NCBI GenBank assembly: GCA_037200965.1
Contig: JBBCGK010000001.1
Span: 224,001-288,000, forward strand
Direction of reading: 5' to 3'
DNA from: a bacterium
Lineage (GTDB): Bacteria > Patescibacteriota > Minisyncoccia > Phycocordibacterales > Phycocordibacteraceae
Length of the DNA stretch: 64,000 nt
In this document: one piece after another, positions 1-64,000 of the stretch
Layout of the letters: the number at the start of each line of letters is the position of its first letter
Position numbering within the stretch: position 1 is the stretch's first letter
The notes under the pieces: generated by a model
What the model was told of the DNA's origin: nothing
The model's database searches: none
The model's input: the letters and a program-made list of their open reading frames with translations, nothing else
Translations under genes and position numbers: made by a program

Positions 1-166
1 TCTGGGTATGTGCCATATCCAGAGAGTGTGGAACCCAAAAGAGCTGTTGCAATTAGCCTGCAAACTTTGTTGCGATTAGGGTGGGGATTCACCGCCCTGA
101 GATTGATTTTTCCCCTGGACGGGGTATACCTAGAGACTGAATCGTTCCCAACAGGAAGGACACCCC

Positions 167-469
167 ATGTCTCTGCCTACTGCCGGACAAAAGCAGGCGG
201 CGCTCATCTGCGGCTTCACCGGTCTTGTCGCGGGAACCATGCTCGCCGTGTGGTTTACGCAGGCCGACTGGGCCGCATACCAGTATCCCGCGCTTTCCAA
301 AACGGCTCTGATATCCGGCGCGCTCTTTTCGTTTGCGGTTACGGGAATCTGTACGACGCTCGCTTCCGGAAACGCGAAACTGACGAGCCGTTTCTGCAGC
401 CTCGCATGCATACCGGCGCTCGGGCTCGCCATATCCGCCGGCTGGAATTTCTTTCTGACAGCCCACTGA
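167..469 (+). CDS. hypothetical small membrane protein (about 3-4 TM helices)
   Basis: 100-aa ORF, hydrophobic segments, AGGAAGG Shine-Dalgarno-like motif about 8 nt upstream of ATG; no recognisable family. Confidence 0.4.
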   Translation: MSLPTAGQKQAALICGFTGLVAGTMLAVWFTQADWAAYQYPALSKTALISGALFSFAVTGICTTLASGNAKLTSRFCSLACIPALGLAISAGWNFFLTAH

Positions 470-544
470 CGGGCGCGCCGACGGCATTTCGCCGCACTCT
501 CCGGAGAGTGCGGCGATTCGTTTCATTTCCCTTGACGCACAGGG

Positions 545-1147
545 TTATGCTTCCTTCCTATTCTGCAGCGCGCCCGACAGGGTAGCGGCGTCGGAATACT
601 CGAGTTCGGAGCCGGTCGCAAGTCCGCGGCCAAGTATCGTGAGGCGAAGGGCATCCCGAAAAGGGGCGAGAAGTTCGCGCACGCGGTCCGCCGTATGCTC
701 TCCTTCGCTCGTCGCCGAAAGGGCGAGCACTATTTCCGAAAGGCCGCCCTTCGCCCGCACCCCGATCGTGCGCACCAGCTCCTTCTCCCGTATGGCTCCT
801 TTGCCCGAAAGCGTAAGCACGCCGCCAAGAACGAAATACCGGCCCTTATAGGAGCCCGATCGCTCGACGGCAGCGAGGTCCTGGTCTTTTTCGACGAGCA
901 TTAACACAGAGCCATCGCGGGACGATTCGCTGCAGAAATTGCACAGATTCCCTTGCCCGCTCCAGAAGCGATAGCAGGAAGAACACTGGCGCACGTCGTC
1001 CCCGAGCTGCCTGATGAGCTCGGCCATCTTCGCGCGCTCCGCGCCGCCCTGCGCGAGAAGACTGAACACGAAACGCTTGGCTTGTCTCGGACCTATGCCC
1101 GGCAGCCGCTCGAACGCCCTGGCCAATTCTTCGACTCGGTCGATCAT
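545..1147 (-). CDS. recR: recombination protein RecR
   Basis: 200 aa; N-terminal HhH, C4 zinc finger (CSSCYRF...CNFC), Toprim-like C-terminal region; abuts dnaB stop. Confidence 0.9.
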   Translation of the reverse strand: MIDRVEELARAFERLPGIGPRQAKRFVFSLLAQGGAERAKMAELIRQLGDDVRQCSSCYRFWSGQGNLCNFCSESSRDGSVLMLVEKDQDLAAVERSGSYKGRYFVLGGVLTLSGKGAIREKELVRTIGVRAKGGLSEIVLALSATSEGEHTADRVRELLAPFRDALRLTILGRGLATGSELEYSDAATLSGALQNRKEA

Positions 1148-1149
1148 GC

Positions 1150-3786
1150 TTAAAACTCGCTCGCAAGTTCGCCGTACCCCGACTTGTCGACCGGCATGTA
1201 GCTCGTGCGCTTCTCGTCGAAATAGAGCTCAGCCTTGCCGGTCGGCCCGTTTCGGTGCTTCTCGATAAGGATCTCGGCGATGTTCGGGCGGTCGCTCTCC
1301 TTGTTCGCCTTGTCGTCGCGATGGATGAACATCACGACGTCGGCATCCTGCTCGATGCTGTTATGCACGATGACATCATTTGCGACGAAATTATGGGTTC
1401 CGGGAACCGTCGCGTCATATACTTCTTCCATACCACGCGGAGCAATGGAAGATACTTCGTCCCAATACACGTCCGATTCGGCAAGATGCATGAGCCTCTG
1501 GCTTTTAAGCGCCGCGGCGATTTTCGCGAGGCGGGGACGGGACACGCCCGTGGCCGTGAGCGCGGAGCCGTTATAGGAAACCTGAAGCTCCCCGGCCACG
1601 TCGCGCCAGCTCATGCCAGCCGCCTTCTTTTCATCAGTTACGAACAGACCCCATACTTCCTGTGGAATAGTGTCGGTGTTCGGTATGGGAGCTATCCCGG
1701 CGAGCGCTTTCCGAAGATCCTTCACGACGGCCCCCCTGGCCCCGTACGAGCCGACCAGATCAAGGAACCGCTCTTGCACCGGGGTGCTTTGCACGCGGAC
1801 GTGATAGCACGTGCGGTACCCCTTTGTATTCGGCACGTCCGTAACGGTGCTCCAAATACCGAGGCGCAAAAGAAGATGCTGGACGTCTTCCGCGAGTCCC
1901 CGGCTTGTCGTTGCGTAGTAGATTGCGGCGGCCTTGCGGCGGCCGGGAAGAATCTTCCACGAGATATTGCCGTCCGTCGCCCAGAGGTGATGGAGGAACA
2001 GCTGGATCGACATGCTGCCGGACGCGAAGACTGACTGCGGAATGCGCTTTTCGTACGAGCGGACGGGTTCGAGACCAAGCGAACGATACCAGTTGGTAAC
2101 AGGGTGATGCCTGCCGTGCGTGAGGCCGTACGGGGAAGGGAGGTACGAATGCCACCAATTCTTCTGCCTGATGCGGCGCGGAACGATACCGAACAGTTCC
2201 TTCGCCGCATTCTCGACCGCGTCGAGATTCTTCGGATCGGCGCTGGTGTAGTGGACAGGCTGGCGGGGAAGAACGCAGCCGTCGCCGAGGAGATGCGCCA
2301 AAAGGACGATTTCGTGTACGGAAAGGCGGCTCATCGGCTCGGTCGCGGTGAGAAGCCGCGGCGTCGCGAGCCGGTCGCCCTCGGAGAGGGCGTCGAGGCG
2401 TTGCCATCCGGCCATGGTGAGGAACTGGTGGTTGCCGGATGCTTTGATCTTTTTGCCGCTCCGGAGCGTCATTTCAAATACCTGCTTTTTTCCGCTCGGG
2501 AATATCTTCGCGGCAAGCATCGGGCGCAGATGGTATGCGGCATCCATAGAAACGATCGGCACGTTCGTCCGGCCGACAAGCTCCCTGATCGGCACGCGCT
2601 CGCCGGTGTCGGCTCGCTGCACGAGCGTGTCGCCCGTAAGGCAGCCGGAGTCGCGAAGATCGGAAAGGCGGGGCTTGCCGCCGCGCTGCTCGACCGCCCT
2701 CGAGAGCTGCGAAAGCGCAAGCACGGGAACGTTTAGCTCGCGGGCAAGTCCCTTAAGCGACCGCGAGATTTCCGTGACCTGCTGCACCATCGAGTCGGAA
2801 TTCCGGGTATTGGTCGGCGCCATGAGCTGGAGATAGTCGACGATGAGGAGGCCGATGCCGTGCTCGCGCTTTAGCCTTCTTGCGACCGCGCGCATGGCGA
2901 GGATATTGTTGCCCGGCATGTCGTCGATATAAATAGGGGCCTTGGAGAGTGTCTCAAGCGCGTCACGGATGCGGTTGAAATCCTCCTCCGCGTGCACCGC
3001 GCCGGTACGGAGCTTCCAGGAATTCACGAACGACTCGGCCGAGAGCATGCGGTCGACGATCTGCTCCGCGCTCATCTCGAGCGTGAAGATGCCGACCGGG
3101 ACGTTGTGGCGCACAGCGGCGTTCCGCGCGATATCGAGAGCAAGCGATGTCTTTCCGACCGACGGGCGGGCGGCGAGGATGATGAGGTCCGAAGGATGGA
3201 GGCCCGAGAGCAGGTTGTCGAGATCGGGGAAACCGGTCGGGACGCCGCGGATGCCGCCGCCATCTTTGCTGTGCGCCTCGATGCGCTCCCACGCATTCAC
3301 GAGCTTGTCTCCGATCGGAATGAACTTGTGTGCGGCCGAGGCGTTGCCGATCGCGTAGATCATCTTCTCCGCCTCGTCGAGCACTTCGGGCGTGTCGCGC
3401 GATTCGTCGTATGCGGACTCGGTGATCTGGTACGACGCGTCGATAAGGGAGCGCATGGTGTGCTTCCTTGCGACAAGGTCGGCGTAGTGCGCGAAGTTGC
3501 CGGGGGTAGGGGAGCTCCCGGCGAGTTCGGAGAGATAGCTCCTGCCGCCCGCGCGCTCGATGAGTCCCTTGTCCTCAAGGCGCACCCCGAGCGTCAGCTG
3601 GTCGATGGGTTCCCCGCGGTGCGACAACTCCTGCATCGCCTCGAAGATGTGCCGGTGCTTCTCCGCATAAAAAGACTCCGCCTTAATAAGATCCGCGACG
3701 TCGTGTATCGCGTCGGGCTTGAGAAGCAGGGCGCCAAGAAGCGCGCGCTCGGACTCGAGATTCTGGGGAGGGACGCGGTCGGACAT
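1150..3786 (-). CDS. dnaB: replicative DNA helicase DnaB, intein-containing
   Basis: 878 aa; DnaB N-terminal domain, Walker A (ARPSVGKTS), extein junction LSDLRDSG | C...HN | SIEQDADVV typical of DnaB inteins. Confidence 0.9.
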   Translation of the reverse strand: MSDRVPPQNLESERALLGALLLKPDAIHDVADLIKAESFYAEKHRHIFEAMQELSHRGEPIDQLTLGVRLEDKGLIERAGGRSYLSELAGSSPTPGNFAHYADLVARKHTMRSLIDASYQITESAYDESRDTPEVLDEAEKMIYAIGNASAAHKFIPIGDKLVNAWERIEAHSKDGGGIRGVPTGFPDLDNLLSGLHPSDLIILAARPSVGKTSLALDIARNAAVRHNVPVGIFTLEMSAEQIVDRMLSAESFVNSWKLRTGAVHAEEDFNRIRDALETLSKAPIYIDDMPGNNILAMRAVARRLKREHGIGLLIVDYLQLMAPTNTRNSDSMVQQVTEISRSLKGLARELNVPVLALSQLSRAVEQRGGKPRLSDLRDSGCLTGDTLVQRADTGERVPIRELVGRTNVPIVSMDAAYHLRPMLAAKIFPSGKKQVFEMTLRSGKKIKASGNHQFLTMAGWQRLDALSEGDRLATPRLLTATEPMSRLSVHEIVLLAHLLGDGCVLPRQPVHYTSADPKNLDAVENAAKELFGIVPRRIRQKNWWHSYLPSPYGLTHGRHHPVTNWYRSLGLEPVRSYEKRIPQSVFASGSMSIQLFLHHLWATDGNISWKILPGRRKAAAIYYATTSRGLAEDVQHLLLRLGIWSTVTDVPNTKGYRTCYHVRVQSTPVQERFLDLVGSYGARGAVVKDLRKALAGIAPIPNTDTIPQEVWGLFVTDEKKAAGMSWRDVAGELQVSYNGSALTATGVSRPRLAKIAAALKSQRLMHLAESDVYWDEVSSIAPRGMEEVYDATVPGTHNFVANDVIVHNSIEQDADVVMFIHRDDKANKESDRPNIAEILIEKHRNGPTGKAELYFDEKRTSYMPVDKSGYGELASEF
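1360..2643 (-). mobile_element. DnaB intein with LAGLIDADG homing-endonuclease domain (aa 382-809 of DnaB)
   Basis: N-terminal splice residue Cys in CLTGDTLV, C-terminal VIVHN followed by +1 Ser; LAGLIDADG-like block LLAHLLGDGCV; 428 aa insertion at the conserved DnaB intein site. Confidence 0.8.
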
Positions 3787-3799
3787 TCCCCCTATCTTA

Positions 3800-5254
3800 T
3801 CACTCGGGCCTTTTGGTCAACAGCGTGCCTTCCGGCCCGTCATCCACACGATATCCCCTGTTTTCGAGTTCCGTCCGAAGCTCGTCCGCGCGTTCGAAAT
3901 CCTTCGCTTTGCGGGCCTCGTCCCGCCCGGAAAGGAGTTCCCGGACTTCCTCCGGAAGCTCCGCGGGCGGGAGATCCGCCGCCTCCGCCGCCCGAAGCCC
4001 GAGCAGGGCATCGGCATCCTTGAGGAGTCCCCATTTCTCCTCGGCGGAATAGTCGTCATCCCTGAGCGTCTCCCAGAGAATGCCGAGCGCCTGGGGAGTC
4101 GCAAGATCGTCGTACATCGCCGCGACGAAACGGTCGCGGGCTTCCGACTTTTCCGTCTTTCCTTTGGATTCTTCCGCTACCTCGCGCGCGATCCGCCCGA
4201 GGCGCCCGAGCGCTTCGGCGGCCCCGGCGAGCGCCTCCCAGGAGAAGGAGAGCTGGGTGCGATAGTGCGCCTGATGGAAAAAATACCGGAGCGCGAGCGG
4301 AGGATAGCCGCGTTCGGTTACGTCGGAGAGAAGGTAGGTGTTGCCGAGCGATTTCGAAATCTTTTCGCCCGCGATCATGAGGTGCGCGTTATGAAGCCAG
4401 TACCTGACGAACGTGCGGCCGCTCGCTCCTTCCGACTGCGCGATCTCGTTGTTGTGGTGCACGGGGATGTGCTCGATGCCGCCCGAGTGCACGTCGATCT
4501 CGATACCGAGGAGCGCCCGCGACATGGCGGAACATTCGATGCTCCACCCCGGATTTCCGCGGCCCCAGGGAGAATCCCATTGTTGCAGATCGCGCGCGGT
4601 CGCGCTTCGCCACAGCACGAAATCATGCGGGTTCTTTTTTCCGGCGACCGCCTTCACGCGCGCGCCCTCCCTGAGTTCCACGGCCATGATATTGCCGAGC
4701 GCGCCGTAGCGGGAGAATTTCTCCGTATCGAAATAGGCGCCGTCGGCAAGCCTATAGACGAGGCCTTTTTGTTCGAGCGTCTGGATCATCGCGATCTGCT
4801 CCTTTATGTATTCGGTCGCCCGCGGAAAGAAAATATGCCCGGTATCGACATTGAGCGCCCGGATATCCCCGAGATACCGCTTGGTATAGCGCTCGGCGAC
4901 TTCGGCGGGAGAAACCCTGTCTCGCCTGGCGCCCACGCTCATCTTGTCTTCGCCAAGATCGGCGTCGTCGACGAGGTGCCCGACATCCGTGATATTGATG
5001 ACGCGGCGGACATGATACCCGGCAAAAAGAAGCGTGCGGCCGATGGTGTCGGCGAACACGGCAGCCCGAAGGTTTCCGATATGCTGCGGGCCGTATACGG
5101 TAGGACCGCACGAATAGAGGCTTGCGGTGCCGGGCTTAAGCGGAACGAAGCGCTCTTTCTTTCCGGAAAGGGTGTTGGTGAAGAAGATATTCGCTTCCTG
5201 AGGAGAGCGCGTGTTCGTGTCTTTCGCGGGCGAGAAGAAGGAAAACCACGCCAT
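3800..5254 (-). CDS. cysS: cysteinyl-tRNA synthetase
   Basis: 484 aa; class I HIGN-like (GPTVYGPQHIGN) and KMSKS (KISKSLGN) motifs, CysRS-specific Zn-site cysteines. Confidence 0.9.
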   Translation of the reverse strand: MAWFSFFSPAKDTNTRSPQEANIFFTNTLSGKKERFVPLKPGTASLYSCGPTVYGPQHIGNLRAAVFADTIGRTLLFAGYHVRRVINITDVGHLVDDADLGEDKMSVGARRDRVSPAEVAERYTKRYLGDIRALNVDTGHIFFPRATEYIKEQIAMIQTLEQKGLVYRLADGAYFDTEKFSRYGALGNIMAVELREGARVKAVAGKKNPHDFVLWRSATARDLQQWDSPWGRGNPGWSIECSAMSRALLGIEIDVHSGGIEHIPVHHNNEIAQSEGASGRTFVRYWLHNAHLMIAGEKISKSLGNTYLLSDVTERGYPPLALRYFFHQAHYRTQLSFSWEALAGAAEALGRLGRIAREVAEESKGKTEKSEARDRFVAAMYDDLATPQALGILWETLRDDDYSAEEKWGLLKDADALLGLRAAEAADLPPAELPEEVRELLSGRDEARKAKDFERADELRTELENRGYRVDDGPEGTLLTKRPE

Positions 5255-5258
5255 TTGT

Positions 5259-6173
5259 TTAGAGCCAGCGCTTGCGGACGACGAAGAGCGCGAGGAGGCC
5301 GGACAGGAGAAGCATGATGCCGATCACGATCCAGAAGTCGTACGGCTCGCCGATGATAGGTGTGTCGCGCATGTTCATCTGGAAGAGCGCCGCTACAAGG
5401 GTCAAAGGAAGCGTGATGAACGCCATGATGGTGAGCGTCTTCATGATTTCGTTCTGGGCGGCGGTGAGGAGAGCCATGTTGTTTTCCCGCAGTTCGGTCG
5501 CGGTTGCGCGATAGGTCGAGACGAGATGCGAAATACGCGCACGTTCGGCAAGAATACGCTTCTCGCGTACGCAAAAGCCGCTGCCGAAAAAGCCCGGGAG
5601 CGCGAGCGTCTCGAGGAATGTTTCGAGCGGCTGCTCTTCGCGGGTGAGAAGGTTCTCGAAGTGGAGGAATTCGCGTCCGACCTCCGCGATCGGGCGGACC
5701 ATGAGCGCTTCGTCGCCGCGCGCGATCTCACGCTCGATGCGCACCAGCGTTCCCGCCGCGCGCGCGACTTCGCTCCTGACCGATCCGTAGAGGCGGTAGA
5801 GGACAAGCTCGAGAAGCGCGTCCGCCTTGGCTTCGCCTCCGACTCCGAGAAGCTCTTCCGTCTCGAAATCCTTGTTTAGTTTATGGAGCGAATCGACCAC
5901 CTCATAGTGCGCGGTGATAAGGAAATCCCTGCCCACGATGATGTCGATCTCCTGGTCCTTAAGGCCCCCGCGGCTCCTTGGAGCAGGGAAGTGGAGCACC
6001 ACGAACGCGGCCTTCCCGAAGGCGGCGAACGCCGGATACGGGGTGGGCGAGGTTATCTCATTGCCGATCCGGGGGTCAAGATCGAACTCCCTGCGCACCG
6101 CCTCCGATTCTTCCTCGGTCGCGCCCTCAAGGTCGATCCACGTGACCCCGCCGCGCGTGTGCCGTGTCGTCAT
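5259..6173 (-). CDS. corA: CorA-family Mg2+/Co2+ transporter
   Basis: C-terminal two TM helices with FQMNM (GMN-like) motif; start trimmed to internal Met at 6173 (MTTRHTRGG) because the longer ORF overlaps the divergent gene. Confidence 0.75.
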   Translation of the reverse strand: MTTRHTRGGVTWIDLEGATEEESEAVRREFDLDPRIGNEITSPTPYPAFAAFGKAAFVVLHFPAPRSRGGLKDQEIDIIVGRDFLITAHYEVVDSLHKLNKDFETEELLGVGGEAKADALLELVLYRLYGSVRSEVARAAGTLVRIEREIARGDEALMVRPIAEVGREFLHFENLLTREEQPLETFLETLALPGFFGSGFCVREKRILAERARISHLVSTYRATATELRENNMALLTAAQNEIMKTLTIMAFITLPLTLVAALFQMNMRDTPIIGEPYDFWIVIGIMLLLSGLLALFVVRKRWL

Positions 6174-6220
6174 GGACAAAGTATAGCAGAGGGCCGGGCG
6201 GGTACGGTATACTGCAGGGA

Positions 6221-7498
6221 ATGGAACCTGTGGAGGATGGGCTTGAGACGGAACCGCGCGCGCGGGCCGCATACGGCGTGAGCCGCTTCGCGATAGTCGT
6301 CGCGCTCGTGGCGTTCGTGTCTTTTGGCGCCGGTATCGCGGTTGCCGGAACGAACGGCACGACGGTCAGCGTTCTCGCGAAACTCCCCTTTACCGGCGAC
6401 AACCTCGACGCCACGCCCGATCCGGATATCAACCTCACCGATTTCTGGAAGGTCTATAACACGCTCCGCGCGGAGTTCGTGCAGACGCACGCTTCGACCA
6501 CCCTTCCTACCGAAAAGGAAATCGTGTGGGGCGCGATCAAAGGCCTCACCGATTCCTACGGCGACCCGTACACCACGTTCTTCCCGCCCGAGGAAGCGAA
6601 ACTCTTTACGGACAGCATATCCGGAAGCTTCGAGGGAGTCGGCATGGAAATCGATGTCAAAGACGATGTGCTTACGGTCATCGCGCCGCTTAAGGATTCT
6701 CCCGCGCAAAAGGCAGGGGTGCTCGCAGGCGACCAGGTCGTTGCCATAGACGGAAAATCGACCGAAGGCCTTTCGACCGATGCGGCCGTGAAGCTCATCC
6801 GCGGCAAGAAAGGCACTGTCGTGACATTCTCCATCATGCGGGAAGGCAAGCCGCTTGAGATCAAGGTGACACGCGACACGATAGAAGTTCCGGAGAGCGA
6901 TACTTCGTTCGATCCGAAAACCGGCGTCTACAAGATCGCGCTCTATGAGTTCACGGCCAACTCGGACGATCTCTTTGACCGCGCATTCGCGGACTTCAAG
7001 AAGTCCGGCTCGAAGAAACTCATCATCGACCTTCGCGGGAATCCCGGAGGATACCTCGACGCGGCGGTCGATATCGCAAGCCACTTCCTTCCGAAAGGGA
7101 CGACGGTCGTAACCGAGGACCACGAAGGCAAGGGGGTGAACAATGTGCACGTGAGCATGGGCTTCAACGACCTGCCAAAAGGCACCAAAGTCGTCGTCCT
7201 TATCGACCAGGGATCCGCATCCGCATCCGAAATACTCGCGGGCGCGCTTCAGGACAATCACGTCGCGACGCTTATCGGCACGCGCTCGTTCGGCAAGGGC
7301 TCGGTGCAGCAGCTTGTGAAGGTCGGCGGAGGGTCCCTTAAGATCACCATCGCACGCTGGCTTACGCCTTCGGGCCGCTCCATTTCCGACGGGGGCCTTA
7401 CGGGCGATATCAAGGTGGACCGGACACAGGCGGACGCCGCGGCGGGGAAAGACCCGCAGATGGAGAGGGCGGTGGAGTTTTTGAGGACGGGGAAATAG
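6221..7498 (+). CDS. ctpA: carboxy-terminal processing protease (S41 family) with PDZ domain
   Basis: signal-anchor helix, PDZ-like segment, S41 catalytic region GSASASEILAGAL...GTRSFGKGSVQ; start chosen at ATG 6221 rather than the GTG at 6164. Confidence 0.85.
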   Translation: MEPVEDGLETEPRARAAYGVSRFAIVVALVAFVSFGAGIAVAGTNGTTVSVLAKLPFTGDNLDATPDPDINLTDFWKVYNTLRAEFVQTHASTTLPTEKEIVWGAIKGLTDSYGDPYTTFFPPEEAKLFTDSISGSFEGVGMEIDVKDDVLTVIAPLKDSPAQKAGVLAGDQVVAIDGKSTEGLSTDAAVKLIRGKKGTVVTFSIMREGKPLEIKVTRDTIEVPESDTSFDPKTGVYKIALYEFTANSDDLFDRAFADFKKSGSKKLIIDLRGNPGGYLDAAVDIASHFLPKGTTVVTEDHEGKGVNNVHVSMGFNDLPKGTKVVVLIDQGSASASEILAGALQDNHVATLIGTRSFGKGSVQQLVKVGGGSLKITIARWLTPSGRSISDGGLTGDIKVDRTQADAAAGKDPQMERAVEFLRTGK

Positions 7499-7550
7499 GA
7501 AGAAGCCGCCCGTTTTCTGCGGGCGGCTTTTCGGTAAGGGAGGTGGGGTG

Positions 7551-8171
7551 CTACGAAGAACTGGAAAGAATAGTGCTGACGGCTCGCACGTCCGGATCCT
7601 GGGCCCGATACTTCTTATAGAAGTGACTGAGAGCCGCTGTACGCAACCTGTCGAGTCCCCACAGCAATACGCCGAAAAGAACGAGGGCCCCTACCAGCGT
7701 CATCAACCCGCCGGTCTCGGCGATAGCCAGCCGGATGAGGCCGTCAATCGCTTCGCGGCTCGGAGCCCAGACGGCCGGAACCACGTACAAGGCGATGAAC
7801 GCGGAGATTACGATTCCCGCCGCGGGGGCTTGAGCTCGCTTCTGGAGTTCCTTTTCCCGTGCCGCAAGCGCTTCTTCCGCGAAACTCCTGACCGCCAACG
7901 CCCATTCGTGTTCTTCGAGCGCGCGGCGACTCCTCCGGTTGAAGATTCCGACAAGCCGCGCGATGGGATCATTGCCATGAGCGATCACAAAAACAAGCGG
8001 CCAATCCGTCCCCTTTTGGGCAGACGACCGAACGCTGTCCGTCACGTAGCCCATGGCGTCAGCTTTCCGCATCGCGTCACGGACTTTCGGCGGCGCATTT
8101 CGAAGATAGAGTGTCGCATCGAGACCGTAGGCCTCGAAGAGACGAGCTTCTTGATTTGACAACGGGCGCAT
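7551..8171 (-). CDS. hypothetical membrane protein
   Basis: 206-aa ORF with C-terminal hydrophobic helices; no family recognised. Confidence 0.35.
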   Translation of the reverse strand: MRPLSNQEARLFEAYGLDATLYLRNAPPKVRDAMRKADAMGYVTDSVRSSAQKGTDWPLVFVIAHGNDPIARLVGIFNRRSRRALEEHEWALAVRSFAEEALAAREKELQKRAQAPAAGIVISAFIALYVVPAVWAPSREAIDGLIRLAIAETGGLMTLVGALVLFGVLLWGLDRLRTAALSHFYKKYRAQDPDVRAVSTILSSSS

Positions 8172-8279
8172 GAGGGTTCCTTCCTGTTAAGCCGCGTCTG
8201 TGCGGGTTATACCATATCTTCCGTCCCGGCACCAAGCCGGGTTGCGCTTTGCGCTTCTGGCGGGTAGGATGGTCGCACA

Positions 8280-8723
8280 ATGAAAGTCATATTGCTTAAG
8301 GACGTGCGGAAGATGGGCAGGGCGCACGAGACGATCGAGGTGTCCGACGGGCACGCGATCAATTTCCTCATCCCGCAGAAGCTCGCGGTTGCGGCGACGC
8401 CGGACGCGGCTCGCAGAGCCGAAGGATACAAGGCGAAGGGAGCGGTCGCCAAGGAAGTGCAGACGCACCTTCTCGAGCAGAATCTCGCGACCCTGGCCGA
8501 GGCCCGCATTGTGCTCAAGATGAAAGCCAACGAGCAAGGACACCTCTATAACGCCGTCGGCGAAGACGAGATTCTCGCCGCCGTCAAAGAGCAAGCGAAC
8601 GTCGAGCTCCCCGAAGACGTTATCCGCCTTGAGAAACCCATCAAGGAGCTTGGCACCTACGACATCCCGGTCTCTGCCGGAAAGGATTTCGGGCGTTTCA
8701 ATATTGTGGTTGAGGCGGAGTAA
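8280..8723 (+). CDS. rplI: 50S ribosomal protein L9
   Basis: MKVILLKDV... N-terminus and overall L9 pattern, 147 aa. Confidence 0.9.
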   Translation: MKVILLKDVRKMGRAHETIEVSDGHAINFLIPQKLAVAATPDAARRAEGYKAKGAVAKEVQTHLLEQNLATLAEARIVLKMKANEQGHLYNAVGEDEILAAVKEQANVELPEDVIRLEKPIKELGTYDIPVSAGKDFGRFNIVVEAE

Positions 8724-8738
8724 ACAAAATCTGACTGT

Positions 8739-8765
8739 TTCAAAATCCGGCTTCCAGAGCCGGAT
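8739..8765. terminator. hairpin after rplI (AAATCCGGCTT-CCAGAG-CCGGATTT)
   Basis: perfect 9-bp stem directly downstream of rplI stop; weak U-tract. Confidence 0.35.
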
Positions 8766-8791
8766 TTCCGCGCTATGGTATACTGCACCGC

Positions 8792-9037
8792 ATGATAAAA
8801 AGCGGTACGAAAAAGAACATTTCTTTTCTTGCGGTGGAGTTCGACCGCGAAGAAGACGGCCGCTGGATCGCGGAAATTCCCAAGCTCCGGGGAGTTATGG
8901 CATATGGCGTGACACGACGGGACGCGCTCCAGAAAGTGTATGCGGTCGCGCTACGCACGCTTGCGGACGGCGTGGAGCAAGGAGCTCTCTTCACTCCGGT
9001 ATCCCGGCTCTTCGGGCATGGAGTGGCGCGCCGTTAA
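8792..9037 (+). CDS. hicB: HicB-like antitoxin (UPF0150 family)
   Basis: 81 aa, HicB/UPF0150-like core (WIAEIPKLRGVMAYGVTRRDALQKV), overlaps and precedes hicA. Confidence 0.6.
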   Translation: MIKSGTKKNISFLAVEFDREEDGRWIAEIPKLRGVMAYGVTRRDALQKVYAVALRTLADGVEQGALFTPVSRLFGHGVARR

Positions 9038-9227
9038 AGCGGGACGGGTACTTCGGGCGCTTGGCGCGGGCGGGTGGCGTATAAAGCGCCAGCGGGGATC
9101 GCACAGAATACTCGCGAAACCGGGCCATGCCGACGTTACGTTCGCGTTCCATGACCGCGAAGAAATCGGCCCGAAAATGCTTGCGAAAATCGCCAAATAC
9201 ACCGGCCTTGCGCCTGATGATTTGTAG
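9018..9227 (+). CDS. hicA: HicA-family mRNA interferase toxin
   Basis: GWRIKRQRGSHRILAKPGH...FHDREEIGPKMLAKIAKYTGL matches HicA/YcfA signature; start set at internal Met overlapping hicB by 20 nt. Confidence 0.65.
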   Translation: MEWRAVKAGRVLRALGAGGWRIKRQRGSHRILAKPGHADVTFAFHDREEIGPKMLAKIAKYTGLAPDDL

Positions 9228-9320
9228 AGAAAATTTGACGAAGCCGCTTGCGTAGTTTACCTTCAAGCCAGTCGTTCCTGCGCGAAGCGTTTGCGCAGGC
9301 CAAGACAAAAGGAGACTACG

Positions 9321-9674
9321 ATGCCGCAGGTAAAGTCCTATGCGGGACGCAACATCCGGCTCACGCCGGAACAGCTCCGGAAACTCGAAGAGGTCTATGC
9401 TCACGGCAAGGGGGGTCTCGGAGATTCATTGTCGACTGCCGAAATCGCCGCGCTCTACGAGAGCACGCGCCTGAGTCCTTCACACCACGAATGGCGCATA
9501 TGCATACAGACAAAGGTCGTCGAGTTTGACGGAAGGGACTATATGGAATTCGCCATGATCGCCCGTGAATATAGCGAGGAGAAGAGTTTATGGCTTCTTA
9601 TCTATCAGTTCTCGGGCGCGCCCGAAGATCGGGGGTTCATCGACATCGAGAGCGAAGTTCTCGCGGCCGTGTAA
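9321..9674 (+). CDS. hypothetical protein
   Basis: 118 aa from Met with AGGAG RBS 8 nt upstream; no family recognised. Confidence 0.4.
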   Translation: MPQVKSYAGRNIRLTPEQLRKLEEVYAHGKGGLGDSLSTAEIAALYESTRLSPSHHEWRICIQTKVVEFDGRDYMEFAMIAREYSEEKSLWLLIYQFSGAPEDRGFIDIESEVLAAV

Positions 9675-9691
9675 GCGAACACCGCAAAACG

Positions 9692-9720
9692 AAAAGGCCC
9701 GGAGCGATCCGGGCCTTTTG
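9692..9720. terminator. bidirectional intrinsic terminator between convergent genes
   Basis: AAAAGGCCCGG-AGCGAT-CCGGGCCTTTTG: GC stem flanked by A-tract and T-tract. Confidence 0.55.
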
Positions 9721-9727
9721 TCTTTGT

Positions 9728-10000
9728 CTAGAGCACCGAAACGACTTTCTTGCGGATGATGCTGCCGTCAAAGCGCTTCTTGCGGCGTTCGGTGAAGGCG
9801 ACGGTACCGGTCGCCATCGAGAAGAGGGTATGATCCTTGCCGACGCGCACGTTCTGTCCCGCCTCGATCTTGGTGCCGCGCTGGCGGACGATGACCATGC
9901 CCGGACGCGCCTTGGAGCCGGCCGTAAGCTTGACGCCGAGGTATTTCGGATTCGAGTCGCGCAGGTTTTTTGTCGAGCCTCCGGCTTTTGTTGATGCCAT
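9728..10000 (-). CDS. rpmA: 50S ribosomal protein L27
   Basis: [24 protein letters not shown]...IVRQRGTK...GKDHTLF canonical L27. Confidence 0.9.
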
Positions 10001-10019
10001 GGTGGTATAGTTTTACCCG

Positions 10020-10439
10020 ATGAATATAGCAGAATGGGGGCAAAGGGGCAAGGAAATGCTTGATCGGGGGCTCGGGCTCCTCGACCAGGTCCCGCGGGAT
10101 GTGCTCGTGGTAGCGATCGTCGTTCTTTCGGCTTCCGCGGCTTTCGGCCTTGGCTATCTCACGGGGAAAGACGCGGGGCGGGGAAGCGGTATATCCGTAA
10201 CCCAGATGCCGCTCACGGATTCGCTTCCGGCCGCAGCAGGGGCGACGAGCGAGGTATCGCCGCCTGCCCTACTGCCTGCGGGAGGGCAGTATGTGGCTTC
10301 GAAAACCGGCACCCGGTACTACCTGCCCTGGTGCGGGGGAGCGAGGACGATCAAAGACGAAAATAAGATATGGTTCGACTCGAAAGCGCAGGCCGAAGCA
10401 GCCGGCTATGCTCCTGCCGCAAACTGCAAGGGGATTTGA
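10020..10439 (+). CDS. membrane-anchored protein with C-terminal Cys-containing Ada-Zn-binding-like motif
   Basis: N-terminal TM helix; C-terminal YYLPWCGG...KIWFDSKAQAEAAGYAPAANCKG resembles the metal-binding YHxPxC...F.S...A..AG[FY]R.C motif. Confidence 0.4.
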   Translation: MNIAEWGQRGKEMLDRGLGLLDQVPRDVLVVAIVVLSASAAFGLGYLTGKDAGRGSGISVTQMPLTDSLPAAAGATSEVSPPALLPAGGQYVASKTGTRYYLPWCGGARTIKDENKIWFDSKAQAEAAGYAPAANCKGI

Positions 10440-10440
10440 T

Positions 10441-10845
10441 ATGAAAGCCTACGCCGGGTTTAAATTCAAGGAGGATTATAGCGATCGGGCATTCATAGAA
10501 AGCATCTGCCGCGCTATTGAAAGTGCGGGAATCAAGACGGTCGTGATGGTCAGGGACTACGAGGGATGGGGGCAGACACGTATCGCTCCCGGGGACATGA
10601 TGCCGATCGCGTTTCGCGCTATCGATGACTGCGACATTGTTATTATCGAGTTTTCGGAAAAAGGTACCGGTCTTGGCATCGAAGCAGGGTACGCCTATGC
10701 GAAAGGGAAGCCGGTGCTGGTCATCGCCCGGGAAGGCGCGGAGATATCGGAAACCCTGGAAGGCATCGCATCACGCGTCATGTTCTATCGGAAACCCGAA
10801 GACATACAACGATCCTTGGAAGACTCTGGTATCATGGACGCATGA
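10441..10845 (+). CDS. nucleoside 2-deoxyribosyltransferase-like protein
   Basis: 134 aa; Rossmann-like pattern DIVIIEFSEKGTGLGIEAGYAYAKGKPV typical of the N-deoxyribosyltransferase family; start at ATG 10441 with 4-nt overlap into the next gene. Confidence 0.5.
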   Translation: MKAYAGFKFKEDYSDRAFIESICRAIESAGIKTVVMVRDYEGWGQTRIAPGDMMPIAFRAIDDCDIVIIEFSEKGTGLGIEAGYAYAKGKPVLVIAREGAEISETLEGIASRVMFYRKPEDIQRSLEDSGIMDA

Positions 10846-11441
10846 TCGCCGTGGACGCCGAAATGAGCGGGCTTGATTTCGAGAAGCATTCGATACTCTC
10901 GATCGGCGCGCTCGATCTCGATGAGCCGGAGAACCGTTTTTACGGGGAATGCCGTGCGTGGGACGGCGCGCATATCGAGACGGATGCGCTCGTCGTAAAC
11001 GGCTTTACGGTTACCGAGGCCACGGATCCCAGAAAGCAGGGGGAGGGCGAACTTGTGCAGAGCTTCATAGCATGGTCGCTCTCGATCGCCGAACGGACGC
11101 TTGGCGGACAGAATTGCGCTTTCGACCGCATGTTCATCGAGGCCGCGTGCAGGCGCAGCGGCATCGAGTGTCCGTTCGCGCACCGCGTCATCGATGCCCA
11201 TAGCCTGACCTGGCTGCATATGCTGAAGCGGGGGCTTACGCCGCCCATCGACGAGAAGCATCGCCATTCGGCTATCAACCTTACGTTCGCTCTTTCGTAT
11301 TGCGGCGTTCCGGAAGAACCGAAACCACACAACGCGCTTACCGGAGCACTCTGCCATGCGGAAGTGATATCCCGTATCGCGTATACTAGGAAACTGCTGC
11401 CGGAATTCGCGCAGTACGACATACCATGGCTCACGAACTGA
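10842..11441 (+). CDS. DEDDh-family 3'-5' exonuclease (DnaQ-like)
   Basis: Exo I motif IAVDAEMSGL, Exo II region, Exo III H-x4-D (HNALTGALCHAEV). Confidence 0.7.
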   Translation: MIAVDAEMSGLDFEKHSILSIGALDLDEPENRFYGECRAWDGAHIETDALVVNGFTVTEATDPRKQGEGELVQSFIAWSLSIAERTLGGQNCAFDRMFIEAACRRSGIECPFAHRVIDAHSLTWLHMLKRGLTPPIDEKHRHSAINLTFALSYCGVPEEPKPHNALTGALCHAEVISRIAYTRKLLPEFAQYDIPWLTN

Positions 11442-12175
11442 ACCCTCCCGCCTCCGGCGGCCAAGCGCACCCCCTGCTTACGCGCCTCATGACCGAGGGG
11501 CATGCGACGATGCCGCACAAGGACGACCGGCCTCCGCTCGTCTGCAAGCCCGCGCGCATCGAGCCGTGGCGTATCTTCCGGATTATGTCCGAGTTCGTCG
11601 AAGGATTCGAGATATTGAAGCGCTACGGGCTCGCCGCGAGCATCTTCGGGACCGCGCGCGCGAGCTTCGAGCATCCGGTCTATCAGGAAGCGGAAGAACT
11701 TGCGGCGAAGCTCGCGAAGCGCGGTTTCGCCATTATCACGGGCGGGAGCAAGGGCGTGATGGAGGCAGGTAATAAGGGTGCATTCCAGGCGGGAGGCGCT
11801 TCCGTAGGGCTCAACATCCACTTGCCGGAAGGCCAAGGCGACAACGCCTATCTTACCGAAAAGTTCGAATTCGAACATTTCTTCGTGCGCAAGGTGATGC
11901 TCACGTTCGCGTCCGAGGTCTATATTTATTTCCCCGGAGGTTTCGGCACCTGGAACGAATTTTTCGAGATCGTGACGCTTATACAGACCAAGAAGATCAG
12001 GCGCATCCCCGTCGTGCTGGTCGGCAAAGCATATTGGACTCCGCTTACGGAGCTTATCCGCGCGCACCTTTACAAGGAGCACAAGGCGATAGACGAGAAG
12101 GACATGGATATTTACAAAGTGGTGGACTCGGTCGACGAGGCGTACGACTATATCGTGAACCACGTCACCTGCTAG
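11426..12175 (+). CDS. LOG-family protein (nucleotide 5'-monophosphate N-glycosidase / lysine-decarboxylase-like fold)
   Basis: ITGGSKGVMEAGNKGA...PGGFGTWNEFFEIVTLIQT, the TIGR00730/LOG signature; true start may be internal Met (about 11510 or 11585). Confidence 0.75.
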   Translation: MAHELNPPASGGQAHPLLTRLMTEGHATMPHKDDRPPLVCKPARIEPWRIFRIMSEFVEGFEILKRYGLAASIFGTARASFEHPVYQEAEELAAKLAKRGFAIITGGSKGVMEAGNKGAFQAGGASVGLNIHLPEGQGDNAYLTEKFEFEHFFVRKVMLTFASEVYIYFPGGFGTWNEFFEIVTLIQTKKIRRIPVVLVGKAYWTPLTELIRAHLYKEHKAIDEKDMDIYKVVDSVDEAYDYIVNHVTC

Positions 12176-12176
12176 T

Positions 12177-12329
12177 ATGTCTCTCGACTACAGCCAGAAG
12201 CGCCTGGTCTCCGCCCCGTTTCGCCGGAAAGGGAAGGGGAGCCAGCGCCTTCGCCTCTACGCCTTCCTTACGGGCCTTCTGAGCACTCTGGTTTCGCTTG
12301 CGACCGTCATAGTTACGCTTGAAAAATAG
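12177..12329 (+). CDS. small single-TM peptide (50 aa), paralog 1
   Basis: MSLDYSQKRLVSAPFRRKGKGSQRLRLYAFLTGLLSTLVSLATVIVTLEK; not in ORF track (<60 aa); conserved motif YAF.TG..STL.SL shared with the next ORF. Confidence 0.35.
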   Translation: MSLDYSQKRLVSAPFRRKGKGSQRLRLYAFLTGLLSTLVSLATVIVTLEK

Positions 12330-12382
12330 CGAACTGTGGACAAACAGACCTTGGGGCTCTGCGCACGCTATTCTTATAAGAT

Positions 12383-12517
12383 ATGAGCACCAAACACGGA
12401 CACCGCAAGCATTTTTCGTTCATGCGGAATCTCGAGGTCTATGCGTTCTGGACGGGCTTCGCGAGTACGCTCATAAGCCTCGTGCAGGTCGTTATTATCG
12501 CGAGCAACAAGGGATAG
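12383..12517 (+). CDS. small single-TM peptide (44 aa), paralog 2
   Basis: MSTKHGHRKHFSFMRNLEVYAFWTGFASTLISLVQVVIIASNKG; tandem paralog of 12177..12329. Confidence 0.35.
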   Translation: MSTKHGHRKHFSFMRNLEVYAFWTGFASTLISLVQVVIIASNKG

Positions 12518-12524
12518 GCCCGTA

Positions 12525-12716
12525 TTGACAAATATCAATAGGTGCTCTAAGGTTCTATCCAGCCCTGTCCCTTGCTTCTTTAATCTCAGGGCCAAAAGAG
12601 GAGTATGTGCCGGCACAGCAATTGAATACGGCCTCATCGCAGCGGGGATCGCAGTTGCGATCATCGCCGCGGTTCACCTCATCGGACAAGGGTGCCATGC
12701 TTGGGGCTGGTGCTAA
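12525..12716 (+). CDS. Flp/Fap-type pilin (start codon uncertain)
   Basis: G|TAIEYGLIAAGIAVAIIAAV is the Flp prepilin processing/hydrophobic core signature; only in-frame start is TTG at 12525 giving an atypical 30-aa Cys-containing leader. Confidence 0.5.
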   Translation: MTNINRCSKVLSSPVPCFFNLRAKRGVCAGTAIEYGLIAAGIAVAIIAAVHLIGQGCHAWGWC

Positions 12717-12799
12717 CGTTCCGGGTTGAAGAACTCGCAAGGCCATCCCGCCCCCGTCGCTTCACAGCCTCGGGGGCACGCCTTTTGATACGTAGTACA

Positions 12800-13048
12800 A
12801 TGGGGAACATGGACTTCAACAAAATGCTCAAGTTGTTTTGCGAGAGCGTGAGCATCGGGTTTGCTAAGCATGGTTTCTATTTCGGCTTCGCCTCAGGCGC
12901 GAACCAGTCGGCATTTGCCGTACCTCCCGAGGTCGCCAAAGGACTGGTCGAAGGACTTGCGCAGAAGGTCGCTGAATACGAAAAAGCCTTCGGCCCCATC
13001 GACACCTCACACAACCAGGTCGGCATCCAGAGCCCGCTCGGGAGATAA
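12800..13048 (+). CDS. DUF3467-like small protein
   Basis: 82 aa from internal Met; PPEVAKGLVEGLAQKVAEYEKAFGPI resembles the DUF3467 C-terminal pattern. Confidence 0.4.
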   Translation: MGNMDFNKMLKLFCESVSIGFAKHGFYFGFASGANQSAFAVPPEVAKGLVEGLAQKVAEYEKAFGPIDTSHNQVGIQSPLGR

Positions 13049-13051
13049 TTT

Positions 13052-13483
13052 TTATCTGAAGTTCGCCCACGGACAGTCCTTTGTTTCCGTACCTGGCACT
13101 AGTTCCTGCGCGCCAATTACGAGCGCGTGGTCCTTCCAGAATTCGATTGTTTCCGTTGAGTCGCGACCGTCGCCGAAAGGGAACGGGGGAGTTAGACGTC
13201 CGATATAGGTCGTGAAGATATCGTATTCGTTATCTCCCGTCTTATCCATGCGAAGTACAATAGTAGTCGCGGGGCTGGGTTCATGGCCGCGCACAAAACG
13301 GCTATACCGGTCGCGATTGGGACGCTTCGCATAAAAGATATCGTCTGCTTCCGTCGTTTCTACGCAGTCCTGAATACCGATTGCTCTTCCGAATTCTATT
13401 TCAAGGCGCGGCGACGGTCCATGCGCGACAACCTGCGGCAGCGCCTCTTTCACAAGCTCCAGGAGATCCGGAACATCCTTCAA
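13052..13483 (-). CDS. hypothetical protein
   Basis: 143-aa ORF, no recognisable family. Confidence 0.35.
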   Translation of the reverse strand: MKDVPDLLELVKEALPQVVAHGPSPRLEIEFGRAIGIQDCVETTEADDIFYAKRPNRDRYSRFVRGHEPSPATTIVLRMDKTGDNEYDIFTTYIGRLTPPFPFGDGRDSTETIEFWKDHALVIGAQELVPGTETKDCPWANFR

Positions 13484-13692
13484 TCGACCGCCTTCTGCCG
13501 TTTGGCGGCGTTCGCATAGAGGATGATGTTCTGGTGACCAAGGACGGGCACAGAAATCTTACAAGGCTATATATCTAGGGAGGCCGGAATATATATGTTT
13601 ATCGTAAAGTAAACATTGTGCGCACTATAAGGAAAACAAAGGCTTTTTAAGGAGATCTTGCCCGACTAGACATTCCCGGCTTCTCTTCCCCG

Positions 13693-13830
13693 CTAGTCGC
13701 CCCACAAAATTGCGCCTTCGGAATTTATGGTTGTGACGGATACTTTTCCGACGGCATCGGTTAGCCGCACTTCCCCGGGCAGGGGAACTTTCCCGGTCAG
13801 GGGAGCGAAGACGATCTCAGAAAAATATGA
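13693..13830 (-). pseudogene. orphan 3' fragment of a type IV pilin gene (duplicate of 15921..16058)
   Basis: about 125 nt at about 85 percent identity to the 3' end of the pilin gene at 15921..16379; encodes ...PLTGKVPLPGEVRLTDAVGKVSVTTINSEGAILWGD; upstream part of the ORF is unrelated low-GC sequence. Confidence 0.6.
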
Positions 13831-13864
13831 AGAAGAGAGAAGTCCCCTGCCCTCCGCGAAACAT

Positions 13865-14401
13865 ATGAGCCTGACATTGCTAGTTGGTGTTATATTGGCC
13901 TGGATTATGGGAGTCTTTTCGCCTGAGGAGTATTTCGGCGCTATCAGGAACAATATACGCGGGAAACGCTACTTATACGCAACAATCAGGATATTTGCCG
14001 GTCTTGGCTCGCTGCTTATCTTTATTGGCGCGATTGTCGGAGCCTTCCATGCTTTTAACATATTTAACATACAAGTACACCAGAATAGAGTCGAGCTAGA
14101 CTCTTACTATCGCAAAACTACTGAATTAACGAGTACGGATGGCACCTATACGACGACATTTCGAATCTTTGTTCACACTCCTCCATACTGGACTCCTCCA
14201 AATCCGAAAAATCTGGAAGCAGGTTTTAACTTTTACTGGCTAGGTAACCCTCAGGCTGAATGCAGTGACCCAGCCTCAAAAGGATTCTCAGAAAAATATG
14301 CAGGCTCTTATTCATCCAGTACCAGGGAATACGAGATGACGTGCAGGACCTATAGCCCGGTTCTCGACAACGGGCGGCTGATCATGATCAGGGAAAACTA
14401 G
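13865..14401 (+). CDS. hypothetical membrane protein (low-GC cassette)
   Basis: 178 aa from internal Met; two N-terminal TM helices; region is markedly AT-richer than flanks. Confidence 0.35.
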   Translation: MSLTLLVGVILAWIMGVFSPEEYFGAIRNNIRGKRYLYATIRIFAGLGSLLIFIGAIVGAFHAFNIFNIQVHQNRVELDSYYRKTTELTSTDGTYTTTFRIFVHTPPYWTPPNPKNLEAGFNFYWLGNPQAECSDPASKGFSEKYAGSYSSSTREYEMTCRTYSPVLDNGRLIMIREN

Positions 14402-14417
14402 CGATAGGCCTCCCGAT

Positions 14418-14792
14418 TTAATACCCTGATACTGATCGCTGGGCCGTTTCGTAGTCGAAATCGCATAGTCGGATATCCCCTTCATACGCAGACAAGAGCG
14501 TGGCTGGCGTGCTGTCCGGGCTCTGTGCGCGCTTGAAGGTCGCAAAGGACAGCGCTATGTCCTGGGTCATCGAATTGCAGGAGGTACCGCTGTCATCCTC
14601 CACAAGGCACCAGTACTGCATGGCAGATGTGAATTTTGCCGCGGCTTTGACCGTACAGGCACGGTAGTCATTGTCTATATGGGCCCGCTTCTGGGAGTTG
14701 GCGGTATTCACATACCAACTGATCACCAAGATGACACAGATCAGTATCGCACCGTTGAGAACAAATATCTTATGAGTATTGAACCAGTTCAT
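14418..14792 (-). CDS. hypothetical membrane-anchored Cys-containing protein (low-GC cassette)
   Basis: start at Met21 (MNWFNTHKIFV...), one TM helix, several Cys. Confidence 0.35.
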   Translation of the reverse strand: MNWFNTHKIFVLNGAILICVILVISWYVNTANSQKRAHIDNDYRACTVKAAAKFTSAMQYWCLVEDDSGTSCNSMTQDIALSFATFKRAQSPDSTPATLLSAYEGDIRLCDFDYETAQRSVSGY

Positions 14793-14973
14793 AACGCAAG
14801 GTTGTTTTAGTACCAATAAACGCCCCAGAGCACCGCCCCGAATGCCAGACAACCTTGCGGGAAGCCAACACCGGGACGGTGCTTTGGGTGCAAGGTTGTC
14901 CTGTATGGGGGGTGTTCGTTATGAGCCTACTTCCCTCCCCTGGAGGGGTCAAGGGAGGGAACTGCACGGAACG

Positions 14974-15003
14974 AAAAAGACCGCCCGTACGGGCGGTCTT
15001 TTG
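14974..15003. terminator. bidirectional intrinsic terminator
   Basis: AAAAAGACCGCCCG-TAC-GGGCGGTCTTTT, flanked by A and T tracts; downstream of the minus-strand pilus/zeta operon. Confidence 0.55.
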
Positions 15004-15010
15004 CTGCGAC

Positions 15011-15190
15011 TTATTTCCGCTTTCCCTGCTCCATCACTTTACGCTGTTCCGCATTTGCCTCCCGCAATACCTGGCGCACCACTTTAACCTTGTCGGCAGA
15101 GGATCGTGAAAAGAACGCGGAGAAGTCGTTGTCCGCATGTCCCTTTTTCGCGCCGGACGAGCCAAAAAAGCCTCTTATGAAGTTGGTCAT
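15011..15190 (-). CDS. small basic protein (59 aa) translationally coupled to zeta-toxin-like gene
   Basis: ATG overlaps the zeta-like stop in an ATGA arrangement; MTNFIRGFFGSSGAKKGHADNDFSAFFSRSSADKVKVVRQVLREANAEQRKVMEQGKRK; no internal stops; below ORF-track size cutoff. Confidence 0.3.
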   Translation of the reverse strand: MTNFIRGFFGSSGAKKGHADNDFSAFFSRSSADKVKVVRQVLREANAEQRKVMEQGKRK

Positions 15191-15933
15191 ATAAGTACTG
15201 TATCTAGTTCTTCCACAGAGTAGCGTCCCCTGGTAAGGCGGTCAAGTTCCACGGAACTAACGTTCAAGTGAACATCCTCAGTGCCGTCTTCATAGTCTTT
15301 TATGAGCACGTTGAGCTCGACCGCCTTGCCAAACTGCTCTTTGACGGCCACGACATTTTCACGCGCACCCTTGAAAGAACGTATGAAGACATCCCTGGAC
15401 ACATGCCGTGACTCTGTCACCTCGCGAACTTTAGTAAACTCCCAGGCCTTCACCGGATCCTGAAATACGAACCATATTTCAACTAAGCGGCTCCGGGACA
15501 GCGAACGGCTGATATTCTCCGGGGCATTTCCGTAAGCGAACGTACCATCAAGTATGCAGTTGAGGTTCTTTTCGAGGGCATAGTCGTATAAGATGTTCAC
15601 CCCTTTATTCGCGGCGCTTTGGAAGAGGTGGGCATTTGCACCTGTATATCCGTCACAGAGCATGCGTATGTCGTCCGCATCTATGCGTATCGGCATATCC
15701 TTAAACCGTCTCATAAATCCTTTTGACACCTCAGTTTTGCCCGCCCCCGGCGAACCGGCCATAAACAGCGAAACCGGCTTATTCACGGGGCGACACGCGT
15801 CGGGGTGCGCGAACTTCTCTATGATTTCTTTTCTGTGGCTCTTAACAAAAGCAATCGCATCCCGTTCAATACGAGTTTCTTCTTCGGTCATCCCGGATAT
15901 CCTAACACTCTGTAGGCCTGTCACTTTCCCCAT
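15187..15933 (-). CDS. zeta-toxin-family P-loop kinase-like protein
   Basis: Walker A MAGSPGAGKTEV followed by IDADDIRMLCDGY (zeta/PezT D.D..R....Y pattern); 248 aa; overlaps pilin stop by 13 nt. Confidence 0.6.
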   Translation of the reverse strand: MGKVTGLQSVRISGMTEEETRIERDAIAFVKSHRKEIIEKFAHPDACRPVNKPVSLFMAGSPGAGKTEVSKGFMRRFKDMPIRIDADDIRMLCDGYTGANAHLFQSAANKGVNILYDYALEKNLNCILDGTFAYGNAPENISRSLSRSRLVEIWFVFQDPVKAWEFTKVREVTESRHVSRDVFIRSFKGARENVVAVKEQFGKAVELNVLIKDYEDGTEDVHLNVSSVELDRLTRGRYSVEELDTVLI

Positions 15934-16379
15934 AAAACCGCACCTTCTGAATTGATGGCTGTAATGGATATCTTCCCGGCGGCATCGGTTAACCGCACTT
16001 CCCCGGGCAGGGAAACTTTCCCGGTCAGGGGAGAGAAGACGACTTCGGCAAGTCCGGAGCGCAGGGCATCCGACTTCCCTTCCAGGATAATGTCTTCGCC
16101 CTCATGCCGTGAGAAGTAGCTGCCGCCCTCGAAAATGACGAAGCCGGAATCTCCGACGTAGACGCCATGCGCGCTGGGGCCGGTACAAACTTTCGCGGCA
16201 CACACGCCGTTAAGCGCTTGCGAGCGGGCATGCAGAAGCGCGATCCGAATCGTATCCTCGTCGTTTCTCTGAAGTGTCCTTTGATAGCTCTCGAGTCCGA
16301 CGATAAGCCCGATCGCGGAGATCGTGGCAACAAGCGCTATAACGATTAACAGTTCGACGAGCGTGAAGCCGCGAGGCAT
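15921..16379 (-). CDS. type IV pilin / pseudopilin with prepilin N-terminal cleavage-methylation motif
   Basis: MPRGFTLVELLIVIALVATI class III signal (G|FTLVELL), 152 aa. Confidence 0.75.
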   Translation of the reverse strand: MPRGFTLVELLIVIALVATISAIGLIVGLESYQRTLQRNDEDTIRIALLHARSQALNGVCAAKVCTGPSAHGVYVGDSGFVIFEGGSYFSRHEGEDIILEGKSDALRSGLAEVVFSPLTGKVSLPGEVRLTDAAGKISITAINSEGAVLWGK

Positions 16380-16381
16380 GG

Positions 16382-17446
16382 TTAGGGCGCAAGGTTCTGT
16401 GTGATGCCGTAGATCGGCGTGATTATCGCGAGCGCGACGAATCCCACGATAAGGCCCATCACGATCATGAGTACGGGCTCGATAAGGACCGCGATGCTCT
16501 TTGAGAGTTCGTCGAGCTCTTCCTCGTAGAAGTCCGCGCAGTACAAGAGGCTTTCCGAAAGCGAGCCGGTCGATTCTCCGACCGAAAGCATCTGCGCGAG
16601 CATCGGCGGGAACAGGAGCGGCTCAAGCGCGAACGCCGCCGAAACCTTTTGTCCGGTCGACACGAACTCCGCCATCTCCCCGCATGCTTTCCGGTATGCG
16701 CCGCTCCTTGTCCCGAGCGCCGCAAGTTCGACTGCGCGCACGACGCCTACCCCGCTCCCCAAGAGCGTCCCGAGCGTACGGGCCAGGCTCGCGACCGCGT
16801 ATTCCCGAAAGAGCGTTCCCAGAAGCGGAATCCGCAGGAGCGCGCGTCCGGCCGCAAGCCTTATGGACGGCACGCGAAGCAAGAGAACCGCCGCAGCCAC
16901 AACCGCCATGAGGGCGAGCAGGATATATAGCCCATAGCGCGCGAATGACTCGCTGAGAGAAATAAGAAGCCTGGTCGAGAGCGGAAGCGCTGCATGAAAG
17001 CCCTTGAATACCGGAATGATCTTCGGAAACACGTAGAGCGCAAGCAGGGTCGTGATGCCGAGCGTCGCCGCCACGATGATCGCAGGATACAGAAGCGCTC
17101 CTATGACTTTCCTTCGGAGTGCGCGCTCCTTCTTGATCGACTGCGAAAACCGCTCAAGATGCTCCGGAAGCGACCCGCTCGTCTCCCCCACTTCGACCAG
17201 ATGTACGCCGAGATCGCCGAATACGGAGCGGAACGCGGCGAGACCCGCGGAAAGAGGGCGTCCGGCCGCGACCGTCTCCCGGAGCGTATGCAGGATATGG
17301 GATGAGGAATGCGTCCGCGCCTCTTCGCCAAGAAGCGAGAGCGCGGCGACTATCGGCACGCCCGATCGGAGCATGAGCGCGAGGCGTTTCGCGAAGAGCA
17401 TCTGCTCTTCCTTGCCGAAGAGGAGGAGATACGGCCGCTTATGCAT
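16382..17446 (-). CDS. type II secretion / type IV pilus platform protein (GspF/PilC family)
   Basis: two T2SSF-like repeats, three TM segments, 354 aa. Confidence 0.8.
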   Translation of the reverse strand: MHKRPYLLLFGKEEQMLFAKRLALMLRSGVPIVAALSLLGEEARTHSSSHILHTLRETVAAGRPLSAGLAAFRSVFGDLGVHLVEVGETSGSLPEHLERFSQSIKKERALRRKVIGALLYPAIIVAATLGITTLLALYVFPKIIPVFKGFHAALPLSTRLLISLSESFARYGLYILLALMAVVAAAVLLLRVPSIRLAAGRALLRIPLLGTLFREYAVASLARTLGTLLGSGVGVVRAVELAALGTRSGAYRKACGEMAEFVSTGQKVSAAFALEPLLFPPMLAQMLSVGESTGSLSESLLYCADFYEEELDELSKSIAVLIEPVLMIVMGLIVGFVALAIITPIYGITQNLAP

Positions 17447-18602
17447 GGCGCATGCGGACTACCTCCTCGATCGTTGTCACGCCCTTCCATGCCTTGCCGA
17501 ACCCGTCACGGTGCATGGGAAGCATTCCGGCGGCCGCGGAAAGCTCGCGAAGCTCGTCAAGGGATGCCTTGCGGAGCACCGCCTCGCGAAGCTCCGGCGT
17601 CATTGCAAGCACTTCGAATATCCCCGTGCGGCCGCGATACCCCGTGCCTGCGCAGCTCTCACAGCCTCTTCCCCGGAAACTCGCAGCCTCGTCCGGCAAT
17701 CCTTCCGGAGAAAAGACATGCGCGAGGCTTTCCCGCTCCGCGCTTGTGAGCTCGCGACGCTCCCGGCAGTCGGCGCATATCGTGCGCACCAGCCGCTGCG
17801 CAATTACGAGACTTACGGTCGAAGCCAGAAGATATGGCTCTACCTTCATATCGAGAAGACGCGGGATCGCCGTCGGCGCATCGTTCGTATGAAGGGTCGA
17901 AAGAAGCAGATGGCCCGTGAGTGCGACATTGGTCGCCATTCCCGCAGTCTCGATATCCCGTATCTCCCCCACCATGATGACGTCGGGATCCTGGCGAAGC
18001 ATGCTCCTGAGCCCGTTTCCGAATGTAAGGCCGGTGCGCGCGTTCGCCTGTATCTGGTTGATGCCCGGGATCGAATATTCGACCGGATCCTCGATCGTAA
18101 GGATGTTCACTTCCCTTCTATTAAGAAGAGCAATGAGCGCATAGAGAGTCGAGGTCTTTCCGCTTCCGGTCGGTCCCGTGACGAGAATCATGCCGTGAGG
18201 CCGGGCAAGCGCCGTCTTGATGAGATCCGCGTGCGCGGTGGAAAACCCGAGACTTTCAAGCGGGCCCGGTTCCCTCGGAGCAAGGAGGCGCAGGACCGCG
18301 TTCTCTCCGTAATAGGTTGGCGCGATCGATACGCGGACATCGATCTGCCCTGACCTGCCGCCAAAGACAAAACGTCCGTCCTGCGCCGCCTGGTGCTCGT
18401 CGGTACGGAGTCCCGCAAGTATCTTTACGCGCGCGATAAGCTCGCCATGGAGCGTGCTCGGGACTTCGTGAGCGTCAGCCAGTTCCCCATCCACGCGGAA
18501 ACGGACGACTAGCTTTTCCTTCTGCGGATCGAGATGTATATCTGAAGATCCGCGCGCGTGCGCGGAAGCGAGCAGCTCCTCGACCAAGGCGATCGCCGAC
18601 AT
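17439..18602 (-). CDS. type II/IV secretion ATPase (GspE/PilB family, short form)
   Basis: Walker A GPTGSGKTST, Asp box LRQDPDVIMVGEIRD, His box LVLSTLHTNDA, tetracysteine CADC...CESC. Confidence 0.85.
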   Translation of the reverse strand: MSAIALVEELLASAHARGSSDIHLDPQKEKLVVRFRVDGELADAHEVPSTLHGELIARVKILAGLRTDEHQAAQDGRFVFGGRSGQIDVRVSIAPTYYGENAVLRLLAPREPGPLESLGFSTAHADLIKTALARPHGMILVTGPTGSGKTSTLYALIALLNRREVNILTIEDPVEYSIPGINQIQANARTGLTFGNGLRSMLRQDPDVIMVGEIRDIETAGMATNVALTGHLLLSTLHTNDAPTAIPRLLDMKVEPYLLASTVSLVIAQRLVRTICADCRERRELTSAERESLAHVFSPEGLPDEAASFRGRGCESCAGTGYRGRTGIFEVLAMTPELREAVLRKASLDELRELSAAAGMLPMHRDGFGKAWKGVTTIEEVVRMRHA

Positions 18603-18639
18603 GGCGATTGAAGCCTAACAATTCGGTTATAAGAAAAAT

Positions 18640-19596
18640 CTAAACCGAGAAATTAGAAACGGAATAGAGGTCGTCTTCCGGAGCAGGAGGAGTCGCTGGC
18701 ATGGCATCGACGTGCGTGGTATTCGCCGCAAGCGGCGCGGGCGCCTGTGCAGCGGCGTCTTTTGCGGCGAGCGCGGCGACGATGCTCGAAAGATCCTCGG
18801 AAGAAAAGAAATCGATCATAAGCCGCCCGCCTTTGTCGTTCGATTCGATCATTACGCGGGTGCCGAGCGCTTCGGTAAGCGCGCGCTCGATGGTCACCAT
18901 CTCGGGTGTCTTGCGGTGATAGCGCTTCACGCGGTCGGGTGCGATATTGCGCGCGACCTGCTCCGCGGCGCGCACTGACATCTTCTTGAGCACGATCTCC
19001 TTGAAGAGCGTCTCCTGCTCGTCAGGCTTCCCTGCGAGCATGAGAATGGTGCGCGCGTGCCCTTCGGTCATTTCCTTGTCCACGATCGCCTGCAGCATAT
19101 GTTCCGGCAAATTAAGAAGCCGTACCGTGTTCGAGACATACTCCCGGCTCATGCCGATCTTCGCGCCGATCTCCGAATGCGAAAGGCCGAATTCTACGAG
19201 CTGCTCGAGCGCCTTCGCGCGGTCGACGGCATTAAGATCCTCGCGCTGCAGGTTCTCAATGATGGCGAGCTCGAGCTTCATGCGGTCGGTCTCCTCCCCT
19301 ACCCTGATCACGACCGGCACTTCCTTAAGTCCGATGAGCTTCGAGGCCCGAAGACGCCGCTCGCCCGCGATGAGCTCGTAGACGCTTGCGAGACCGCCTT
19401 CGGGCTTCTCGATCTCTTTCCTAGTTACCGTAAGCGGCTGGAGGACGCCATACTGGCGTATGGATTCGGCGAGCGCCTTGAGGCGCGCTTCGTCGAATTC
19501 CTTCCGCGGCTGATACGGATTCGGACTTATCTTATCGACCTCCACCCAGAAGATGGAATCGTACTTGGTCGGTTCGGCGAATTTCGAGTCGTGCAT
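18640..19596 (-). CDS. parB: chromosome partitioning protein ParB/Spo0J
   Basis: ParB box ISPNPYQPRKEF...VLQPLTV...ELIAGERRLRASKLIG, HTH; start trimmed to Met108 because the longer ORF runs through a tRNA gene. Confidence 0.85.
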   Translation of the reverse strand: MHDSKFAEPTKYDSIFWVEVDKISPNPYQPRKEFDEARLKALAESIRQYGVLQPLTVTRKEIEKPEGGLASVYELIAGERRLRASKLIGLKEVPVVIRVGEETDRMKLELAIIENLQREDLNAVDRAKALEQLVEFGLSHSEIGAKIGMSREYVSNTVRLLNLPEHMLQAIVDKEMTEGHARTILMLAGKPDEQETLFKEIVLKKMSVRAAEQVARNIAPDRVKRYHRKTPEMVTIERALTEALGTRVMIESNDKGGRLMIDFFSSEDLSSIVAALAAKDAAAQAPAPLAANTTHVDAMPATPPAPEDDLYSVSNFSV

Positions 19597-19658
19597 GATG
19601 AAAAAATAATACCATGCGCGTTGCGGCAAAGCCCAAGCGCGGGTAGGATGCATGGAAA

Positions 19659-19739
19659 GCCGGGGTGGCGAAATGGTATACGCAAGGGATTCAAAACCCC
19701 TCGCCGCAAGGCATGAGAGTTCAAGTCTCTCCCCCGGCA
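19659..19739 (+). tRNA. tRNA-Leu (anticodon CAA)
   Basis: acceptor GCCGGGG/CCCCGGC, D-arm with GG, anticodon loop TTCAAAA, long variable arm, T-arm GAGAG-TTCAAGT-CTCTC, discriminator A; no encoded CCA. Confidence 0.75.
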
Positions 19740-19765
19740 CAGCGTGGATAGTGGATAATGGTAGG

Positions 19766-20089
19766 ATGGTGGGTATGAAAGAATTAATGGAACGTATCGC
19801 GACGGTCTGGGAATGCGACCCTTCCCGGTACCCGGAACTTGCAGGCATGGATACTACCGAAAGGAAGAACTTTCTGATCAAACATTCGGTCCTCCACATA
19901 ACCAAGACCGCAGGCAAGCTCGCCGCCCTCTGCGAGGACTACGACCATACCAAACAGACCTCTCCGGAAGCGGAGGAAAAACTGAAGGCGGCGTCCGTAA
20001 AGATGTTCATCAACGCGCTCAAGCTCGCCGAAGAGGCAGGGTTAAGCGCGGACGAATTGCTTGAGCGCGCGCCCGGATACGTAAAATAA
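19766..20089 (+). CDS. MazG-like nucleotide pyrophosphohydrolase family protein (putative)
   Basis: about 107 aa all-helical; weak resemblance to small MazG/NTP-PPase domain; start could be 19766 or 19775. Confidence 0.35.
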   Translation: MVGMKELMERIATVWECDPSRYPELAGMDTTERKNFLIKHSVLHITKTAGKLAALCEDYDHTKQTSPEAEEKLKAASVKMFINALKLAEEAGLSADELLERAPGYVK

Positions 20090-20760
20090 TGACGCTTCGC
20101 AACATCCAATTAGATAAGAAAACCCTCAAGAAGTTCGTCGCGTCGGGCTTCATCGCGTGGAAAGAGAAACCGGTCACCTTCAAGTCGGGCCTCAGCTCGC
20201 ATGTCTATGTAGGCGGTCGCGACGATCTCACGCATGACCCGGAACTCTTGCTTGCCATAGGCGGCGCCCTCGCGAAGCGCGTGAAGGCGCTCACTCCAAA
20301 AGGCTTCCTCCCTTGCCTCATCGGCATCCCTTCCGCTGGCAGGACGCTCGCGCAGGCGGCGGCGATGCACCCTAAAGGCAAATTCGCGTTTGAAATATTG
20401 CGCGATAGGAAGAAAGCGTACGGAGCCCATAAGAAATGGGTCGACGGCAGGCCGCAGCCGAAACGGTTTTTCTATTTCACCATCGACAACACCATAACGG
20501 ATGGCGCTTCAAAATATGAGGCGTTCGAACGCCTCTGCGAAGACGGATACCCGGCAAAACGCATGAGCCATCTCATTCTCGTTGATCGCGAAGAGGGCGG
20601 CGCCGAAAAGCTCCGGGCCAGAGGCTACCGTGTCGAGACCGTCTGGAACCTTACCGACATCGTGCGCGCCTTGGTCGCGCATAAAATATGGACTCAAAAA
20701 CGCGGCGCCATAGCGCTCGCGGAAATCGCTGAAAACAGGAAAGCGGTCAGCGCGGTCTAA
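20089..20760 (+). CDS. phosphoribosyltransferase, orotate-PRTase-like
   Basis: FKSGLSSHVYVGGRDDL...DPELL N-terminal OPRT-like pattern and type I PRT loop FYFTIDNTITDGAS; 1-nt overlap with previous gene. Confidence 0.55.
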   Translation: MTLRNIQLDKKTLKKFVASGFIAWKEKPVTFKSGLSSHVYVGGRDDLTHDPELLLAIGGALAKRVKALTPKGFLPCLIGIPSAGRTLAQAAAMHPKGKFAFEILRDRKKAYGAHKKWVDGRPQPKRFFYFTIDNTITDGASKYEAFERLCEDGYPAKRMSHLILVDREEGGAEKLRARGYRVETVWNLTDIVRALVAHKIWTQKRGAIALAEIAENRKAVSAV

Positions 20761-21422
20761 ATCTTCCCCACGAGCCCCAACCCCGGCTCGAGCGTATCGT
20801 CGCCCGGCTCCCAGGAAGCGGGACATACGTTCCCCGGATGCGTCTCGACATATTGCGCGGCCTGGAGTTTCCTGAGCGTTTCCTTCCCCGAACGGCCGAC
20901 GCTGTTGTCGTGTATCTCCATAGTGCGGAGCACGCCCGACGGGTCGATGAGGAAGGTACCACGCAGCGACAACCCCTCGTCCGCAAGGAGCGGCGCTTCC
21001 CCGCCCTCGATCAACGTGCCGAATGCGTACGCGAGCTTCCCCGAAGGATCCGCCGCCATCGGGAACTTGATCTGCTTTATCGCTTCCGATGTGTCGTGCC
21101 AGGCCTTATGCGCGAAGACCGTGTCGGTGGAGACGGAGAGCACTTCCGCATTCAGTTCCCGGAACTTCGGATAGAGAGCCGCCATCTCCTGAAGCTCCGT
21201 CGGACAGACGAAGGTAAAGTCAGCCGGATAGAACATGAGGACAAGCCACGATCCCCGGAAGCCGGAGAGCTTCATGGTTTTGATCTCCTCCCCGTGAAAA
21301 ACCTCGAACTCGAAGTCGGGCACCCGCTCCCCTATCCGCACCAGGGAGGCGTATTCGCCCACCTTGTCGTGGAAATCGCCGCAATGCTCGCAATAGTTGC
21401 TTTTCTGCTCTTTCATAGCCAT
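20757..21422 (-). CDS. peroxiredoxin (AhpC/TSA, 2-Cys Prx)
   Basis: FTFVCPTE peroxidatic Cys motif, resolving Cys near C-terminus (GNVCPASW). Confidence 0.9.
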   Translation of the reverse strand: MAMKEQKSNYCEHCGDFHDKVGEYASLVRIGERVPDFEFEVFHGEEIKTMKLSGFRGSWLVLMFYPADFTFVCPTELQEMAALYPKFRELNAEVLSVSTDTVFAHKAWHDTSEAIKQIKFPMAADPSGKLAYAFGTLIEGGEAPLLADEGLSLRGTFLIDPSGVLRTMEIHDNSVGRSGKETLRKLQAAQYVETHPGNVCPASWEPGDDTLEPGLGLVGKI

Positions 21423-21461
21423 GTTCGATTAGCGCTTCATGCCATGATAGCATGCGCGAAC

Positions 21462-22328
21462 ATGAAGGCTAAAACCCGTATCGTCTGCATAATCGGCCCT
21501 ACCGCCTCGGGAAAATCGGCCAAGGCCGTCGCGCTCGCGAAAGAAAGGAACGGCGAAGTGATATCGGTGGATTCGCGGCAAGTATATCGCGGGCTCGATG
21601 TCGGAACGGAAAAGATAAGCGCCGGTGAGATGGACGGAGTCCCGCACCACCTGATCGACATCCGCGAGCCCGAGGAGGTATATACGGCACGCGATTTCGC
21701 CCGCGATGCCGAGCGGCTGATCGGGGATATTTCCTCGCGCGGCAAGCTTCCTATACTCGCCGGAGGAACGCATTTCTACTTCGACGCGCTTCTGCGCGCC
21801 GTGCCGGAGAAAGTTCCGCGAAACGCCCTTCTTCAAAAAGAACTGGAGGCGCTCCCGACGGAGGAGCTCGCGGAACGAGTCGCGAAGCTCGATCCGCGCC
21901 GCGCGTCCGAGCTCGATCCGAAAAACCGGAGACGGCTCGTCCGCGCGCTCGAGCTCATAAGCGCGCACGGCACGGTGCCGGTGCGCGATACCGCATACCG
22001 GAGCGATTATGAAATCGAATGGATCGTCCTCGATCCCTCTCCCAAAGAGTACCGGGAACGGCTTGAGGCGCGGGAGAAGGAGAAGTTTCCGCGCGGCCTT
22101 ATCGAGGAAGTCAGGCGTATCCGCGAGCGCGTGGGCGACGTACGCCTTAATGAGCTCGGACTCGAATACCGGATCATCGGGGAATATCTGCGGGGCGAAC
22201 GGACCGAGGATTCGATCCTCCCCGCCCTCTCCGCCAAGCTCTGGCAATACGCCCGGCGCCAAAGGGCCTGGGTGCGGAAACTTATGGACATCAGTTCGGA
22301 AGCTTCGTCGCGCCCGGGCAGAAGCTGA
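21462..22328 (+). CDS. miaA: tRNA dimethylallyltransferase
   Basis: P-loop IIGPTASGKS, DSRQVYRGLDVGTEK; start at Met 21462 inside the longer listed ORF. Confidence 0.9.
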   Translation: MKAKTRIVCIIGPTASGKSAKAVALAKERNGEVISVDSRQVYRGLDVGTEKISAGEMDGVPHHLIDIREPEEVYTARDFARDAERLIGDISSRGKLPILAGGTHFYFDALLRAVPEKVPRNALLQKELEALPTEELAERVAKLDPRRASELDPKNRRRLVRALELISAHGTVPVRDTAYRSDYEIEWIVLDPSPKEYRERLEAREKEKFPRGLIEEVRRIRERVGDVRLNELGLEYRIIGEYLRGERTEDSILPALSAKLWQYARRQRAWVRKLMDISSEASSRPGRS

Positions 22329-22839
22329 GACCGAGGCTTTTCCCGGCATACGCGTCATTCACGCCCGGACCCGCCGAAACCACCGTATCGAGCGCGCATA
22401 GCTGAGTGTCGCTTAGCTCAAGCGCGGTGCGCAGGGCTTGTTCCGCCGCAAGCCGGACGGACCCGAGCGGCTCGGCAAGAAGCGTGATGAGAAATTGCGG
22501 CCGCTGCGTCGTCGGGTCGGGAAGGATATAGGTAATGACAAAATCCGACGTTACGCTCCCGGCAACCTGGTATCCGGCCGCCGGACCGGCCCAATCAGGC
22601 TGGTTACTTTTCGTAAAATCAGGAACTTGAACGGTGCTCCCGTCATTGAGAATGACGGGCAAGAGATCCGAACTGGTACCGGACGTCGTCGTAACGGTTC
22701 CTGCCGGCGTTCCGAAGGGATTCGTAGCGGGATTCTGTACCGGGAGCTCGGCGCTATGTGGCCGGATCAGATAAAAAGCCAGCACGGCTATAATCGCAAC
22801 AAGTATCACTGCCGCGGTGATGATCAGTTTCGCTTTCAT
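22291..22839 (-). CDS. hypothetical signal-anchored protein
   Basis: N-terminal TM helix, Thr/Ser/Pro-rich linker. Confidence 0.4.
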   Translation of the reverse strand: MKAKLIITAAVILVAIIAVLAFYLIRPHSAELPVQNPATNPFGTPAGTVTTTSGTSSDLLPVILNDGSTVQVPDFTKSNQPDWAGPAAGYQVAGSVTSDFVITYILPDPTTQRPQFLITLLAEPLGSVRLAAEQALRTALELSDTQLCALDTVVSAGPGVNDAYAGKSLGLSFCPGATKLPN

Positions 22840-22870
22840 GGCAAGATATTCATTAGCATACCATTTCGCG

Positions 22871-23764
22871 CTATCCTCCCGGAGCGCATACGCCCGAGAG
22901 CGTCTTCGCGCCCGGAACGCCGCAGCGGCTTGCGGAACATGCCCATGCGCTCATTGTCGGCGTATAGAGGCCGCAGGCGGCCTGCGTGTTGATTTTCGGA
23001 TCCTGAGCCGCACGAACGCACTGAGTATAGAGATTCTGGTCTTTAACGGAAGAGTCGCACCACCCTACCTTGCCCTGATTCCGTATGTACTGCCCCGAGC
23101 ACGGGTGCGTGAATGCGGCCGGGCAATTAAGACTGCCGAGCTTCGTCGTCGTGAGATTGATCTGCCAAAGTCCCCAAGAATAGCTCGGTCCCTTTCCCTT
23201 ATCGAGCTTGTCGGATCCGCTCGGGATCGCGGTTTGTCCGCCCGCGCTTTCGAGATTGCATACTTTCGACGCCACTTCCCCGTTTGCCGCGAAGCATGTT
23301 CCTTGGAGGCCTTGCACGCTGCAGGGGTTGTTCGCGTTTGAAGGCACCTTGCACGAACTGTTTCCCGAACTCGGCGTCGCGGAAACATTGGTCGCCGTTA
23401 CTGGTGCCCGCGGCGTGCTGAGCTCAAGACAGGCAGCCTCGCCCCCGGAAATGATCGCGTTCCACGGCCCGAACGTGCCGTTATAGAGCGCATTCATGAC
23501 CGTATTGACGATAAGCCATGCACCAAGGACGACCAGAAGACCGATTACCGTCTGCAGCACCACGGTTCGCGCCTGCTTCACGTTATCCGGACTCGCGGCG
23601 TTGGTTACGAACAGGAATCCCGCGTACACCAGCAGAAGCACGGCAAAAAAGACCGCCAGATACAGGCCGAATTTGAGAAGGTTCTGAACTACGGCGAAAA
23701 AACCGCCCCAGCCGCAGGCGCAATGCTGGCAGATCTCGGGGACGATGCTCCCGGTGAAGTCCAT
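22871..23764 (-). CDS. pilin-like two-TM N-terminal domain fused to Cys-rich extracellular domain
   Basis: N-terminal TM - short polar loop (NAASPDNVKQAR) - TM - LIVNTV architecture matches the pilin-like array at 36902..39247; C-terminal 200 aa has 20 Cys. Confidence 0.5.
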   Translation of the reverse strand: MDFTGSIVPEICQHCACGWGGFFAVVQNLLKFGLYLAVFFAVLLLVYAGFLFVTNAASPDNVKQARTVVLQTVIGLLVVLGAWLIVNTVMNALYNGTFGPWNAIISGGEAACLELSTPRAPVTATNVSATPSSGNSSCKVPSNANNPCSVQGLQGTCFAANGEVASKVCNLESAGGQTAIPSGSDKLDKGKGPSYSWGLWQINLTTTKLGSLNCPAAFTHPCSGQYIRNQGKVGWCDSSVKDQNLYTQCVRAAQDPKINTQAACGLYTPTMSAWACSASRCGVPGAKTLSGVCAPGG

Positions 23765-23837
23765 ATGAGTATGTATATACTACCGTATCTTTTCGCTGCA
23801 CGAACGCTCTCCCCAGTAAAATAAGAGCATCAGTCCC

Positions 23838-24521
23838 GTGCCTGCTACACTGGGTTCAATGAAATTGAAAGAGAAGGAGGCCGCAATACGCCTGCGCTAC
23901 AAAGGGCATACGCTAAACGAGATAACCGCGATGCTGGGAGTCGCAAAAAGTTCCGTGTCGCTCTGGGTGAGGACGTTGGATATTTCTCCGCAGGCGCGGG
24001 AACGGATAGCGTCGCTGCAAACTACAGGACAGAAGACGGCCCGAAACAACAGATTGGCGCTGACTTCTCGCATACTTTCGGAAGCAAAAGAAGATGCGGA
24101 TGTCCTGACGAAGCGTATCAAACTGGATAAAGATTGGGCACTTGTAGTGTGCAGCCTTCTATATTGGTGCGAGGGAGAAAAGAGCCATAATGACGGCAGG
24201 TTCAGATTTTCAAATTCGGATGTCGATATAATACGGGCGTTCGTTGTGCTGTTGCGAACGGCACTTGTTCTTGATGAAAGAAAGTTCAGAATCTGCATGC
24301 ACCTTCACGAATATCATAATGAGTCAAAACTGCGATTGTTCTGGTCGGAGATAACCGGAATCCCGGAAGAGCAATTTCTTAAAACATTTTGGAAACCGCA
24401 TACCGGAAAGACCATAAAACAAGGATACCCGGGCTGCATACACATTACGTACCACGATGTACGGGTAGCGCGAAAAATATCCGCTACTGCCCGAGCGTTT
24501 CTTAAAAGCATGGTACAATGA
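23838..24521 (+). CDS. HTH protein, possible LAGLIDADG-like homing endonuclease
   Basis: N-terminal HTH (GHTLNEITAMLGVAKSSVSLWV), LLYWCEGEKSHNDGRF block resembling a single LAGLIDADG motif; lower-GC region, ends 7 nt before tRNA-Trp. Confidence 0.3.
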   Translation: MPATLGSMKLKEKEAAIRLRYKGHTLNEITAMLGVAKSSVSLWVRTLDISPQARERIASLQTTGQKTARNNRLALTSRILSEAKEDADVLTKRIKLDKDWALVVCSLLYWCEGEKSHNDGRFRFSNSDVDIIRAFVVLLRTALVLDERKFRICMHLHEYHNESKLRLFWSEITGIPEEQFLKTFWKPHTGKTIKQGYPGCIHITYHDVRVARKISATARAFLKSMVQ

Positions 24522-24528
24522 TGGATAC

Positions 24529-24600
24529 GGGTCCATAGTTTCAATGGTAAAACGCTTCTCTCCAAAAGAAGTATTGCTGGTTCGAGTCCAGCTGGGCCCG
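24529..24600 (+). tRNA. tRNA-Trp (anticodon CCA)
   Basis: acceptor GGGTCCA/TGGGCCC (one G-U), U8 A9, D-stem GTTT/AAAC, anticodon arm CTTCT-CTCCAAA-AGAAG, T-arm GCTGG-TTCGAGT-CCAGC, discriminator G. Confidence 0.8.
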
Positions 24601-24622
24601 CTAAAAGTGATACACTGAGCGC

Positions 24623-25024
24623 ATGGAAACTATTGCCGTACGTCTTACCGATGGGCAAGATTTACTGGTGGAAATCAAGGACGTAACCTTTAAACAGGAT
24701 ATCGAAGCGGGCGTTATTCTTTCCGGAGTCGGAAGTTTGAAGAAAGCGAAAATCCGTGTTCCGGTGATAAACGGTGAAGTAAAGTACATCGAACCACAGA
24801 ACCTAGAGATCGATGCGCTGCATGGAACAGTGTCAAAAAACGGTTGTCATGTGCATATTACTGTTTCTGATATTTCAGGAAACGCCTATGGAGGGCATAT
24901 AAAGGAAGGGTGTATCGTCCGGACTACATGCGAACTGGTGATAGGAATAGTGAAGAACACCCGCTTTAAGCGCACACTAGATCCCGCTACCGGATTTGAA
25001 GAGCTCGTAATCGAAACCGCTTAA
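24623..25024 (+). CDS. PPC/DUF296 domain protein
   Basis: 133 aa; pattern ...ILSGVGSL...ALHGTVSKNGCHVHITVSD..GNAYGGHIKEG typical of PPC (PF03479). Confidence 0.55.
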   Translation: METIAVRLTDGQDLLVEIKDVTFKQDIEAGVILSGVGSLKKAKIRVPVINGEVKYIEPQNLEIDALHGTVSKNGCHVHITVSDISGNAYGGHIKEGCIVRTTCELVIGIVKNTRFKRTLDPATGFEELVIETA

Positions 25025-26090
25025 ACCCCTCTTGTCCGAAACCAGAAATCATTCTTTATCTCTTCCGTAAGGCGATACGCATCGGCGTGGGAGAGGACGC
25101 CAAGATATGAATTAAAAGATGAAAGGACAGTTGTTTCACTTGTATTGCCTGTCCTAAATTCCGCTGCACGCTTCCGAAGCTTCCGGATGATTCTCTGTTT
25201 TGTCTTCCGGCGTAGGGCGATATGCCCGGGCAATACGACGTATCCGAGGAAGTCGATCCCTTGTCGATACGTGCGGATAAAGACTTTATCAGGATGAAGG
25301 GAGAGGTGAAGTCGTTCTTCAAGAAACGTGCCAATTTCGGGAATCAGACTCTCAAGATACGAACGGTCTCCTGACACGATTACGAAATCATCCGTATATC
25401 GCATATAATGTTTGACCCTAAGCCCATGCTTTATAAATTGGTCGAGCTCGTTCATATACACGTTGGCGAAAAGCTGGCTCGTAAGATTGCCGATCGGCAC
25501 TCCGTTCCTTGGCGTATCGTCCCCCCCCCCCCCCCCCCATTCAATCCGGCCGTATAGCTTTCGATAACTTCTTCGAGAAGCCAGAGAACTTCCGGATCGG
25601 CGATTTTCTTTCTGAGAATGCCGAGCAGTACCGCGTGATTGATGGTGTCGAAAAACTTCCGTACGTCGCACTTCAAGGCGAAACAAGGCCGCGTCCCGTT
25701 CGCACTTACCGCACGCAGCGAATGCTTCAAATATTCGACGCCTTTGTGCGTGCCCTTTCCTATCCGGCAGGAAAAAGAGGACGCTATAAAGGTCGGCTCG
25801 AAAACCGGATTGAGTATCTTAAAAATCGCATGGTGGAGTACGCGGTCGCGTACCGTCGCCTTATGTATGCGCCGTATCTTTGGGTCGCGGATCCAAAAAC
25901 CCCGGTACGGCCCGTGGCGGTAATACTTGCCGCGCAGCTCCCGAGCAAGTTTGAAAAGTTCATACTCGACGTTTTGCTCGAAAGCCGCCACGTCCGGTTT
26001 GCCGCGCTTATCGCGCTTAAAGATATCCCACGCCTCGAACAGGTTTTCTGGCGAGGTTATCGATCCGTATAAGTCCTTATATACCTTCAT
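25021..26090 (-). CDS. DGR-type reverse transcriptase, interrupted by a -1 frameshift in a poly-G tract
   Basis: Two overlapping ORFs (25452..26090 and 25021..25686) that together give a 356-aa RT: N-terminal fingers, IGNLTSQ (the I/LGxxxSQ motif diagnostic of DGR RTs), YTDD catalytic motif; frames differ by one nt at the homopolymer. Confidence 0.8.
25521..25538. repeat. homopolymer tract (18 C on plus = poly-G in RT coding strand)
   Basis: length 18 from ORF-track arithmetic (my visual count of the line suggested up to 22); 19 or 22 nt would put both RT halves in one frame. Confidence 0.8.
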
Positions 26091-26444
26091 ATGAATAGTG
26101 ACCTAGACATACCGATTTTCAAGAAGAGTTACGACCTGTATAAGATGTTCTACGGCTACCGCGCCGACGTGTCGAAGCAGGATCGATACACGATCTGGCA
26201 GCGTTCGGAGAATTCCATCCTCGACATCGTCGAGGCGATTCTGCTTGCAAGCCAGTCAAGTAAAGCGGAGAAACTTCCGATACTTGAGGGGGCGAGCGTG
26301 AAGCTCAACCTGGTACGGATTCTGGTTCGACTCACGAAGGACGTGAAAGCCATCGATAACAAGAAATACCTTGCGCTTGAAGCGAACGTTGACGAGATCG
26401 GCAGGATGCTTGGCGGATGGATCCGTTCGGCCAAGGAACGGTAG
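26091..26444 (+). CDS. avd: Avd-like four-helix-bundle protein (DGR accessory variability determinant family)
   Basis: 117 aa; C-terminal DEIGRMLGGWIRSAK matches the bAvd/four-helix-bundle family; start codon directly abuts the RT start (CAT|ATG). Confidence 0.7.
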   Translation: MNSDLDIPIFKKSYDLYKMFYGYRADVSKQDRYTIWQRSENSILDIVEAILLASQSSKAEKLPILEGASVKLNLVRILVRLTKDVKAIDNKKYLALEANVDEIGRMLGGWIRSAKER

Positions 26445-27276
26445 GAGAAATCCGCCGAGGAGGCGGATCTTCTTCCGGATAGAGAAACGACTGCCAGGCA
26501 GCGGCCAGACCGAGGTCGGAGACGCGGTAGCTGTCCCAGTAGGGGCTGACGTTGACGGACTCGGAGTCGACGCCGACATAGACGTGATTGCCGTCCGCGT
26601 CGAGACTGGACGTGCGAACGTAGAGACTCTTGAAGAGCCAAACGCCACGGACTTCGAAGAAGACCGTGATGAACCAGCTCGTCTCGGCGGCGTTCGGGAC
26701 GCGTTCGGTGTTCGAGGGCAGCAGGGTCTGTTCGCCCCAGGTTTTGCTCGTCGAACCCGTGACTTCCGTCTTCTTGTGGGCGAACCACCCGGAGCCGGTG
26801 AGATCGCTCTGCGCGAACCTCGCCTGCTCGTACCAGCCGCCGGTCTTGCTGGAGAAGAGCTTGGGCTTCAGGGCACGGATGGCCAGGAGCGCGAGCATCT
26901 GCGGCGAGTGCGGCATCAGGGCATAGCCAGCGGCCTTGAGCGCGTTCAGCGTCTCGACCGGCGGAATGCTGTCCGCGAGCGCTTCGATCTGCTGCGCGCT
27001 GTAGGCGATGTCCGGACGCTTCGCCATGATCTCTTCGGCGGTGATGAAGTCGCCGCCAAGGATGGAACGCGCGAGCGTGTAATCCGGCTGCTTTGCCGAA
27101 AGGCGCGTCACCAGGGCGACGAACCCTTCGTCGAATTCACCGCGGCGCCTGAAGAGGCGCTGGTGAGCTTCGTGATCGAGGGGAACATCGCTGCGAATGC
27201 GCGCGGCGGCGGATGCGATCATCTCGTCGAGGTGGTCGTGTTGGCCTGACGTGGCCGGGGATGCCGACATGGTCAT
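26332..27276 (-). CDS. hypothetical protein, candidate DGR target (unverified)
   Basis: 314-aa ORF upstream of RT on same strand; Gly/Trp-rich C-terminal region (TGGWYEQARF...GSGWFAHKK...); last about 37 codons are antisense to avd and look non-protein-like, so the true 3' end is uncertain. Confidence 0.4.
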   Translation of the reverse strand: MTMSASPATSGQHDHLDEMIASAAARIRSDVPLDHEAHQRLFRRRGEFDEGFVALVTRLSAKQPDYTLARSILGGDFITAEEIMAKRPDIAYSAQQIEALADSIPPVETLNALKAAGYALMPHSPQMLALLAIRALKPKLFSSKTGGWYEQARFAQSDLTGSGWFAHKKTEVTGSTSKTWGEQTLLPSNTERVPNAAETSWFITVFFEVRGVWLFKSLYVRTSSLDADGNHVYVGVDSESVNVSPYWDSYRVSDLGLAAAWQSFLYPEEDPPPRRISPTVPWPNGSIRQASCRSRQRSLQAQGISCYRWLSRPS

Positions 27277-27324
27277 ATTCCTTTTTCAATGCCCGAGTCG
27301 TCGGACTTGCGTCTTGCCTGTGTA

Positions 27325-27399
27325 AGGCGAGCTATTTACGGCCTAGTTGTAAAATGTTTCGACAGATACTGTCGAAAATAAGCCGTAAATAGCTCGCCT
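27325..27399. repeat. perfect 18-bp-arm palindrome with nested 9-bp hairpin
   Basis: AGGCGAGCTATTTACGGC ... GCCGTAAATAGCTCGCCT with inner TTTCGACAG-ATA-CTGTCGAAA; in AT-rich intergenic region upstream of the 26332..27276 gene. Confidence 0.7.
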
Positions 27400-27573
27400 C
27401 ACGAGTTCTTGGTTATCAAAGAGCCGATTGCGGTCAAGCGTACACGATATACGATATATTGTCAAGTATGCATTTAGTACGGACCGGCAGTGTGTACTTG
27501 CCGTGTAGTCCGGAAACAACAGACGCCCGACTCCAATCCTTCGGGCGACTGTCGTCAGGCATCGTATTCGCTC

Positions 27574-27888
27574 TTATCCCCTGGCTTTCTCCGAATCAAA
27601 GAGTTCGATCCGCCCGAGAAGCGATCGGAGCTTGAATTTCACGCGCGCATCTTTCGAGGTTCCCGTCTTCACGAGCAGGAACAGGCAGTCGGCGGCAAAC
27701 GCGTCGCTCAACCCCAGAAAACTCCTGCCCAGCTCCTTCTTCGCCATTTGTTCGATGCGGCCTCTCAGTTGCTGAAGATGGCGAACCTCGTCGGGTGTCG
27801 GGTATTTTCTGCGACCCGTATCCGCCCTGATGCTGTAGTAATACTCGCGCACGGATATGCCTTGCTGCACTGCAACTCTCAGTTTCAC
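27574..27888 (-). pseudogene. IS3-family transposase N-terminal fragment (remnant)
   Basis: GISVREYYYSIRA...DEVRHLQQLRGRIEQ resembles the HTH_21 region (GVSRSGYYAWLKR...) of IS3 OrfB; no catalytic DDE region follows. Confidence 0.35.
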
Positions 27889-27974
27889 TGTCGTAGGGTC
27901 CTTTCAGCCCGGGCTAATGCGGACGAAACCGCAAGAACGACCATGGAAAGTATACCATTTTGAAATCAGGTCAG

Positions 27975-28003
27975 AAAAAGCGCCCCTTCGGGGGCGCTTT
28001 TTC
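27975..28003. terminator. bidirectional intrinsic terminator
   Basis: AAAAAGCGCCCC-TTCG-GGGGCGCTTTTT. Confidence 0.6.
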
Positions 28004-28158
28004 TATTTCTTCACCTCCTTAAAGGCGACGTGCTTTCTGATCGTCGGGTCGAACTTCTTGAGCTCAATCTTGCGCTCGACCTTCTTGCGGTTCTTGCGGG
28101 TATAGTACACGAAGTCGGACTTCGAGGACTTGATCTTTATGAGGTGATCCTGAGACAT
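28003..28158 (-). CDS. rpmG: 50S ribosomal protein L33
   Basis: 51-aa ORF MSQDHLIKIKSSKSDFVYYTRKNRKKVERKIELKKFDPTIRKHVAFKEVKK, L33-like (KK[FY][CD]P..RKH); not in ORF track. Confidence 0.7.
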   Translation of the reverse strand: MSQDHLIKIKSSKSDFVYYTRKNRKKVERKIELKKFDPTIRKHVAFKEVKK

Positions 28159-28185
28159 GGCCCAACTCTAGCAAAACCGGCCCGT

Positions 28186-30897
<2,712 letters not shown>

Positions 30898-30930
30898 AGG
30901 TGAATTTCTTATGTATATAGTACGCGCATA

Positions 30931-31701
30931 TTATTCGCTTGTTGCAGAAGTGGAGGTGGCGGTGAGCGCGGCCGTGACTTCCCCGGCGCTCACGTAGAGC
31001 CCCGCGCCGTCGGAAGATATGCCGATAAGGTCGCCGTCCAGATTGACCGCGCCCGAACCGACCGGAGTCGCGGGAAGCGTGGTGTATATCTTGTCGCTGT
31101 CGACGCGCGAAACGATGCCGGTCACGGCGCTGCCGTCAGCCGTGAGCGCGATGACCGTCTCGCCCTGCTTGACGTCGCTTGCGGCGACCCGGACGGGCGC
31201 GGGCGCGTCCGGAAGCGCGGCACTGTCGGCGAACCCGTAGATAGCGACGGTATCGGTCTCGCGGGCAAGCGATACGGCGGCGCTCGACCCGTCGGGGAAA
31301 ACGATCGTGGCTTGCGCCGGGAGATTCTTCGCGCCCGCCGTCACGACCGCGCGCGTCTTTGGAAGATAGGTCCCGATCGCCGCAGGCGCAACGTCGGGAT
31401 TGCGCTCGCGCGCGTCGGTGTCGTATACGCGCACCGTACGCGCCGCTTGCGCGGCTATCGCGGCAACGACGAGATCCTGCTGCTTGTCGACCACGGTGGT
31501 CTGCTTCGTGATCACGCTTGAGGCGCCGGGCGTGACCGTCTGCACGGTCTGCTCGACGATGCGGTTGACCGTCTGGGTAACGATCGGCGGCGCCTGATCG
31601 AGGAGCGACACCGTGAGGATGCCGGTCGCGATCGAGGTTATGAAATTCACGAGAATCGTGAGGAGGAGGAGCTGGGACTTGTTCAGGTCTTCTATATTCA
31701 T
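30931..31701 (-). CDS. membrane-anchored trypsin-like (S1C-like) domain protein
   Basis: start at Met75 (MNIEDL...), TM helix, C-terminal PVGSGAVNLDGDLIGIS resembles HtrA GNSGGPL...G..IGI region. Confidence 0.4.
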   Translation of the reverse strand: MNIEDLNKSQLLLLTILVNFITSIATGILTVSLLDQAPPIVTQTVNRIVEQTVQTVTPGASSVITKQTTVVDKQQDLVVAAIAAQAARTVRVYDTDARERNPDVAPAAIGTYLPKTRAVVTAGAKNLPAQATIVFPDGSSAAVSLARETDTVAIYGFADSAALPDAPAPVRVAASDVKQGETVIALTADGSAVTGIVSRVDSDKIYTTLPATPVGSGAVNLDGDLIGISSDGAGLYVSAGEVTAALTATSTSATSE

Positions 31702-31705
31702 AGAG

Positions 31706-32881
31706 CTATAGTATAGCGCTTTTGGCGGCGTCGAGAAAGCGCACGGCCTCGCGAAGCGCCCCGGCAAACCGCCTGAGTTCCGGATCGCTGGTTGACGGTC
31801 CCCAGGAGACCCGCAGCGTCGACTTCGCACGCTCGGTGTCGCCGGTAAGAACAAAAACCGCCCGGGATCCTTCGGTGCTGTTTGTTTCGCACGCGCTTCT
31901 CGTCGAGACCGCGAATCCCGCATGGTCGAGAAGCGCGATGAGATAATCGGTGTCGCGCCCAGGAAGCGACACGTTCAGTATGTTCGGAACGGTTGCCGCC
32001 CCAGTGTTCATGACAAGGCCCGGAATCCCCCTGATCTCGGAAATGAGGTCCTGTTTCGCGCGCAGCGCCCGGCCGCCAAACGCTTCCCTTCCCTCTTTTG
32101 CCTCCTCAAGCGCGGCGGCAAAACTTGCGGCAAGCGCCGGGCTTTCGGTCCCCGGCCGGAGCCCCCGCTCCTGCCCTCCGCCGCTCATGACCGCCGAGAG
32201 CGGAAGCGTCCGGTGCGCGATAAGCGCGCCGATGCCGCGCATGCCGCCGACCTTCGACGCGTCAAGCGTCACGATATCCGCATTGAAGTGCGCACGGGAG
32301 AATTTCTGCGTAAGCGGAGCCTGCGTCGCATCGACATGAAGCAGCGTACGGGTACCCTTGCACGCCTCGGCGACTTCCCGCGTATTCCAGACCGTTCCCG
32401 TTTCGCCGCATACCGCGTCCATGGAAATAAGCGAGGCTTCTTGGGTAAGCATCGGTGCGAGCGCTTCGATCTCGATCCTGCCGTTCCTGACCGGAAGTTC
32501 TTCGACACGAATCCATTCGTCCCGCAATATCTGCATGGTCCCGGCGATCGAGGCGTGGGACGACGGCAGGTACAGAAAACGGATACTTTCCGGCTTCCTT
32601 CCGGAACGGATGAGCGAGCACGCATGCCCTACGATCGCAAGCGCGTTCGCCTCGGTCGCTCCGGAAGTGAATACCACGTCGTCCGCCTTCACTTCCATAA
32701 GCCGGGCGATCTTCGTGCGAGCGGCTTCGAGTATGTCTTTCGCGGCCCGTCCTTCCGCGTGCGGCGAGGACGGATTGCCGTATGCCTTCCTGGCGCGCAT
32801 ATACGCGCGCGCAGCCGCGTCCGAAACCGGCGCGGCTGCGGCCCAGTCGAGATACGCGCGCTTTTTGGAGAATAAGCCCAT
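31706..32881 (-). CDS. cysteine desulfurase (aminotransferase class V, NifS/IscS-like)
   Basis: PLP-fold pattern, conserved Lys region, C-terminal catalytic Cys loop (SACETNSTEGS); start trimmed to Met43. Confidence 0.8.
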   Translation of the reverse strand: MGLFSKKRAYLDWAAAAPVSDAAARAYMRARKAYGNPSSPHAEGRAAKDILEAARTKIARLMEVKADDVVFTSGATEANALAIVGHACSLIRSGRKPESIRFLYLPSSHASIAGTMQILRDEWIRVEELPVRNGRIEIEALAPMLTQEASLISMDAVCGETGTVWNTREVAEACKGTRTLLHVDATQAPLTQKFSRAHFNADIVTLDASKVGGMRGIGALIAHRTLPLSAVMSGGGQERGLRPGTESPALAASFAAALEEAKEGREAFGGRALRAKQDLISEIRGIPGLVMNTGAATVPNILNVSLPGRDTDYLIALLDHAGFAVSTRSACETNSTEGSRAVFVLTGDTERAKSTLRVSWGPSTSDPELRRFAGALREAVRFLDAAKSAIL

Positions 32882-32930
32882 GCGTAGGTTGTAGCACGGA
32901 GCTTCGCGCGATTGCAATCGGCCTCTTTTC

Positions 32931-34424
32931 GTGATGTACTCTAACCCTATGGCAAGCGCTCCCCGCCCCCCGATCGTCGCCGTAATGGGACATATCGACC
33001 ACGGCAAATCTTCCCTTCTGGACTACATCCGGAAATCGAATGTCGTTGCCGGCGAAGCGGGCGGCATTACCCAGCACGTCTCCGCGTACGAAGCGGTGCA
33101 TGAGCACGAGGGCAAACCCCGCGCGATCACCTTCCTCGATACGCCGGGACACGAGGCGTTCAAGGTGCTCCGCGCGCGCGGCGCGGCCGCGGCGGACGTC
33201 GCGATACTCGTCGTCGCCGCGGACGAAGGCGTGAAACCGCAGACGCTCGACGCGCTTGCGGCGATACGCGAGGCGCAGACGCCGTTCGTCGTGGCGTTCA
33301 CGAAAATAGACAAAAACGGCGCGAACGTGGAGACCGCGAAGCATTCGCTTCTCGAGCACGAGGTATATCTCGAGGGCTTCGGCGGCGAAGTGCCGTTCGC
33401 GGCGGTCTCCTCGAAAACCGGCGAGGGCGTGCCCGAACTCCTCGACCTCGTCCTTCTCACGGCCGATCTCGCGGGACTTTCCGCGGACGCTTTCCTTCCC
33501 GCAGAAGGTTTCGTACTCGAGTCTTCGCAAGACCCCAAGCGCGGCCTTTCCGCAACGCTCATCGTTAAGGACGGTACGCTCTCGACCGGACAGTTCGTCG
33601 TCGCGGGAACCGCCTTCGCTCCCGTCCGCTTCATCGAGAACTTCCTCGGGAAACGGATCGATACCGCGGGTCCCTCCCAGCCGATACGCGTTTCCGGATT
33701 CAATTCCCTTCCCCCGGCCGGAACGCCTTTCAAGAGCGTCCAGAGCAAGAAAGAAGCGGAACAGCTTGCCGCGAAAGGCGTCACGCCCGCCAAGGCACAG
33801 CTCGCGCGCACCGGCGCGAACTCCGCGGAACTCCCGCTTATCATCAAAGCCGACGTAACAGGCAGTATCGAGGCGATCAGGCACGAGCTTTCGAAAGTAA
33901 CGCATGAGCGGGCGAATATCGTGCTCCTCTTCGCGGATGTCGGGGCCGTCGGCGAAAGCGACGTGAAGAGCGCGATAGCTTCGAAAGGAACCGTCATCGC
34001 GTTCAACGTTCCGGTCGACGCGGGGGCGCGGGAACTCGCCCTTCGCACGGGCATAGCGATAGAGAGTTTTTCCATAATCTACGATCTTGGCATGCGCATC
34101 CAGGACCTTCTTACGACCCGCGCGCCGCGCGTGACGAAGGAAGAGGAGCGCGGCACGGCGAAAGTGCTCCGCACGTTCAGCTCTTCCTCGCACAAGCAGG
34201 TGCTTGGGGTGAAGCTCGAGAGCGGCGCCTTCGCGGTTGGCGGGCTTGTTAAAATGCTCCGCCGGGATATCGAGCTCGGGCGCGGAAAGATATCGAACCT
34301 CCAGCAGGCCAGGGCCGATGTGAAGGAAATCCGCACGGAGGGAGATTTCGGCATCGAGATCGATTCGAAGACGGAAGCGGCGCCGGGCGACACCATCGTC
34401 ACGTACGAGATGGTCGAATCATAG
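32931..34424 (+). CDS. infB: translation initiation factor IF-2 (short form)
   Basis: G domain AVMGHIDHGKSSLLD, DTPGHEAF, TKIDK; 497 aa lacking long N-terminal extension. Confidence 0.9.
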   Translation: MMYSNPMASAPRPPIVAVMGHIDHGKSSLLDYIRKSNVVAGEAGGITQHVSAYEAVHEHEGKPRAITFLDTPGHEAFKVLRARGAAAADVAILVVAADEGVKPQTLDALAAIREAQTPFVVAFTKIDKNGANVETAKHSLLEHEVYLEGFGGEVPFAAVSSKTGEGVPELLDLVLLTADLAGLSADAFLPAEGFVLESSQDPKRGLSATLIVKDGTLSTGQFVVAGTAFAPVRFIENFLGKRIDTAGPSQPIRVSGFNSLPPAGTPFKSVQSKKEAEQLAAKGVTPAKAQLARTGANSAELPLIIKADVTGSIEAIRHELSKVTHERANIVLLFADVGAVGESDVKSAIASKGTVIAFNVPVDAGARELALRTGIAIESFSIIYDLGMRIQDLLTTRAPRVTKEEERGTAKVLRTFSSSSHKQVLGVKLESGAFAVGGLVKMLRRDIELGRGKISNLQQARADVKEIRTEGDFGIEIDSKTEAAPGDTIVTYEMVES

Positions 34425-34426
34425 CC

Positions 34427-34750
34427 ATGAGCTTCAAAGTCGACCGCACTGCTTCCGAACTCACGCACCTCGCGGGCGCCTTCATCGCGGAAAACGCGAA
34501 CCGCGACACGCTCATCACGCCCACGCGCGCCGAATTGGGCTCCGACCTTAAGAACGCGACGGTGCTCGTGACCGTCTATCCCTACGAAAAGACTCCGCAA
34601 GCGCTCGCATTCCTTAACCGCAATCTCCGGGAATTCCGCCAGTTTCTCAAGGACAAGGGACATCTGACCGTTCTGCCGAACGTTTCCTTCGTAGAGGACG
34701 AAGGCGAGAAGAACCGCCAGCGCTTGGACGAGCTTTTCCGCGGCACCTAG
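34427..34750 (+). CDS. rbfA: ribosome-binding factor A
   Basis: 107 aa, RbfA-like pattern, immediately after infB as in many bacteria. Confidence 0.75.
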   Translation: MSFKVDRTASELTHLAGAFIAENANRDTLITPTRAELGSDLKNATVLVTVYPYEKTPQALAFLNRNLREFRQFLKDKGHLTVLPNVSFVEDEGEKNRQRLDELFRGT

Positions 34751-34784
34751 CTCAAGGCGCGCGGGCGCGCTAGTATGCAGAAAC

Positions 34785-34856
34785 GGCCCGGTGGTGAAGG
34801 GGTAACACGACGATCTGCAAAATCGTTATGCGCGGGTTCGAGTCCCGCCCGGGCCT
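34785..34856 (+). tRNA. tRNA-Cys (anticodon GCA)
   Basis: acceptor GGCCCGG/CCGGGCC, anticodon arm ACGAT-CTGCAAA-ATCGT, T-arm GCGGG-TTCGAGT-CCCGC, discriminator U. Confidence 0.8.
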
Positions 34857-34869
34857 CAAGTCGTATCAT

Positions 34870-34958
34870 GCCGAGGTGGCGGAATGGTAGACGCACTTCG
34901 CTTAAAACGAAGAGAGGACCTAAAAACCCTCATGTGAGTTCGAGTCTCACCCTCGGCA
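34870..34958 (+). tRNA. tRNA-Leu (anticodon TAA), long variable arm
   Basis: acceptor GCCGAGG/CCTCGGC, anticodon arm CTTCG-CTTAAAA-CGAAG, T-arm GTGAG-TTCGAGT-CTCAC; variable region about 21 nt with an unusually large loop. Confidence 0.7.
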
Positions 34959-35002
34959 CAGAAATCAGAAACTCCCGCATGCGCGGGAGTTTCTGATTTC
35001 TG
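34959..35002. other. perfect 20-bp hairpin between convergent tRNA genes
   Basis: CAGAAATCAGAAACTCCCGC-ATG-GCGGGAGTTTCTGATTTCTG; abuts tRNA-Leu(TAA) 3' end and the tRNA-Lys 3' end. Confidence 0.7.
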
Positions 35003-35075
35003 TGCGCCTACCTGGGCTCGAACCAGGGACCGTCTCCTTAAGAGGGAGCTGCTCTACCAGCTGAGCTATAGGCGC
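35003..35075 (-). tRNA. tRNA-Lys (anticodon CTT)
   Basis: reverse complement gives GCGCCTA-TA-GCTCAGCTGGTAGAGC-A-GCTCC-CTCTTAA-GGAGA-CGGTC-CCTGG-TTCGAGC-CCAGG-TAGGCGC-A; one G.A mismatch in anticodon stem. Confidence 0.75.
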
Positions 35076-35141
35076 GTCACCGAATCGTAGCAAACGGCGA
35101 TCGTTTTTCAAAGCGAAGTACGGTAGCATCAGCTGGTGCGC

Positions 35142-35223
35142 GCCGGGGTGGTGAAACTGGTAGACACACTAGCCTTAGGAGCTAGCCCTTCACAGGATGG
35201 AGGTTCGAGTCCTCTCCCCGGCA
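35142..35223 (+). tRNA. tRNA-Leu (anticodon TAG)
   Basis: acceptor GCCGGGG/CCCCGGC, anticodon arm CTAGC-CTTAGGA-GCTAG, 13-nt variable arm, T-arm GGAGG-TTCGAGT-CCTCT. Confidence 0.75.
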
Positions 35224-35329
35224 CAACAGCTCGTCCCGCGGCCGTTTTCACGGCATCTTGACTTTTCCTACGATTCCTGTATATTGGTACGCAGTACCAA
35301 ATTGAACCTTGTCAGGAAAGGGCAAACTG

Positions 35330-36337
35330 ATGAAACATGACATCAGCTCTAGCGACAGCATTAGAACTGGACTGTGGGTATCACTTCTTGCGGGACTTGT
35401 TGCCGCACTGATCGTCTACTGGGCACTTGATGATTTTGGCCCCTATATCGCAGGTGCAGGAGCTTGTGCAGCCCTCGGCATGGTAGCTGGAACGCTCAAT
35501 AAGTCGGGCTATCTCGGCTATACCCCTCCCGGGGAAGTCGGCGCAGACACGATAAACGGTGAACTGACCGGCAGGATTCGCGGGCCAGGTTATCCGTGGG
35601 CAATTCCCGGTCTTGGCGGCCAAATCCCCCTGAACGTTCAGGAGCGTAAGATTTCACCGCGTATCTTTACCGAACTCGTCGGAAAAGTACCGGTAGAAGT
35701 TGAGCTTTTGAGTACAGGCCGGATCGTCGATGCACGGAAGCACTTCCAGGCGCAACAATCTGAAGATATCCTGCTGCCCGAGTTCATCGAAACGCAGGCG
35801 CGAGCCTTCATGGGCCCGTGGAAAGACGCCGGTGGCGTAATCCTGCAGAAGGATCTGGTTGCCGAATATCTCGGGCTCCCGGCAAAGGCAGATGATCGCG
35901 GCGAACATTCGAAGCTCGAGGCAAAACTCCTCGAGTGCACTGTCGTTACCGAAGAGGACGACACGCCCGATTTGCCAAAAAGCGCCGTCAGGACGCTTAT
36001 GGCGAACGCGGGCAAAGTGCGCGAACAAGCCGCGAAATGGGGCCTCGAAATCGGCGTGATGCAAACCAGGCATTTCGACCTTCCGCAAAGCCTGAAAGAC
36101 ATCGGCGCGCTCGCGCTTATCAACATCAAGCGCGGGGAGATGATCGAGGAACTCAAGAAGCACAAGGGTATCCCCGAGCAAGATATTCTCAACTCCGTCG
36201 ACATGCTGATGAAGCTGCCGATCACAAAATCGGTCTCGGACATCCAGATCCGCGATCTCGACGCAGTGGCGGCGCACTTCGGCAAAGCAATCGCCGAATT
36301 GCTCTTCCGCTACATCAAAAACACAGGAGGCAAATAA
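35330..36337 (+). CDS. membrane protein with possible SPFH/band-7-like domain
   Basis: N-terminal TM helices, PGYPWAIPGLGGQIPLNVQERKISPRIF resembles the SPFH core; weak. Confidence 0.35.
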   Translation: MKHDISSSDSIRTGLWVSLLAGLVAALIVYWALDDFGPYIAGAGACAALGMVAGTLNKSGYLGYTPPGEVGADTINGELTGRIRGPGYPWAIPGLGGQIPLNVQERKISPRIFTELVGKVPVEVELLSTGRIVDARKHFQAQQSEDILLPEFIETQARAFMGPWKDAGGVILQKDLVAEYLGLPAKADDRGEHSKLEAKLLECTVVTEEDDTPDLPKSAVRTLMANAGKVREQAAKWGLEIGVMQTRHFDLPQSLKDIGALALINIKRGEMIEELKKHKGIPEQDILNSVDMLMKLPITKSVSDIQIRDLDAVAAHFGKAIAELLFRYIKNTGGK

Positions 36338-36819
36338 TGGCTACAGCCACCACAGCAACGACAACATCCGGAACTCAAGCGAGCGATGGACAAAATCGCG
36401 GACTCCCACCCAAAGAACTCTGGCCGCGCGTTCTGAAGTGGGGCGGCCTCGGAATCGCAGCGATCATACTGATCGCTGGAGCTAAAAGTCTTTATGCTGA
36501 TCATAAGACTCAGGAACAATCACGCCAAGCCGAAGCCGCCGTCCTTGTCTGCCCGCCCGCAAACGCAAGTTTGCAGCAATGCAGGATGCTCGTCGGAACG
36601 GTGAATAAGATCGACACGAGCGCATGCTCCACGGTCGAATTCCGGCCGATACCGAAGCCGGAATACGCCAAGGCGGAGTATCTTCCCGCCGGTCTCCGTG
36701 ACGTCCGGCAAAACTATCAGCGCTGGACGGGAACGGAAGATCTCCCGGCTCATATCGACGCCTGGCGGATCGAGCCCACTGCGGGCGAAATCCCCCAAGG
36801 CTACCAGTGCCTCAACTAG
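36337..36819 (+). CDS. hypothetical membrane-anchored protein
   Basis: strong AGGAGG RBS, Thr-rich N-terminus, one TM helix, 4 Cys. Confidence 0.4.
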   Translation: MATATTATTTSGTQASDGQNRGLPPKELWPRVLKWGGLGIAAIILIAGAKSLYADHKTQEQSRQAEAAVLVCPPANASLQQCRMLVGTVNKIDTSACSTVEFRPIPKPEYAKAEYLPAGLRDVRQNYQRWTGTEDLPAHIDAWRIEPTAGEIPQGYQCLN

Positions 36820-36843
36820 CAGCACGTACCGCTGTCAACTTAT

Positions 36844-36882
36844 ACAACCCCCTCTCCTTTGCAGGAGCCCGGGGGTTGTTTC
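36844..36882. terminator. intrinsic terminator candidate
   Basis: CAACCCCC...CCCGGGGGTTG stem followed by TTTCTT. Confidence 0.4.
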
Positions 36883-36901
36883 TTAATCCGCATCCCGCCC
36901 G

Positions 36902-37177
36902 CTAGGATGTAAACTTCGGTACCGACGGAATGCCGAACGTGCCCGTAATGACGCCCAATATGCCAAACACGCCGAAAATGATGACGAGGCCGACCAAGCC
37001 CCAGAGAATGGAACTCCTTCCCTCTTCCCGCGCGGTCTCGTCCCCGGCATTCGCAACGAACTTGAAGACGCCCCAGAGGAAGATGAGAAATGCCGCCGCA
37101 GCGATAAGCATGAGGAGCGGATTCACGATCTGCACCACGACGGTCTTGAGGAAATTATTCAATACGTCCATAGGCAT
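36902..37177 (-). CDS. T4SS-type (TrbC/VirB2-like) small two-TM pilin family protein, paralog 1
   Basis: TM - GDETAREEGR loop - TM - GILGVITG; member of tandem array. Confidence 0.55.
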   Translation of the reverse strand: MPMDVLNNFLKTVVVQIVNPLLMLIAAAAFLIFLWGVFKFVANAGDETAREEGRSSILWGLVGLVIIFGVFGILGVITGTFGIPSVPKFTS

Positions 37178-37185
37178 AAGAATAA

Positions 37186-37222
37186 CACAAAGCCCCGGCC
37201 AGCGGCCGGGGCTTTGTGTTAA
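37186..37222. terminator. bidirectional hairpin between pilin paralogs
   Basis: CACAAAGCCCCGGCC-AGC-GGCCGGGGCTTTGTG. Confidence 0.45.
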
Positions 37223-37236
37223 AACGCCGGGAGAAA

Positions 37237-37590
37237 CTAGAAGTCTGCCTGCGGAAGCGGAGGCGTCGCGTTATTGGTCGAGAAGGTACCTACGAGGATA
37301 TTCACGAGGCCCCAGATCGAGACCATAACGAAGAAGCCGATAAGGCCGTAGAGCATGAGTTTCTTGCCCTTTTCCTTCGCGTCTTCGTCGTTCGCCCCGA
37401 TGATGAAGACCTGGAAAGCGCCCCAGATGAAGACGATGAAGGCGACGGCAAAGAGCACCGGCACCAGGACGTTATTGATGATATTGATGACCGTGGTACC
37501 CACATCGGATACGCTTGAGATAGTGGCGGCACCGGCAAGGAGCGGCGTCAAAAGTGCGATTGCGGCAAACGGCGCGAGGTATTTCTTCAT
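37237..37590 (-). CDS. pilin-like two-TM protein, paralog 2 (signal peptide + core)
   Basis: signal peptide, core VLVPVLFAVAFIVFIWGAFQVFIIGANDEDAKEKGKKLMLYGLIGFFVMVSIWGLVNIL. Confidence 0.6.
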   Translation of the reverse strand: MKKYLAPFAAIALLTPLLAGAATISSVSDVGTTVINIINNVLVPVLFAVAFIVFIWGAFQVFIIGANDEDAKEKGKKLMLYGLIGFFVMVSIWGLVNILVGTFSTNNATPPLPQADF

Positions 37591-37699
37591 AATGGTGATA
37601 TTCGTATAATGGCTCCCCGGCGTTGAGCGGAGTTCCCCTTATTCTAGCTTGCCTTCGCCCCAGGGCAAGCCGCGTCCCTGATTCGTGTGGATAAGAACC

Positions 37700-38122
37700 T
37701 TAAAGGGTCGGGTAGTCGGGCCGCGCGTATCCTCCAAGGCCGAGCGTATTGGAGAGGATATTGACCAGGCCCCACAGCGAGAACATCACCACGAAACCGA
37801 TCAGCCCCCAGAGGATGAACTGCCTTCCTTCCTTGCGCTTGTCCTCGTCCGCACCGCCCACGATGAAGTAGTTGAAGACGCCCCAGAGGAATACAAGGAA
37901 GGCGATGGTAAACAGGATGGGTACGAGAATATTGTTGATGACCACGAGCACAAGATCGCCGTAGTGGCCGAAGGCGCCCGCATTAACAACCGACACCGTC
38001 GGCCCCGGGCTTATCTGCGGAGTCCCGTCTCCCGTGACAGGATCGATCGCCGCAGCCGCATAGGAACAAAGCGGCGCCCCAAGAACCAGAAGCGCGATCA
38101 GGAAAGGAAGATATCGTTTCAT
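37700..38122 (-). CDS. pilin-like two-TM protein, paralog 3
   Basis: signal peptide, core ILVPILFTIAFLVFLWGVFNYFIVGGADEDKRKEGRQFILWGLIGFVVMFSLWGLVNIL. Confidence 0.6.
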   Translation of the reverse strand: MKRYLPFLIALLVLGAPLCSYAAAAIDPVTGDGTPQISPGPTVSVVNAGAFGHYGDLVLVVINNILVPILFTIAFLVFLWGVFNYFIVGGADEDKRKEGRQFILWGLIGFVVMFSLWGLVNILSNTLGLGGYARPDYPTL

Positions 38123-38128
38123 ACGGGA

Positions 38129-38446
38129 TTAATAAGAAGTCGGATAAGCCGGATGGCGGTACCCGCCAAGATCGAACGTGTTAACGAGTATGTTGACCAG
38201 CCCCCATACCGAAAGCATGACGAAGAATCCGACGAGGCCGTACAGGATATACGTGCGGCCCGTCTCGCGTTTCGTTTCGTCGTCCGCGCCCAGTATGAAG
38301 TATTGGAAGACGCCCCAGATGAAGACGATGAAGGCGACGGCGAAAACGAGGGGAACGGCGACATTGTTGATGAGGCCGAGAATAGTACCGGCGATGCCCT
38401 GGAGGTTGCCGCAGTTTCCTACGCACAGCGAGAATGAGAATCCCAT
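38129..38446 (-). CDS. pilin-like two-TM protein, paralog 4
   Basis: core VAVPLVFAVAFIVFIWGVFQYFILGADDETKRETGRTYILYGLVGFFVMLSVWGLVNIL. Confidence 0.6.
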   Translation of the reverse strand: MGFSFSLCVGNCGNLQGIAGTILGLINNVAVPLVFAVAFIVFIWGVFQYFILGADDETKRETGRTYILYGLVGFFVMLSVWGLVNILVNTFDLGGYRHPAYPTSY

Positions 38447-38457
38447 ATGGTTTAGTA

Positions 38458-38703
38458 TTATAGCGCGATTATGCTAAGGCCGATGCGTATCAATCCCCAG
38501 ACCCCGAACATGACCACAAGCCCGATCAGCCCCCAGAGGATGAACTGCCTTCCTTCCTTGCGCTTGTCCTCGTCCGCGCCGCCCACGATGAAGTAGTTGA
38601 AGACGCCCCAGAGGAATGCGAATCCCGCAAGCGCAAAGACGACAGGAATGACAATCCCGCCTATGATGGCTACGATCGAATTGACGAGTTCGGCAAAGGT
38701 CAT
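38458..38703 (-). CDS. pilin-like two-TM protein, paralog 5
   Basis: start at internal Met (MTFAELV...); core identical over about 32 aa to paralog 3 and shares a 95-nt near-identical DNA stretch with it. Confidence 0.55.
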   Translation of the reverse strand: MTFAELVNSIVAIIGGIVIPVVFALAGFAFLWGVFNYFIVGGADEDKRKEGRQFILWGLIGLVVMFGVWGLIRIGLSIIAL

Positions 38704-38704
38704 A

Positions 38705-39247
38705 TCAGGTGCCAAGCGCCTGTACCGTCGCCTGGATTCCGAGCGAGATCGCCTTGGCGCCAAGGAGAATGAGCGCTCCGACGACCGTCCACAGGAGCGC
38801 CTCGCGCGCCTCCTTTATTTTTTCTTCCGCTCCCTGCGCGGTCACGAATTTGAAACCTACGTAGACGAGCATCAAGACGATGACGATGCCGCCGATCTGT
38901 ATCACGAGGTCGAGGACGGCATTGAGGAAATCCGGAATCGTCGAAAAGCCGAGAGGATTCGTAAGGCCGCTTCCGCCTCCCCCGCCGCCTGGAACCGTTC
39001 CCGCCGGACGGCATACTCCCGCCACGCAGGTATCAGTGCCGGTGCAGGCAGGCTTGCAGGCTGAACCGCCGGGAACGGTACCGGCCGCTTGGCATTTGCC
39101 GTTGACGCATGTATCGGTACCGGTGCAAGCAGGAAGGCAGGCGGAGTCGGCGGCCTGCGCAGGAGCAGGTACGAGGATAAACACCATGAGAAACGCGACC
39201 GTGGCCGGAACAATAAAATACTTGCCTGTAGCGTTCATGATTTTCAT
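38705..39247 (-). CDS. pilin-like two-TM domain (C-terminal) fused to N-terminal Cys-rich repeat domain, paralog 6
   Basis: signal peptide, two copies of ACxPACTGTDTCVxGxCxxAGTVPGG, Gly run, then TM - GAEEKIKEAR loop - TM. Confidence 0.5.
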   Translation of the reverse strand: MKIMNATGKYFIVPATVAFLMVFILVPAPAQAADSACLPACTGTDTCVNGKCQAAGTVPGGSACKPACTGTDTCVAGVCRPAGTVPGGGGGGSGLTNPLGFSTIPDFLNAVLDLVIQIGGIVIVLMLVYVGFKFVTAQGAEEKIKEAREALLWTVVGALILLGAKAISLGIQATVQALGT

Positions 39248-40542
39248 TGTATCGCCTGAGTCAGCGCGCGCTCGGCGGAAACAAGGGCTTCGCTTAGGGA
39301 TACGCGTCCGGTAATCACGTCCATAATCATAGCGCCGAATATGCGGTCCGTATCCTCGGGCGCTGGGGACAGCCATCCCCGGCTTATAAGCGCTTCGCGA
39401 TAAAAGACCGAAGCGAAAGGATCGGCGGGCTCGGTTCCAAGAAGCGACAGGCGTGCGGGCGCAAGCCCCGTGGCGCCCGCAAGCGCGGTCATAACCGCGG
39501 GATCCGCGAGCGCGACGGCGGCGCTATAGGCACCGGCGGGGTTCGGACTCCCTTTGGGGATAGCGAACGCGTAGAGGTCGCCGAACGTAATCCGGTTCAC
39601 GGCATTCCCCGTCTGCGGCAAGGCCGCGACATCGAAATCGAGATTGGGATTCGCCGCACGCAGGAACGGCGCATCGGACGCGAAGCCGATATACAGCGCG
39701 AGATCGCCGGAGACGAACGCCTGCCTTGAATCCGGGAGCGACCCGTTCCAGGTATAGGAAACTTTCGAAGGATCGGCGAACTGGGTGTAGTAGCGCACCA
39801 CGGCCTCCCCGGGAGAGACGCCGCCAAAGCTTTGCGTCTCGGCGCCAAGCGATGCCTTGAGGCCGAGTGTCGTGCGGGCCGAGAGCGGTACTCCGCTTTG
39901 GAGAAAGAGCGCGGAAAGAATAGCGCCCGCGTGGTCGACGTTGGCATAGGTTCCAAGACCGATGAGCCCGCGCTCGATGTTCCTCCCTCCGTCAAGCTGC
40001 GCCGTACGCGGCACGAGTCCGACAAGGGCCTCCCATGCCGACGGAGGAGCTACGATACCGGCGGACGAGAGAGTCGCGCGGTTGTAGTAGAGGACGAGCG
40101 GATCGACCGCGAGCGGAATGCCGTAGACCCCGTCGGACGCAAGGAAAAGCTGCCCTTCCTGCACGAACGCGTCGGTAAAGGCGCGCGCCGAAATCGAGCT
40201 GTACGGGATCGGTATAAGCTTGTCCTCAAGCGAGACGAGATGCTCCTGGCTTATGAGCACCAGGTCGGGGCCCGTACCCGACGCCAGAGCGTCGACGAGT
40301 TCCCGTTCGAAGGTCGCGGGCTGCTTGCCGACATACCGTATGCCCTTAAGCTCGGTATTCTGGCCCGTAATGTTCGCAAGAGCCGGGGCGATCTCGTCCT
40401 GAGGGAGCGTGCCCCATATCGTCACCGTCCCGATGGAGCCGGTGCCGGAGGAGCCGGTGAAGGTCGCGAAGACGAAGATGCCGATTAGCGCGAGGAGGAC
40501 AAACGCGCCGATGATTCCCGCCTGGAAAAATGAGATCTTCAT
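39244..40542 (-). CDS. signal-anchored extracellular solute-binding-protein-like protein
   Basis: N-terminal TM, about 400-aa periplasmic-type domain loosely resembling family 1 SBPs; weak. Confidence 0.35.
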   Translation of the reverse strand: MKISFFQAGIIGAFVLLALIGIFVFATFTGSSGTGSIGTVTIWGTLPQDEIAPALANITGQNTELKGIRYVGKQPATFERELVDALASGTGPDLVLISQEHLVSLEDKLIPIPYSSISARAFTDAFVQEGQLFLASDGVYGIPLAVDPLVLYYNRATLSSAGIVAPPSAWEALVGLVPRTAQLDGGRNIERGLIGLGTYANVDHAGAILSALFLQSGVPLSARTTLGLKASLGAETQSFGGVSPGEAVVRYYTQFADPSKVSYTWNGSLPDSRQAFVSGDLALYIGFASDAPFLRAANPNLDFDVAALPQTGNAVNRITFGDLYAFAIPKGSPNPAGAYSAAVALADPAVMTALAGATGLAPARLSLLGTEPADPFASVFYREALISRGWLSPAPEDTDRIFGAMIMDVITGRVSLSEALVSAERALTQAIQ

Positions 40543-40543
40543 G

Positions 40544-41074
40544 TTAGGGAGCGGTAAATACGATGCCGTAGTGATGGGGGCCGGCGCTGAACTTCTTAAC
40601 CACATGGAAACCGGCGGCGGCAAAGACCGCTTCGGCCGCTTGTTCGTTCACCACGTGTGAAGGGTCCGGGCCGAGCCCCCCGTACGCTCCGGCCCAATCG
40701 ATGACCAGAAGCTTCCCTCCGGGCTTAAGAATACGGCGCAGTTCGGCCGCGACTATCGCCTTCTCTTTTATCTGAAACAGCGTGTTGGAAAGAATCGCAC
40801 CGTCGACCGCCTGATCCCGAAGCGTGGTTCCGCGCGGCTTCTCGATATCGCCCCATACGGTTTCTATGGTCCGCACCCCCTGCTCCCGCGCCGTTCCCTG
40901 AATGCGCTTCAGCACATCCTCCTGAACATCGATCGCATATACCCGCCCGTCCACCCCCACGGCGTGCGCCGCGGCAAGGGAATAGTGTCCGCTCCCCGCC
41001 CCGAGGTCCGCCACTTTCACTCCTTCCCTGAGGCCCATCTGCAGTACGTTCGTCTTCGGATCGGCGAAATTCAT
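40544..41074 (-). CDS. class I SAM-dependent methyltransferase
   Basis: motif I VADLGAGSGHYS, motif II region VYAIDVQ, start trimmed to Met18. Confidence 0.65.
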   Translation of the reverse strand: MNFADPKTNVLQMGLREGVKVADLGAGSGHYSLAAAHAVGVDGRVYAIDVQEDVLKRIQGTAREQGVRTIETVWGDIEKPRGTTLRDQAVDGAILSNTLFQIKEKAIVAAELRRILKPGGKLLVIDWAGAYGGLGPDPSHVVNEQAAEAVFAAAGFHVVKKFSAGPHHYGIVFTAP

Positions 41075-41194
41075 GCGATCAGTATAGCAAGAGCGCCCGC
41101 GCTGCTGGCGCATAGTCAACAGCATATAAAAACAGGCGGTCTTTCGGCCGTCCGCGCCACAAGCATTGCTTCCGGGAGCGAAACGGCCCGGCGA

Positions 41195-41587
41195 TTAATG
41201 AACGGTCGCCGCGGTGCCTTCAAGAACCACGCGCCCGGTCTTATAAAGCGACACATCGATGCTTCGTCCGGGAGCGACCGGAACCGCAAATGTTTCGAGC
41301 AGTTCCGCGGCGGGCGCATCGGTTTTGTGCCGCTCGTTAAAGCCCGTGATGCCGGCTACGAAATCCGTCGCGGCCATATCCGGGTCCTTGAGCGCTATCA
41401 CCAGCTTCGCCGCTTCCGGAGAGAAGCGGTAGAGAGTGGTCATGTGCGCTTCCATCTGCCCGCGCTCGAGCATGAGCTGGTCGGCTGATTTTTCGATGGG
41501 CGCGAGCGTGCTCGCAACGGAAGCGGGTTCCGCCTTCTTTTCGCTTGGCACAAGCCTCCGAATCAGTCCTTCAAAGGGGTTTGCCAT
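41195..41587 (-). CDS. hypothetical protein
   Basis: 130-aa ORF. Confidence 0.3.
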   Translation of the reverse strand: MANPFEGLIRRLVPSEKKAEPASVASTLAPIEKSADQLMLERGQMEAHMTTLYRFSPEAAKLVIALKDPDMAATDFVAGITGFNERHKTDAPAAELLETFAVPVAPGRSIDVSLYKTGRVVLEGTAATVH

Positions 41588-41676
41588 CAGCTAACGGTAG
41601 CACGAACCGAAACGATGGCGAAAAGCCGCTTCAGGGTGTATAAGTAGCGCGGTTAGGAAAGAAGGAGAACAGCATC

Positions 41677-42297
41677 ATGTCCGAAGTATTCCATGTACAT
41701 ACCTTCGCAGGACTGAACGGTCCGCCCGTTCTCGTCGCCTGCTTCTGGCACCCTGTGCTCCTGACCGGAGGTATCGGGTTTTGCATGAAGCAAGCCGATG
41801 CGGAGAAAATCGCGGCGACAAAGTCCCTGCCTGAAGGAGACCGCACCAGTGTCTTGAGCGCGCTCAAGATGCTTCCGAAAAGCAGCCCGGAGTTGGCGTT
41901 CACGTTGAGGGGTCGATATACAGGGTCGTTTATCGGTCTCGTCAACGACTTCAAGCCACTCATCGGTCGCATCGTCGCCCGTCCGCACACGAAACCGGTT
42001 TTTTGGGCCATGTGGCCTCCGGACGCCGATGGGACGGCCGAAACGACACTGATGTGGTTCACCCCAAGCAAAGGTTACGAGGTCGGCGTCGTTTTTTCCG
42101 TCGAACAATTCGAAGCTCTTGTCCACGAACTCGATTCGGCCAATTTGCTCAACGACCAGCTTCGAGCTGAGTTCAAGGCGAACAAGTGGCGCGTCGAAGC
42201 GCGGCGCGGCGAAGTGTGGGAGCCTATTCGCGTCACCGGATCGCCAGCCCGCATCATCTGCATCGGCTCGATGGTTATAGAACGGGCGAAGATGTAA
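41677..42297 (+). CDS. hypothetical protein
   Basis: 206-aa ORF. Confidence 0.3.
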   Translation: MSEVFHVHTFAGLNGPPVLVACFWHPVLLTGGIGFCMKQADAEKIAATKSLPEGDRTSVLSALKMLPKSSPELAFTLRGRYTGSFIGLVNDFKPLIGRIVARPHTKPVFWAMWPPDADGTAETTLMWFTPSKGYEVGVVFSVEQFEALVHELDSANLLNDQLRAEFKANKWRVEARRGEVWEPIRVTGSPARIICIGSMVIERAKM

Positions 42298-42361
42298 GTG
42301 AGTCGCTGCCTCCCTGAAGCCGCCGGGCATTCCTGCCCGGCGGTCTTTCTTTTTCTCCTAG

Positions 42362-42670
42362 CTATGCGAGTACGTAAATATCTATCACCGGTTCCTCATA
42401 CGGATGTACGCGTTTGATGGCCGCGATCACCTTCTCAACGAGTTCGTCTTCGCAATTCACTTCTATTCGCTCCTCTTCCACTTCCTCGGGCTTCCCCGCT
42501 TCCCCGATGGCCGGACTCGCGCCTTCCTGTGGTACAAACCTGCCGACGCCTTTGGTACTGAAACTGCAGAATGCATAGTTACCGATTTTTCCCGCACCTG
42601 CTTCTCCCATCGCTTGCCGGACCGTATCGGCAACTTCACCCGCGGGTGCCGTGACGACGATTTTCTTCAT
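42362..42670 (-). CDS. standalone NIF3-insert-like / CutA-like (PII-fold) small protein
   Basis: AGKIGNYAFCSF...GRFVP.EGASPAIGEAG...HPYEEPVIDIYVL matches the insert domain of NIF3/YqfO proteins. Confidence 0.4.
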   Translation of the reverse strand: MKKIVVTAPAGEVADTVRQAMGEAGAGKIGNYAFCSFSTKGVGRFVPQEGASPAIGEAGKPEEVEEERIEVNCEDELVEKVIAAIKRVHPYEEPVIDIYVLA

Positions 42671-42679
42671 GTATGTATG

Positions 42680-45600
42680 TTAAAGCGCCACCATCGACGC
42701 GATTGAATCGCCCTCGTAGAGCCGCATGATACGCACGCCCTGGGTCGCGCGGGAAAGCGACGGCACTTCCTTGGCGGTGATGCGGATAACCTGTCCCTTT
42801 TTAGAAACAACGACGATTTCCTCATCCGACACGTCCTTCCCGAGAAGCACTTTCGCGCCGATGATCTCGCCCGTCTTCGGTGTCACCTCTGCCGTCTTGA
42901 TGCCGGAACCTCCCCGGCCTTGCACCTTGTATTCGGAAAGCTCGGTCGACTTGCCGTATCCTTTCGACATGATGACGAGGAGGGACGCGTCCTTGGCTGC
43001 GGCCGAAATCACTTCCGCGGAAACGACCGTGTCGCCCTTGCGCACGCTCATGCCGCGCACGCCTCCGGCGGTCCGCCCCATCGCGCGCACGTCGCCCTCC
43101 TCGAAGCGGATGCTTTGGCCCTTGGCGGTTACGATCGAAACGCTGTCGCTCTCTTCGGCAAGATGCGCGGCAACGAGCTTATCGCCGTCCTTGAGGTTGA
43201 TCGCGATGATGCCCGAGCGGCGTACATCCGCGAAGGACTTTGCTTCCACTTTTTTCACAATGCCGTTTGCCGTCACGAAGAATACCGACAAGGCGTCGCG
43301 CTCGGCGCCCTTGGGGACCGGAAGTACCGAAGTCACCTTCTCGTCACCGGCAAGCGGAAGGAAGTTCATCATGCTCTTTCCCTTGGTCGCGCGCTTCCCT
43401 TCGGGGATCTCGTACATCTTGAGCTGGTATGCCTTGCCGTAGTCGGTGAAGAAGAGGAGGTCGGAGTGCGCCGAGGCCGCGAGGAAGTGCGTCACGACGT
43501 CCTCCTCCTTGGTCGAGAGGTCGACGACGCCGACGCCGCCGCGCTTCTGCGTCTTGTATTCCGACGGGTTCGTGCGCTTCACGTAGCCTCCGGCGGTGAG
43601 GACGAGGACGGACTCCTCGTCCGGCACCAGGTCTTCGACGGAGATGTTCTGAACCCCGCCTTTGACGATCTTCGTGCGGCGGTCGTCGCCGTATTTCTCG
43701 CCGATAGCGACGAGTTCCGTCTTCACGACCGCGAGGATGTTCTTTGCGGAAGAGAGTATCTTCTCGAGCTTCGCGATAAGCGCCTGGACCTCCGCCAGTT
43801 CGTCCTCGATCTTCTTGCGCTCGAGGCCCGCGAGTTTCGACAGCCGCATCTCGAGGATCGCCGCCGCCTGAAGCTCCGAAAATGCGAATTTCTTCTGGAG
43901 CGCGAGGGACGCGGCCGGGACATCGGCGGCTTTCTTGATGATCGCGATGACCTCGTCGATATGGTCGAGCGCTTTCGAAAGTCCGAGGAGGATGTGCTCG
44001 CGCGCCTTCGCCTGCCGGAGATCGAATTCGGTACGCCGCTTCACCACTACTCTCCGGTGTTCTATGAAATTCTCGAGAATGCCCTTGAGCGAAAGCGTCT
44101 GCGGCACGCCGTCGACGAGCGCAAGCATGTTGTAGTGGAAAGCGCTCTCGAGCTCGGTGTGCTTATAAATCGTATTGAGGACGGCCTGCGGGTGCGCCGT
44201 GCCTTTGAGCTCGACGACAATGCGGGTCTCAAATGACGTCGTCGACTCGTCGCGCAGGTCCCGTACGCCCTCGAGCTTCTTGTCGCGCACGAGATCGGCG
44301 ATGCGGGTGATGAGGTCGGCTTTATTGACGCGGTACGGGATCGAGGTGATGACAATTTTCGAATCCTTCTTGCCGTCGTCGACGATCTCCGCTTCGCCGC
44401 GCACCACGACCCCGCCCCGTCCGCTTATGTACGCCTGCCTGATATCGGCCTGGTTAAAGGCAACCCCCCCGAGCGGGAAATCCGGGCCTTTGACGAATTT
44501 GAGGAGGTCCTCGGTCGTCGCCTCGGGCTCGTCGATGAGGTGCACGGTCGCGTCGACCACTTCCCGCAGGTTATGGGGCGGTATTGCGGTTGCCATGCCG
44601 ACCGCGATACCGAGCGTGCCGTTAAGGAGAAGGTTCGGCACGGCGGCGGGAAGCACGGATGGCTCCTTACGGCTCGCGTCATAGTTGGGGTTCCATTCGA
44701 CCGTGTCCTTGTCGAGGTCGTTCATGATGTCCTCCGCGATGCGCGACATCTTGGCCTCGGTATTGTGGTTTATGAATCCGTTAGCGACAAAGGAGTGGCA
44801 CTCGCTTCGCACCCGGATCGAATACACAGGAGCTGGTGCCTCGTTCGTTACGGAAGCCACTACATCGAACAAATACCGGTGGCGCGAGAGTTCGCCGAAC
44901 AGCGCCTCGACCGTCGGACGCACATGCGGCAGCACGGCGGAGGCGACGAGCGGGCCATGTTCGGCAAGCGCGGTGTATCGGTCGAAATTATGCTTGCGTA
45001 CGAATCTCCCGATACCCTGATAGCTCGGCGGTGCAAGATGCGAACGCACGTATCCTGCGATGAACGGCACGTAGTCGGTAGCCGATGAGTCCTTGGAGAG
45101 CCGCGCGATCGCTTTGCCAAGCTTCGTTTTCTTGCGCGCGGAAACAAAACCGATCTCGCGCTCAAAGAGGCGGTAGTCATGGAGACCCCGTATATAGAGC
45201 TTTTCGATCGCGCGGTGGCAGTCGTGACGGCGCGTGCTTGCGATGCCAAGGCGCATAAGAACGACCTGCATTTCGTCGAGAAGCGCCGTGCTCTTAGATA
45301 CGACGCTCAATTCCGTCATTTTCGACGAGAAGCTTATGCCGCCGTCGCCTTCAAAATACGCCTGAAGGAAAGCTGCGACGACTGGCTTCGGAGACCGCAG
45401 CACCGAGAACGGGATACGCTTTTCGGGCGATTTTACCGGCGCAAGCCCTATAGCGCGCAGAAACGCAATCACATATTGCGAGTGAATCTCGATGGTGTAG
45501 TACGGCTTCTTACCATAGGAAGACGGTTCGCGCCTGAAGTGGTGCAGGCGGCAGCCAGGAAACACGCGGGCGAAGCGCTCGACGAAGGCCTGGATGAGGT

Positions 45601-46489
45601 CGGGGTCGCTGTTGCAGAACTCCAACTCCTTTTCCTTGATGGTACCTTCCGATACGAGGAGGCCGAGGATGAATGCCAGGTCTTCGGTAAGCTCCGCAGG
45701 CAGCTGCTGTACTGTAATCCGTTTGTTCGCGACTTTCGGAACAAAGGGCGTGAGGGAGAGCGGGTGTTCCGGCCACAAAAGGTCGGGGGTCCGATCCATC
45801 ACCACCACGTCGCCTTCGTCGATATCGGCAAGAAGCTTCCACGCGAAGCGGGGTACGCCAGTTGCCGGATCCTCGTGCCAGATAAGAAGCGGGTGGTTGC
45901 GGGAACCACGGATCCGGTATCCCCGATTGGTTTTGAGGGCTATCGTTGGATGAACGCCGCTATCGAACCACGCATCGGCCGAATTGATCCGGCCGTTCAT
46001 CGAAATCACCCGCGCCTCGATTTCTTCCGTGCCGTCGTCGGATAGTTCCTTGATGGGAACCAGACCCTTATCTGTCGCAACAAGCGTGTCCCCCGTGACG
46101 CAATACCGCATGGCGGCTGGCGAGTCGCCGTCGATCGAGCCGAAATTGCCCTGCCCGATCACGAGCGGATAGCGGTGCGAGAAATCCTGCGCAAGCTTCG
46201 TCATCGCGTCATAGACGCTCGCGTCGCCGTGCGGATGGTATTTGCCGAGCACGTCGCCGACGACAAGCGCGGACTTGCGGAATTTCGCGCCCGCCGTGAG
46301 CCCAAGCTCGCTCATGGCGTAAAGGATGCGGCGGTGTACCGGCTTCAGGCCGTCGCGCACGTCGGGAAGCGCGCGGGAGGTGATCACGCTCATCGCGTAA
46401 TCGACGTAGGAGGTGCGCATCTCGCCCGTGATGCTCTGCCCTATGATGCGCCCGCCAAGCGGTACGGCCGACTGTTCTTCCTTAGCCAT
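42680..46489 (-). CDS. gyrA: DNA gyrase subunit A, intein-containing
   Basis: 1269 aa; GyrA N-terminal breakage-reunion domain (AAMRY active-site Tyr region), C-terminal beta-pinwheel repeats; intein inserted after AAMRY. Confidence 0.9.
44762..46102 (-). mobile_element. GyrA intein with LAGLIDADG homing-endonuclease domain (aa 130-576)
   Basis: AAMRY | CVTGDTLV ... FINHN | TEAKM; two LAGLIDADG blocks ([24 protein letters not shown]); classical GyrA intein insertion site. Confidence 0.8.
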
Positions 46490-46504
46490 GCAAGCCTATA
46501 AAAA

Positions 46505-46861
46505 TCAGAACGGGATGATCGTCTGCGAGCTTGCGGCAGCAGGTTTCTCTTCGATCGTCGAGCTTGTGCCGCCGTCTACGATCTGGAGCGACGGTGCGGG
46601 CTTTGGGGTGCCAAATCCAGTCGCGGCACCAGCCGCACCGACAAGCTTCGAAAATGCCGATGAGCTCTCCGGGACGGCGGCGATCGCCGGGCGGCTCCCG
46701 CCGTCAAGCGGAACGGGCTTGAGCGCGAGCATGCCGCCGGATATGGTCGCGGCAAGCCAGCCGATCGCAAGGAGCGCGGTAAGTACGCCAGCACTTCCAA
46801 GGGCGATGTTTCTGCGTACGTGTTCCGGTTTGCTTCGAAGACGGTCGAGGTGTTCAAGCAT
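46505..46861 (-). CDS. hypothetical membrane-anchored protein
   Basis: 118 aa, one TM helix. Confidence 0.3.
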   Translation of the reverse strand: MLEHLDRLRSKPEHVRRNIALGSAGVLTALLAIGWLAATISGGMLALKPVPLDGGSRPAIAAVPESSSAFSKLVGAAGAATGFGTPKPAPSLQIVDGGTSSTIEEKPAAASSQTIIPF

Positions 46862-46875
46862 AGGTTAAATAGTTA

Positions 46876-47526
46876 TTACGGGGTCACTACTATAATAGCA
46901 CCGTCGCGCGCAAGCGCATCTTTCTTTTTGATAGTCAACTTGTCCACTTTCTCCGCCGCCCCTCCCTCTTCTTTGAGGAAGGTCTCAAGCGCCTTGCCCT
47001 CCCCCATGCCGCTCCAGTGCATCGGCACGATGATGCGGGGCTCAAGCGATACGGCGAGCTTATGCGCGGCGGACGGATCAAGCACTCCGTCTCCGCCGAC
47101 CGGTACGAACAGTACGTCGATCTCCTCGATAGCCTCCCGCGCATCGGCCGGAAGCTCCGTATCCGAAAGCGCGCCGAGAAACAGGAGGCTCATACCCTCG
47201 AGATCGACCAGATATATGGTATTGACCGCTTCCGCCTGGCCTTTGGCGAGGCCGTACTTGCTCTTAGTGAGAAAGCCCTGGATCGTGACGCCCGAGTGCT
47301 CGTATTCGCCGGGTCCCGAGATAACGAACGGGACTTTCTCGCCGTAGCTTACTTCCGCCGTGCCGTTCATATCGGGATGGTTTCTCGAGACAAGCGCGAT
47401 GTCGGCGCCGAAGCGCGCGGCGGGAAGCGTCCCGCCCTTCGAGATCGGGTCGAAGGCGAGCGTAAGATCGCCGAAACTTACCTTGAAGCACTGTCCGCCA
47501 AGATGCGTGATGACCATGATGTGCAT
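46876..47526 (-). CDS. MBL-fold metallo-hydrolase (UPF0173-like)
   Basis: start at Met19; HxHxDH-like region (LVSRNHPDMNG), beta-lactamase-fold pattern. Confidence 0.6.
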   Translation of the reverse strand: MHIMVITHLGGQCFKVSFGDLTLAFDPISKGGTLPAARFGADIALVSRNHPDMNGTAEVSYGEKVPFVISGPGEYEHSGVTIQGFLTKSKYGLAKGQAEAVNTIYLVDLEGMSLLFLGALSDTELPADAREAIEEIDVLFVPVGGDGVLDPSAAHKLAVSLEPRIIVPMHWSGMGEGKALETFLKEEGGAAEKVDKLTIKKKDALARDGAIIVVTP

Positions 47527-47751
47527 AAGTATACCCTGAATTTTCCGGGATGGTACTGTTTCGGAAGGCTGTTCCATCACTCTCCCGGAAATCAGCCGGA
47601 CAAGGAGGAGCTATGGATACAGGGAACCTCTCCCGGGGAACCCATACGAGATGAAGCGACAGCGCGGTGCGGACGATCATACCGTTTACCGGCATCCTGC
47701 TGCATACGCAGAAGCCGGGGAGTTGTCTTACCAACAATCCGAACACCGCGA

Positions 47752-47790
47752 GAGGGGGCCTTTTGGGCCCCCTCGCCTTATTTTAAGTTA
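47752..47790 (+). terminator. terminator-like hairpin in a 700-nt gene-poor gap
   Basis: GAGAGGGGGCC-TTTT-GGGCCCCCTCGCC followed by TTATTTT. Confidence 0.4.
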
Positions 47791-48289
47791 TGCACATGCT
47801 GTTCACCCGAACACTTGCAGGGCAATTCTGGGTGGTATGCTGTCAAGGTTTTGGGGGACATCTCCCGAACATTAGAGGAGTCGTTTGACATGCCAGCGAA
47901 AGCGGAAATGCAGTTCGCCATCACGGCCGATGTGGCCACCGACGAAGCGAAAAGCCACCAGCACCTCGACGCCGGTCCGGACAGCCCGGCGAAGCGCGCG
48001 AAGAAGGCCGGCCAGGCTCCCACAGCGTAGGCGCAAGGCAAAGTGCGCCGCGGTTCCCGGGATTACGCGAAAGCGTTTTTCCGGGTCCCGCGGCCGCGCT
48101 CTCGCCATTTTCTCTCCTGGCATCATTCGACTCCCAATCAAAGGTCCCGTTTACGGGGCCTTTTGTTTTATTACGACATATCCACAGGGGTATTGACAAT
48201 TCAGCACGGGGTGTGCTAGGGTCCCCTAATCGGACCTGGACTGGCCAGGAAGAACCGATACAGTCATCCTCGAGAAAGGGGAAATTCCA

Positions 48290-48805
48290 ATGAAGCACCA
48301 TCACTATGGCTTTGCGCTCGCAGTTGCCGCCATGTTCACGCTCTCGGCTCCGGCCTTCGCCAATGATTCCAGCTGGACGTCGCCCGCGCACTTCAAGAAC
48401 ACGACTTCGGTCGCCGCGATCATCGACGGCTCCTCCGACGCCATCATGAAGGACACGATCACGGCCGCCATCGGCCTCGACATGACGCTCGCGCTCATCG
48501 AACACGATCCGCAGATCAATGGCTACGACGCGATCGCGCTGAACGGCGGCGCCAAGCAGACCACCGTCATCATCCACTACGTCGATCTCGACACCGTGGA
48601 CATGCCGCTGGTGATGAACGACTCCGGCAAGACCGTCGCCATGGGCCCCGCCGGCCTCGGCGCCGATTCTGACAGCCTCATCCAGAAGATCTATGATGCG
48701 GCCGCCACGCTGACCAATCAGATGCGCGCCGACTCCGCCTACCAGCTCGCTGCCGGCCTCCACACGCCGTCGCAGCTCGGGCAGTACGCCGACAAGCTGG
48801 CGTAA
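48290..48805 (+). CDS. secreted hypothetical protein
   Basis: cleavable signal peptide (AFANDSS), 171 aa; upstream TTGACA-17-TAGGGT promoter-like motif at about 48194..48222. Confidence 0.5.
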   Translation: MKHHHYGFALAVAAMFTLSAPAFANDSSWTSPAHFKNTTSVAAIIDGSSDAIMKDTITAAIGLDMTLALIEHDPQINGYDAIALNGGAKQTTVIIHYVDLDTVDMPLVMNDSGKTVAMGPAGLGADSDSLIQKIYDAAATLTNQMRADSAYQLAAGLHTPSQLGQYADKLA

Positions 48806-48846
48806 CTTCCCGAAGCAGACTGGGTGAAAGGTCTGCATAGTAAGTA

Positions 48847-48881
48847 AAACGGGCGCTCCCTCGGGAGCGCCCATTGTTTTT
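48847..48881. terminator. intrinsic terminator
   Basis: GGGCGCTCCC-TC-GGGAGCGCCC then ATTGTTTTT. Confidence 0.55.
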
Positions 48882-49314
48882 ATGCTTGCCCTTTTTCGTG
48901 CTATGCTTGCAATGCCCGGCTCGATGTTTTATGCCGGCGGCTCATCTGAGGAGAAGAACATGACTCATTCCCGCGTCGCGACGAACATCGCCTCCGGCTT
49001 CCGCCATCCGACGTACGATGGCCGCCCGAAGGCGACGGGTCTCGACCACGAACTTGATGTCCGAATCCGAACCGGGTGAGATCTCGAATCGCTCCTGACG
49101 CGTTCCGGTCGGGAAATATCCAATACGGAAGGGCGCCCGGGAAACCAGGCGCCCTTTTCCCTTATTATCTTTAAAGAAGCCGAACTTGGCTTTTTATACG
49201 GATCTTGATAAGGTGTCGGTATCGCGAGCGCGTGATTAGTAAGCGCGAGCGGGCTAACCCTCGAGGCCCCAGGGCCGACAGTACCCGCCGCCGGACCGCG
49301 CCGCCACAATTGTC

Positions 49315-50454
49315 ATGCAAGAAGAAAAGGTTGAGGCGAAGGCCCCAAAGCCTATCGCTCCGTTTGTCATAGACCCTAGGCACGCGATGGCCCCGTTTGC
49401 GGACGCCATCCCTACCCCGCCCTCGGCCGGGGACCTGGTCGAGGGAACGATCATCGCGCTTGCGCGCGGGCGTCTCTATATCGACCTGCCCCCGTTTGGC
49501 ACCGGCCTCATCTACGGACGCGAATATCTCAATGCCGCCGATGTACTTCGCAAGGCGAACGCGGGAGATACCATCACCGCGAAAGTCGTCGACCCCGCGG
49601 GCCGCGACGGATACATCGAACTCTCCCTTAAGGAGGCGCGCCAGGCCGCGATCTGGGGCGAGGCGGAGCAGGCCATCGCCGCGGGCACTATCTATAACCT
49701 CACAGTCGAGGACGCGAACAAGGGCGGCCTCATCCTTACGTGGCAGGGCATCCAGGGCTTCCTTCCCGCTTCCCAGCTCGCGAAGGAACACTATCCGCGC
49801 GTCACCGACGGCGACAAGGACAAGATCATCGGGGAACTCAAGAAGCTCGTCGGCGTCGCGCTTCCGGTTCGTGTCATCACCGCCGACGCCCGCGAGAACA
49901 AGCTCATCTTCTCCGAACGCACCGGAAGCGAGGACCAGGAGAAGGCGTCGCTCATCGACAAGTACCAGGTCGGCGACACGGTCGAGGGCGAGATCACGGG
50001 TACCGTCGACTTCGGCATCTTCGTCAGGATCGAGCAGGGGCTCGAGGGCCTCGTGCACATCAGCGAGCTCGACTGGGGCCTTGTCGAAGACCCGCGCGCG
50101 CTCTTTAAGGTCGGCGAGAAGGTGAAGGTGAAGATCATCGAGATCAAGGAAGGCAAGGTTTCCCTCTCGATCAAGGCGCTCAAGGAAAATCCGTGGAAAA
50201 CCGCGGGCGACCGGTACCAGAAGGGCCAGGAGATCTCGGGCGTCATCATCAAATACAACAAGCACGGCGCGCTTGCCTCGATCGAGGAAGGAATCGCGGG
50301 CCTCGTGCACATCAGCGAGTTCGAGAGCCCGCAGGAGCTGCGCGACAATCTCGAGCTTGGCAAGACCTATCCGTTCAAGATCACGCTTTTCGAGCCGAAG
50401 GACCAGCGCATGACGCTTGCGTTTGCGGGTACGAAGAAGGCAGTGAAGAAATAG
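49315..50454 (+). CDS. rpsA: 30S ribosomal protein S1 (four S1 domains)
   Basis: repeated S1 OB-fold motifs (GxV.G.I..I..FGIFV...GL.GLVHISE...). Confidence 0.85.
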   Translation: MQEEKVEAKAPKPIAPFVIDPRHAMAPFADAIPTPPSAGDLVEGTIIALARGRLYIDLPPFGTGLIYGREYLNAADVLRKANAGDTITAKVVDPAGRDGYIELSLKEARQAAIWGEAEQAIAAGTIYNLTVEDANKGGLILTWQGIQGFLPASQLAKEHYPRVTDGDKDKIIGELKKLVGVALPVRVITADARENKLIFSERTGSEDQEKASLIDKYQVGDTVEGEITGTVDFGIFVRIEQGLEGLVHISELDWGLVEDPRALFKVGEKVKVKIIEIKEGKVSLSIKALKENPWKTAGDRYQKGQEISGVIIKYNKHGALASIEEGIAGLVHISEFESPQELRDNLELGKTYPFKITLFEPKDQRMTLAFAGTKKAVKK

Positions 50455-50465
50455 GTTCGGGAAAA

Positions 50466-50506
50466 GAAAGCGCGAGGCACCCTTCGGGTGCCTCGCGCTT
50501 TCTTCG
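50466..50506. terminator. bidirectional intrinsic terminator between rpsA and pth
   Basis: AAAGCGCGAGGCACC-CTTC-GGGTGCCTCGCGCTTTCTTCGTTT. Confidence 0.55.
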
Positions 50507-50592
50507 TTTGCTCCAAAGAAGTCGAAGTGAGAAACGTGCAAGGAAATGGGGCGCCGGACTCTCGTCCGGCGCCATTTCTTATGTGGCGACCC

Positions 50593-51189
50593 CTATCTCG
50601 TATTCGCCTCCATCATCGCCTTCTCGATACCTTCCTCGGCGAACAGGTGCGCGACGAGCGCGGCTTTCTTGAGCGTTTTCTTGAGAAGCGCTTCCTCGGC
50701 GGGCTTAAATTTCCCTATCACATGCTTTATCACTTTCTCCTCGCCTGATACTTTTTTCGTCTGGTTCCTTTTTCCCTGCGCCGATATGCCGATCTTGAGC
50801 TGCGCGAAGCCTTCCGTTTTAAGCGCGCGCATGATGCTCTCGACGCCCTTGTGTCCCCCGCTCCCGCGGTTAAACGTCATCTTGAGAATGCCAAGCGGCA
50901 GATCGAGATCGTCCCGCAGGACCAGGAGCGACTCCGCCGCCTTCTTCGATTTCACGAGCGCCGCCGCGGTCTTTCCCGAGAGATTCACGAAGGTTTCCGG
51001 AAGCGCGAGAACAACCTTCTCTTTCCCTATCTTCCCTTCCGAGATAAGGGCTTGCGCGCCCTTCTTCAGCTCGAACGCGTCAAACCCTTCCGTTTTCGCG
51101 ACAAGCTCGACCGCCATCCTCCCGGCGTTATGCCGCGTCTTTGCATACTCCCCTCCCGGATTTCCGAGTCCCATGAGTATCGTCGCCAT
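50593..51189 (-). CDS. pth: peptidyl-tRNA hydrolase
   Basis: GLGNPG..Y..TRHNAG N-terminal signature. Confidence 0.9.
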   Translation of the reverse strand: MATILMGLGNPGGEYAKTRHNAGRMAVELVAKTEGFDAFELKKGAQALISEGKIGKEKVVLALPETFVNLSGKTAAALVKSKKAAESLLVLRDDLDLPLGILKMTFNRGSGGHKGVESIMRALKTEGFAQLKIGISAQGKRNQTKKVSGEEKVIKHVIGKFKPAEEALLKKTLKKAALVAHLFAEEGIEKAMMEANTR

Positions 51190-51291
51190 CAGGTGATTGT
51201 ATCACTCGCCGAGCGTTGACATCCTAGTGCCCTGCACCTACAGTCAAGGAAGAAATAGTCGGGCGCCGCCCGCATGCGAAGGATTTGAACC

Positions 51292-51678
51292 ATGTCCACC
51301 CATTTGTTGTCGGACGCCGACGCGACCGGTGCTCATAGGGCATACGAGAAGCTCCGGAGCATTCGTGACGCGATCTCGCCGCGCGTATCCCGGAGCCCGC
51401 ACGCAAGCTCTCTTTGTCTGATGCTCGAAGGTTTGCGGGCCGAGAACGGACACCTCCGCGAATTACAGCCGGGCGAAGTGGCCAATGCCTGGAGGCTCAG
51501 TCTCCTGCGCAAGCCGGACGGTTTGCCGCAACAGGTCGCGGTCTCCCTCACCGGCCTGTGCGACGGAAGCTGGAAAGCTAAGTGCTCTTCATCGGGTGCT
51601 CAGGCGAGGTTCAGCCCTGCCGAGGTCGCCGAGGCCGAGCATGCCTTCAAAGCCGCCGTCAGCGAAGCAATCGCATAA
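51292..51678 (+). CDS. hypothetical protein
   Basis: 128-aa ORF; overlaps start of the longer lepB-frame ORF. Confidence 0.25.
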   Translation: MSTHLLSDADATGAHRAYEKLRSIRDAISPRVSRSPHASSLCLMLEGLRAENGHLRELQPGEVANAWRLSLLRKPDGLPQQVAVSLTGLCDGSWKAKCSSSGAQARFSPAEVAEAEHAFKAAVSEAIA

Positions 51679-51775
51679 GCCCGTCGCGATCGTACGTCAG
51701 CGCCCCGTCAGAAACGACGGGGCGTTTGGCTTTGCGCGGAGCGAAAAACTTGCGCGCGGAAACGGCAAGCGTACA

Positions 51776-52336
51776 ATGCATGCAATGCGAGTTACCGGAG
51801 TCGTACGAGAAGTTGTCATCTTCGTCCTCCTGGCCGTCGTCATCGTTCTTCCGATCCGCTTTTTCATCGCGCAGCCTTTCGTCGTACAGGGTGAATCGAT
51901 GCATCCGACCTTCGAGAACGGCGACTATCTCATTATCGACGAGCTTTCCTATGATTTCAGCGCTCCCAGGCGCGGCGATGTCGTCGTCTTCCGCTATCCC
52001 GGGGATACTTCCGTCTTTTATATAAAGCGCATCATAGGCCTCCCCGGAGAGACCGTGCGGATCACCAAAGGCGTCGTGAACATCCAGCGCGCGGACGGAA
52101 GCGACCTCGCGCTTGAGAGTGAGCCGTACATTTCCGCCGAGGATGCCACCTATACTCTCTCAACAAGCCTCGGGCAGGGCGAGTATTTCGTCATGGGCGA
52201 CAACCGGCCGAATAGCTCCGACTCCCGCGTCTGGGGCACGCTTCCCGAGAAGGACATCATGGGCCGCGTATTCCTCCGGCTTCTTCCGGCAAGCGCGGTC
52301 GGAGCCTTTCCCGGCGCGGCAAGCGTTCCGCAATAA
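51776..52336 (+). CDS. lepB: signal peptidase I
   Basis: TM anchor, catalytic Ser box GESMHPT, box D/E GDNRPNSSDSR. Confidence 0.85.
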   Translation: MHAMRVTGVVREVVIFVLLAVVIVLPIRFFIAQPFVVQGESMHPTFENGDYLIIDELSYDFSAPRRGDVVVFRYPGDTSVFYIKRIIGLPGETVRITKGVVNIQRADGSDLALESEPYISAEDATYTLSTSLGQGEYFVMGDNRPNSSDSRVWGTLPEKDIMGRVFLRLLPASAVGAFPGAASVPQ

Positions 52337-53499
52337 TGTCCATGCCGACTTCTAAGGACTCGACTACCCTTAAGGCGGAAGACGTGCTTCGGAGGGCACA
52401 CGCCGTCGGCAACTACTACGGCTTCCTTCCGCTCGCCTCGCTCACCGCGATGAAGCGCGGCGGCAATACGAAGCTTCCGTTCCCCGATACGCTCCAGTTA
52501 AATTCGCTCGACGCGACCGCGCAGATCGTCGCAACGTTTTTAAAGCAAGTGCGCGACGGCGGACTTATTCCCTCAAGCACGCAACCGCTTTTCGTCTGGC
52601 ATACGAACGCGGCAGCCGGGCGTCCCGCCCCCAAGCAGCTTCTTATACAGTTCCACGCAATCGGCGCCGACCGGGCGATCGCCGACGCGGTACTTATCCG
52701 CGCGGTGCGCGCGCTCGCGGCGGATATCCATAAAGGCGAGCTTTTGCTTCGCATCAACAGCATGGGCGACCGCGAAACCCGGAACCGCTTCAGCCGGGAA
52801 CTCGGTGTCTTCTTCAGGAAGCGCGGCGCCGCGCTCCCGACGGACTGCGTTGACTGCGCGAAGCGCGACGTGTTCGAGGCGGCGGAGCTTCTGCTTGACA
52901 GCGAACACGAAGGCGATCTTCCGACGCCGACCGATCATCTCTCCGAAGCGAGCCGCAAGCGCTTCGAGGACCTCCTCGAATACCTCGAAGCGACCGAAAC
53001 GCCCTATGACCTCGCGCCGAACCTCCTTTCCCGCGGCGCCGCGTGGTCCGAGACGTGCTTTGAGGTGCGTGCGGGCGGGCATCCGGTCGCCTGGGGTTCG
53101 CGCTATACCGACCTCACCAGGCATTTCTTCAAGGGCCAGGTTCCGGCAGTCGGTGCGGTGCTTAAAGTGAACGTGCAGGGCGGCACGACGCTTCCGGCAG
53201 CGAAAGTATCCGGCCAGCCCCGTTTCGTTTTCGTACACATCGGCGAGGAAGCCAAGCGCGCGAGCATGCTCATCGCCGACACGCTTCGCCATACGCGCAT
53301 CCCGCTCATGCAGTCGATCGGCGTCGAGTCCCTCACCGAGCAGATGCGCCTCGCGGAGCTGCTCAATCCCCGCTATCTCCTCATCATGGGCCGCAAGGAA
53401 GCGCTCGACCACTCGGTTACGCTTCGGGAGCGTTCGACCCATACTGAAACCTCGATTCCCGTCGCATCCTTAGTCGAGCGGTTGCGGGCGGTGGCGTAA
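52336..53499 (+). CDS. class II aminoacyl-tRNA-synthetase-like protein of the HisRS/HisZ family (divergent)
   Basis: motif-3-like WGSRYTDL...PAVGAVL (compare HisRS GGRYDGL...PAVGFA) and C-terminal anticodon-binding-like domain (PRFVFVHIGEEA...LLIMGRKE); N-terminal catalytic motifs poorly conserved. Confidence 0.5.
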   Translation: MSMPTSKDSTTLKAEDVLRRAHAVGNYYGFLPLASLTAMKRGGNTKLPFPDTLQLNSLDATAQIVATFLKQVRDGGLIPSSTQPLFVWHTNAAAGRPAPKQLLIQFHAIGADRAIADAVLIRAVRALAADIHKGELLLRINSMGDRETRNRFSRELGVFFRKRGAALPTDCVDCAKRDVFEAAELLLDSEHEGDLPTPTDHLSEASRKRFEDLLEYLEATETPYDLAPNLLSRGAAWSETCFEVRAGGHPVAWGSRYTDLTRHFFKGQVPAVGAVLKVNVQGGTTLPAAKVSGQPRFVFVHIGEEAKRASMLIADTLRHTRIPLMQSIGVESLTEQMRLAELLNPRYLLIMGRKEALDHSVTLRERSTHTETSIPVASLVERLRAVA

Positions 53500-53584
53500 G
53501 TGGGGGACAAAACTGGAATACCATGATATAATGGGAGTATTGCCGCCTCATATTCCTCTCATCTGAAAACGTTATACTATTCGC

Positions 53585-53761
53585 ATGAACATCGATTCCA
53601 TAACGAAAGAGCATGAAAATAAGTGGATCGCGCTGTCCCCCGATCATAGCGAGGTGCTCGAATCCGCCGCCGACCTCATGGACCTGAAAGCCAAAGTCGG
53701 GGAGCGGGATGTCGTATACCTGAAAGTGCCCGCTTCCGGGACGTACTTCGCCTTCGCATAA
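53585..53761 (+). CDS. small protein (58 aa), DUF5678-like, upstream partner of retropepsin-like protease
   Basis: MNIDSITKEHENKWIALSPDHSEVLESAADLMDLKAKVGERDVVYLKVPASGTYFAFA; stop 1 nt before next ATG; below ORF-track cutoff. Confidence 0.3.
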   Translation: MNIDSITKEHENKWIALSPDHSEVLESAADLMDLKAKVGERDVVYLKVPASGTYFAFA

Positions 53762-53762
53762 T

Positions 53763-54173
53763 ATGACGAAATGGTATCCGTATACTCCCTTCTGGCAGGG
53801 AGATTATATGGTAAAGAAGCCGCTCATCGAAGTGGAGCTTTTTCATAACGGCCAGTCAATGAAACAGATGGCTCTGCTCGACTCCGGAGCGGATATCACC
53901 ACGGTCAATGCTGAAATAGCCGCATACCTCGGCATCGATTTGAAAGACTGTGATGAGAAAGTTATAGCGGGAGTTGTCGGACAGCCGACGCCCGCCTATC
54001 TAACCGAAATGGACATGAGCGTTTCCGGCTTCCCCGAAACCGTGCGGCTCCGCCTGCTTTTCGTTCCCGGTCTCAAGATGAATATCCTGCTCGGACAAGA
54101 GGGCTTCTTCGACGCGTTCCGCGTTTCGTTTGCGAAATACGAAGATGCGATCGAGCTGTCGCATGGGCACTAA
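53763..54173 (+). CDS. retropepsin-like aspartic endopeptidase (clan AA)
   Basis: LLDSGADITTV catalytic DSGA motif, size about 120-136 aa. Confidence 0.6.
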   Translation: MTKWYPYTPFWQGDYMVKKPLIEVELFHNGQSMKQMALLDSGADITTVNAEIAAYLGIDLKDCDEKVIAGVVGQPTPAYLTEMDMSVSGFPETVRLRLLFVPGLKMNILLGQEGFFDAFRVSFAKYEDAIELSHGH

Positions 54174-54283
54174 GTCTTCCGCCTGCCAGATCTCCACGGA
54201 CGGCGGCGCAGCCTTTCGCGCTTTGTAGGGAAATGCTATAACCAGCATGGCCGCGAACCATCGCGGAGAAAGGAAGGTCTTTT

Positions 54284-54754
54284 ATGGACAGGCTCCGTTC
54301 ATTCTGTTTCTTCACGGGCATTGGCATCGCTGTGACGCTCGTCGATGCCGGAACATTCTATCTGCTCACCGACCGCTTCGGTTGGGAGAAATATCTCGCG
54401 GCGCTCGCGATTCTCTCCTTGTCCGGCGCGATCGTCGGCATGATTCGGGGCGTTCTCGACCGTGATGGCGCTTCGGGCTTGGTGGCAGGACTCCTTGCCG
54501 TCATCGCCCCGGCCTGGCTGGCCTGGATGCTTCTTGCTCCAAAGACCGACGCGTTACGGGAACCTCCGATTGGAGAACGCGAAGCGATCATCGCATCGTT
54601 CGCGTTCTACCGTTTTGCATTCTATGCGCTTGCCGTGCTCAGTAGCACCCCCTGGTCCATCGCGCTCCTGTTCTCCCTCGGCACGCTCGTCGCCTTCGTG
54701 CTCATCGCAAGCTTCATATTGAAGGTGGCGGCGCAGGAAACCGCGAAGCGATGA
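54284..54754 (+). CDS. hypothetical integral membrane protein
   Basis: four predicted TM helices. Confidence 0.4.
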   Translation: MDRLRSFCFFTGIGIAVTLVDAGTFYLLTDRFGWEKYLAALAILSLSGAIVGMIRGVLDRDGASGLVAGLLAVIAPAWLAWMLLAPKTDALREPPIGEREAIIASFAFYRFAFYALAVLSSTPWSIALLFSLGTLVAFVLIASFILKVAAQETAKR

Positions 54755-54790
54755 GTGGGATACGTACGATCGAAAACCGGCGCGTTCGGC

Positions 54791-54827
54791 GGCGGGTTCC
54801 CCTCGGAACCCGCCGTTATCTTTTTTT
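54791..54827 (+). terminator. intrinsic terminator
   Basis: GGCGGGTTCC-CCTC-GGAACCCGCC then GTTATCTTTTTTT. Confidence 0.6.
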
Positions 54828-54828
54828 A

Positions 54829-55851
54829 GTGAGTTCAACAAGTAAAAGCACCACCTTCCATTAATACTGGAGGCATATGGCGCATATGAGCATCGAGGAA
54901 CGCGAGCTGATACAGAAAGGGCTGTGGGAGAAGAAATCGGTGCGAGAGATCGCCCGGGAGCTCAGACGTCCGCATTCGACCGTGAGCAAGGAGATCCGAC
55001 GGAATCTCCCGCCCGAGCGGCGGGTATATACGCCCCGTCTCGCCAACGAACGAGCGCTCGAGAAACGGAAGTCCCGGGGACGGCAATCGCGCCTCAAGAG
55101 TCCCGAGCTCGGGGAGTACGTGGTCGAACACCTGAAGCTCGGCTGGTCTCCCGAGCAGATATCCAGCACCGCCCCAGAGCGAATATCGCACGAAGCCATA
55201 TACCAGTATGTATACGCACAGATACATCGCAAGGGATATGGGCATCCAAAGCCCGGGAAGGAAGACCTGCGCCCATACCTGGCGCGGCGTCACAAGCGAC
55301 GGCAGAAGATGGGGCACCGCAAATCACAAAGAGTCCTGCGCCCAACGGGCCCGAGCATTGATGAACGCCCGCTCGTTGTCGAGAAACGCACACGCCTGGG
55401 CGACTGGGAGGGCGACAGTATCGAAGGCAAGAACCATGGGCCCGGCCTCAACTCCCTGGTCGATCGCGGGAGCGGACTCCTCCTCTTGTCGAAGCTCGAG
55501 GCCAAAGATGCGGACGCGACCTGCGCAGCGGTCGCCCGCAGGCTCGCGGGGATGTGCGCCCACACCCTCACCCTCGACAACGGGCCCGAGAACCGTCCAT
55601 GGCAGGAACTTGAGACGGCAACGGGAGCCCGGGTGTACTTCGCCCACCCGTATCACTCCTGGGAGCGCGGCTCAAACGAGAACACTAATGGCTTGGTACG
55701 TCGTTTCTTCCCGAAAGGTACCGACTTCAGCCTCGTCTCCGACGAGACTGTGGCGGCAGTGGAGTATGTTCTCAATACGAGGCCTCGGAAACGGCTCGGG
55801 TATCGGACACCATTAGAAGTCTGGGGTGGTGCTTTGAGAGGTTGAATTCAC
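54829..55851 (+). mobile_element. IS30-family insertion sequence (complete)
   Basis: imperfect terminal inverted repeats GTGAGTTCAAC (left) / GTGAATTCAAC (right, reverse complement) bracketing a single IS30 transposase gene; transposase stop lies in the right IR. Confidence 0.75.
54877..55845 (+). CDS. IS30-family transposase
   Basis: N-terminal HTH, DDE region GDWEGDSI ... DNGPE ... YFAHPYHSWERGSNENTNGLVRRFFPKGTDFS. Confidence 0.9.
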   Translation: MAHMSIEERELIQKGLWEKKSVREIARELRRPHSTVSKEIRRNLPPERRVYTPRLANERALEKRKSRGRQSRLKSPELGEYVVEHLKLGWSPEQISSTAPERISHEAIYQYVYAQIHRKGYGHPKPGKEDLRPYLARRHKRRQKMGHRKSQRVLRPTGPSIDERPLVVEKRTRLGDWEGDSIEGKNHGPGLNSLVDRGSGLLLLSKLEAKDADATCAAVARRLAGMCAHTLTLDNGPENRPWQELETATGARVYFAHPYHSWERGSNENTNGLVRRFFPKGTDFSLVSDETVAAVEYVLNTRPRKRLGYRTPLEVWGGALRG

Positions 55852-55901
55852 CTTTATATGAGTAGACAAAAGAACGCCGGGTATGGTAAGGTAGCCCCCA
55901 C

Positions 55902-56165
55902 ATGGTCAACGCAACACGAGTCGAAGTGGTGAAGGGAAAGAACGAGAGTACGACCTCCCTCATCCGCCGTTTCTCCCGCCGCGCGCAGGGGCTTAACATC
56001 GTGCGCGGACTCCGGAAGCTCCGCTACTACGAGCGCACCAAGTCGAAGAACGTGCAGCACAAGCGCGCGATGGTTTCGAAGGCTCGCCGCGAAAACTATA
56101 ACGAGCTCGTGAAGCTCGGCAAGATCGACCCGGCCGCGGAGAAGCTCGCGCGCAGGAAGCGCTAG
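55902..56165 (+). CDS. rpsU: 30S ribosomal protein S21
   Basis: small basic protein IRRFSRRAQ...RRENYNELVK resembling S21. Confidence 0.65.
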   Translation: MVNATRVEVVKGKNESTTSLIRRFSRRAQGLNIVRGLRKLRYYERTKSKNVQHKRAMVSKARRENYNELVKLGKIDPAAEKLARRKR

Positions 56166-56172
56166 TTCCCGG

Positions 56173-56637
56173 ATGGGAAAGTTCGCAGTCACCAACAAGA
56201 CCCGGCGTCCCGCGCCGGTTTTGCCTTTCCTGAAGGTCGCGAAAGCAGTGCTGCCCTCTTTCGAGATTTCGCTCGCCTTCGTCGGCGAAAGCGAAGCGAG
56301 AAAAATAAATGCCGCGACGCGGGGAAAGTCATACGTTCCGAACGTCCTTTCCTATGCTGCGGGTCCCGCAAGCGGCGAGATCATCATCTGCCTTCCGGAA
56401 GCGAAACGGCAAGCGCCGTCGTACGGCATGTTGCTTCCGACATTCATCCTGTTCCTCTTTATCCACGGGCTGCTGCATTTGGAAGGACGGCGTCACGGGA
56501 CTACAATGGAGCGGTACGAGCAAGAGCTCCTCGCGCGGTTCGCGAAAGGAGTCAGGAGTTCGGCATCCCTTCATGAAACGACGCATCGCGACCGGCATCG
56601 ACATCGGCACCTACCAGGTAAAGGTGGTGGTCGTTGA
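56173..56637 (+). CDS. ybeY: rRNA maturation endoribonuclease YbeY
   Basis: HGLLHLEGRRHG metal-binding H3xH5xH-like motif; overlaps ftsA start, so the C-terminus may be shorter. Confidence 0.7.
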   Translation: MGKFAVTNKTRRPAPVLPFLKVAKAVLPSFEISLAFVGESEARKINAATRGKSYVPNVLSYAAGPASGEIIICLPEAKRQAPSYGMLLPTFILFLFIHGLLHLEGRRHGTTMERYEQELLARFAKGVRSSASLHETTHRDRHRHRHLPGKGGGR

Positions 56638-57742
56638 GGCTGTCGAAGGCCCGGGCGGCTCCCTCACTCCTCGCATCATCGGCACGGGACTTGCCGAATC
56701 AAAAGGACTCCGGCATGGCTATATCGTAAATAAGGAGGACGTGGCGGAAAGCGTGCTTATCGCCAAGGCCCAGGCCGAAGCGACATCGAGAATGCCTATA
56801 AAAAGCGGGTTCCTCGCGATCGGCGGGGTTTCGCTTGACGAGACGAGGGCATCCGGGGAAACGATCATCTCGCGCGCGGACCAGGAAGTGACCGAGCTTG
56901 ATGTCGAGAAGACAATTGCGTCTGCGCGATCGGCGGCGTCCCCGGGCTTTCTCAACCGCCGCGTGCTCCACGAGATACCGCTCGAATACCGCATCGACGG
57001 GGCGAAGGTCCTTGGCGAGCCGATCGGAATGAAGGGCACCCGGCTCGAAGCGGATTATCTTTTCATAACCGCGCTCGCCCAGCATGCGGACAGCCTCGTC
57101 GCCGCGGTCGAGGATACCGATATCGAGATCATCGACCAGATGGCTTCCCCGCTCGCGGGCTCGTACGTGACTTTGACCAAGGATCAGAAGATGAAAGGCT
57201 GCGTTCTCGCGAACATCGGGGCCGAAACCGTTTCCATCGTCATCTACGATGAGGGCGTCCCGGTCTCCCTCAAAGTGTTCCCCGTCGGCTCGACCAATAT
57301 CACCGACGACATCGCGCTCCATTTCAAAATCGCGCTCGAGGACGCGGAGCGCCTCAAGCTCGGGAAGCTCGGCGGCGCGATGTATCCCCGAAAGAAAGTG
57401 GATGATCTTATCAGCGTGCGTTTCGCGCACATGTTCAGCCTCGTCGACAAGCATCTCAAAGCGACGGGGCGAAGAGGTCCCCTTCCCGCGGGCATCGTCC
57501 TCACCGGCGGCGGCTCGGGCTCGGGTACCATAAGCGACATCGCGAAGCACTCGCTCAACCTCCCGGTGCGCATAGCCGAGACGCGCATGAGCGCGGACGC
57601 GAAAGTGCGCGACGCGACCTGGGCCGTCGCCTACGGCCTCGCCCTCTGGGGCCTTACGGGCGACACGGAAGTCGCGAAGAAGCCCGCGTTCCAAAAACTT
57701 TCGGCATCGCTTGGAAAGCTTCTCGGGCAGTTCATGCCATAA
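56573..57742 (+). CDS. ftsA: cell division protein FtsA
   Basis: actin-fold ATPase pattern (GIDIGTYQVKVVV..., DIG motifs), upstream of ftsZ. Confidence 0.85.
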   Translation: MKRRIATGIDIGTYQVKVVVVEAVEGPGGSLTPRIIGTGLAESKGLRHGYIVNKEDVAESVLIAKAQAEATSRMPIKSGFLAIGGVSLDETRASGETIISRADQEVTELDVEKTIASARSAASPGFLNRRVLHEIPLEYRIDGAKVLGEPIGMKGTRLEADYLFITALAQHADSLVAAVEDTDIEIIDQMASPLAGSYVTLTKDQKMKGCVLANIGAETVSIVIYDEGVPVSLKVFPVGSTNITDDIALHFKIALEDAERLKLGKLGGAMYPRKKVDDLISVRFAHMFSLVDKHLKATGRRGPLPAGIVLTGGGSGSGTISDIAKHSLNLPVRIAETRMSADAKVRDATWAVAYGLALWGLTGDTEVAKKPAFQKLSASLGKLLGQFMP

Positions 57743-57796
57743 GGCAGCACGGGAGCGGATTGTGTCAAATTTGACGCTTTCGGTGCGCTCTGTATC

Positions 57797-59074
57797 ATGA
57801 GCCGCAAGCCTTATATTTCTCATATGTCCAAACGCGTCGAACCCGAGATCGAAACCTTCGCCCGCATCCGCGTCATCGGCGTCGGAGGTTCCGGCAACAA
57901 CGCCGTGAACCACATGATCAACTCCAAGGTGCGCGGCGTGGAATTCATCGCCGTCAACACCGACGCGCAGGATCTGCACCGCTCGCTCGCCAAGCGCAAG
58001 ATCCACATCGGCAAGAACCTCACGAGAGGCCTCGGTGCCGGCATGAATCCGGATCTCGGCAAGCGCGCGGCTGAAGAGACGCGCCAGGAAATCCAGGAGG
58101 CGCTCCAGGGTTCCGACATGGTCTTCATCACCTGCGGCATGGGCGGAGGCACGGGCACCGGAAGCGCGCCGATCGTCGCGAAGATCGCGAAGGAGATCGG
58201 CGCGCTCACGGTCGCGGTCGTCACGCGCCCGTTCGGCTTCGAGGGAGCGCAGCGCCGCGACATCGCCGACCACGGCCTCGCGGAACTTAAGAAGGAGGTG
58301 GACGCGTACATCGTGATCCCGAACGACAAGCTCCTTTCGATCGTCGAGGCGAACACGTCCGCGAAGAACGCGTTCGCGCTCGCCGACGAAATCCTTCGCC
58401 AGGCGGTCGAGGGCGTCTCCGACATCATCACGACTCCGGGCGAGATCAACACCGACTTCAACGACATCAAGGCGATCATGGAGGGTGCGGGTCCCGCGCT
58501 CATGGGCATCGGCGTCGCCGACGGCGACAAGCGCGCATCGGAAGCCGCCTCGAAGGCCGTCAATTCCCCGCTTCTCGACATTTCCATAAACGGGGCGAAG
58601 GGTATCCTCTTCGTGGTTGCGGGCTCGGACGATCTCGGCATCCTCGAAGTGCAGGAGGCCGCGAAGGTCATCAACGAGTCGGTTGATAAGAATGCCAAGG
58701 TGATCTTCGGCATGATGCGGGACGAGAAGCTCAAGAAAGGCCAGATCCGCATCATCGTCATCGCGACTGGCTTCCCGGAAGGCATGCTCGAGACGAGAAC
58801 GGCAAGCCCCGCCGAGCGCTCGCTCTTCTCCCTTCCGGCGGAGCGCCAGCAGGAGGAACGCGGCAAGATTTATAACGACCTCGCAACCCGGAAGGCCAAG
58901 GAGCCGGAAGCTGAGGAGGCGCAACCGGCCCCCGCTCCCGCGCGCAAGGAAAAGGAGGAACCGATCGTCACCGCTACTCCTTCAAAGCGCCAGGAGATTC
59001 CCGAGCCCGTACCGGACGAGAACGACGAGGCCTGGGGCGCGATCCCGAGCTTTTTGAGAAGGCATAAGAAATAG
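57797..59074 (+). CDS. ftsZ: cell division protein FtsZ
   Basis: tubulin signature GGGTGTG ([15 protein letters not shown]), T7 loop; start may be Met10 at 57824. Confidence 0.9.
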
Positions 59075-59131
59075 AGTGGTGTTTCTTCGGAGTACACCCA
59101 AAAGTTGAAAACACTACAGGCTCCCCGCGCA

Positions 59132-59470
59132 TCACGGTGCGGGGAGCCTGGTTCCGAAAGAAATGTGAAATTCGGCGTTTCTCGCCGCTCGGGCAATGGC
59201 GAGTTTCGCTTTTTGCATATCGTCGGTAAAGACTCTGATTTCCTGATGAACGGAAGGTCCACGGACAGAAAGAAGTATGTTGCCCTTCTCGTCGATGATT
59301 TTTACGGCGTTCCTGCCGGTAGATGTTTTGCCTGCCGTGATGAAACCAGGGGAAATTTTCGTAACCGACTTTTCCTTGATTACGTCCGGCAAGAACCTCC
59401 ATGCGGCTTCGATGACGGTTGGGTGGTTGCCGCCGAGCTTACCACCCCACCTCCTCTTTGTATGTGACAT
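59132..59470 (-). CDS. hypothetical protein
   Basis: 112-aa ORF. Confidence 0.3.
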   Translation of the reverse strand: MSHTKRRWGGKLGGNHPTVIEAAWRFLPDVIKEKSVTKISPGFITAGKTSTGRNAVKIIDEKGNILLSVRGPSVHQEIRVFTDDMQKAKLAIARAARNAEFHISFGTRLPAP

Positions 59471-59609
59471 GGTTTTCCATCCTCAGACAGATAACTTGTC
59501 TCTATACTATACTACAAACCATGTGAATCTGTCAAAACAGTCCGGGTAGTGCGTCCGTGGCGACCGCCATCCACAAGACGCGGTTAGTCATCTCTGATAT
59601 CTTGTACTC

Positions 59610-60533
59610 ATGCACGACCTCATCATCATCGGCGGCGGACCCGCCGGAGTCTCCGCGGGAGTATACGCGGCGAGAAAGCAGCTCAAGACCGTGCTTGTGA
59701 CCGAAGAGATCGGCGGACAAAGCACCGTGTCGGAAGGCATCGAGAACTGGATCGGTACGGTGAAGATCCCGGGCGTGGAACTCGCGAAATCTTTCAAGAC
59801 GCATCTTGAAGCGTACAAGCGCGATCTCGTCGGGATAGTCGAGGGAGAACGGGTCGCCGGCCTCAAAAAGATCGAGGGAGGATTCGAATGTTCGACCAAG
59901 AACGGCGCATACCAGGCGCGCGCGGTCCTCATCGCCTCCGGCGCCGCGCGGAGAAAGCTTGATATTCCGGGGGCGGACAAGTTCGAGAACAAAGGCGTCA
60001 CGTACTGCGCGTCCTGCGACGGGCCGCTTTTTGCCGGAGCCGATGTGGCCGTCGTCGGGGGCGGAAACGCGGGCTTCGAGACCGCGGCGCAACTTCTCGC
60101 GTACGCGAAGTCCGTTACCCTTCTCCACCGCAGAAACGACTTCAAGGCCGACCCGGTCACGGTCGAGGCCGTCCTCAAACATCCGAACATGAAAGCCCTT
60201 ACGGGCGTCGAGCCGACGGAAGTCATGGGCGATAAGTTCGTCGCCGGGCTCAGATACCGGGACATCGCAAGCGGCGAAGAGAAAGAGCTCGCAGTCTCCG
60301 GCGTATTCGCCGAGATCGGCGTGATGCCGAACACGGATTTCGCGAAGGATGCGGTCACGCTTGATGAGGTCGGGCGCGTGAAGACCGACCCCAGGAATCA
60401 GCGCACGTCCGCCGAGGGTATCTGGGCCGCGGGAGACGTGACCGACGAGCTGTACCATCAGAACAACATCGCCGCGGGAGACGGCGTGAAGGCGCTCGAA
60501 GACATCTACGTCTGGCTCAAGACCCGCCGGTAA
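59610..60533 (+). CDS. trxB: thioredoxin-disulfide reductase
   Basis: FAD motif IIIGGGPAG, redox CASC (TYCASCDG), NADPH motif VVGGGNAG. Confidence 0.9.
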   Translation: MHDLIIIGGGPAGVSAGVYAARKQLKTVLVTEEIGGQSTVSEGIENWIGTVKIPGVELAKSFKTHLEAYKRDLVGIVEGERVAGLKKIEGGFECSTKNGAYQARAVLIASGAARRKLDIPGADKFENKGVTYCASCDGPLFAGADVAVVGGGNAGFETAAQLLAYAKSVTLLHRRNDFKADPVTVEAVLKHPNMKALTGVEPTEVMGDKFVAGLRYRDIASGEEKELAVSGVFAEIGVMPNTDFAKDAVTLDEVGRVKTDPRNQRTSAEGIWAAGDVTDELYHQNNIAAGDGVKALEDIYVWLKTRR

Positions 60534-60542
60534 ATCCTCTTT

Positions 60543-61049
60543 CTACAACACCCTTCTCGCCTTAAGTTCCTGGAACAATGTCACCGACCGCTCGAGCCCG
60601 GAAATCTTGAGGGCATCCACGTCCTGCGACGCGGTTAATCTCTTTATCGCGATATAGGCAAAATCCTGCGGTACGCGTTTCTCGAGCTTCTTCCCGACAA
60701 GCAGCGTCTTGACCTGGCTGTCGTCGCGATAGAACCTTCCCTTCAGGAGGTCGAGTACCGTCTTGCTCATATTGTCTATATCGCGCCGTCCGTATTCTTT
60801 CTCTCCCGCGAAATACTGGATGACGAAAATGAACACTTCGCCGTCGGTCGGGAACATCTCGTTTTTCACAAGCCGGGAGTCGAGCTCCGAACCTATGATC
60901 GTCTTGAAAACGCTCAGAGACTCTTTTTCCGCTTTTCGCATAGCCGCGTCAAACCCGCTCCGGTATGCTTCCTGCGTTGCGGGAATGATCTTGCCTATGC
61001 CAAAATCGAAATCTATGGAAGTGAGCGGAAGATTTTTCGGCATTTTCAC
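60543..61049 (-). CDS. RusA-like Holliday junction resolvase
   Basis: RRDIDNMSKTVLDLLKG...YRDDSQV matches RusA D-x-D-N-x2-K-x3-D...DD catalytic pattern. Confidence 0.5.
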   Translation of the reverse strand: MKMPKNLPLTSIDFDFGIGKIIPATQEAYRSGFDAAMRKAEKESLSVFKTIIGSELDSRLVKNEMFPTDGEVFIFVIQYFAGEKEYGRRDIDNMSKTVLDLLKGRFYRDDSQVKTLLVGKKLEKRVPQDFAYIAIKRLTASQDVDALKISGLERSVTLFQELKARRVL

Positions 61050-61337
61050 TTCTTCTTCGCCTTCGCAAAGAACCGGACACCCTCCTTCGTCTTCACTTTC
61101 TGTACGGCAGCAAACGCGACAGGCTTCCCTTGTTTGGTATAGAAATTAACCACGACCGGCTCCTGCCGGGTCTTGGTCGCGATAAAGAAAACCGGGATTT
61201 TAGCGGCAACTGCCATATATGCAGGAAAGTATATCACATGCGGCGAACTCGCGAACGCGATTCTTGCGGTACGGTACGAGCCGTCACGTTTCTTGACCGG
61301 ATGCAAGATATAGCGTACATTGTGCGTATTACGATCT

Positions 61338-62942
61338 ATGGATAGATTCGGCTTCTTCTCGAATATTCGAGCTTTCTTTTTGCGCGTCGCGCGCGGCCTT
61401 CGCGCGCTCTGGACGCGCTTCCGCTCCCTCAAGCTCTGGCAGCAGGGGGCGATCGTCCTTGCGATAGTAGTGCTGATATTCGCGGGGCTTAGGCTCACGC
61501 ACGGGGATGCGCCCGCAAGCGCATCCGACTCAGTCCGCACCGTGACGCTCGCGTCAGTCGCGGAACTTTCGGGCGGCGGAGACTCGAGAAGCATTATCGG
61601 CAGCGTGCGCTCGGTCACCGAAGCCGACGTGCTTTCGCAGGCCGGAGGCACGATACGGGCGGTGCACACGTCGGTCGGCGCGTCCGTTCCGGCGGGCTTC
61701 GTGATCGCCGAGATCGAAAACGCGAGCGAACGCGCAAGCGTTCTTTCGGCGGAAGGCGCGTATGACGCGGCGGTCGCCGGACGCTCCATCACCGCGCTCC
61801 AGGCCGGAAACTCAGCCACCTCGTTTGAGGAAGCGAAGACGAGCGCGCGCGATACCTATCGGAGCGCCTATACCACGGTCGACACCGTCCTTACGACCAA
61901 GGTAGACCTGTTCTTCGGCGCCCCAAGCGCCTATGGTCCGCGCCTTTTGATCAACAGCATGGATTTGCAGGCTCTCTCCCGCAGGCGCGCCACCATCGAC
62001 GACATGGCGGGGCTATGGAAAACGCACCTCGCGGCGGCGGACAATACCGATCCCGAAGCGCTCCTTTCGGAAACGGACCGGGTGACCGGGACGCTGTCGG
62101 AATTCCTCGCGGATCTTGCGAGTGCCGCAAACGAGCGCGACTCGGGCGCGACCGCAGATCAGCTCGCGGCGCTCGCTTCCGCGCGCGCGAACGTCGACGG
62201 GCTGCGCGCGGCGCTTTCCGCCGCGCGCGACGCATACCGCGCGAAAGCGACGGCGGCCCAGGTCGGCGCCGAACAGTCGGTCTCGACCGGCGCGCAGACC
62301 GCGAGTGCCGACGCGGGCGTGAAGCAGGCGCTCGGGGCGCTCCGGCTCGCGCAGGCGAATCTCGAGAAGACGATCATCCGCGCTCCGATAGGCGGAACCG
62401 TAAACTTCCTGCCGGTGCGGGTCGGCGACTACGTCACCGCCCTCACCCACGTCGCGACCGTGGCACAAAACGGTGCGCTCGAGATCGTCGCCTATGTCTC
62501 GGAAGACGACCGCGCGTCGCTTGCGGTCGGCAACTCCGTGACCGTCGAAGATTCCTATACGGGAACCGTCACTTCGATCTCCCCCGCCCTTGATCCCGTG
62601 ACCAAGCAGATCGAGGTGCATGTCGGCGTCACGGGCGGCGCGAAGCTCGTGAACGGCCAGTCGGTCCGCATCGGCTTCCCCGCGCTTGCAAAGCCCTCTC
62701 TAGAGAGCGCGAAGACCCTGTCGCTTCCGCTTGCGGCCGTGAAGCTGCGCACCGATTCCCGCGTCGTCTTCGGCGTCGGCGAAGACGGGCGGCTCATCGC
62801 GCACCAGGTCGAAATAGGCGCGGTTGCGGGAGACCGCATCGAGATAACGACGCCGCTTCCCGCGGATCTCAGGATCGTCACCGACGCGCGCGGGCTCTCC
62901 GAAGGCGAGAAGGTGAACGTCGCTGTAACCGGCGCGCCCTAA
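61338..62942 (+). CDS. efflux transporter periplasmic adaptor (membrane fusion protein, HlyD/AcrA family)
   Basis: TM anchor, long coiled-coil-like region, beta-barrel motif TIIRAPIGGTV..LPVRVGDYV. Confidence 0.7.
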   Translation: MDRFGFFSNIRAFFLRVARGLRALWTRFRSLKLWQQGAIVLAIVVLIFAGLRLTHGDAPASASDSVRTVTLASVAELSGGGDSRSIIGSVRSVTEADVLSQAGGTIRAVHTSVGASVPAGFVIAEIENASERASVLSAEGAYDAAVAGRSITALQAGNSATSFEEAKTSARDTYRSAYTTVDTVLTTKVDLFFGAPSAYGPRLLINSMDLQALSRRRATIDDMAGLWKTHLAAADNTDPEALLSETDRVTGTLSEFLADLASAANERDSGATADQLAALASARANVDGLRAALSAARDAYRAKATAAQVGAEQSVSTGAQTASADAGVKQALGALRLAQANLEKTIIRAPIGGTVNFLPVRVGDYVTALTHVATVAQNGALEIVAYVSEDDRASLAVGNSVTVEDSYTGTVTSISPALDPVTKQIEVHVGVTGGAKLVNGQSVRIGFPALAKPSLESAKTLSLPLAAVKLRTDSRVVFGVGEDGRLIAHQVEIGAVAGDRIEITTPLPADLRIVTDARGLSEGEKVNVAVTGAP

Positions 62943-62947
62943 CGCGC

Positions 62948-64000
62948 ATGACGGGATTCTGGAAATTCTTCCTGGATAAGCGGCAGTTCACGCTGCTCCT
63001 CATTTTCGTACTCATACTCGGCGGCATCTATGCCGCCGTCCGCATTCCGAAGGAATCGGCGCCGGAGGTCCAGATACCGGTCGGCATCGTGACTACCATT
63101 CTTCCCGGGGCCTCCGCCGAGGATACCGAACGGCTCGTGACCAACAAGATCGAGGACAGCGTGCTTGGCATCGAGCGCGTCTCCAAGGTCACTTCGACCT
63201 CGGGCGCCGGGCTCTCCTCGGTCACGGTCGAGTTCGACGCCTCCGCCGATATCGACAAGTCCATCCAGCTCCTCAAGGACGCGGTCGACAAGGCGAAGCC
63301 CGATCTTCCGGCCGAAGTCGAGGATCCGAGCGTCACGGACGTGAATTTCGCCGACCAGCCGATCCTGATCGCATCCGTCTCGGGCGACCTCGCGCCTGCC
63401 GAACTCACGACCCTTGGCGAGACGCTCAAGGACGAGCTTTCCCGCGTCTCCGGAGTTTCCCGCGTCGCGCTTTCGGGTACCAGGGCGCGCGAGGTGCAGG
63501 TCGTGGTCGAGCAGGCGAAGCTCCGGCAGTACGGCCTTTCGCTCTCCGATGTCACAAACGCGATCCGGGCGTCCGGCATCGCTTCCCCGATCGGCTCGAT
63601 CACGGTGCGGGGCGTCGAATACTCGGTGCGTCTTGAGGCCGGCATCACGGACACATCGGCGGTCGAGGGCGTCGCGTTTTCCGGTCCCGGCGGGACGCCG
63701 CTTCACGTGCGCGATGTCGCCCGCGTCGTCGATGGGCTCGAGAACCCCTCGACCTTTTCCCGCGTCTCAAGCGCCGGGAGTCCTTCCGCGCCCGCGCTCA
63801 CCGTTTCCGTCTTCAAGAGCCGCGGCGGCAATATTCTCGCGACCGGAAGCGCGGTGAAGGAGAAGCTCGCGGCGCTTGAGTCCTCGACGCTCTCAGGCAC
63901 CAAGACCGTGATCACGTACGACGCGGCGCACGACGTGCAGAAGGACCTTACCGAACTCACGCGTACCGGCATCGAGACCGTGATCCTCGTCATGCTCATG
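62948..64000 (+). CDS. RND-family efflux transporter (AcrB/HAE1-like), 5' partial - runs off window end
   Basis: N-terminal TM1 then large periplasmic loop with AcrB-like pattern (IYAAVRIPKESAPEVQIPV..., SRVSGVSRV..SG); no stop before window end. Confidence 0.8.
   Translation, partial: MTGFWKFFLDKRQFTLLLIFVLILGGIYAAVRIPKESAPEVQIPVGIVTTILPGASAEDTERLVTNKIEDSVLGIERVSKVTSTSGAGLSSVTVEFDASADIDKSIQLLKDAVDKAKPDLPAEVEDPSVTDVNFADQPILIASVSGDLAPAELTTLGETLKDELSRVSGVSRVALSGTRAREVQVVVEQAKLRQYGLSLSDVTNAIRASGIASPIGSITVRGVEYSVRLEAGITDTSAVEGVAFSGPGGTPLHVRDVARVVDGLENPSTFSRVSSAGSPSAPALTVSVFKSRGGNILATGSAVKEKLAALESSTLSGTKTVITYDAAHDVQKDLTELTRTGIETVILVMLM

Follow-up and report, generated by a model that had tools for sequence, protein, structure and literature searches.

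A 64,000-nucleotide stretch of a Patescibacteria chromosome, referred to here as the window, carries an RT gene and an Avd-like gene that a preliminary description, made from the letters alone, had likened to a diversity-generating retroelement (DGR). The RT is split over two frames, the two genes diverge with zero spacing and no TR/VR pair had been located by eye, raising the question of what kind of element this is and how it came to its present state. We consider it likely that the window holds a chromosomal DGR of the Patescibacteria type that was disabled by a deletion and whose RT contains a repeat tract acting, by inference, as a phase switch.

The RT gene and its parts are arranged as follows.

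26090..25021, minus strand: RT gene, split over two frames (ORFs 25452..26090 and 25021..25686)
25539..26090, minus strand: RT 5' part, from the start codon (26088-26090) to the repeat tract
25521..25538, minus strand: RT homopolymer tract, G18 in the RT sense (C18 on the plus strand), at RT nucleotide 553
25021..25520, minus strand: RT 3' part, with VPIGNLTSQ, YTDD (RYTDDF), the thumb region and the stop codon

Comparison of the ORFs and their translations located the frameshift that had been noticed earlier to the G18 tract, which sets the two halves of the gene out of frame and is the sole homopolymer of 9 nt or longer in the 64-kb window. The 5' part encodes the N-terminal motifs as far as KCDVRKFFD and LLEEVIESY and aligns with Patescibacteria RTs of 349-358 aa, and the Pfam RVT_1 model matches both halves (residues 71-167 of the 5' ORF and 55-150 of the 3' ORF). 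A tract of G16 or G19 yields, in the repaired translation, a restored RT of 355/356 aa, and neither the RT nor avd bears any lesion besides the tract. The PIGNLTSQ and YTDD motifs, already read as being of DGR type, are both present and conform to the [I/L/V]GxxxSQ plus YxDD pattern of the DGR clade, as opposed to the QGxxxSP of group II RTs. Thousands of Patescibacteria homologs share 57-68% identity with the window RT, and RTs 46-68% identical to it are encoded in loci that have adenine-specific TR/VR pairs. Assignment to the retron, Abi, DRT or group II RTs was considered and rejected: the corresponding NCBIfam models fall far under their cut-offs, generic RT matches are sub-threshold and PADLOC returned no specific assignment. 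The grouping with retron or Abi RTs that might have spoken against a DGR was not what we observed.

Beginning at the base that directly follows the RT start (CAT|ATG), on the opposite strand and with zero spacing, lies the second component.

26091..26444, plus strand: avd, 117 aa, Pfam bAvd PF22296

The encoded protein scores 59.6 bits against PF22296 (cut-off 40), bearing out its earlier assignment to the bAvd family, and 72.6 bits against the NCBIfam model DivGenRetAVD NF033474, just below the cut-off of 80. Its homologs reach 86% identity, and the loci examined among them (81-85% identity) are intact DGRs. The protein is the four-helix-bundle DGR accessory protein adjacent to its RT, a bona fide Avd rather than the generic 23S-IVS protein that had been named as a possible outcome.

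To place the element, its organization was compared with that of approximately 80 related Patescibacteria loci. Nearly all of them follow the order target-VR, TR, (avd), RT, with the TR lying ~400-520 nt upstream of the RT start, and an Avd homolog (27-77% identity) occupies the same position and orientation in ~75 of the 80. The CAT|ATG junction is often kept, and in L001 it is identical. In more than 55 of the 80 loci there is a TR/VR pair with no less than 80% of its mismatches at an A of the TR. Relatives whose pairs were counted in detail have 13-16 of 14-18 mismatches at A. This TR-(avd)-RT layout is the published architecture B3, which comprises 90% of the CPR set of Wu et al. 2018 (PMC5758913); its counterpart in the classification of Roux et al. 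2021 (PMC8144416) is DGR clade 2. The window retains target, (avd) and RT in B3 order and orientation with the TR 3' flank in place and the TR itself deleted, and its RT, Avd and target are orthologs of parts found in many intact DGRs of the same layout. As read from these alignments, the element is an incomplete example of B3 and a member of it by descent, so that the resemblance to a DGR cassette first reported holds in the sense of ancestry. The suggestion that the cassette might be either novel in layout or degenerate fares unevenly, since the layout is the standard one in the ultra-small Patescibacteria, whereas the element is indeed degenerate, having lost its TR.

The 314-aa gene upstream of the RT, which had been put forward as the target candidate, is organized in two parts.

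27276..26332, minus strand: target ORF, 314 aa, overlapping avd antisense by 113 nt
26494..27276, minus strand: native part of the target, 261 codons, with a helical domain at the N-terminus and, at the C-terminus, a C-type-lectin-fold domain ending in the VR
26332..26493, minus strand: read-through extension of the target, ~53 codons over the TR-type flank, hairpin and antisense avd

Its homologs include the VR-bearing targets of L001, L002 and other loci, and it presents a C-type-lectin fold with a C-terminal VR, in keeping with DGR targets, which have a C-type-lectin (or Ig) fold, confirming the candidate and placing the target within the cassette, not outside it as had also been contemplated. 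Searches of Pfam and NCBIfam with the N-terminal helical domain gave zero matches. The homologs are 260-266 aa long, as against 312-314 aa for the window target, and end in ...ARKF*, where the window protein continues as ...LGLAAAW|QSFLYPEE.... The native stop codon has been lost, and the target consequently reads ~50 codons on into antisense avd; the 113-nt overlap puts a measure on the antisense run of its 3' end that had been noted before.

The absence of a TR/VR pair extends from inspection by eye to three computational methods over the 64 kb: neither a repeat finder nor self-blastn (word size 7) returned a pair in the window, and a wildcard A (or T) scan of TR candidates in 21-31 kb against all 64 kb found none. 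A 124-nt direct repeat (13700-13823 / 15928-16051) was rejected as a TR/VR pair because its mismatches fall at all four bases; it is the duplicated 3' end of a pilin-type gene. A search of Rfam over 22-30 kb matched tRNA-Trp alone. No pair is to be found because a single repeat copy remains, lying with its flanks between the target body and avd.

26494..26604, minus strand: surviving repeat copy, VR-like, with a diversified body
26494-26515, minus strand: IMH-like invariant block, CCTCGGTCTGGCCGCTGCCTGG in the target sense, the last 22 nt of the surviving repeat copy
26469..26493, minus strand: TR-type 3' flank, CAGTCGTTTCTCTATCCGGAAGAAG in the target sense, from alignments to relatives
26449..26469, no strand assigned: GC-rich hairpin AATCCGCC-GAGGA-GGCGGATC, immediately downstream of the avd stop codon

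The surviving copy combines features of both repeats. Its 5' flank is target-gene sequence (YVRTSS) of VR type, and A is kept at 14 of 26 columns, against 22-26 in TRs and 4-16 in VRs. Its position relative to avd, at an offset of 1486, is that of the TR (1478, 1484 and 1492 in relatives), and the CAGTCGTTTCTCTATCCGGAAGAAG-type flank follows the TR, not the VR, in the 12 TR/VR pairs and the three closest relatives compared. The VR-type flanks of relatives contain, besides a stop codon, a CTTGA..CTTG element; the latter is missing in the window. In the aligned related loci a hairpin follows the TR in every case, differing in sequence and agreeing in place, and the window hairpin looks like a terminator on both strands.

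Taken together, the window presents one repeat copy where relatives have two, composed of the VR 5' flank and diversified body joined to the TR 3' flank. Between the end of avd and the target body there are ~50 nt, compared to ~530-580 nt in relatives, and the missing ~490 bp correspond to the VR 3' flank with its stop codon, the spacer and the TR. The same fused junction occurs in four contigs, two from deposited assemblies and two from Logan, each of the latter representing an independent sequencing run, with 0 differences over 1854 nt and an identical VR in all four. The junction points to a deletion that would have arisen when the two direct repeats recombined or when replication slipped from one to the other, with the crossover probably inside the ~22-nt block common to the VR and TR 3' ends. 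The antisense run of the target into avd is, on this comparison, the apparent scar of the VR-TR deletion. Loss of the TR would leave no adenine-bearing template and the VR frozen; with the template copy gone, the element is probably no longer able to rewrite its target gene. The target mRNA may, in addition, lack a stop codon if transcription halts at the hairpin. No other collapsed locus was detected among the ~80 relatives, indicating that the VR-TR deletion was a single event. Seven loci checked individually (L012, L027, L037, L043, L061, L069 and L078) are not collapsed like the window; four have pairs richer in non-A mismatches and three have no nearby pair.

The second defect, the frameshift in the RT, has a different standing among relatives. 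A contig of the same strain (L084), identical to the window at every other position over 4258 nt, has a G19 tract that yields an uninterrupted RT of 356 aa. The G18/G19 discrepancy may reflect a miscalled homopolymer, the two lengths possibly stemming from one read set processed by two pipelines. At the homologous RT nucleotide position the closest relatives harbor a (GA)n tract, and L145 a G12 tract. In six strain groups with 0-2 mismatches in the flanks (up to 400 nt per side), the tracts differ by 1-4 GA units, these lengths being those of assembly consensus sequences, many at low coverage (3-17x). Gain or loss of one or two repeat units suffices to restore full length in 24 of the 25 complete OFF alleles, and 24 of the 37 simple repeats in 622 kb of related loci fall within the TR-avd-RT cassette. 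In-frame alleles (~6/45) are below the one third expected by chance. The RT tract displays the hallmarks of a contingency gene, an in-ORF tract whose length varies between otherwise identical genomes and toggles the frame, the case in the window strain being G18 vs G19.

These sequence comparisons suggest that a slipped-strand repeat tract switches RT synthesis on and off in DGR RTs. We lean, by a modest degree, towards the view that the tract, hypermutable and at a fixed site just upstream of IGxxxSQ, is a stochastic on/off switch for hypermutation, with most cells in nature in the OFF state. Such a switch tract would be present in many Patescibacteria DGR RTs, as (GA)n or as poly-G in the window, and some Patescibacteria DGRs would have a second tract at the avd/RT overlap. 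The window frameshift would then represent the OFF state of the switch (or a miscounted homopolymer) and not ordinary gene decay, and the window would present the poly-G form of the switch on an element devoid of its template. Among relatives with an OFF RT consensus, no differences between samples were found in the VR. Between L094 and L095 there are 17 clustered differences upstream in the target, mostly at third positions. We rejected this cluster as a sign of DGR activity, since its third-position bias looks like allelic recombination.

Both defects could in principle be technical, an assembler having merged VR and TR and the homopolymer having been miscalled in a real DGR that is intact and ordinary. 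We deem this unlikely. VR/TR repeats and heterogeneous VRs are known to trouble assemblers, but the fused junction is unbroken in all four contigs, including those of the two Logan runs. Logan assembly uses k = 31, and the VR/TR identity at the crossover spans only ~22 nt, so that a shared block shorter than the k-mer is not expected to produce a false VR/TR join; the search turned up no orphan contig on which a TR accompanies the same Avd. The homopolymer part of this explanation is quite possible on its own, given that long G runs are hard to sequence, that in two assemblies the sequence is interrupted 44 nt away from the tract and that two others disagree on its length (18 vs 19). A miscall would alter the ON/OFF call only and leave the loss of the TR unaffected.

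The element might alternatively still be functional, drawing on a remote TR elsewhere in the genome or with its RT-Avd serving other targets. Some DGRs do have remote targets (Wu et al. 2018, PMC5758913), and this precedent, together with an RT and avd that are lesion-free apart from the tract, lends the idea what appeal it has. We nonetheless judge it very improbable: the TR always adjoins avd in related loci, its exact position holds a VR-like copy in the window, nothing else resembling the VR occurs in the 64 kb searched of a 960-kb contig, and all four contigs have the same VR.

A further alternative is self-templating, in which RT-Avd would copy the VR with adenine errors and the cDNA would home back, the VR doubling as TR. 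The TR-type 3' flank and hairpin are intact and now directly follow the VR on the target transcript, and the G19 allele supplies an in-frame RT. Self-templating predicts, however, a one-way loss of adenines and their depletion, while the surviving copy lies near the top of the VR range in adenine content; the four contigs show no VR differences, and the VR-side 3' element of all relatives is deleted in the window. We know of no self-templating DGR, and regard this possibility as extremely slight. The inversion of avd or RT that had been proposed to account for a non-canonical layout has in its favor that avd is inverted relative to the target-avd-TR-RT order of the Bordetella phage. It can be dismissed almost entirely, since the same orientation, often with zero spacing, occurs in ~75 of the 80 related loci with working TR/VR pairs and is the published architecture; as a local event it is refuted, though an inversion may have taken place long ago, at the base of the Patescibacteria clade.

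A B3 DGR disabled by a VR-TR deletion thus remains the preferred reading, and the window provides a clean example of DGR death. The VR and TR, on which a DGR depends, are direct repeats, and one recombination between them suffices to remove the template, here damaging the target in the same event. The implications of the RT tract, if it is indeed a switch, are broader. A repeat-tract frame switch in the RT would constitute a simple, heritable and reversible form of control over when a DGR fires. A small fraction of the population would diversify a surface-binding protein while the rest remained stable. Activity in the Patescibacteria DGR clade is reported to be below average (Roux et al. 2021, PMC8144416), which such a switch would help explain, and surveys restricted to intact RT genes would overlook OFF alleles.

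Among known systems, the window element is closest to the B3 DGRs of the CPR, with which it shares the RT clade, the Avd, an avd strand opposite that of TR and RT, a chromosomal location in Patescibacteria and one adjacent target gene with a C-terminal VR. It differs from them in having no TR, a VR joined to the TR 3' flank, a target without its stop codon and an RT broken by the G18 tract. The prototype DGR, that of Bordetella phage BPP-1, has its components on a single strand in the order mtd-avd-TR-brt. The window resembles it in the IGxxxSQ-type motif, YxDD, the Avd four-helix bundle and the C-type-lectin-fold variable protein with a C-terminal VR, and the relatives of the window also in the invariant block common to the VR and TR 3' ends. 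Unlike BPP-1, the window element is host-encoded instead of phage-encoded, has avd in another orientation and a target with an unrelated N-terminal domain, and has no template. Among proteins of solved structure, the nearest to the target are the DGR variable proteins TvpA (2Y3C), Mtd (1YU0) and TaqVP (5VF4), all with C-type-lectin folds, and the C-terminal domain of Legionella Lcl (8Q4E), at a sequence identity of only 9-17%.

The RT tract finds its counterpart in the contingency loci of Neisseria, Haemophilus, Campylobacter and Mycobacterium, where slipped-strand phase variation acts on in-ORF poly-G or short repeats (PMC5084427, PMC8355987, PMC10334774). Shared with these loci are a long in-ORF homopolymer or dinucleotide tract, its length polymorphism between otherwise identical genomes, the toggling of the frame by a one-unit change and the integrity of both ORF halves. 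The differences are that the gene concerned encodes a hypermutation RT rather than a surface or restriction-modification function, that its hosts belong to the Patescibacteria, and that switching is read here from sequences and not from experiment. In the searchable literature we found no paper that connects repeat tracts or phase variation with a DGR RT. The cassette itself is a decayed representative of a known kind, and the putative repeat-tract switch in its RT is the new part.

The preliminary description of a split reverse transcriptase (RT) gene, an abutting divergent accessory gene (avd) and a 314-aa open reading frame was borne out in every detail, and a single repeat copy was located beside them.

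Features of the cassette (window positions)
26090 to 25021, minus strand: RT gene, in two frames (ORFs 25452..26090 and 25021..25686)
25521-25538, minus strand in RT sense: tract of 18 G (C18 on the plus strand), site of the RT frame break
26091-26444, plus strand: avd, 117 aa, beginning at the base adjoining the RT start (CAT|ATG)
26494-26604, minus strand: sole repeat copy, aligned with 12 TR/VR pairs and the three closest relatives
27276..26332, minus strand: 314-aa ORF upstream of the RT, its final 113 nt antisense to avd

Each RT half matches Pfam RVT_1, and in-silico repair of the tract to 16 or 19 G yields a continuous 355/356-aa RT with VPIGNLTSQ and RYTDDF. The previously noted frameshift is pinned to the G18 tract, the only homopolymer of at least 9 nt in the 64 kb. 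A Logan contig from SRR28211700 equals the window over 4258 nt except for 19 G versus 18, and its RT is intact, at 356 aa; two other contigs with an identical Avd begin 44 nt from the tract, where assemblies break. A miscounted homopolymer is a plausible but secondary explanation; a calling error is possible for the G18/G19 tract, and a single read set may underlie both lengths.

G+C content is 0.46-0.51 in the RT/avd segment versus ~0.60 around it, and the segment is flanked on one side by tRNA-Trp and a PCC-domain gene and on the other by a 104-aa ORF, L33 and ClpB. The tRNA-Trp gene (24529-24601) lies ~420 nt past the RT stop codon, with the PCC-domain gene alone between, and four tRNA genes (Cys, Leu, Lys, Leu) cluster at 34785-35224; together with the low RT/avd G+C, the tRNA genes suggest that the cassette may have arrived by horizontal transfer. 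An 81-nt imperfect palindrome (27322-27402) with 17-bp perfect arms (GGCGAGCTATTTACGGC / GCCGTAAATAGCTCGCC), which may be a terminator or operator, separates the 104-aa ORF from the target start. Further away, five paralogous genes for small membrane proteins (91-140 aa; repeat families D1 and D2) stand in tandem at 36900-38800 and seem to resemble the membrane segment at the N terminus of ORF 22871..23764, an ORF that weakly matches Pfam T4SS_pilin.

Thousands of Patescibacteria proteins are homologous to the repaired RT at 57-68% identity, and the locus of one of them (L001) was compared together with 80 more from species-representative genomes. Nearly all present, in RT orientation, a target ending in the variable repeat (VR), a ~370-nt spacer, the template repeat (TR), a short hairpin, an avd gene running the opposite way and the RT; the TR sits ~400-520 nt ahead of the RT. 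A TR/VR pair with at least 80% of mismatches at TR adenines is present in more than 55 of the fetched loci; in L001, 16 of 17 mismatches fall at A and the CAT|ATG junction is as in the window. The 117-aa protein scores 59.6 bits against Pfam bAvd (cut-off 40) and 72.6 bits against NCBIfam 'DGR protein Avd' (cut-off 80), and its homologues reach 86% identity, the fetched loci of those at 81-85% being intact diversity-generating retroelements (DGRs). Family relationships confirm the initial assignment of the two proteins as a DGR RT and a DGR Avd. The inversion or otherwise non-canonical layout initially proposed for avd and RT is refuted as a local event: the divergent avd is the family norm, since nearly all related loci show the same orientation, as does architecture B3, 'TR-(avd)-RT', which is seen in 90% of the Wu et al. 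2018 CPR set and is almost absent elsewhere (PMC5758913).

The 314-aa protein, previously singled out as target candidate, is homologous (26-59% identity) to 260-266-aa proteins with C-terminal ...LGLASARKF and stop, which carry the VR in L001, L002, L086, L089 and others, and many C-type lectins are among its likenesses. On this homology, we identify its gene as the DGR target.

As in the preliminary description, no TR/VR pair was recovered: a repeat finder, self-blastn and a wildcard-adenine scan of TR candidates from 21-31 kb against all 64 kb revealed no second repeat copy in the window. A 124-nt direct repeat (13700-13823 / 15928-16051) was rejected as TR/VR, its copies being 84% identical with mismatches that show no adenine specificity. 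The repeat corresponds to the 3' end of a prepilin-type gene (15921..16379, minus), with a duplicate 2.2 kb away; the intervening stretch (G+C ~0.51), with a P-loop protein ORF (15187..15933, minus) putatively zeta-toxin-like by eye, has the appearance of an insertion with a duplicated gene end on its flanks.

The 5' flank of the single copy is the target-gene sequence preceding VRs (..YVRTSS..), not that preceding TRs, and its body is diversified, with A at 14 of 26 columns (TRs keep A at 22-26, VRs at 4-16). Its 3' flank is of the type following TRs (CAGTCGTTTCTCTATCCGG, then a GC-rich hairpin, then the antisense avd stop codon), and the VR-type 3' flank (AAG, few bases to the stop codon, CTTGA..CTTG element) is absent after it. 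Measured from avd, the copy occupies the TR position (offset 1486 versus 1478, 1484 and 1492 in the three closest relatives). Compared with relatives, ~490 bp are missing, spanning the VR 3' flank with the target stop, the spacer and the TR up to a ~22-nt invariant block common to VR and TR 3' ends. Judging from the junction alone, the simplest cause would be that the two direct repeats recombined, or that replication slipped from one to the other, the crossover falling in the shared block; no comparable collapse was found among relatives without an obvious TR/VR pair. Because the native stop codon was lost with the deletion, the target reads ...LGLAAAW|QSFLYPEE... and continues for ~53 further codons across antisense avd, and its protein is predicted to carry an unnatural C-terminal tail. 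The element is best viewed as a B3-type Patescibacteria DGR that has recently been disabled.

Between TR end and avd stop, every aligned locus (L001-L048, L086, L089, L094; window 26449-26469) has a GC-rich hairpin of 8-10 bp, differing in sequence per locus yet always pairing (covariation). By sequence it resembles a bidirectional terminator, and it may set the 3' end of the TR RNA; if it also terminates in the target direction, the target mRNA would be without a stop codon.

With the tract in frame, RT and Avd could still be produced, but no template repeat is left, and adenine-directed VR rewriting should therefore have stopped. The identical Avd occurs on four contigs: GCA_037975565.1 (the window's own source, a 960-kb contig), GCA_015655515.1 and two contigs from Logan, each from its own sequencing run (SRR28211700, SRR10968228). 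The VR is identical in all four, which agrees with halted rewriting as weak evidence. Self-templating by the fused VR and TR flank, an improbable reading, would keep rewriting alive, but the VR-side element is deleted, and the VR is not depleted of adenine, its content lying in the upper part of the range for VRs. A remote TR elsewhere is unlikely, given that a VR-like copy occupies the TR's place. Collapse of VR and TR during assembly is likewise unlikely, the fused junction being the same in four of four contigs (0 differences over 1854 nt), two of them Logan contigs from independent sequencing runs, and broken in none. Logan assemblies use k = 31; since the shared block is shorter than this k-mer and no contig breaks at the junction, the deletion is taken as real.

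The G tract falls in the loop that joins the LLxEIIxSY helix to the G[VI]PIGNLTSQ motif. In most homologues this loop has 11 residues; in those nearest to the window it has grown into a low-complexity stretch (RERERE.., GGGG). At the DNA level these expansions are (GA)13 in L001, (GA)5-11 in six other genome loci and G12 in L145; (GA)n begins at RT nucleotide 552-555 in loci of the three closest Avd clusters, and the window tract at 553. Among replicate-sample contigs with the same Avd, GA repeat numbers vary (16/17/18, of which 16 alone is in frame; 14/15/17; 11/12/14/15) between flanks, up to 400 nt per side, that are identical or differ at 1-2 positions, and tract variation with near-identical flanks recurs in three further strain groups. 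A scan of JGI/ENA metagenome contigs for (GA) of at least 9 units followed by PIGNLTSQ codons, blind to reading frame, returned 47 contigs, ~6 in frame (ON), 39 out of frame (OFF) and 2 not assignable to either. OFF alleles exceed the expected two thirds; the tract comparisons use assembly consensus sequences, often of low coverage. Changes of 1-2 repeat units in either direction restored a full-length ORF (at least 330 codons without stop) in 24 of 25 complete, non-redundant OFF alleles, indicating that the tract is the sole lesion and that both RT halves are being kept intact. Of 37 simple repeats in 622 kb of related loci, 24 fall within the TR-avd-RT cassette. As read from these sequences, the RT tract shows the pattern characteristic of a slipped-strand contingency locus, and the window RT would retain the family's putative repeat-tract switch in a poly-G version.

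Other simple repeats were observed in or next to related cassettes.

Simple repeats in related loci (locus positions)
L050, L051, L053, L057, L060, L065, L067, L068, L071, L073, L081: G9-G11 tract, ~10-40 nt upstream of the RT match, near 3964-3991
L059 391-406, L078 3956-3967, L072 849-868, L064 911-920, L008 5049-5070, L011 5082-5099, L016 2581-2600, L039 3630-3639: (GT)6-8, (CT)10, (GA)9-11 and G10 across the set

The G9-G11 tract, in a more distant RT branch (46-51% identity), lies at the overlapping 5' ends of divergent avd and RT, where the RT frame reads GGG and that of avd PPP, with an upstream ATG in frame with the RT body in just about half of these loci; the tract is a possible second switch of the repeat-tract kind, one that could act on avd and RT together. 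The remaining repeats occupy the avd-RT intergenic region, the RT 3' end or the interval between avd and TR, and in L064 the RT match ends at the G10 tract. Separately, L094 differs from L095/L096 at 17 positions within ~95 nt of the target, ~330-420 nt upstream of the VR and mostly at 3-nt spacing, the rest being identical; this cluster has the look of sequence recombined in from another allele, not of DGR mutagenesis.

Among the papers searched, no link between DGRs and such repeat tracts was found. The below-average activity reported for the Patescibacteria DGR clade (Roux et al. 2021; PMC8144416) would fit a repeat-tract switch. As a cassette, this is a known type in damaged form; the novelty lies in the RT gene's hypermutable tract, which many of its relatives share.

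Follow-up and report, generated by a model that had tools for sequence, protein, structure and literature searches.

Repeat tracts in the DGR RT genes of Patescibacteria as a candidate ON/OFF switch of targeted hypermutation

A DGR-type RT gene in a 64-kb stretch of bacterial DNA (64,000 nt in full; hereafter, the window) is split by a tract of G, which we are inclined to regard as a genuine slippage-prone tract at a clade-wide hot spot, where changes in length toggle the RT reading frame. The comparison of related genes supports a recurrent, putative ON/OFF toggle made of repeat tracts in DGR RTs; slippage as its mechanism, its reversibility and its selective value are what we infer.

As proposed, the tract would be a slippage-prone SSR in an insertion-tolerant, disordered surface loop, about 20 nt upstream of motif 4, and the tract in the window would exemplify a hot spot at which repeats recur in the DGR RT genes of Patescibacteria. 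Slipped-strand mispairing during replication would add or drop repeat units. Such unit changes would bring motifs 4-7 and the thumb, the catalytic half of the RT, into frame or throw them out of it; RT production would thereby be switched ON or OFF, and DGR mutagenesis with it, in a heritable and reversible manner. The slipped-strand switch that an earlier note on this DNA had put forward finds strong support in the gene family, in which there is a hot spot with ON and OFF alleles, each OFF allele being one step from ON; at the window locus itself, it is not proven.

The G tract and the RT gene that it divides

The window carries exactly 18 C on the forward strand at positions 25521-25538, which is G18 on the coding (reverse) strand; an alternative count of up to 22 C, given in the earlier note, was wrong. 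The runner-up homopolymer across the 64 kb is 7 nt long, and the chance expectation for runs of at least 18, calculated from base composition (C about 0.295), is roughly 3e-5. Translated, the tract is the Gly run in a disordered loop shortly before RT motif 4. It had been noted that two halves of the RT, lying in two frames, meet at this 18-nt run, and so they do: the open reading frame 25452..26090 (reverse strand) specifies 212 aa, the last 27 codons of which are in the wrong frame, and the open reading frame 25021..25686 (reverse strand) specifies 221 aa.

The further claim that one added G (19), or a run of 22, restores the frame is borne out by editing the tract in silico. Lengths of 13, 16, 19 or 22 G result in a single open frame of 354-357 aa; with G19, the product has 356 aa and the junction reads ...AGLNGGGGGGDDTPRNGVPIGNLTSQ..., while the remaining tract lengths lead to a stop at about residue 210-225. 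The tract is a coding-region SSR whose unit changes shift the frame (G18 out; G16, G19 and G22 in), and its length decides in which frame the catalytic half of the RT is read.

The RT gene as a whole, split by the tract, spans 25021..26090 on the reverse strand (Pfam RVT_1, 2.4e-22). Motifs 1-3 are encoded in the N-terminal frame (25452-26090), and the C-terminal frame, from 25021 up to the tract, encodes motif 4 (IGNLTSQ), YTDD and the thumb. IGNLTSQ and YTDD conform to the motif 4 (I/L/V)GxxxSQ and the YxDD by which DGR RTs are recognised. The best solved relative is 8ub7_A (E = 8e-43), which is 100% identical to the bRT of Bordetella phage BPP-1 in a sequence comparison; group II intron RTs are found at about 1e-22 to 4e-22. 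Homologues that are 58-68% identical to the RT are abundant in Patescibacteria, including Paceibacterota, Parcubacteria and Uhrbacteria. An RT/maturase of a group II intron was considered and rejected: the TIGR04416 score is 146 bits against a cutoff of 300, and motif 4 is of the DGR type, not PQG..SP. As for a group II intron, retron or defence RT, matches to NCBIfam and PADLOC models were sub-threshold or to generic RT only.

The RT gene is adjoined by avd (accessory variability determinant; 26091..26444, forward strand), the second gene expected of a DGR, identified by Pfam bAvd PF22296 (5e-16; 59.6 bits, cutoff 40); its score of 72.6 bits with NCBIfam DivGenRetAVD is just below the cutoff of 80. 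The two genes are divergent, with their start codons back to back, an arrangement kept in 15 of the 15 relatives checked. Apart from the tract, neither the RT gene nor avd has any stop or frameshift. Adenine-specific repeat pairs were found in 99 of the 165 sequences screened, namely the best-scoring loci L001-L164 and the whole window, and because these 99 loci hold such pairs, the RT family is a genuine DGR clade of Patescibacteria. The layout in this clade, read in the orientation of the RT gene, is a target gene with its VR, about 370 nt, the TR, avd on the reverse strand, and the RT gene.

The residues encoded by the tract are located in a 15-residue insertion relative to BPP-1 bRT. In the protein alignment, the length of this loop varies by 0-22 aa among homologues, with low-complexity inserts such as RERERES and GGGG. 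In the AlphaFold model of the RT (mean pLDDT 87.9; pTM 0.84), residues 182-193 (GLNGGGGGGDDT) are the only segment with a pLDDT below 50. A flexible surface loop, as modelled, would explain the tolerance of very different in-frame tract lengths. An out-of-frame tract removes motifs 4-7 and the thumb and is a null allele.

Repeat tracts and tract-length alleles in related RT genes

We scored 161 RT-gene entries, comprising the window's two alleles and 160 related loci that are the best-scoring subset of larger match lists, for repeats of at least 10 nt between motifs 3 and 4. Twenty of these 161 best-scoring entries carry, on the sense strand and in the same loop, a perfect (GA)5-35, a G10-G19 or a mixed tract, the latter exemplified by the hybrid (GA)8G11 of locus L136. 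The repeats end about 8-40 nt (mostly about 20 nt) ahead of motif 4. Repeat density amounts to 1.13 per kb in the loop versus 0.029 per kb elsewhere in the loci, a difference of about 39-fold. The earlier note had pointed to homologous contigs as a check on tract length; they reveal the same loop as a repeat hot spot, where in-frame and out-of-frame lengths both occur.

Reading frame and repeats are strongly associated in this best-scoring set. All of the 141 entries that have no repeat of at least 10 nt at the loop are in frame, versus eight out-of-frame genes amongst the 20 that bear a repeat (8/20 vs 0/141; Fisher p = 1.3e-8). These eight are L052, L053, L072, L134, L135, L137, L154 and the window, and in every one of them, a single slippage step results in an open reading frame of 346-376 aa, the gene being free of any other lesion. 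Four of the out-of-frame loci (L052, L053, L072 and L135) retain TR/VR pairs with 17-21 adenine-specific mismatches. The consensus sequences of MAGs hide variation within populations, and misassembly could account for some of the (GA)n tracts called out of frame in MAGs.

In a neighbour-joining tree, the repeat-bearing RTs form about 10 separate blocks among repeat-free relatives and are confined to the Patescibacteria part of the tree. The small clade to which the window belongs consists of the window (G18), L134 ((GA)15), L135 ((GA)12) and L137 (G10), all four of which are out of frame in the consensus. More speculatively, the poly-G tracts may have arisen from (GA)n by A-to-G changes, an idea prompted by the hybrid tract of L136 and by the presence of G18 in the window where its sisters have (GA)12-15; such changes in (GA)n could even have been made by the adenine-mutagenic RT itself.

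Several tract-length forms coexist in two protein clusters of at least 90% identity (P0006 and P0009). Their full-length RTs of 346 aa read ...AGGGSKGIP, which corresponds to G9, and a form of 345 aa reads ...AGGSKGIP, corresponding to G6, which is likewise in frame. In the shortened forms, the reading frame ends in ...AGGVLKAFR (G8), ...AGGGF (G10) or ...AGGGVLKAFR (G11), each directly followed by a stop. Length variants of (GA)n were sought by way of the protein clusters, most of which have a single member, so that only the P0112 cluster was informative: P0112 and P0149 are in frame and P0150, one unit longer, is out of frame.

At the DNA level, we compared short-read contigs from groundwater project PRJNA268031 and from other studies, which share a common gene neighbourhood. 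Seven contigs (L169-L174 and L137, with L172 and L137 being the same JGI contig) have G10 and a split RT, and three (L175-L177) have G9 and an intact RT of 346 aa. The G9 and G10 contigs are mutually 99.0-99.9% identical; L175 and L169 are 99.8% identical, and the sole gap in their alignment is 1 nt. A TR/VR pair with 16 adenine-specific mismatches is present in G9 and G10 contigs alike. Homopolymers of 9-10 nt are well within the accuracy of short reads; therefore, G9 and G10 are real alleles. They represent a polymorphism between very close strains, which have 0.05-1% of other differences, and not switching within a clone.

Tract length in the deadwood population and the lost template repeat

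Copies of the window locus were found by exact-protein look-up with Avd and a neighbouring PCC-domain protein. The locus is present in four places: contig JBBCBH010010897.1, the Logan assembly of SRR28211700, MAG GCA_015655515.1 and the Logan assembly of SRR10968228. JBBCBH010010897.1 (GCA_037975565.1; 960 kb) is the source contig of the window and has G18; JBBCBH was co-assembled with hifiasm-meta from the PacBio Sequel II HiFi reads of four deadwood samples, for which SRR28211698-701 are the HiFi runs and SRR10968228 is the Illumina HiSeq metagenome of sample 7 (PMC11613949). In the Logan contig from SRR28211700 (L003), the tract is G19 and the RT is called as one intact gene of 356 aa. This difference, G18 versus G19, is the sole one over 4258 nt that are otherwise 100% identical between the window and the Logan contig, and all other copies of the locus are 100% identical to the window. 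The MAG, built from Illumina HiSeq reads of the same samples, has the locus on two contigs with a break at the tract: the eighth C of the tract, window position 25528, is the last base of JAATEX010000126.1, and JAATEX010000215.1 begins at 25582, 43 nt beyond the tract.

The G tract is real and is seen by two technologies; its apparent length, 18 or 19, is taken from assemblies only. Since SRR28211700, SRR10968228 and assemblies of these runs are the only data in which the organism was found, the HiFi reads behind G18 and G19 are probably for the most part the same, and the 18/19 difference between the deadwood assemblies is either true heterogeneity or consensus error. If it is heterogeneity, G18 in the HiFi co-assembly would be the OFF state and G19 in the second assembly from the same sample the ON state of one deadwood population.

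The most serious competitor of the slippage switch is a pure consensus error, by which the cells would essentially all have G19 and an intact, constitutive RT, and G18 would be a homopolymer miscall by PacBio HiFi sequencing or hifiasm. We deem this unlikely, although it deserves to be taken seriously: an independent assembly of the HiFi run SRR28211700, made from k-mers, has G19 and a clean open reading frame of 356 aa, and the absence of any other defect in the RT gene and avd is as expected if the RT is intact. CCS reads, even those of the highest quality (Q80), often miscall homopolymer lengths, with a large share of wrong homopolymer alleles in Sequel II data (PMC11878640). The argument from miscalls holds equally for G19, however, neither length having been validated, and the short-read assembly failed at the tract rather than resolving its length. 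Moreover, near-identical relatives truly differ in tract length (the G9 and G10 alleles in Illumina assemblies), and the three closest relatives of the window are out of frame, too.

The pair of TR and VR, differing almost only at TR adenines, by which a DGR is further recognised does not occur within the 64-kb window: a repeat search, a blastn comparison of the 21-31 kb region with the window, and a blast of the entire window to itself, filtered for adenine mismatches, detected no TR/VR-like pair. Instead, the window has a single 114-nt repeat copy (26490..26603, reverse strand), which aligns with the TR of its relative L135 and with the VR as well. The segment 26603..25035 is colinear with the TR, avd and RT gene of L135, and the segment 27162..26490 with the 3′ portion of the target gene of L135, VR included; the two alignments share only 26490-26603.

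The upstream (5′) context of the repeat copy is the target gene, as for a VR, and its body is VR-like, with TR codons AAC, AAT and AAG replaced in the window by TAT, AGC, CCC, TAC, GTC, etc. (multiple alignment). Its downstream (3′) flank, on the other hand, is of the TR type. This flank (26435..26493, reverse strand) has CAGTCGTTTCTCTATCCGG, followed by a hairpin, and in relatives it is found after the TR, not after the VR. The crossover maps to 26494-26514, inside the repeat's GC-rich end. The hairpin itself (26448-26470) has a folding energy of -18.1 kcal/mol (z = -2.2); those of L135 and L134 (z = -4.4 and -4.6) are conserved with it in structure and different in sequence.

The gene upstream of the repeat, a homologue of the L135 target gene (26332..27276, reverse strand), overlaps avd by 113 nt. 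Its reading frame continues through the hybrid repeat into the antisense strand of avd, about 50 aa beyond the point where the L135 protein ends (...GLASARKF), so that a VR-like body is retained and, in place of the natural stop, the frame stays open into the TR flank and avd antisense. The target protein has no match in Pfam, even at E <= 1. The simplest reading of these sequences is that the TR was lost by a deletion that VR x TR recombination would have caused, and such a deletion would explain why the target frame lacks a stop after the VR. The HiFi and Illumina assemblies agree at the hybrid repeat, which is thus no product of assembly collapse.

The window holds a DGR remnant, with a fixed VR, avd and the RT gene, and not a complete DGR. 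The switch would, in this genome, sit on a crippled element from which VR x TR deletion presumably removed the TR. As there is no separate TR, ON and OFF states of the RT are without obvious diversification output in this copy; they should no longer affect diversification here, unless a TR exists outside the window. The statement in the earlier note that the tract turns the retroelement on and off was, for this copy without a separate TR in 64 kb, overstated.

The lost TR bears on another alternative, that of a fixed, inactivating frameshift: the DGR would be a decaying remnant, with the RT gene turning into a pseudogene and the tract marking the site of its first lesion. An RT without a template to act on is expected to be under relaxed selection, and the TR is gone, the target reads through into avd antisense, and the deposited co-assembly consensus is G18. 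Nevertheless, we hold this to be improbable: decay has left no other stop or frameshift in the RT gene and avd, and the same sample also yielded an assembly with a G19 allele. Where relatives are out of frame and have intact TR/VR pairs, exactly one step separates them from ON as well, a pattern better matched by toggling than by decay.

Under recoding, a full-length RT would still be produced from the OFF allele, by RNA polymerase slippage or by -1 ribosomal frameshifting on the G run, and the tract would tune the dose of RT and not act as a switch. Long homopolymers make RNA polymerase prone to slip, GGG in the -1 frame allows perfect re-pairing of tRNA-Gly, and a -1 shift on G18 leads into the correct frame. 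Most of the relatives use (GA)n, however, which is not a classical slippery site, and discrete in-frame and out-of-frame DNA alleles exist, such that variation at the DNA level suffices for the data; we consider recoding very unlikely. Finally, a two-colour poly-G artefact, as the earlier note had contemplated (long G runs being a known artefact of NextSeq and NovaSeq), or a chimera of two contigs joined where reads end in poly-G has a negligible probability and is refuted by the data, which are PacBio Sequel II HiFi and Illumina HiSeq reads, with the tract present in both and in three assemblies from the two technologies, and flanked by the halves of one RT gene that is colinear with its relatives.

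Known switches and the regulation of DGRs

Intragenic SSR contingency loci are known from the poly-G/C tracts of phase-variable genes in Campylobacter jejuni, Neisseria and Haemophilus. The slippage switch proposed here is like these loci in that DGR RT genes have a homopolymer or dinucleotide tract in the coding region, a unit change of which shifts the frame, and in that in-frame and out-of-frame alleles of DGR RTs occur among near-identical sequences, with OFF one step from ON. It differs from them in the gene that would be gated, which encodes the RT of a retroelement (a targeted mutator) and not a surface or restriction-modification function, in its Patescibacteria hosts, and in the position of the tract, which lies in a disordered loop in the middle of the gene and not close to its 5′ end; the DGR RT tracts are also known from sequences alone. 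Reversible mutator switches exist in Salmonella and Streptococcus pyogenes, where mutL or mutS is controlled by tandem repeats or prophage excision. The concept of a heritable, reversible switch on a mutation-generating activity is common to both; in the case of mutL and mutS, genome-wide mismatch repair is gated, and in that of the DGR RT, the activity that would be gated is site-directed hypermutation of a single target gene. Contingency loci are reported to have been described recently in phages, too (PMC12633550).

With the canonical DGR of Bordetella phage BPP-1 (mtd/VR - avd - TR - brt), the window's element shares motif 4 of the RT, (I/L)GxxxSQ, its best solved relative, which is bRT, and the Avd partner, and the relatives of the window have TR/VR pairs with adenine-specific mismatches, as in BPP-1. 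In contrast to BPP-1, avd in the window is encoded on the other strand and adjoins the RT gene start to start, the RTs of the clade have an extra loop of 0-22 aa that hosts the repeat, and the window has a single VR/TR hybrid repeat, with no separate TR within 64 kb.

The host group and the gene set are the same as in the DGRs of the candidate phyla radiation/Patescibacteria surveyed before ("DGR clade 2", Roux et al., bioRxiv 10.1101/2020.04.01.020958; Wu et al., PMC5758913). In these two surveys, neither repeat tracts nor frameshifted RTs are brought up: upon a term search, "frameshift" and "homopolymer" are absent from Roux et al., and in Wu et al., only indels in TR/VR are mentioned. A search of the full-text literature, DGR surveys included, turned up no account of repeat tracts in DGR RT genes or of phase variation of these genes; coverage of this search was incomplete. 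This suggests that a repeat-tract ON/OFF switch in a DGR RT is undescribed.

We further suggest, tentatively and with rather less confidence than in the toggle itself, that the G-run and (GA)n tracts at a few fixed positions in the RT are selected contingency switches that gate targeted hypermutation in Patescibacteria. To our knowledge, little is understood of how DGR mutagenesis is controlled, above all in the candidate phyla radiation, in which DGRs abound and regulators are few. For the genome of the window, the consequence is modest, as its TR is lost and the state of its RT is probably irrelevant to diversification. For the family, split RTs are likely discarded as pseudogenes or assembly errors by DGR-finding pipelines, which would bias estimates of active and inactive DGRs; they should not be discarded. 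The family-level pattern makes the regulation of DGRs in the candidate phyla radiation testable with existing metagenome reads. A slippage-prone tract in the RT gene would give simple, stochastic ON/OFF control. If this is true, it would put a hypermutable switch on a targeted hypermutator, by which most cells would remain stable while a subpopulation diversifies a surface or ligand-binding protein, and it would add to DGR regulation a layer that has not been described before, in organisms whose regulators are very few.

Repeat tracts in and near DGR reverse transcriptase genes

Besides the main loop between motifs 3 and 4, we observed more repeat hot spots in the reverse transcriptase (RT) genes of diversity-generating retroelements (DGRs), namely a second internal loop, the stretch upstream of the start codon and the C-terminus. 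Tracts occur in the second loop, around RT residues 131–133, in four of the related loci compared (L139, L143, L146 and L152), between −48 and +2 nt of the RT start in eight (L025, L027, L029, L039, L051, L055, L084 and L124), where they are mostly non-coding and located 15–50 nt 5′ of the ATG, and at the C-terminus in two (L024 and L039). At these additional sites, the tracts are of the types G10–G12, (GA)5–27 and (GT)9–13. In the 1.1 Mb scanned, 34 out of 52 repeats of at least 10 nt lie inside RT genes or at most 150 nt away, and in nearly all of these RT-associated repeats it is the sense strand of the RT gene that carries the purine tract. The RT genes of L009 and L039 share one contig, about 4 kb apart or less, each with a separate pair of template and variable repeats (TR and VR).

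The other repeats of at least 10 nt in the window are limited to five separate (CG)5 decamers (at 5757, 6255, 11653, 33171 and 62180), possibly a mere composition effect of a genome of 59% GC.

Surroundings of the RT gene in the window

Positions 23850–26400 form an island of low GC content (44–51%, versus about 59% for the window), which comprises an HTH gene (23838–24521), a tRNA-Trp gene (24529–24601), a PCC-domain gene (24623–25024, plus strand), the RT gene (minus strand) and the accessory gene avd; the adjoining target gene has 61–66% GC. This block beside a tRNA gene may have been acquired horizontally. The PCC-domain and RT genes are convergent, their stop codons overlapping by 4 nt (25021–25024); the 113-nt overlap between avd and the target ORF results from the VR × TR deletion. 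Nearby, a 297-amino-acid protein (22871–23764, minus strand) matches in its N-terminal part the pilins of type IV secretion and conjugal transfer (Pfam T4SS_pilin, 1e-4; NCBIfam Mbov_0395 pilin-like, 2.5e-6, under the cutoff); a pilin-like protein of such type is typical for Patescibacteria genomes.

Variable repeats and a possible origin of the poly-G tracts

The VR consensus (1992–2101 in L169 and L175) is the same in the groundwater contigs with G9 (RT in frame; L175 and L176) and G10 (RT split; L169 and L171), and the assembled consensus of these four therefore gives no sign of differing diversification histories.

At the main loop, L136 carries a hybrid tract (258–284) in which (GA)8 is directly followed by G11. 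Together with the G18 of the window, which occupies the place of (GA)12–15 in sister loci, this hints that poly-G tracts are derived from (GA)n via A-to-G changes; that the adenine-mutagenic RT itself might be involved in such changes is pure speculation.

Follow-up and report, generated by a model that had tools for sequence, protein, structure and literature searches.

A conserved chromosomal array of six VirB2-like T4SS_pilin genes downstream of a sugar-type SBP-like gene in a Kaiserbacteria-like Patescibacterium

Results

Gene content and chromosomal context

The DNA analysed in this work (the window, 64,000 nucleotides) is part of a chromosomal contig of 960 kb that belongs to a Kaiserbacteria-like Patescibacterium (Paceibacteria). 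Six tandem genes for small membrane proteins lie at positions 36902-39247 of the minus strand, as a preliminary description of this DNA had reported, and the product of each is a membrane hairpin, two helices with a short charged loop between them. They are numbered p1 to p6 by rising position, p6 being read first, and the intergenic gaps across them are 1-109 nt (Table 1). The gene order is a methyltransferase gene, a membrane-anchored sugar-type SBP-like gene and then the six VirB2-like T4SS_pilin genes. The methyltransferase gene ends 1 nt ahead of the SBP-like gene, the stop codon of which overlaps the start of p6 by 4 nt. The neighbours of the array are housekeeping genes (gyrA, infB, rbfA, clpB, rpmG, ftsA, ftsZ), and this synteny (gyrA ... 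infB, clpB) is kept over about 80 species. No relaxase, integrase or phage structural gene was found near the array. The locus is a chromosomal operon inherited vertically in this Kaiserbacteria-like Patescibacterium. Independent support comes from a second assembly (GCA_015655515.1), which is 100% identical across 10,587 nt and the contig of which stops at position 37823 of the window, within the p3 conversion tract described below.

Table 1. Coordinates (window positions), strand and main characteristics of the annotated features
Feature	Position	Strand	Characteristics
Methyltransferase gene, class I SAM-dependent	40544..41125	-	First in cassette; Pfam Methyltransf_31/11/25
Membrane-anchored sugar-type SBP-like gene	39244..40542	-	SBP_bac_8 76.3 bits, SBP_bac_1 61.4 bits
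p6	38705..39247	-	180 aa; signal peptide (predicted), duplicated Cys-rich motif, Gly-rich linker, VirB2-like hairpin; PF18895 41.4 bits
p5	38458..38703	-	81 aa from ATG; short hairpin pilin without signal peptide, starts MTFAELV; PF18895 30.8 bits
p4	38129..38446	-	105 aa; hairpin pilin, N-terminal Cys pair, GGY..P.YPTSY tail; PF18895 36.2 bits
p3	37700..38122	-	140 aa; signal peptide (predicted), variable N-terminal segment, hairpin; PF18895 33.3 bits
p2	37237..37590	-	117 aa; signal peptide (predicted) and hairpin, most conserved class; PF18895 43.1 bits
p1	36902..37177	-	91 aa; short hairpin pilin without signal peptide, last gene of the operon; PF18895 34.6 bits
Internal promoter region 5' of p2 (predicted)	37641..37694	-	Promoter-like site from scan: TTATCCACA box (37694-37686), then TTGCCC-16-TAGAAT (37668-37641)
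Stem-loop between p2 and p1	37183..37221	-	Perfect 18-bp stem; terminator-like site
Gene-conversion tract, p3 copy	37797..37892	.	96 nt, 1 mismatch vs 38522-38617
Gene-conversion tract, p5 copy	38522..38617	.	96 nt, 1 mismatch vs 37797-37892
Gene of the seventh protein	22871..23764	-	Separate gene, 297 aa; VirB2-like hairpin, disordered linker, Cys-rich lysozyme-like (SLT_3-type) domain

A search for cognate VirB4/VirB6-like genes had been suggested. VirB4, VirB3, VirB6 and VirD4 genes are absent from the 64-kb window and, at all 80 related loci, from the 10 kb around the array, where none of the ORFs of at least 450 aa encodes a VirB4-like ATPase. The array thus lies outside any T4SS gene cluster of the Ca. 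Southlakia epibionticum type, and the company of a VirB4-containing T4SS, a functional trait of TrbC/VirB2 pilins, is missing over the same distances. On the other hand, five of six related Kaiserbacteria genomes with the cassette are listed as VirB4-positive (PMC12102498, Table S1).

Hairpin proteins and their family membership

The TM1/charged loop/TM2 core is common to all six array proteins, which have two or three hydrophobic segments by alignment and hydropathy. The core had been described as ending in WGLVNIL, and this holds for p2-p5, whereas p1 and above all p6 are more divergent. At the N-terminus, p2, p3 (three hydrophobic segments by hydropathy) and p6 have a third hydrophobic segment and, after it, an AxA-type motif, which p1, p4 and p5 lack. 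In p6 the pilin module does stand at the C-terminus, behind a signal-peptide-like N-terminus and two copies of the Cys-rich motif SAC.PACTGTDTCV.G.C...GTVPGG. The SBP-like protein carries a hydrophobic anchor at its N-terminus, and among solved structures it is closest to family-1 sugar SBPs. Its gene has no ABC permease or ATPase gene as a neighbour.

All six array proteins exceed the gathering cut-off of Pfam PF18895 (T4SS_pilin, 26.6 bits), with scores of 30.8-43.1 bits that are far beyond chance, and they have the two transmembrane helices joined via a short charged loop that are typical of this family. The assignment to TrbC/VirB2-type pilins, proposed before any profile search, is therefore borne out at the level of T4SS_pilin in all six. 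For Pfam PF04956 (TrbC, gathering cut-off 27.9 bits), the window proteins stay below the cut-off: p6 scored 25.0 bits (E 2.2e-5), p2 13.5 bits, and the other pilins had no match. Among the cores of p6-type orthologues, 17/18 matched PF04956 at E<=1e-3 (best 5.4e-7), and homology of the p6-type proteins to TrbC/VirB2 is likely, judged from these profile matches. NCBIfam NF045849 ('Mbov_0395 family pilin-like conjugal transfer protein', cut-off 40 bits) was matched by all seven window proteins considered here (E 5.8e-11 to 3.3e-5). Only p1 passed its cut-off (41.9 bits); p2 (37.5), p3 (34.3), p4 (33.7), p5 (31.5), p6 (23.5) and the seventh protein (27.1 bits) remained below. The sequence and profile searches against solved structures returned no VirB2, TraA or TrbC pilin.

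Six fixed orthologue classes

The cassette was found in about 80 species representatives, with a methyltransferase gene and an SBP gene followed by pilin genes. A homologue of the methyltransferase was present at 79/80 related loci and adjoined the SBP gene in 71/76. The SBP-like protein is 49-57% identical to its homologues in the 80 species representatives, and the pilin genes are always downstream of it. Exactly six pilin genes were counted in 58/64 complete arrays. When the proteins were compared with those of other genomes as an orthology test, best matches fell on the same position in 91-100% of cases for p1, p2 and p6 (57/57 each) and p5 (52/57); the values for p3 and p4 were 32/57 and 17/57. 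For p2, the mean identity was 64%, and the p5 orthologues begin with MTFAQF. The six positions are six distinct orthologue classes, which diverged anciently and have kept their order through the lineage. The near-fixed gene number and the distinct classes therefore make the array ancient and fixed, and the earlier characterization of it as a diversifying locus is not upheld. The variation in sequence and length among orthologues is found mostly in N- or C-terminal extensions of p6, p4 and p3, often Cys-rich or Gly/Thr-rich, and the N-terminal extensions of the p6 orthologues are highly variable.

Internal promoter and RNA hairpins

The fifth gene, p2, has its own conserved, near-consensus promoter as predicted from sequence. 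The consensus of the relatives is tATCCACA-N17-aTTGACC-N16-TACAAT, about 30 nt ahead of the p2 ATG. The pattern TTGAC[CT]-N16-TAnAAT was matched by 47/58 sequences upstream of p2, with a 12/12 match to TTGACC/TACAAT in 38/58. The p2 promoter is flanked by TATCCACA boxes, candidate sites for DnaA. The stem-loop between p2 and p1 folds as RNA with -41.8 kcal/mol (z = -8.4), and 0/200 shuffles folded as well. Relatives have not kept it; their p2 and p1 genes mostly lie end to end. The hairpin 3' of p1 was not significant (z = -1.86).

Gene conversion between p3 and p5

A 95-nt conversion between p3 and p5 had been proposed. The event is real, its length is 96 nt with one mismatch, and the p3 coordinates given for it were 4-5 nt off: the register 37802-37896 against 38523-38617 contains 66 mismatches, and the right offset is 725 nt. 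Identity in the flanks is only 33/60 and 28/60 (47-55%). Conversion has affected the TM1-loop-TM2 core, which is conserved, and not the termini, which are exposed and variable. By comparing hairpin cores only, the longest exact stretch common to paralogues was 56 nt in this genome vs 34 nt elsewhere, and no comparable conversion tract was found in any of 937 paralogue pairs from 64 other genomes. The core of p4 is a mosaic, with best matches to the same position in 17/57, to p3 in 16 and to p2 in 24, and its termini are p4-like. The hairpin cores of p3, p4 and p5 are partly homogenised by gene conversion in this genome, and the 96-nt p3/p5 tract is the latest event. Owing to conversion, one paralogue pair is 64% identical along 72 aa. 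There are no silent or truncated donor copies.

The seventh protein, a predicted hairpin-anchored wall hydrolase

The further member announced at 22871..23764 exists and has an N-terminal hairpin, with 16 Cys (13 after residue 100) and not the 20 counted earlier. With PF18895 it scored 22.6 bits, less than the cut-off; the annotation PF18895 is carried by most of its homologues, and the HMM built in this analysis matched it with E = 1e-11 to 1e-16. The hairpin was present at the N-terminus in 64/100 homologues. The fold of the C-terminal domain is lysozyme/SLT-like, and the domain has an invariant Glu-Ser, including the conserved catalytic Glu, and a GLxQIN motif. The protein itself had no SLT_3 or SLT match at E<=1 in Pfam and none in NCBIfam. 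Among the C-domain homologues, 59/100 matched PF18896 (SLT_3; best 1.9e-12), and a sequence and profile search of the domain against solved structures gave nothing meaningful. Relatives carry SLT, VanY or other domains in place of this C-domain. Given the fold with its invariant Glu-Ser, the seventh protein is a predicted peptidoglycan hydrolase, in place of the tip or adhesin variant that had been suggested.

It resembles VirB1-type lytic transglycosylases and the PF18895 + PF18896 architecture in the lysozyme-superfamily fold, the catalytic-type Glu-Ser, the GLxQIN motif and the N-terminal hairpin of its homologues. Unlike these, it is unusually Cys-rich, lacks a direct SLT_3/SLT match and is not encoded beside virB4. 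A retroelement remnant is present near its gene, a bAvd/RT pair with the RT split by a frameshift. As for an active diversity-generating retroelement targeting the seventh protein, no template/variable repeat of at least 24 nt was found.

Discussion

Relation to known pilin arrays

VirB2-like pilin arrays of 2-11 genes were reported in 383 Patescibacteria assemblies, an array being defined as at least two PF18895/PF04956 genes in tandem or one gene apart (Quinonero-Coronel et al., 2025; PMC12102498). An essential series of pilin genes lies within the T4SS cluster of Ca. Southlakia epibionticum (Wang et al., 2023; PMC10633639), for which a review counts six pilins (PMC12857230). With six such genes in tandem, the present array is a well-characterised example of this published kind. 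It shares with the others the tandem arrangement, detection by PF18895/PF04956, similar structure with divergent sequence, a chromosomal location without a relaxase nearby, a monoderm host lineage and, as in S. epibionticum, the number of six. On the other hand, it belongs to Paceibacteria (Kaiserbacteria-like), has no virB4 cluster around it or close by, always comes after methyltransferase and SBP-like genes and has positions that are fixed orthologue classes; moreover, the 64% identity of its closest paralogue pair exceeds the published maximum of 54%.

Compared with the TrbC/VirB2 pilins of PF04956 (Agrobacterium VirB2, RP4 TrbC), the array proteins are likewise small, with two hydrophobic helices, a short charged loop and, in p2, p3 and p6, a predicted signal peptide. 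They differ in that three classes are without a signal peptide, virB3/virB4 are not linked and the host is monoderm; the significant PF04956 matches of p6-type proteins are accompanied by scores below the curated cut-off in the window. The Mbov_0395 pilin-like proteins of Mycoplasma ICEs (NF045849) are also two-helix proteins of about 80-90 aa from wall-less or monoderm lineages with an MPF-FATA-type T4SS, whereas the cassette described here is not on an ICE and six of the seven window proteins are below the equivalog cut-off.

Proposed function and alternatives

The T4SS and pilin arrays of Patescibacteria are essential for epibiotic growth in the sole species tested. We hypothesize, and hold it to be fairly probable, that the hairpins are VirB2-like pilins which are inserted in the membrane and then extracted and polymerised by a VirB4-driven T4SS encoded elsewhere, with p2 as the major subunit and the seventh gene for wall cutting. 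Within the membrane, the basic loop of each hairpin would face inwards and its two termini outwards. The T4SS that extracts and polymerises the hairpins would be VirB4-driven and of the Gram-positive type, with its genes at another place in the genome, and the product may be a short pilus or conduit at the host-cell contact. The choice of p2 as the major subunit, made on its conservation and promoter only, would leave the extension-bearing classes as minor subunits that display variable modules at the surface. In the seventh protein, the same kind of hairpin would hold a lysozyme-like enzyme with VirB1-type activity, a muramidase or lytic transglycosylase, at the external face of the membrane, where it could cut the peptidoglycan of its own cell or of the host. 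Several observations were counted against the pilus: VirB4, VirB3, VirB6 and VirD4 are absent nearby, VirB2, TraA and TrbC do not appear among the solved-structure matches, p6 is below the PF04956 cut-off, 3/6 proteins are without a signal peptide, unlike classical VirB2, and the constant link to an SBP-like gene has no known counterpart at T4SS loci. Furthermore, no filament of PF18895 proteins is known from any Patescibacterium, and the reviews cited for this present a pilus as a possibility (PMC12857230 among the sources).

Some of these observations suit another explanation, possible and on the unlikely side, in which the hairpins never form a pilus and remain in the cytoplasmic membrane as a hetero-oligomer working with the SBP-like protein, e.g., as a T4SS-independent uptake or envelope-organising module. 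The array never comes without a membrane-anchored sugar-type SBP-like gene ahead of it, and the stop and start codons overlap. At the 80 related loci, no VirB4-like ATPase gene comes closer than 10 kb to the array, the six fixed, non-interchangeable classes suit a defined complex better than a homopolymer, three of the classes have no signal peptide, and no pilus is demonstrated for the PF18895 family. Such a membrane complex is opposed by the family-level homology to TrbC/VirB2 and to ICE pilin-like proteins, and by the homologous Saccharibacteria array, which lies inside a T4SS cluster and is essential along with it. Moreover, there is no precedent for SBPs that use two-helix hairpins in place of ABC permeases, and the SBP linkage may be mere conserved synteny. 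A further reading, which we regard as quite doubtful, would make the invariant cassette a defined heteromeric VirB2-like structure of six non-redundant subunits with the co-translated SBP as partner: a T4SS-type pilus or conduit for capturing or importing host-derived molecules and not for exporting DNA or effectors, with neighbouring polymorphic genes, each for a pilin hairpin joined to a wall hydrolase, serving to open the host or own wall.

It is very doubtful that the array is chiefly a variation system, in which recombination among paralogues reshuffles surface pilin sequence for host range or for evading recognition, as was proposed for the virB2 arrays of Anaplasma and Bartonella. The recent p3/p5 tract, the mosaic core of p4 and the hypervariable N- and C-terminal extensions of p6, p4 and p3 would fit it, and the arrays of Anaplasma phagocytophilum/marginale and Bartonella are likewise tandem paralogues with a conserved hairpin and variability near the N-terminus (beside Cys) and the C-terminus (PMC3556328). 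These arrays, however, contain 8-15 genes, vary by strain and lie beside virB4-2 (PMC3556328), whereas the present one has a near-constant six and is unlinked to virB4. Conversion here hits the conserved core and not the exposed ends, has no equal in size among the 937 paralogue pairs of other genomes and proceeds without silent or truncated donors, while gene number, order and the same-position matches of most classes are fixed. Taken together, the fixed classes, the lack of linkage to virB4, the coupling to the SBP and the internal promoter argue for a defined multi-subunit structure vs antigenic variation. Even more improbable, and effectively refuted, is an origin from a mobile element, either a pilin set of a conjugative plasmid or ICE or a holin/lysis cassette of a prophage. 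The match of p1 to the Mycoplasma ICE model, the superficial likeness of small two-TM proteins and of a two-TM hairpin-lysozyme fusion to holins and endolysins, and the retroelement remnant within the window are what speaks for it. The conserved housekeeping synteny and the lack of relaxase, integrase, VirB4 and phage structural genes nearby speak against it. The eight proteins tested had no match in PHROGs at E<=0.01, where holin and phage relatives were sought, and Pfam holin matches reached only E 0.5 or weaker; the possibility that these are holin-like proteins, raised with the first description, thus did not materialize.

The locus extends the pilin-array picture to another class, Paceibacteria/Kaiserbacteria, with six non-interchangeable classes at a near-constant six per genome. 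The array is unlinked to virB4, is predicted to be always co-transcribed with a sugar-type binding protein and has a strongly conserved internal promoter before one class. The product of that class, p2, is the candidate subunit to seek in filaments.

Gene content and family assignment

The six minus-strand ORFs p1 to p6 lie in tandem where the preliminary description had placed them, and the same genes were called by an independent gene caller in the public record. As also described there, p1–p6 can be aligned over a common core of TM1, a charged loop, and TM2, and the duplicated Cys-rich motif is seen in the p6 sequence. Hydropathy gives two hydrophobic segments each in p1, p4, and p5, and three each in p2, p3, and p6, the first being signal-peptide-like. 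All six proteins belong to the T4SS_pilin family PF18895, scoring 30.8–43.1 bits against a gathering score of 26.6 bits. The proposed kinship with the classical TrbC/VirB2 family (PF04956, cut-off 27.9 bits) held in part and is weaker than that to PF18895: window p6 reached 25.0 bits, although the cores of 17 of 18 p6-type orthologues matched at E ≤ 1e-3. NCBIfam NF045849, which describes a pilin-like conjugal transfer protein found in Mycoplasma ICEs, was matched by 7/7 proteins, the separately encoded seventh protein included, with p1 above the cut-off. Profile searches found no pilins among solved-structure sequences. The holin reading, named earlier as the alternative, is left without support because a PHROGs search gave no matches.

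Features of the pilin-like array and its surroundings (window coordinates)
Feature	Position	Strand	Remarks
p1	36902–37177	−	ORF and independent gene call; class ~90 aa, without signal peptide
p2	37237–37590	−	ORF and independent gene call; class N-terminus MKKALAL..., conservation highest of six
p3	37700–38122	−	ORF and independent gene call; class with signal peptide, in some genomes a Cys-rich C-terminal extension up to 366 aa
p4	38129–38446	−	ORF and independent gene call; class with Cys pair at N-terminus, tail GGYxAPxxPxSY
p5	38458–38703	−	ORF and independent gene call; class ~89 aa, N-terminus MTFAQF
p6	38705–39247	−	ORF and independent gene call; class with signal peptide, Cys-rich or Gly/Thr-rich extension of high variability, VTLxNPL, TrbC-like hairpin
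Repeat tract, p3 copy	37797–37892
Repeat tract, p5 copy	38522–38617
p2–p1 hairpin	37183–37221		perfect, 18 bp, GC-rich; −41.8 kcal/mol, z = −8.4
TATCCACA copy	37686–37694	−	upstream of p2 promoter
TATCCACA copy	48179–48186	+	5 nt upstream of TTGACA-17-TAGGGT
Secreted 171-aa gene	48290–48805		follows TTGACA-17-TAGGGT
Two convergent genes	35330–36819	+	downstream of array
dnaB	1150–3786		one intein
gyrA	42680–46489		one intein
T2SSE/T2SSF cluster	~15200–19650		adjoins parB
Variable slot	22871–28000
Seventh protein gene	22871–23764	−	297 aa
bAvd/RT pair	25021–26444
RT ORF (YTDD)	25021–25686	−	overlaps RVT_1 ORF
RT ORF (RVT_1)	25452–26090	−	overlaps YTDD ORF
bAvd-like gene	26091–26444	+	PF22296, 59.6 bits

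Conservation of the cassette and its six positions

The array forms an operon with two genes directly upstream of p6 on the same strand, encoding a SAM-dependent methyltransferase and a 432-aa solute-binding protein (SBP)-like protein, and the stop codon of the latter gene overlaps the p6 start. The SBP-like protein combines an SBP_bac_1/8 domain with a membrane anchor at its N-terminus, and its nearest solved structures are sugar-type family-1 binding proteins. In one relative, whose pilins are just 44–65% identical, the layout is the same as in the window: lactamase-fold gene, gyrA, methyltransferase, SBP-like gene, six PF18895 genes, convergent Band7-like gene, infB, and clpB. A comparative scan was anchored on the SBP-like protein with one genome per species, and the best 80 of 183 relatives' loci were kept (Kaiserbacteria, Paceibacterota, Parcubacteria, and Minisyncoccia MAGs). 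Among these best 80, pilin-like ORFs follow the SBP gene on the same strand in 80/80 and the methyltransferase gene is present in 79/80, abutting the SBP gene in 71/76; complete arrays hold six genes in 58/64, five in 3/64, and seven in 3/64.

For 57 six-gene arrays and the window, each protein's best match was then sought in all other genomes, and it fell at the same array position in 91–100% of cases. By this measure the array comprises six deeply conserved orthologue classes rather than six recent paralogues, and the diversifying locus suggested in the preliminary description is not upheld. In the window, p1, p2, and p6 are clear-cut (57/57 same-position best matches each) and p5 nearly so (52/57); p3 and p4 are blurred (32/57 and 17/57).

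The window corresponds to bases 703,561–767,560 of a 960,259-bp contig (GCA_037975565.1), where the array's neighbours are the core genes gyrA (with intein), infB, rbfA, clpB, rpmG, ftsA, ftsZ, parB, and dnaB, and a T2SSE/T2SSF/pseudopilin cluster. With its T2SSE ATPase, T2SSF platform protein, N_methyl pseudopilin, and zeta-toxin-like kinase, this cluster represents a system of the type IV pilus or competence type, distinct from the VirB2-like array. The dnaB and gyrA inteins each carry a LAGLIDADG homing-endonuclease domain; gyrA of relative L010 lacks the intein (823 vs 1269 aa). The two convergent genes encode a 335-aa protein with a weak Band_7/SPFH match and a 160-aa protein without family match; in L010 this position is filled by a Band7-like gene.

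Gene conversion within the array

The repeat reported between p3 and p5 exists, in another register: the coordinates first given contain 66 mismatches, and the 96-nt tract located here has a single one. Its flanks are only 55% and 47% identical. Conversion of this kind is unusual: the longest exact core stretch common to paralogues is 56 nt in the window, against 34 nt in 937 paralogue pairs from 64 other genomes. The hairpin cores of p3 and p4 are also alike, and their termini retain their own class signatures. Together, the tract and the blurred p3/p4 cores show repeated intra-array gene conversion in the window genome. Another assembly is available for this organism (GCA_015655515.1); it is identical over 10.6 kb and has a contig break inside the tract, as expected for a genuine repeat.

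Promoter region of p2

A promoter-like site lies in the 109-nt gap ahead of p2. In relatives, a strikingly conserved consensus, tATCCACA-N17-aTTGACC-N16-TACAAT, is found ~30 nt before the p2 ATG, and the promoter hexamers are matched at 12/12 positions in 38/58 upstream sequences. The DnaA-box-like TATCCACA box shares 8/9 bases with the DnaA-box consensus TTATCCACA. Within 1.18 Mb of related loci, 49/104 of its occurrences fall at the p2 promoter site, and the window holds two copies only (table). A second, TTATCCAC-like box occurs in the p2 5′ UTR of relatives (L012–L091). The p2–p1 hairpin stops 6 nt short of the p1 start codon. Unlike the window genome, most relatives lack this hairpin, their p2 and p1 genes being directly adjacent. 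Since p2 combines promoter, hairpin, and the highest conservation (64% vs about 50%), it is a candidate for the abundantly expressed subunit. Another recurrent conserved element, TTATCCACATCCGGTCGG...AGATA...GATGGGGAA, was seen upstream of the SBP gene (1–9 kb in locus coordinates) in at least 10 related loci (L029, L032, L033, L037, L050, L056, L060, L073, L078, and L086).

Possible function of the array

We hypothesize that the hairpins insert into the membrane with the basic loop in the cytoplasm and both termini outside, a topology with which their sequence is compatible. A Gram-positive-type T4SS encoded elsewhere would then extract and polymerise them, and p6, p3, and p4 would come to expose their variable terminal extensions on the outside. 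This model draws on the established biology of VirB2-type pilins and on the Patescibacteria literature. No VirB4, VirB6, or VirD4-like gene was found in the 64-kb window, and no VirB4-type ATPase among ORFs of ≥450 aa within 10 kb of the array in any of the best 80 of 183 relatives' loci. Of six Kaiserbacteria genomes that carry the cassette, five are recorded as VirB4-positive in Table S1 of PMC12102498, which supports a T4SS at the level of the lineage. The main rival explanation, that p1–p6 and the SBP-like protein form a membrane-resident complex and never leave the membrane, is considered rather improbable, yet deserves some weight.

Tandem VirB2-like arrays are known from Patescibacteria (441 arrays of 2–11 genes, identity mean 25% and maximum 54%; PMC12102498), and the T4SS cluster of S. 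epibionticum holds an essential pilin gene series (PMC10633639), counted as six in a review (PMC12857230). The literature covered gave no description of fixed position-specific orthology of pilin arrays, invariant methyltransferase/SBP linkage, an array apart from virB4 in this lineage, a conserved p2 promoter with DnaA-box-like sites, or core-directed gene conversion in a pilin array. These features refine a known kind of array and do not define a new one.

The seventh protein and its variable slot

The seventh protein has 46 close homologues, mostly annotated PF18895; in their alignment E172-S173 is invariant, and a GLWQINLT motif is seen. When 1.84 billion representatives were searched, the Cys-rich C-domain of the protein turned up in 403 clusters, C-terminal in all; among sampled homologues, SLT_3 (PF18896) was matched in 59/100 and T4SS_pilin in 64/100. 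The protein is thus a divergent member of a known architecture, with a pilin-like hairpin and a domain of lysozyme-like fold, which Pfam models already cover. It is therefore a predicted wall hydrolase and no adhesin, contrary to the tip or adhesin role first considered. The same Cys-rich SLT_3-like domain is found at the very C-terminal end of ~1000-aa proteins as well (P0187, P0194, P0222, P0225, P0248, P0257, P0262, and P0266).

The slot from clpB-rpmG to miaA-parB contains, in relatives (L092 and the P0037 contig), one or two tandem genes that share the N-terminal pilin-like hairpin and differ in their C-domains (SLT PF01464, VanY PF02557, or one without family assignment); it is a variable, polymorphic, cassette-like arrangement. 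The window slot, variable and low in GC (0.48), also contains a bAvd-like gene back-to-back with a reverse transcriptase (RT), and a frameshift within a poly-G run splits the RT into two ORFs. The search for a template/variable repeat of ≥24 nt gave none, and the pair resembles a retroelement that is decayed or unusual.
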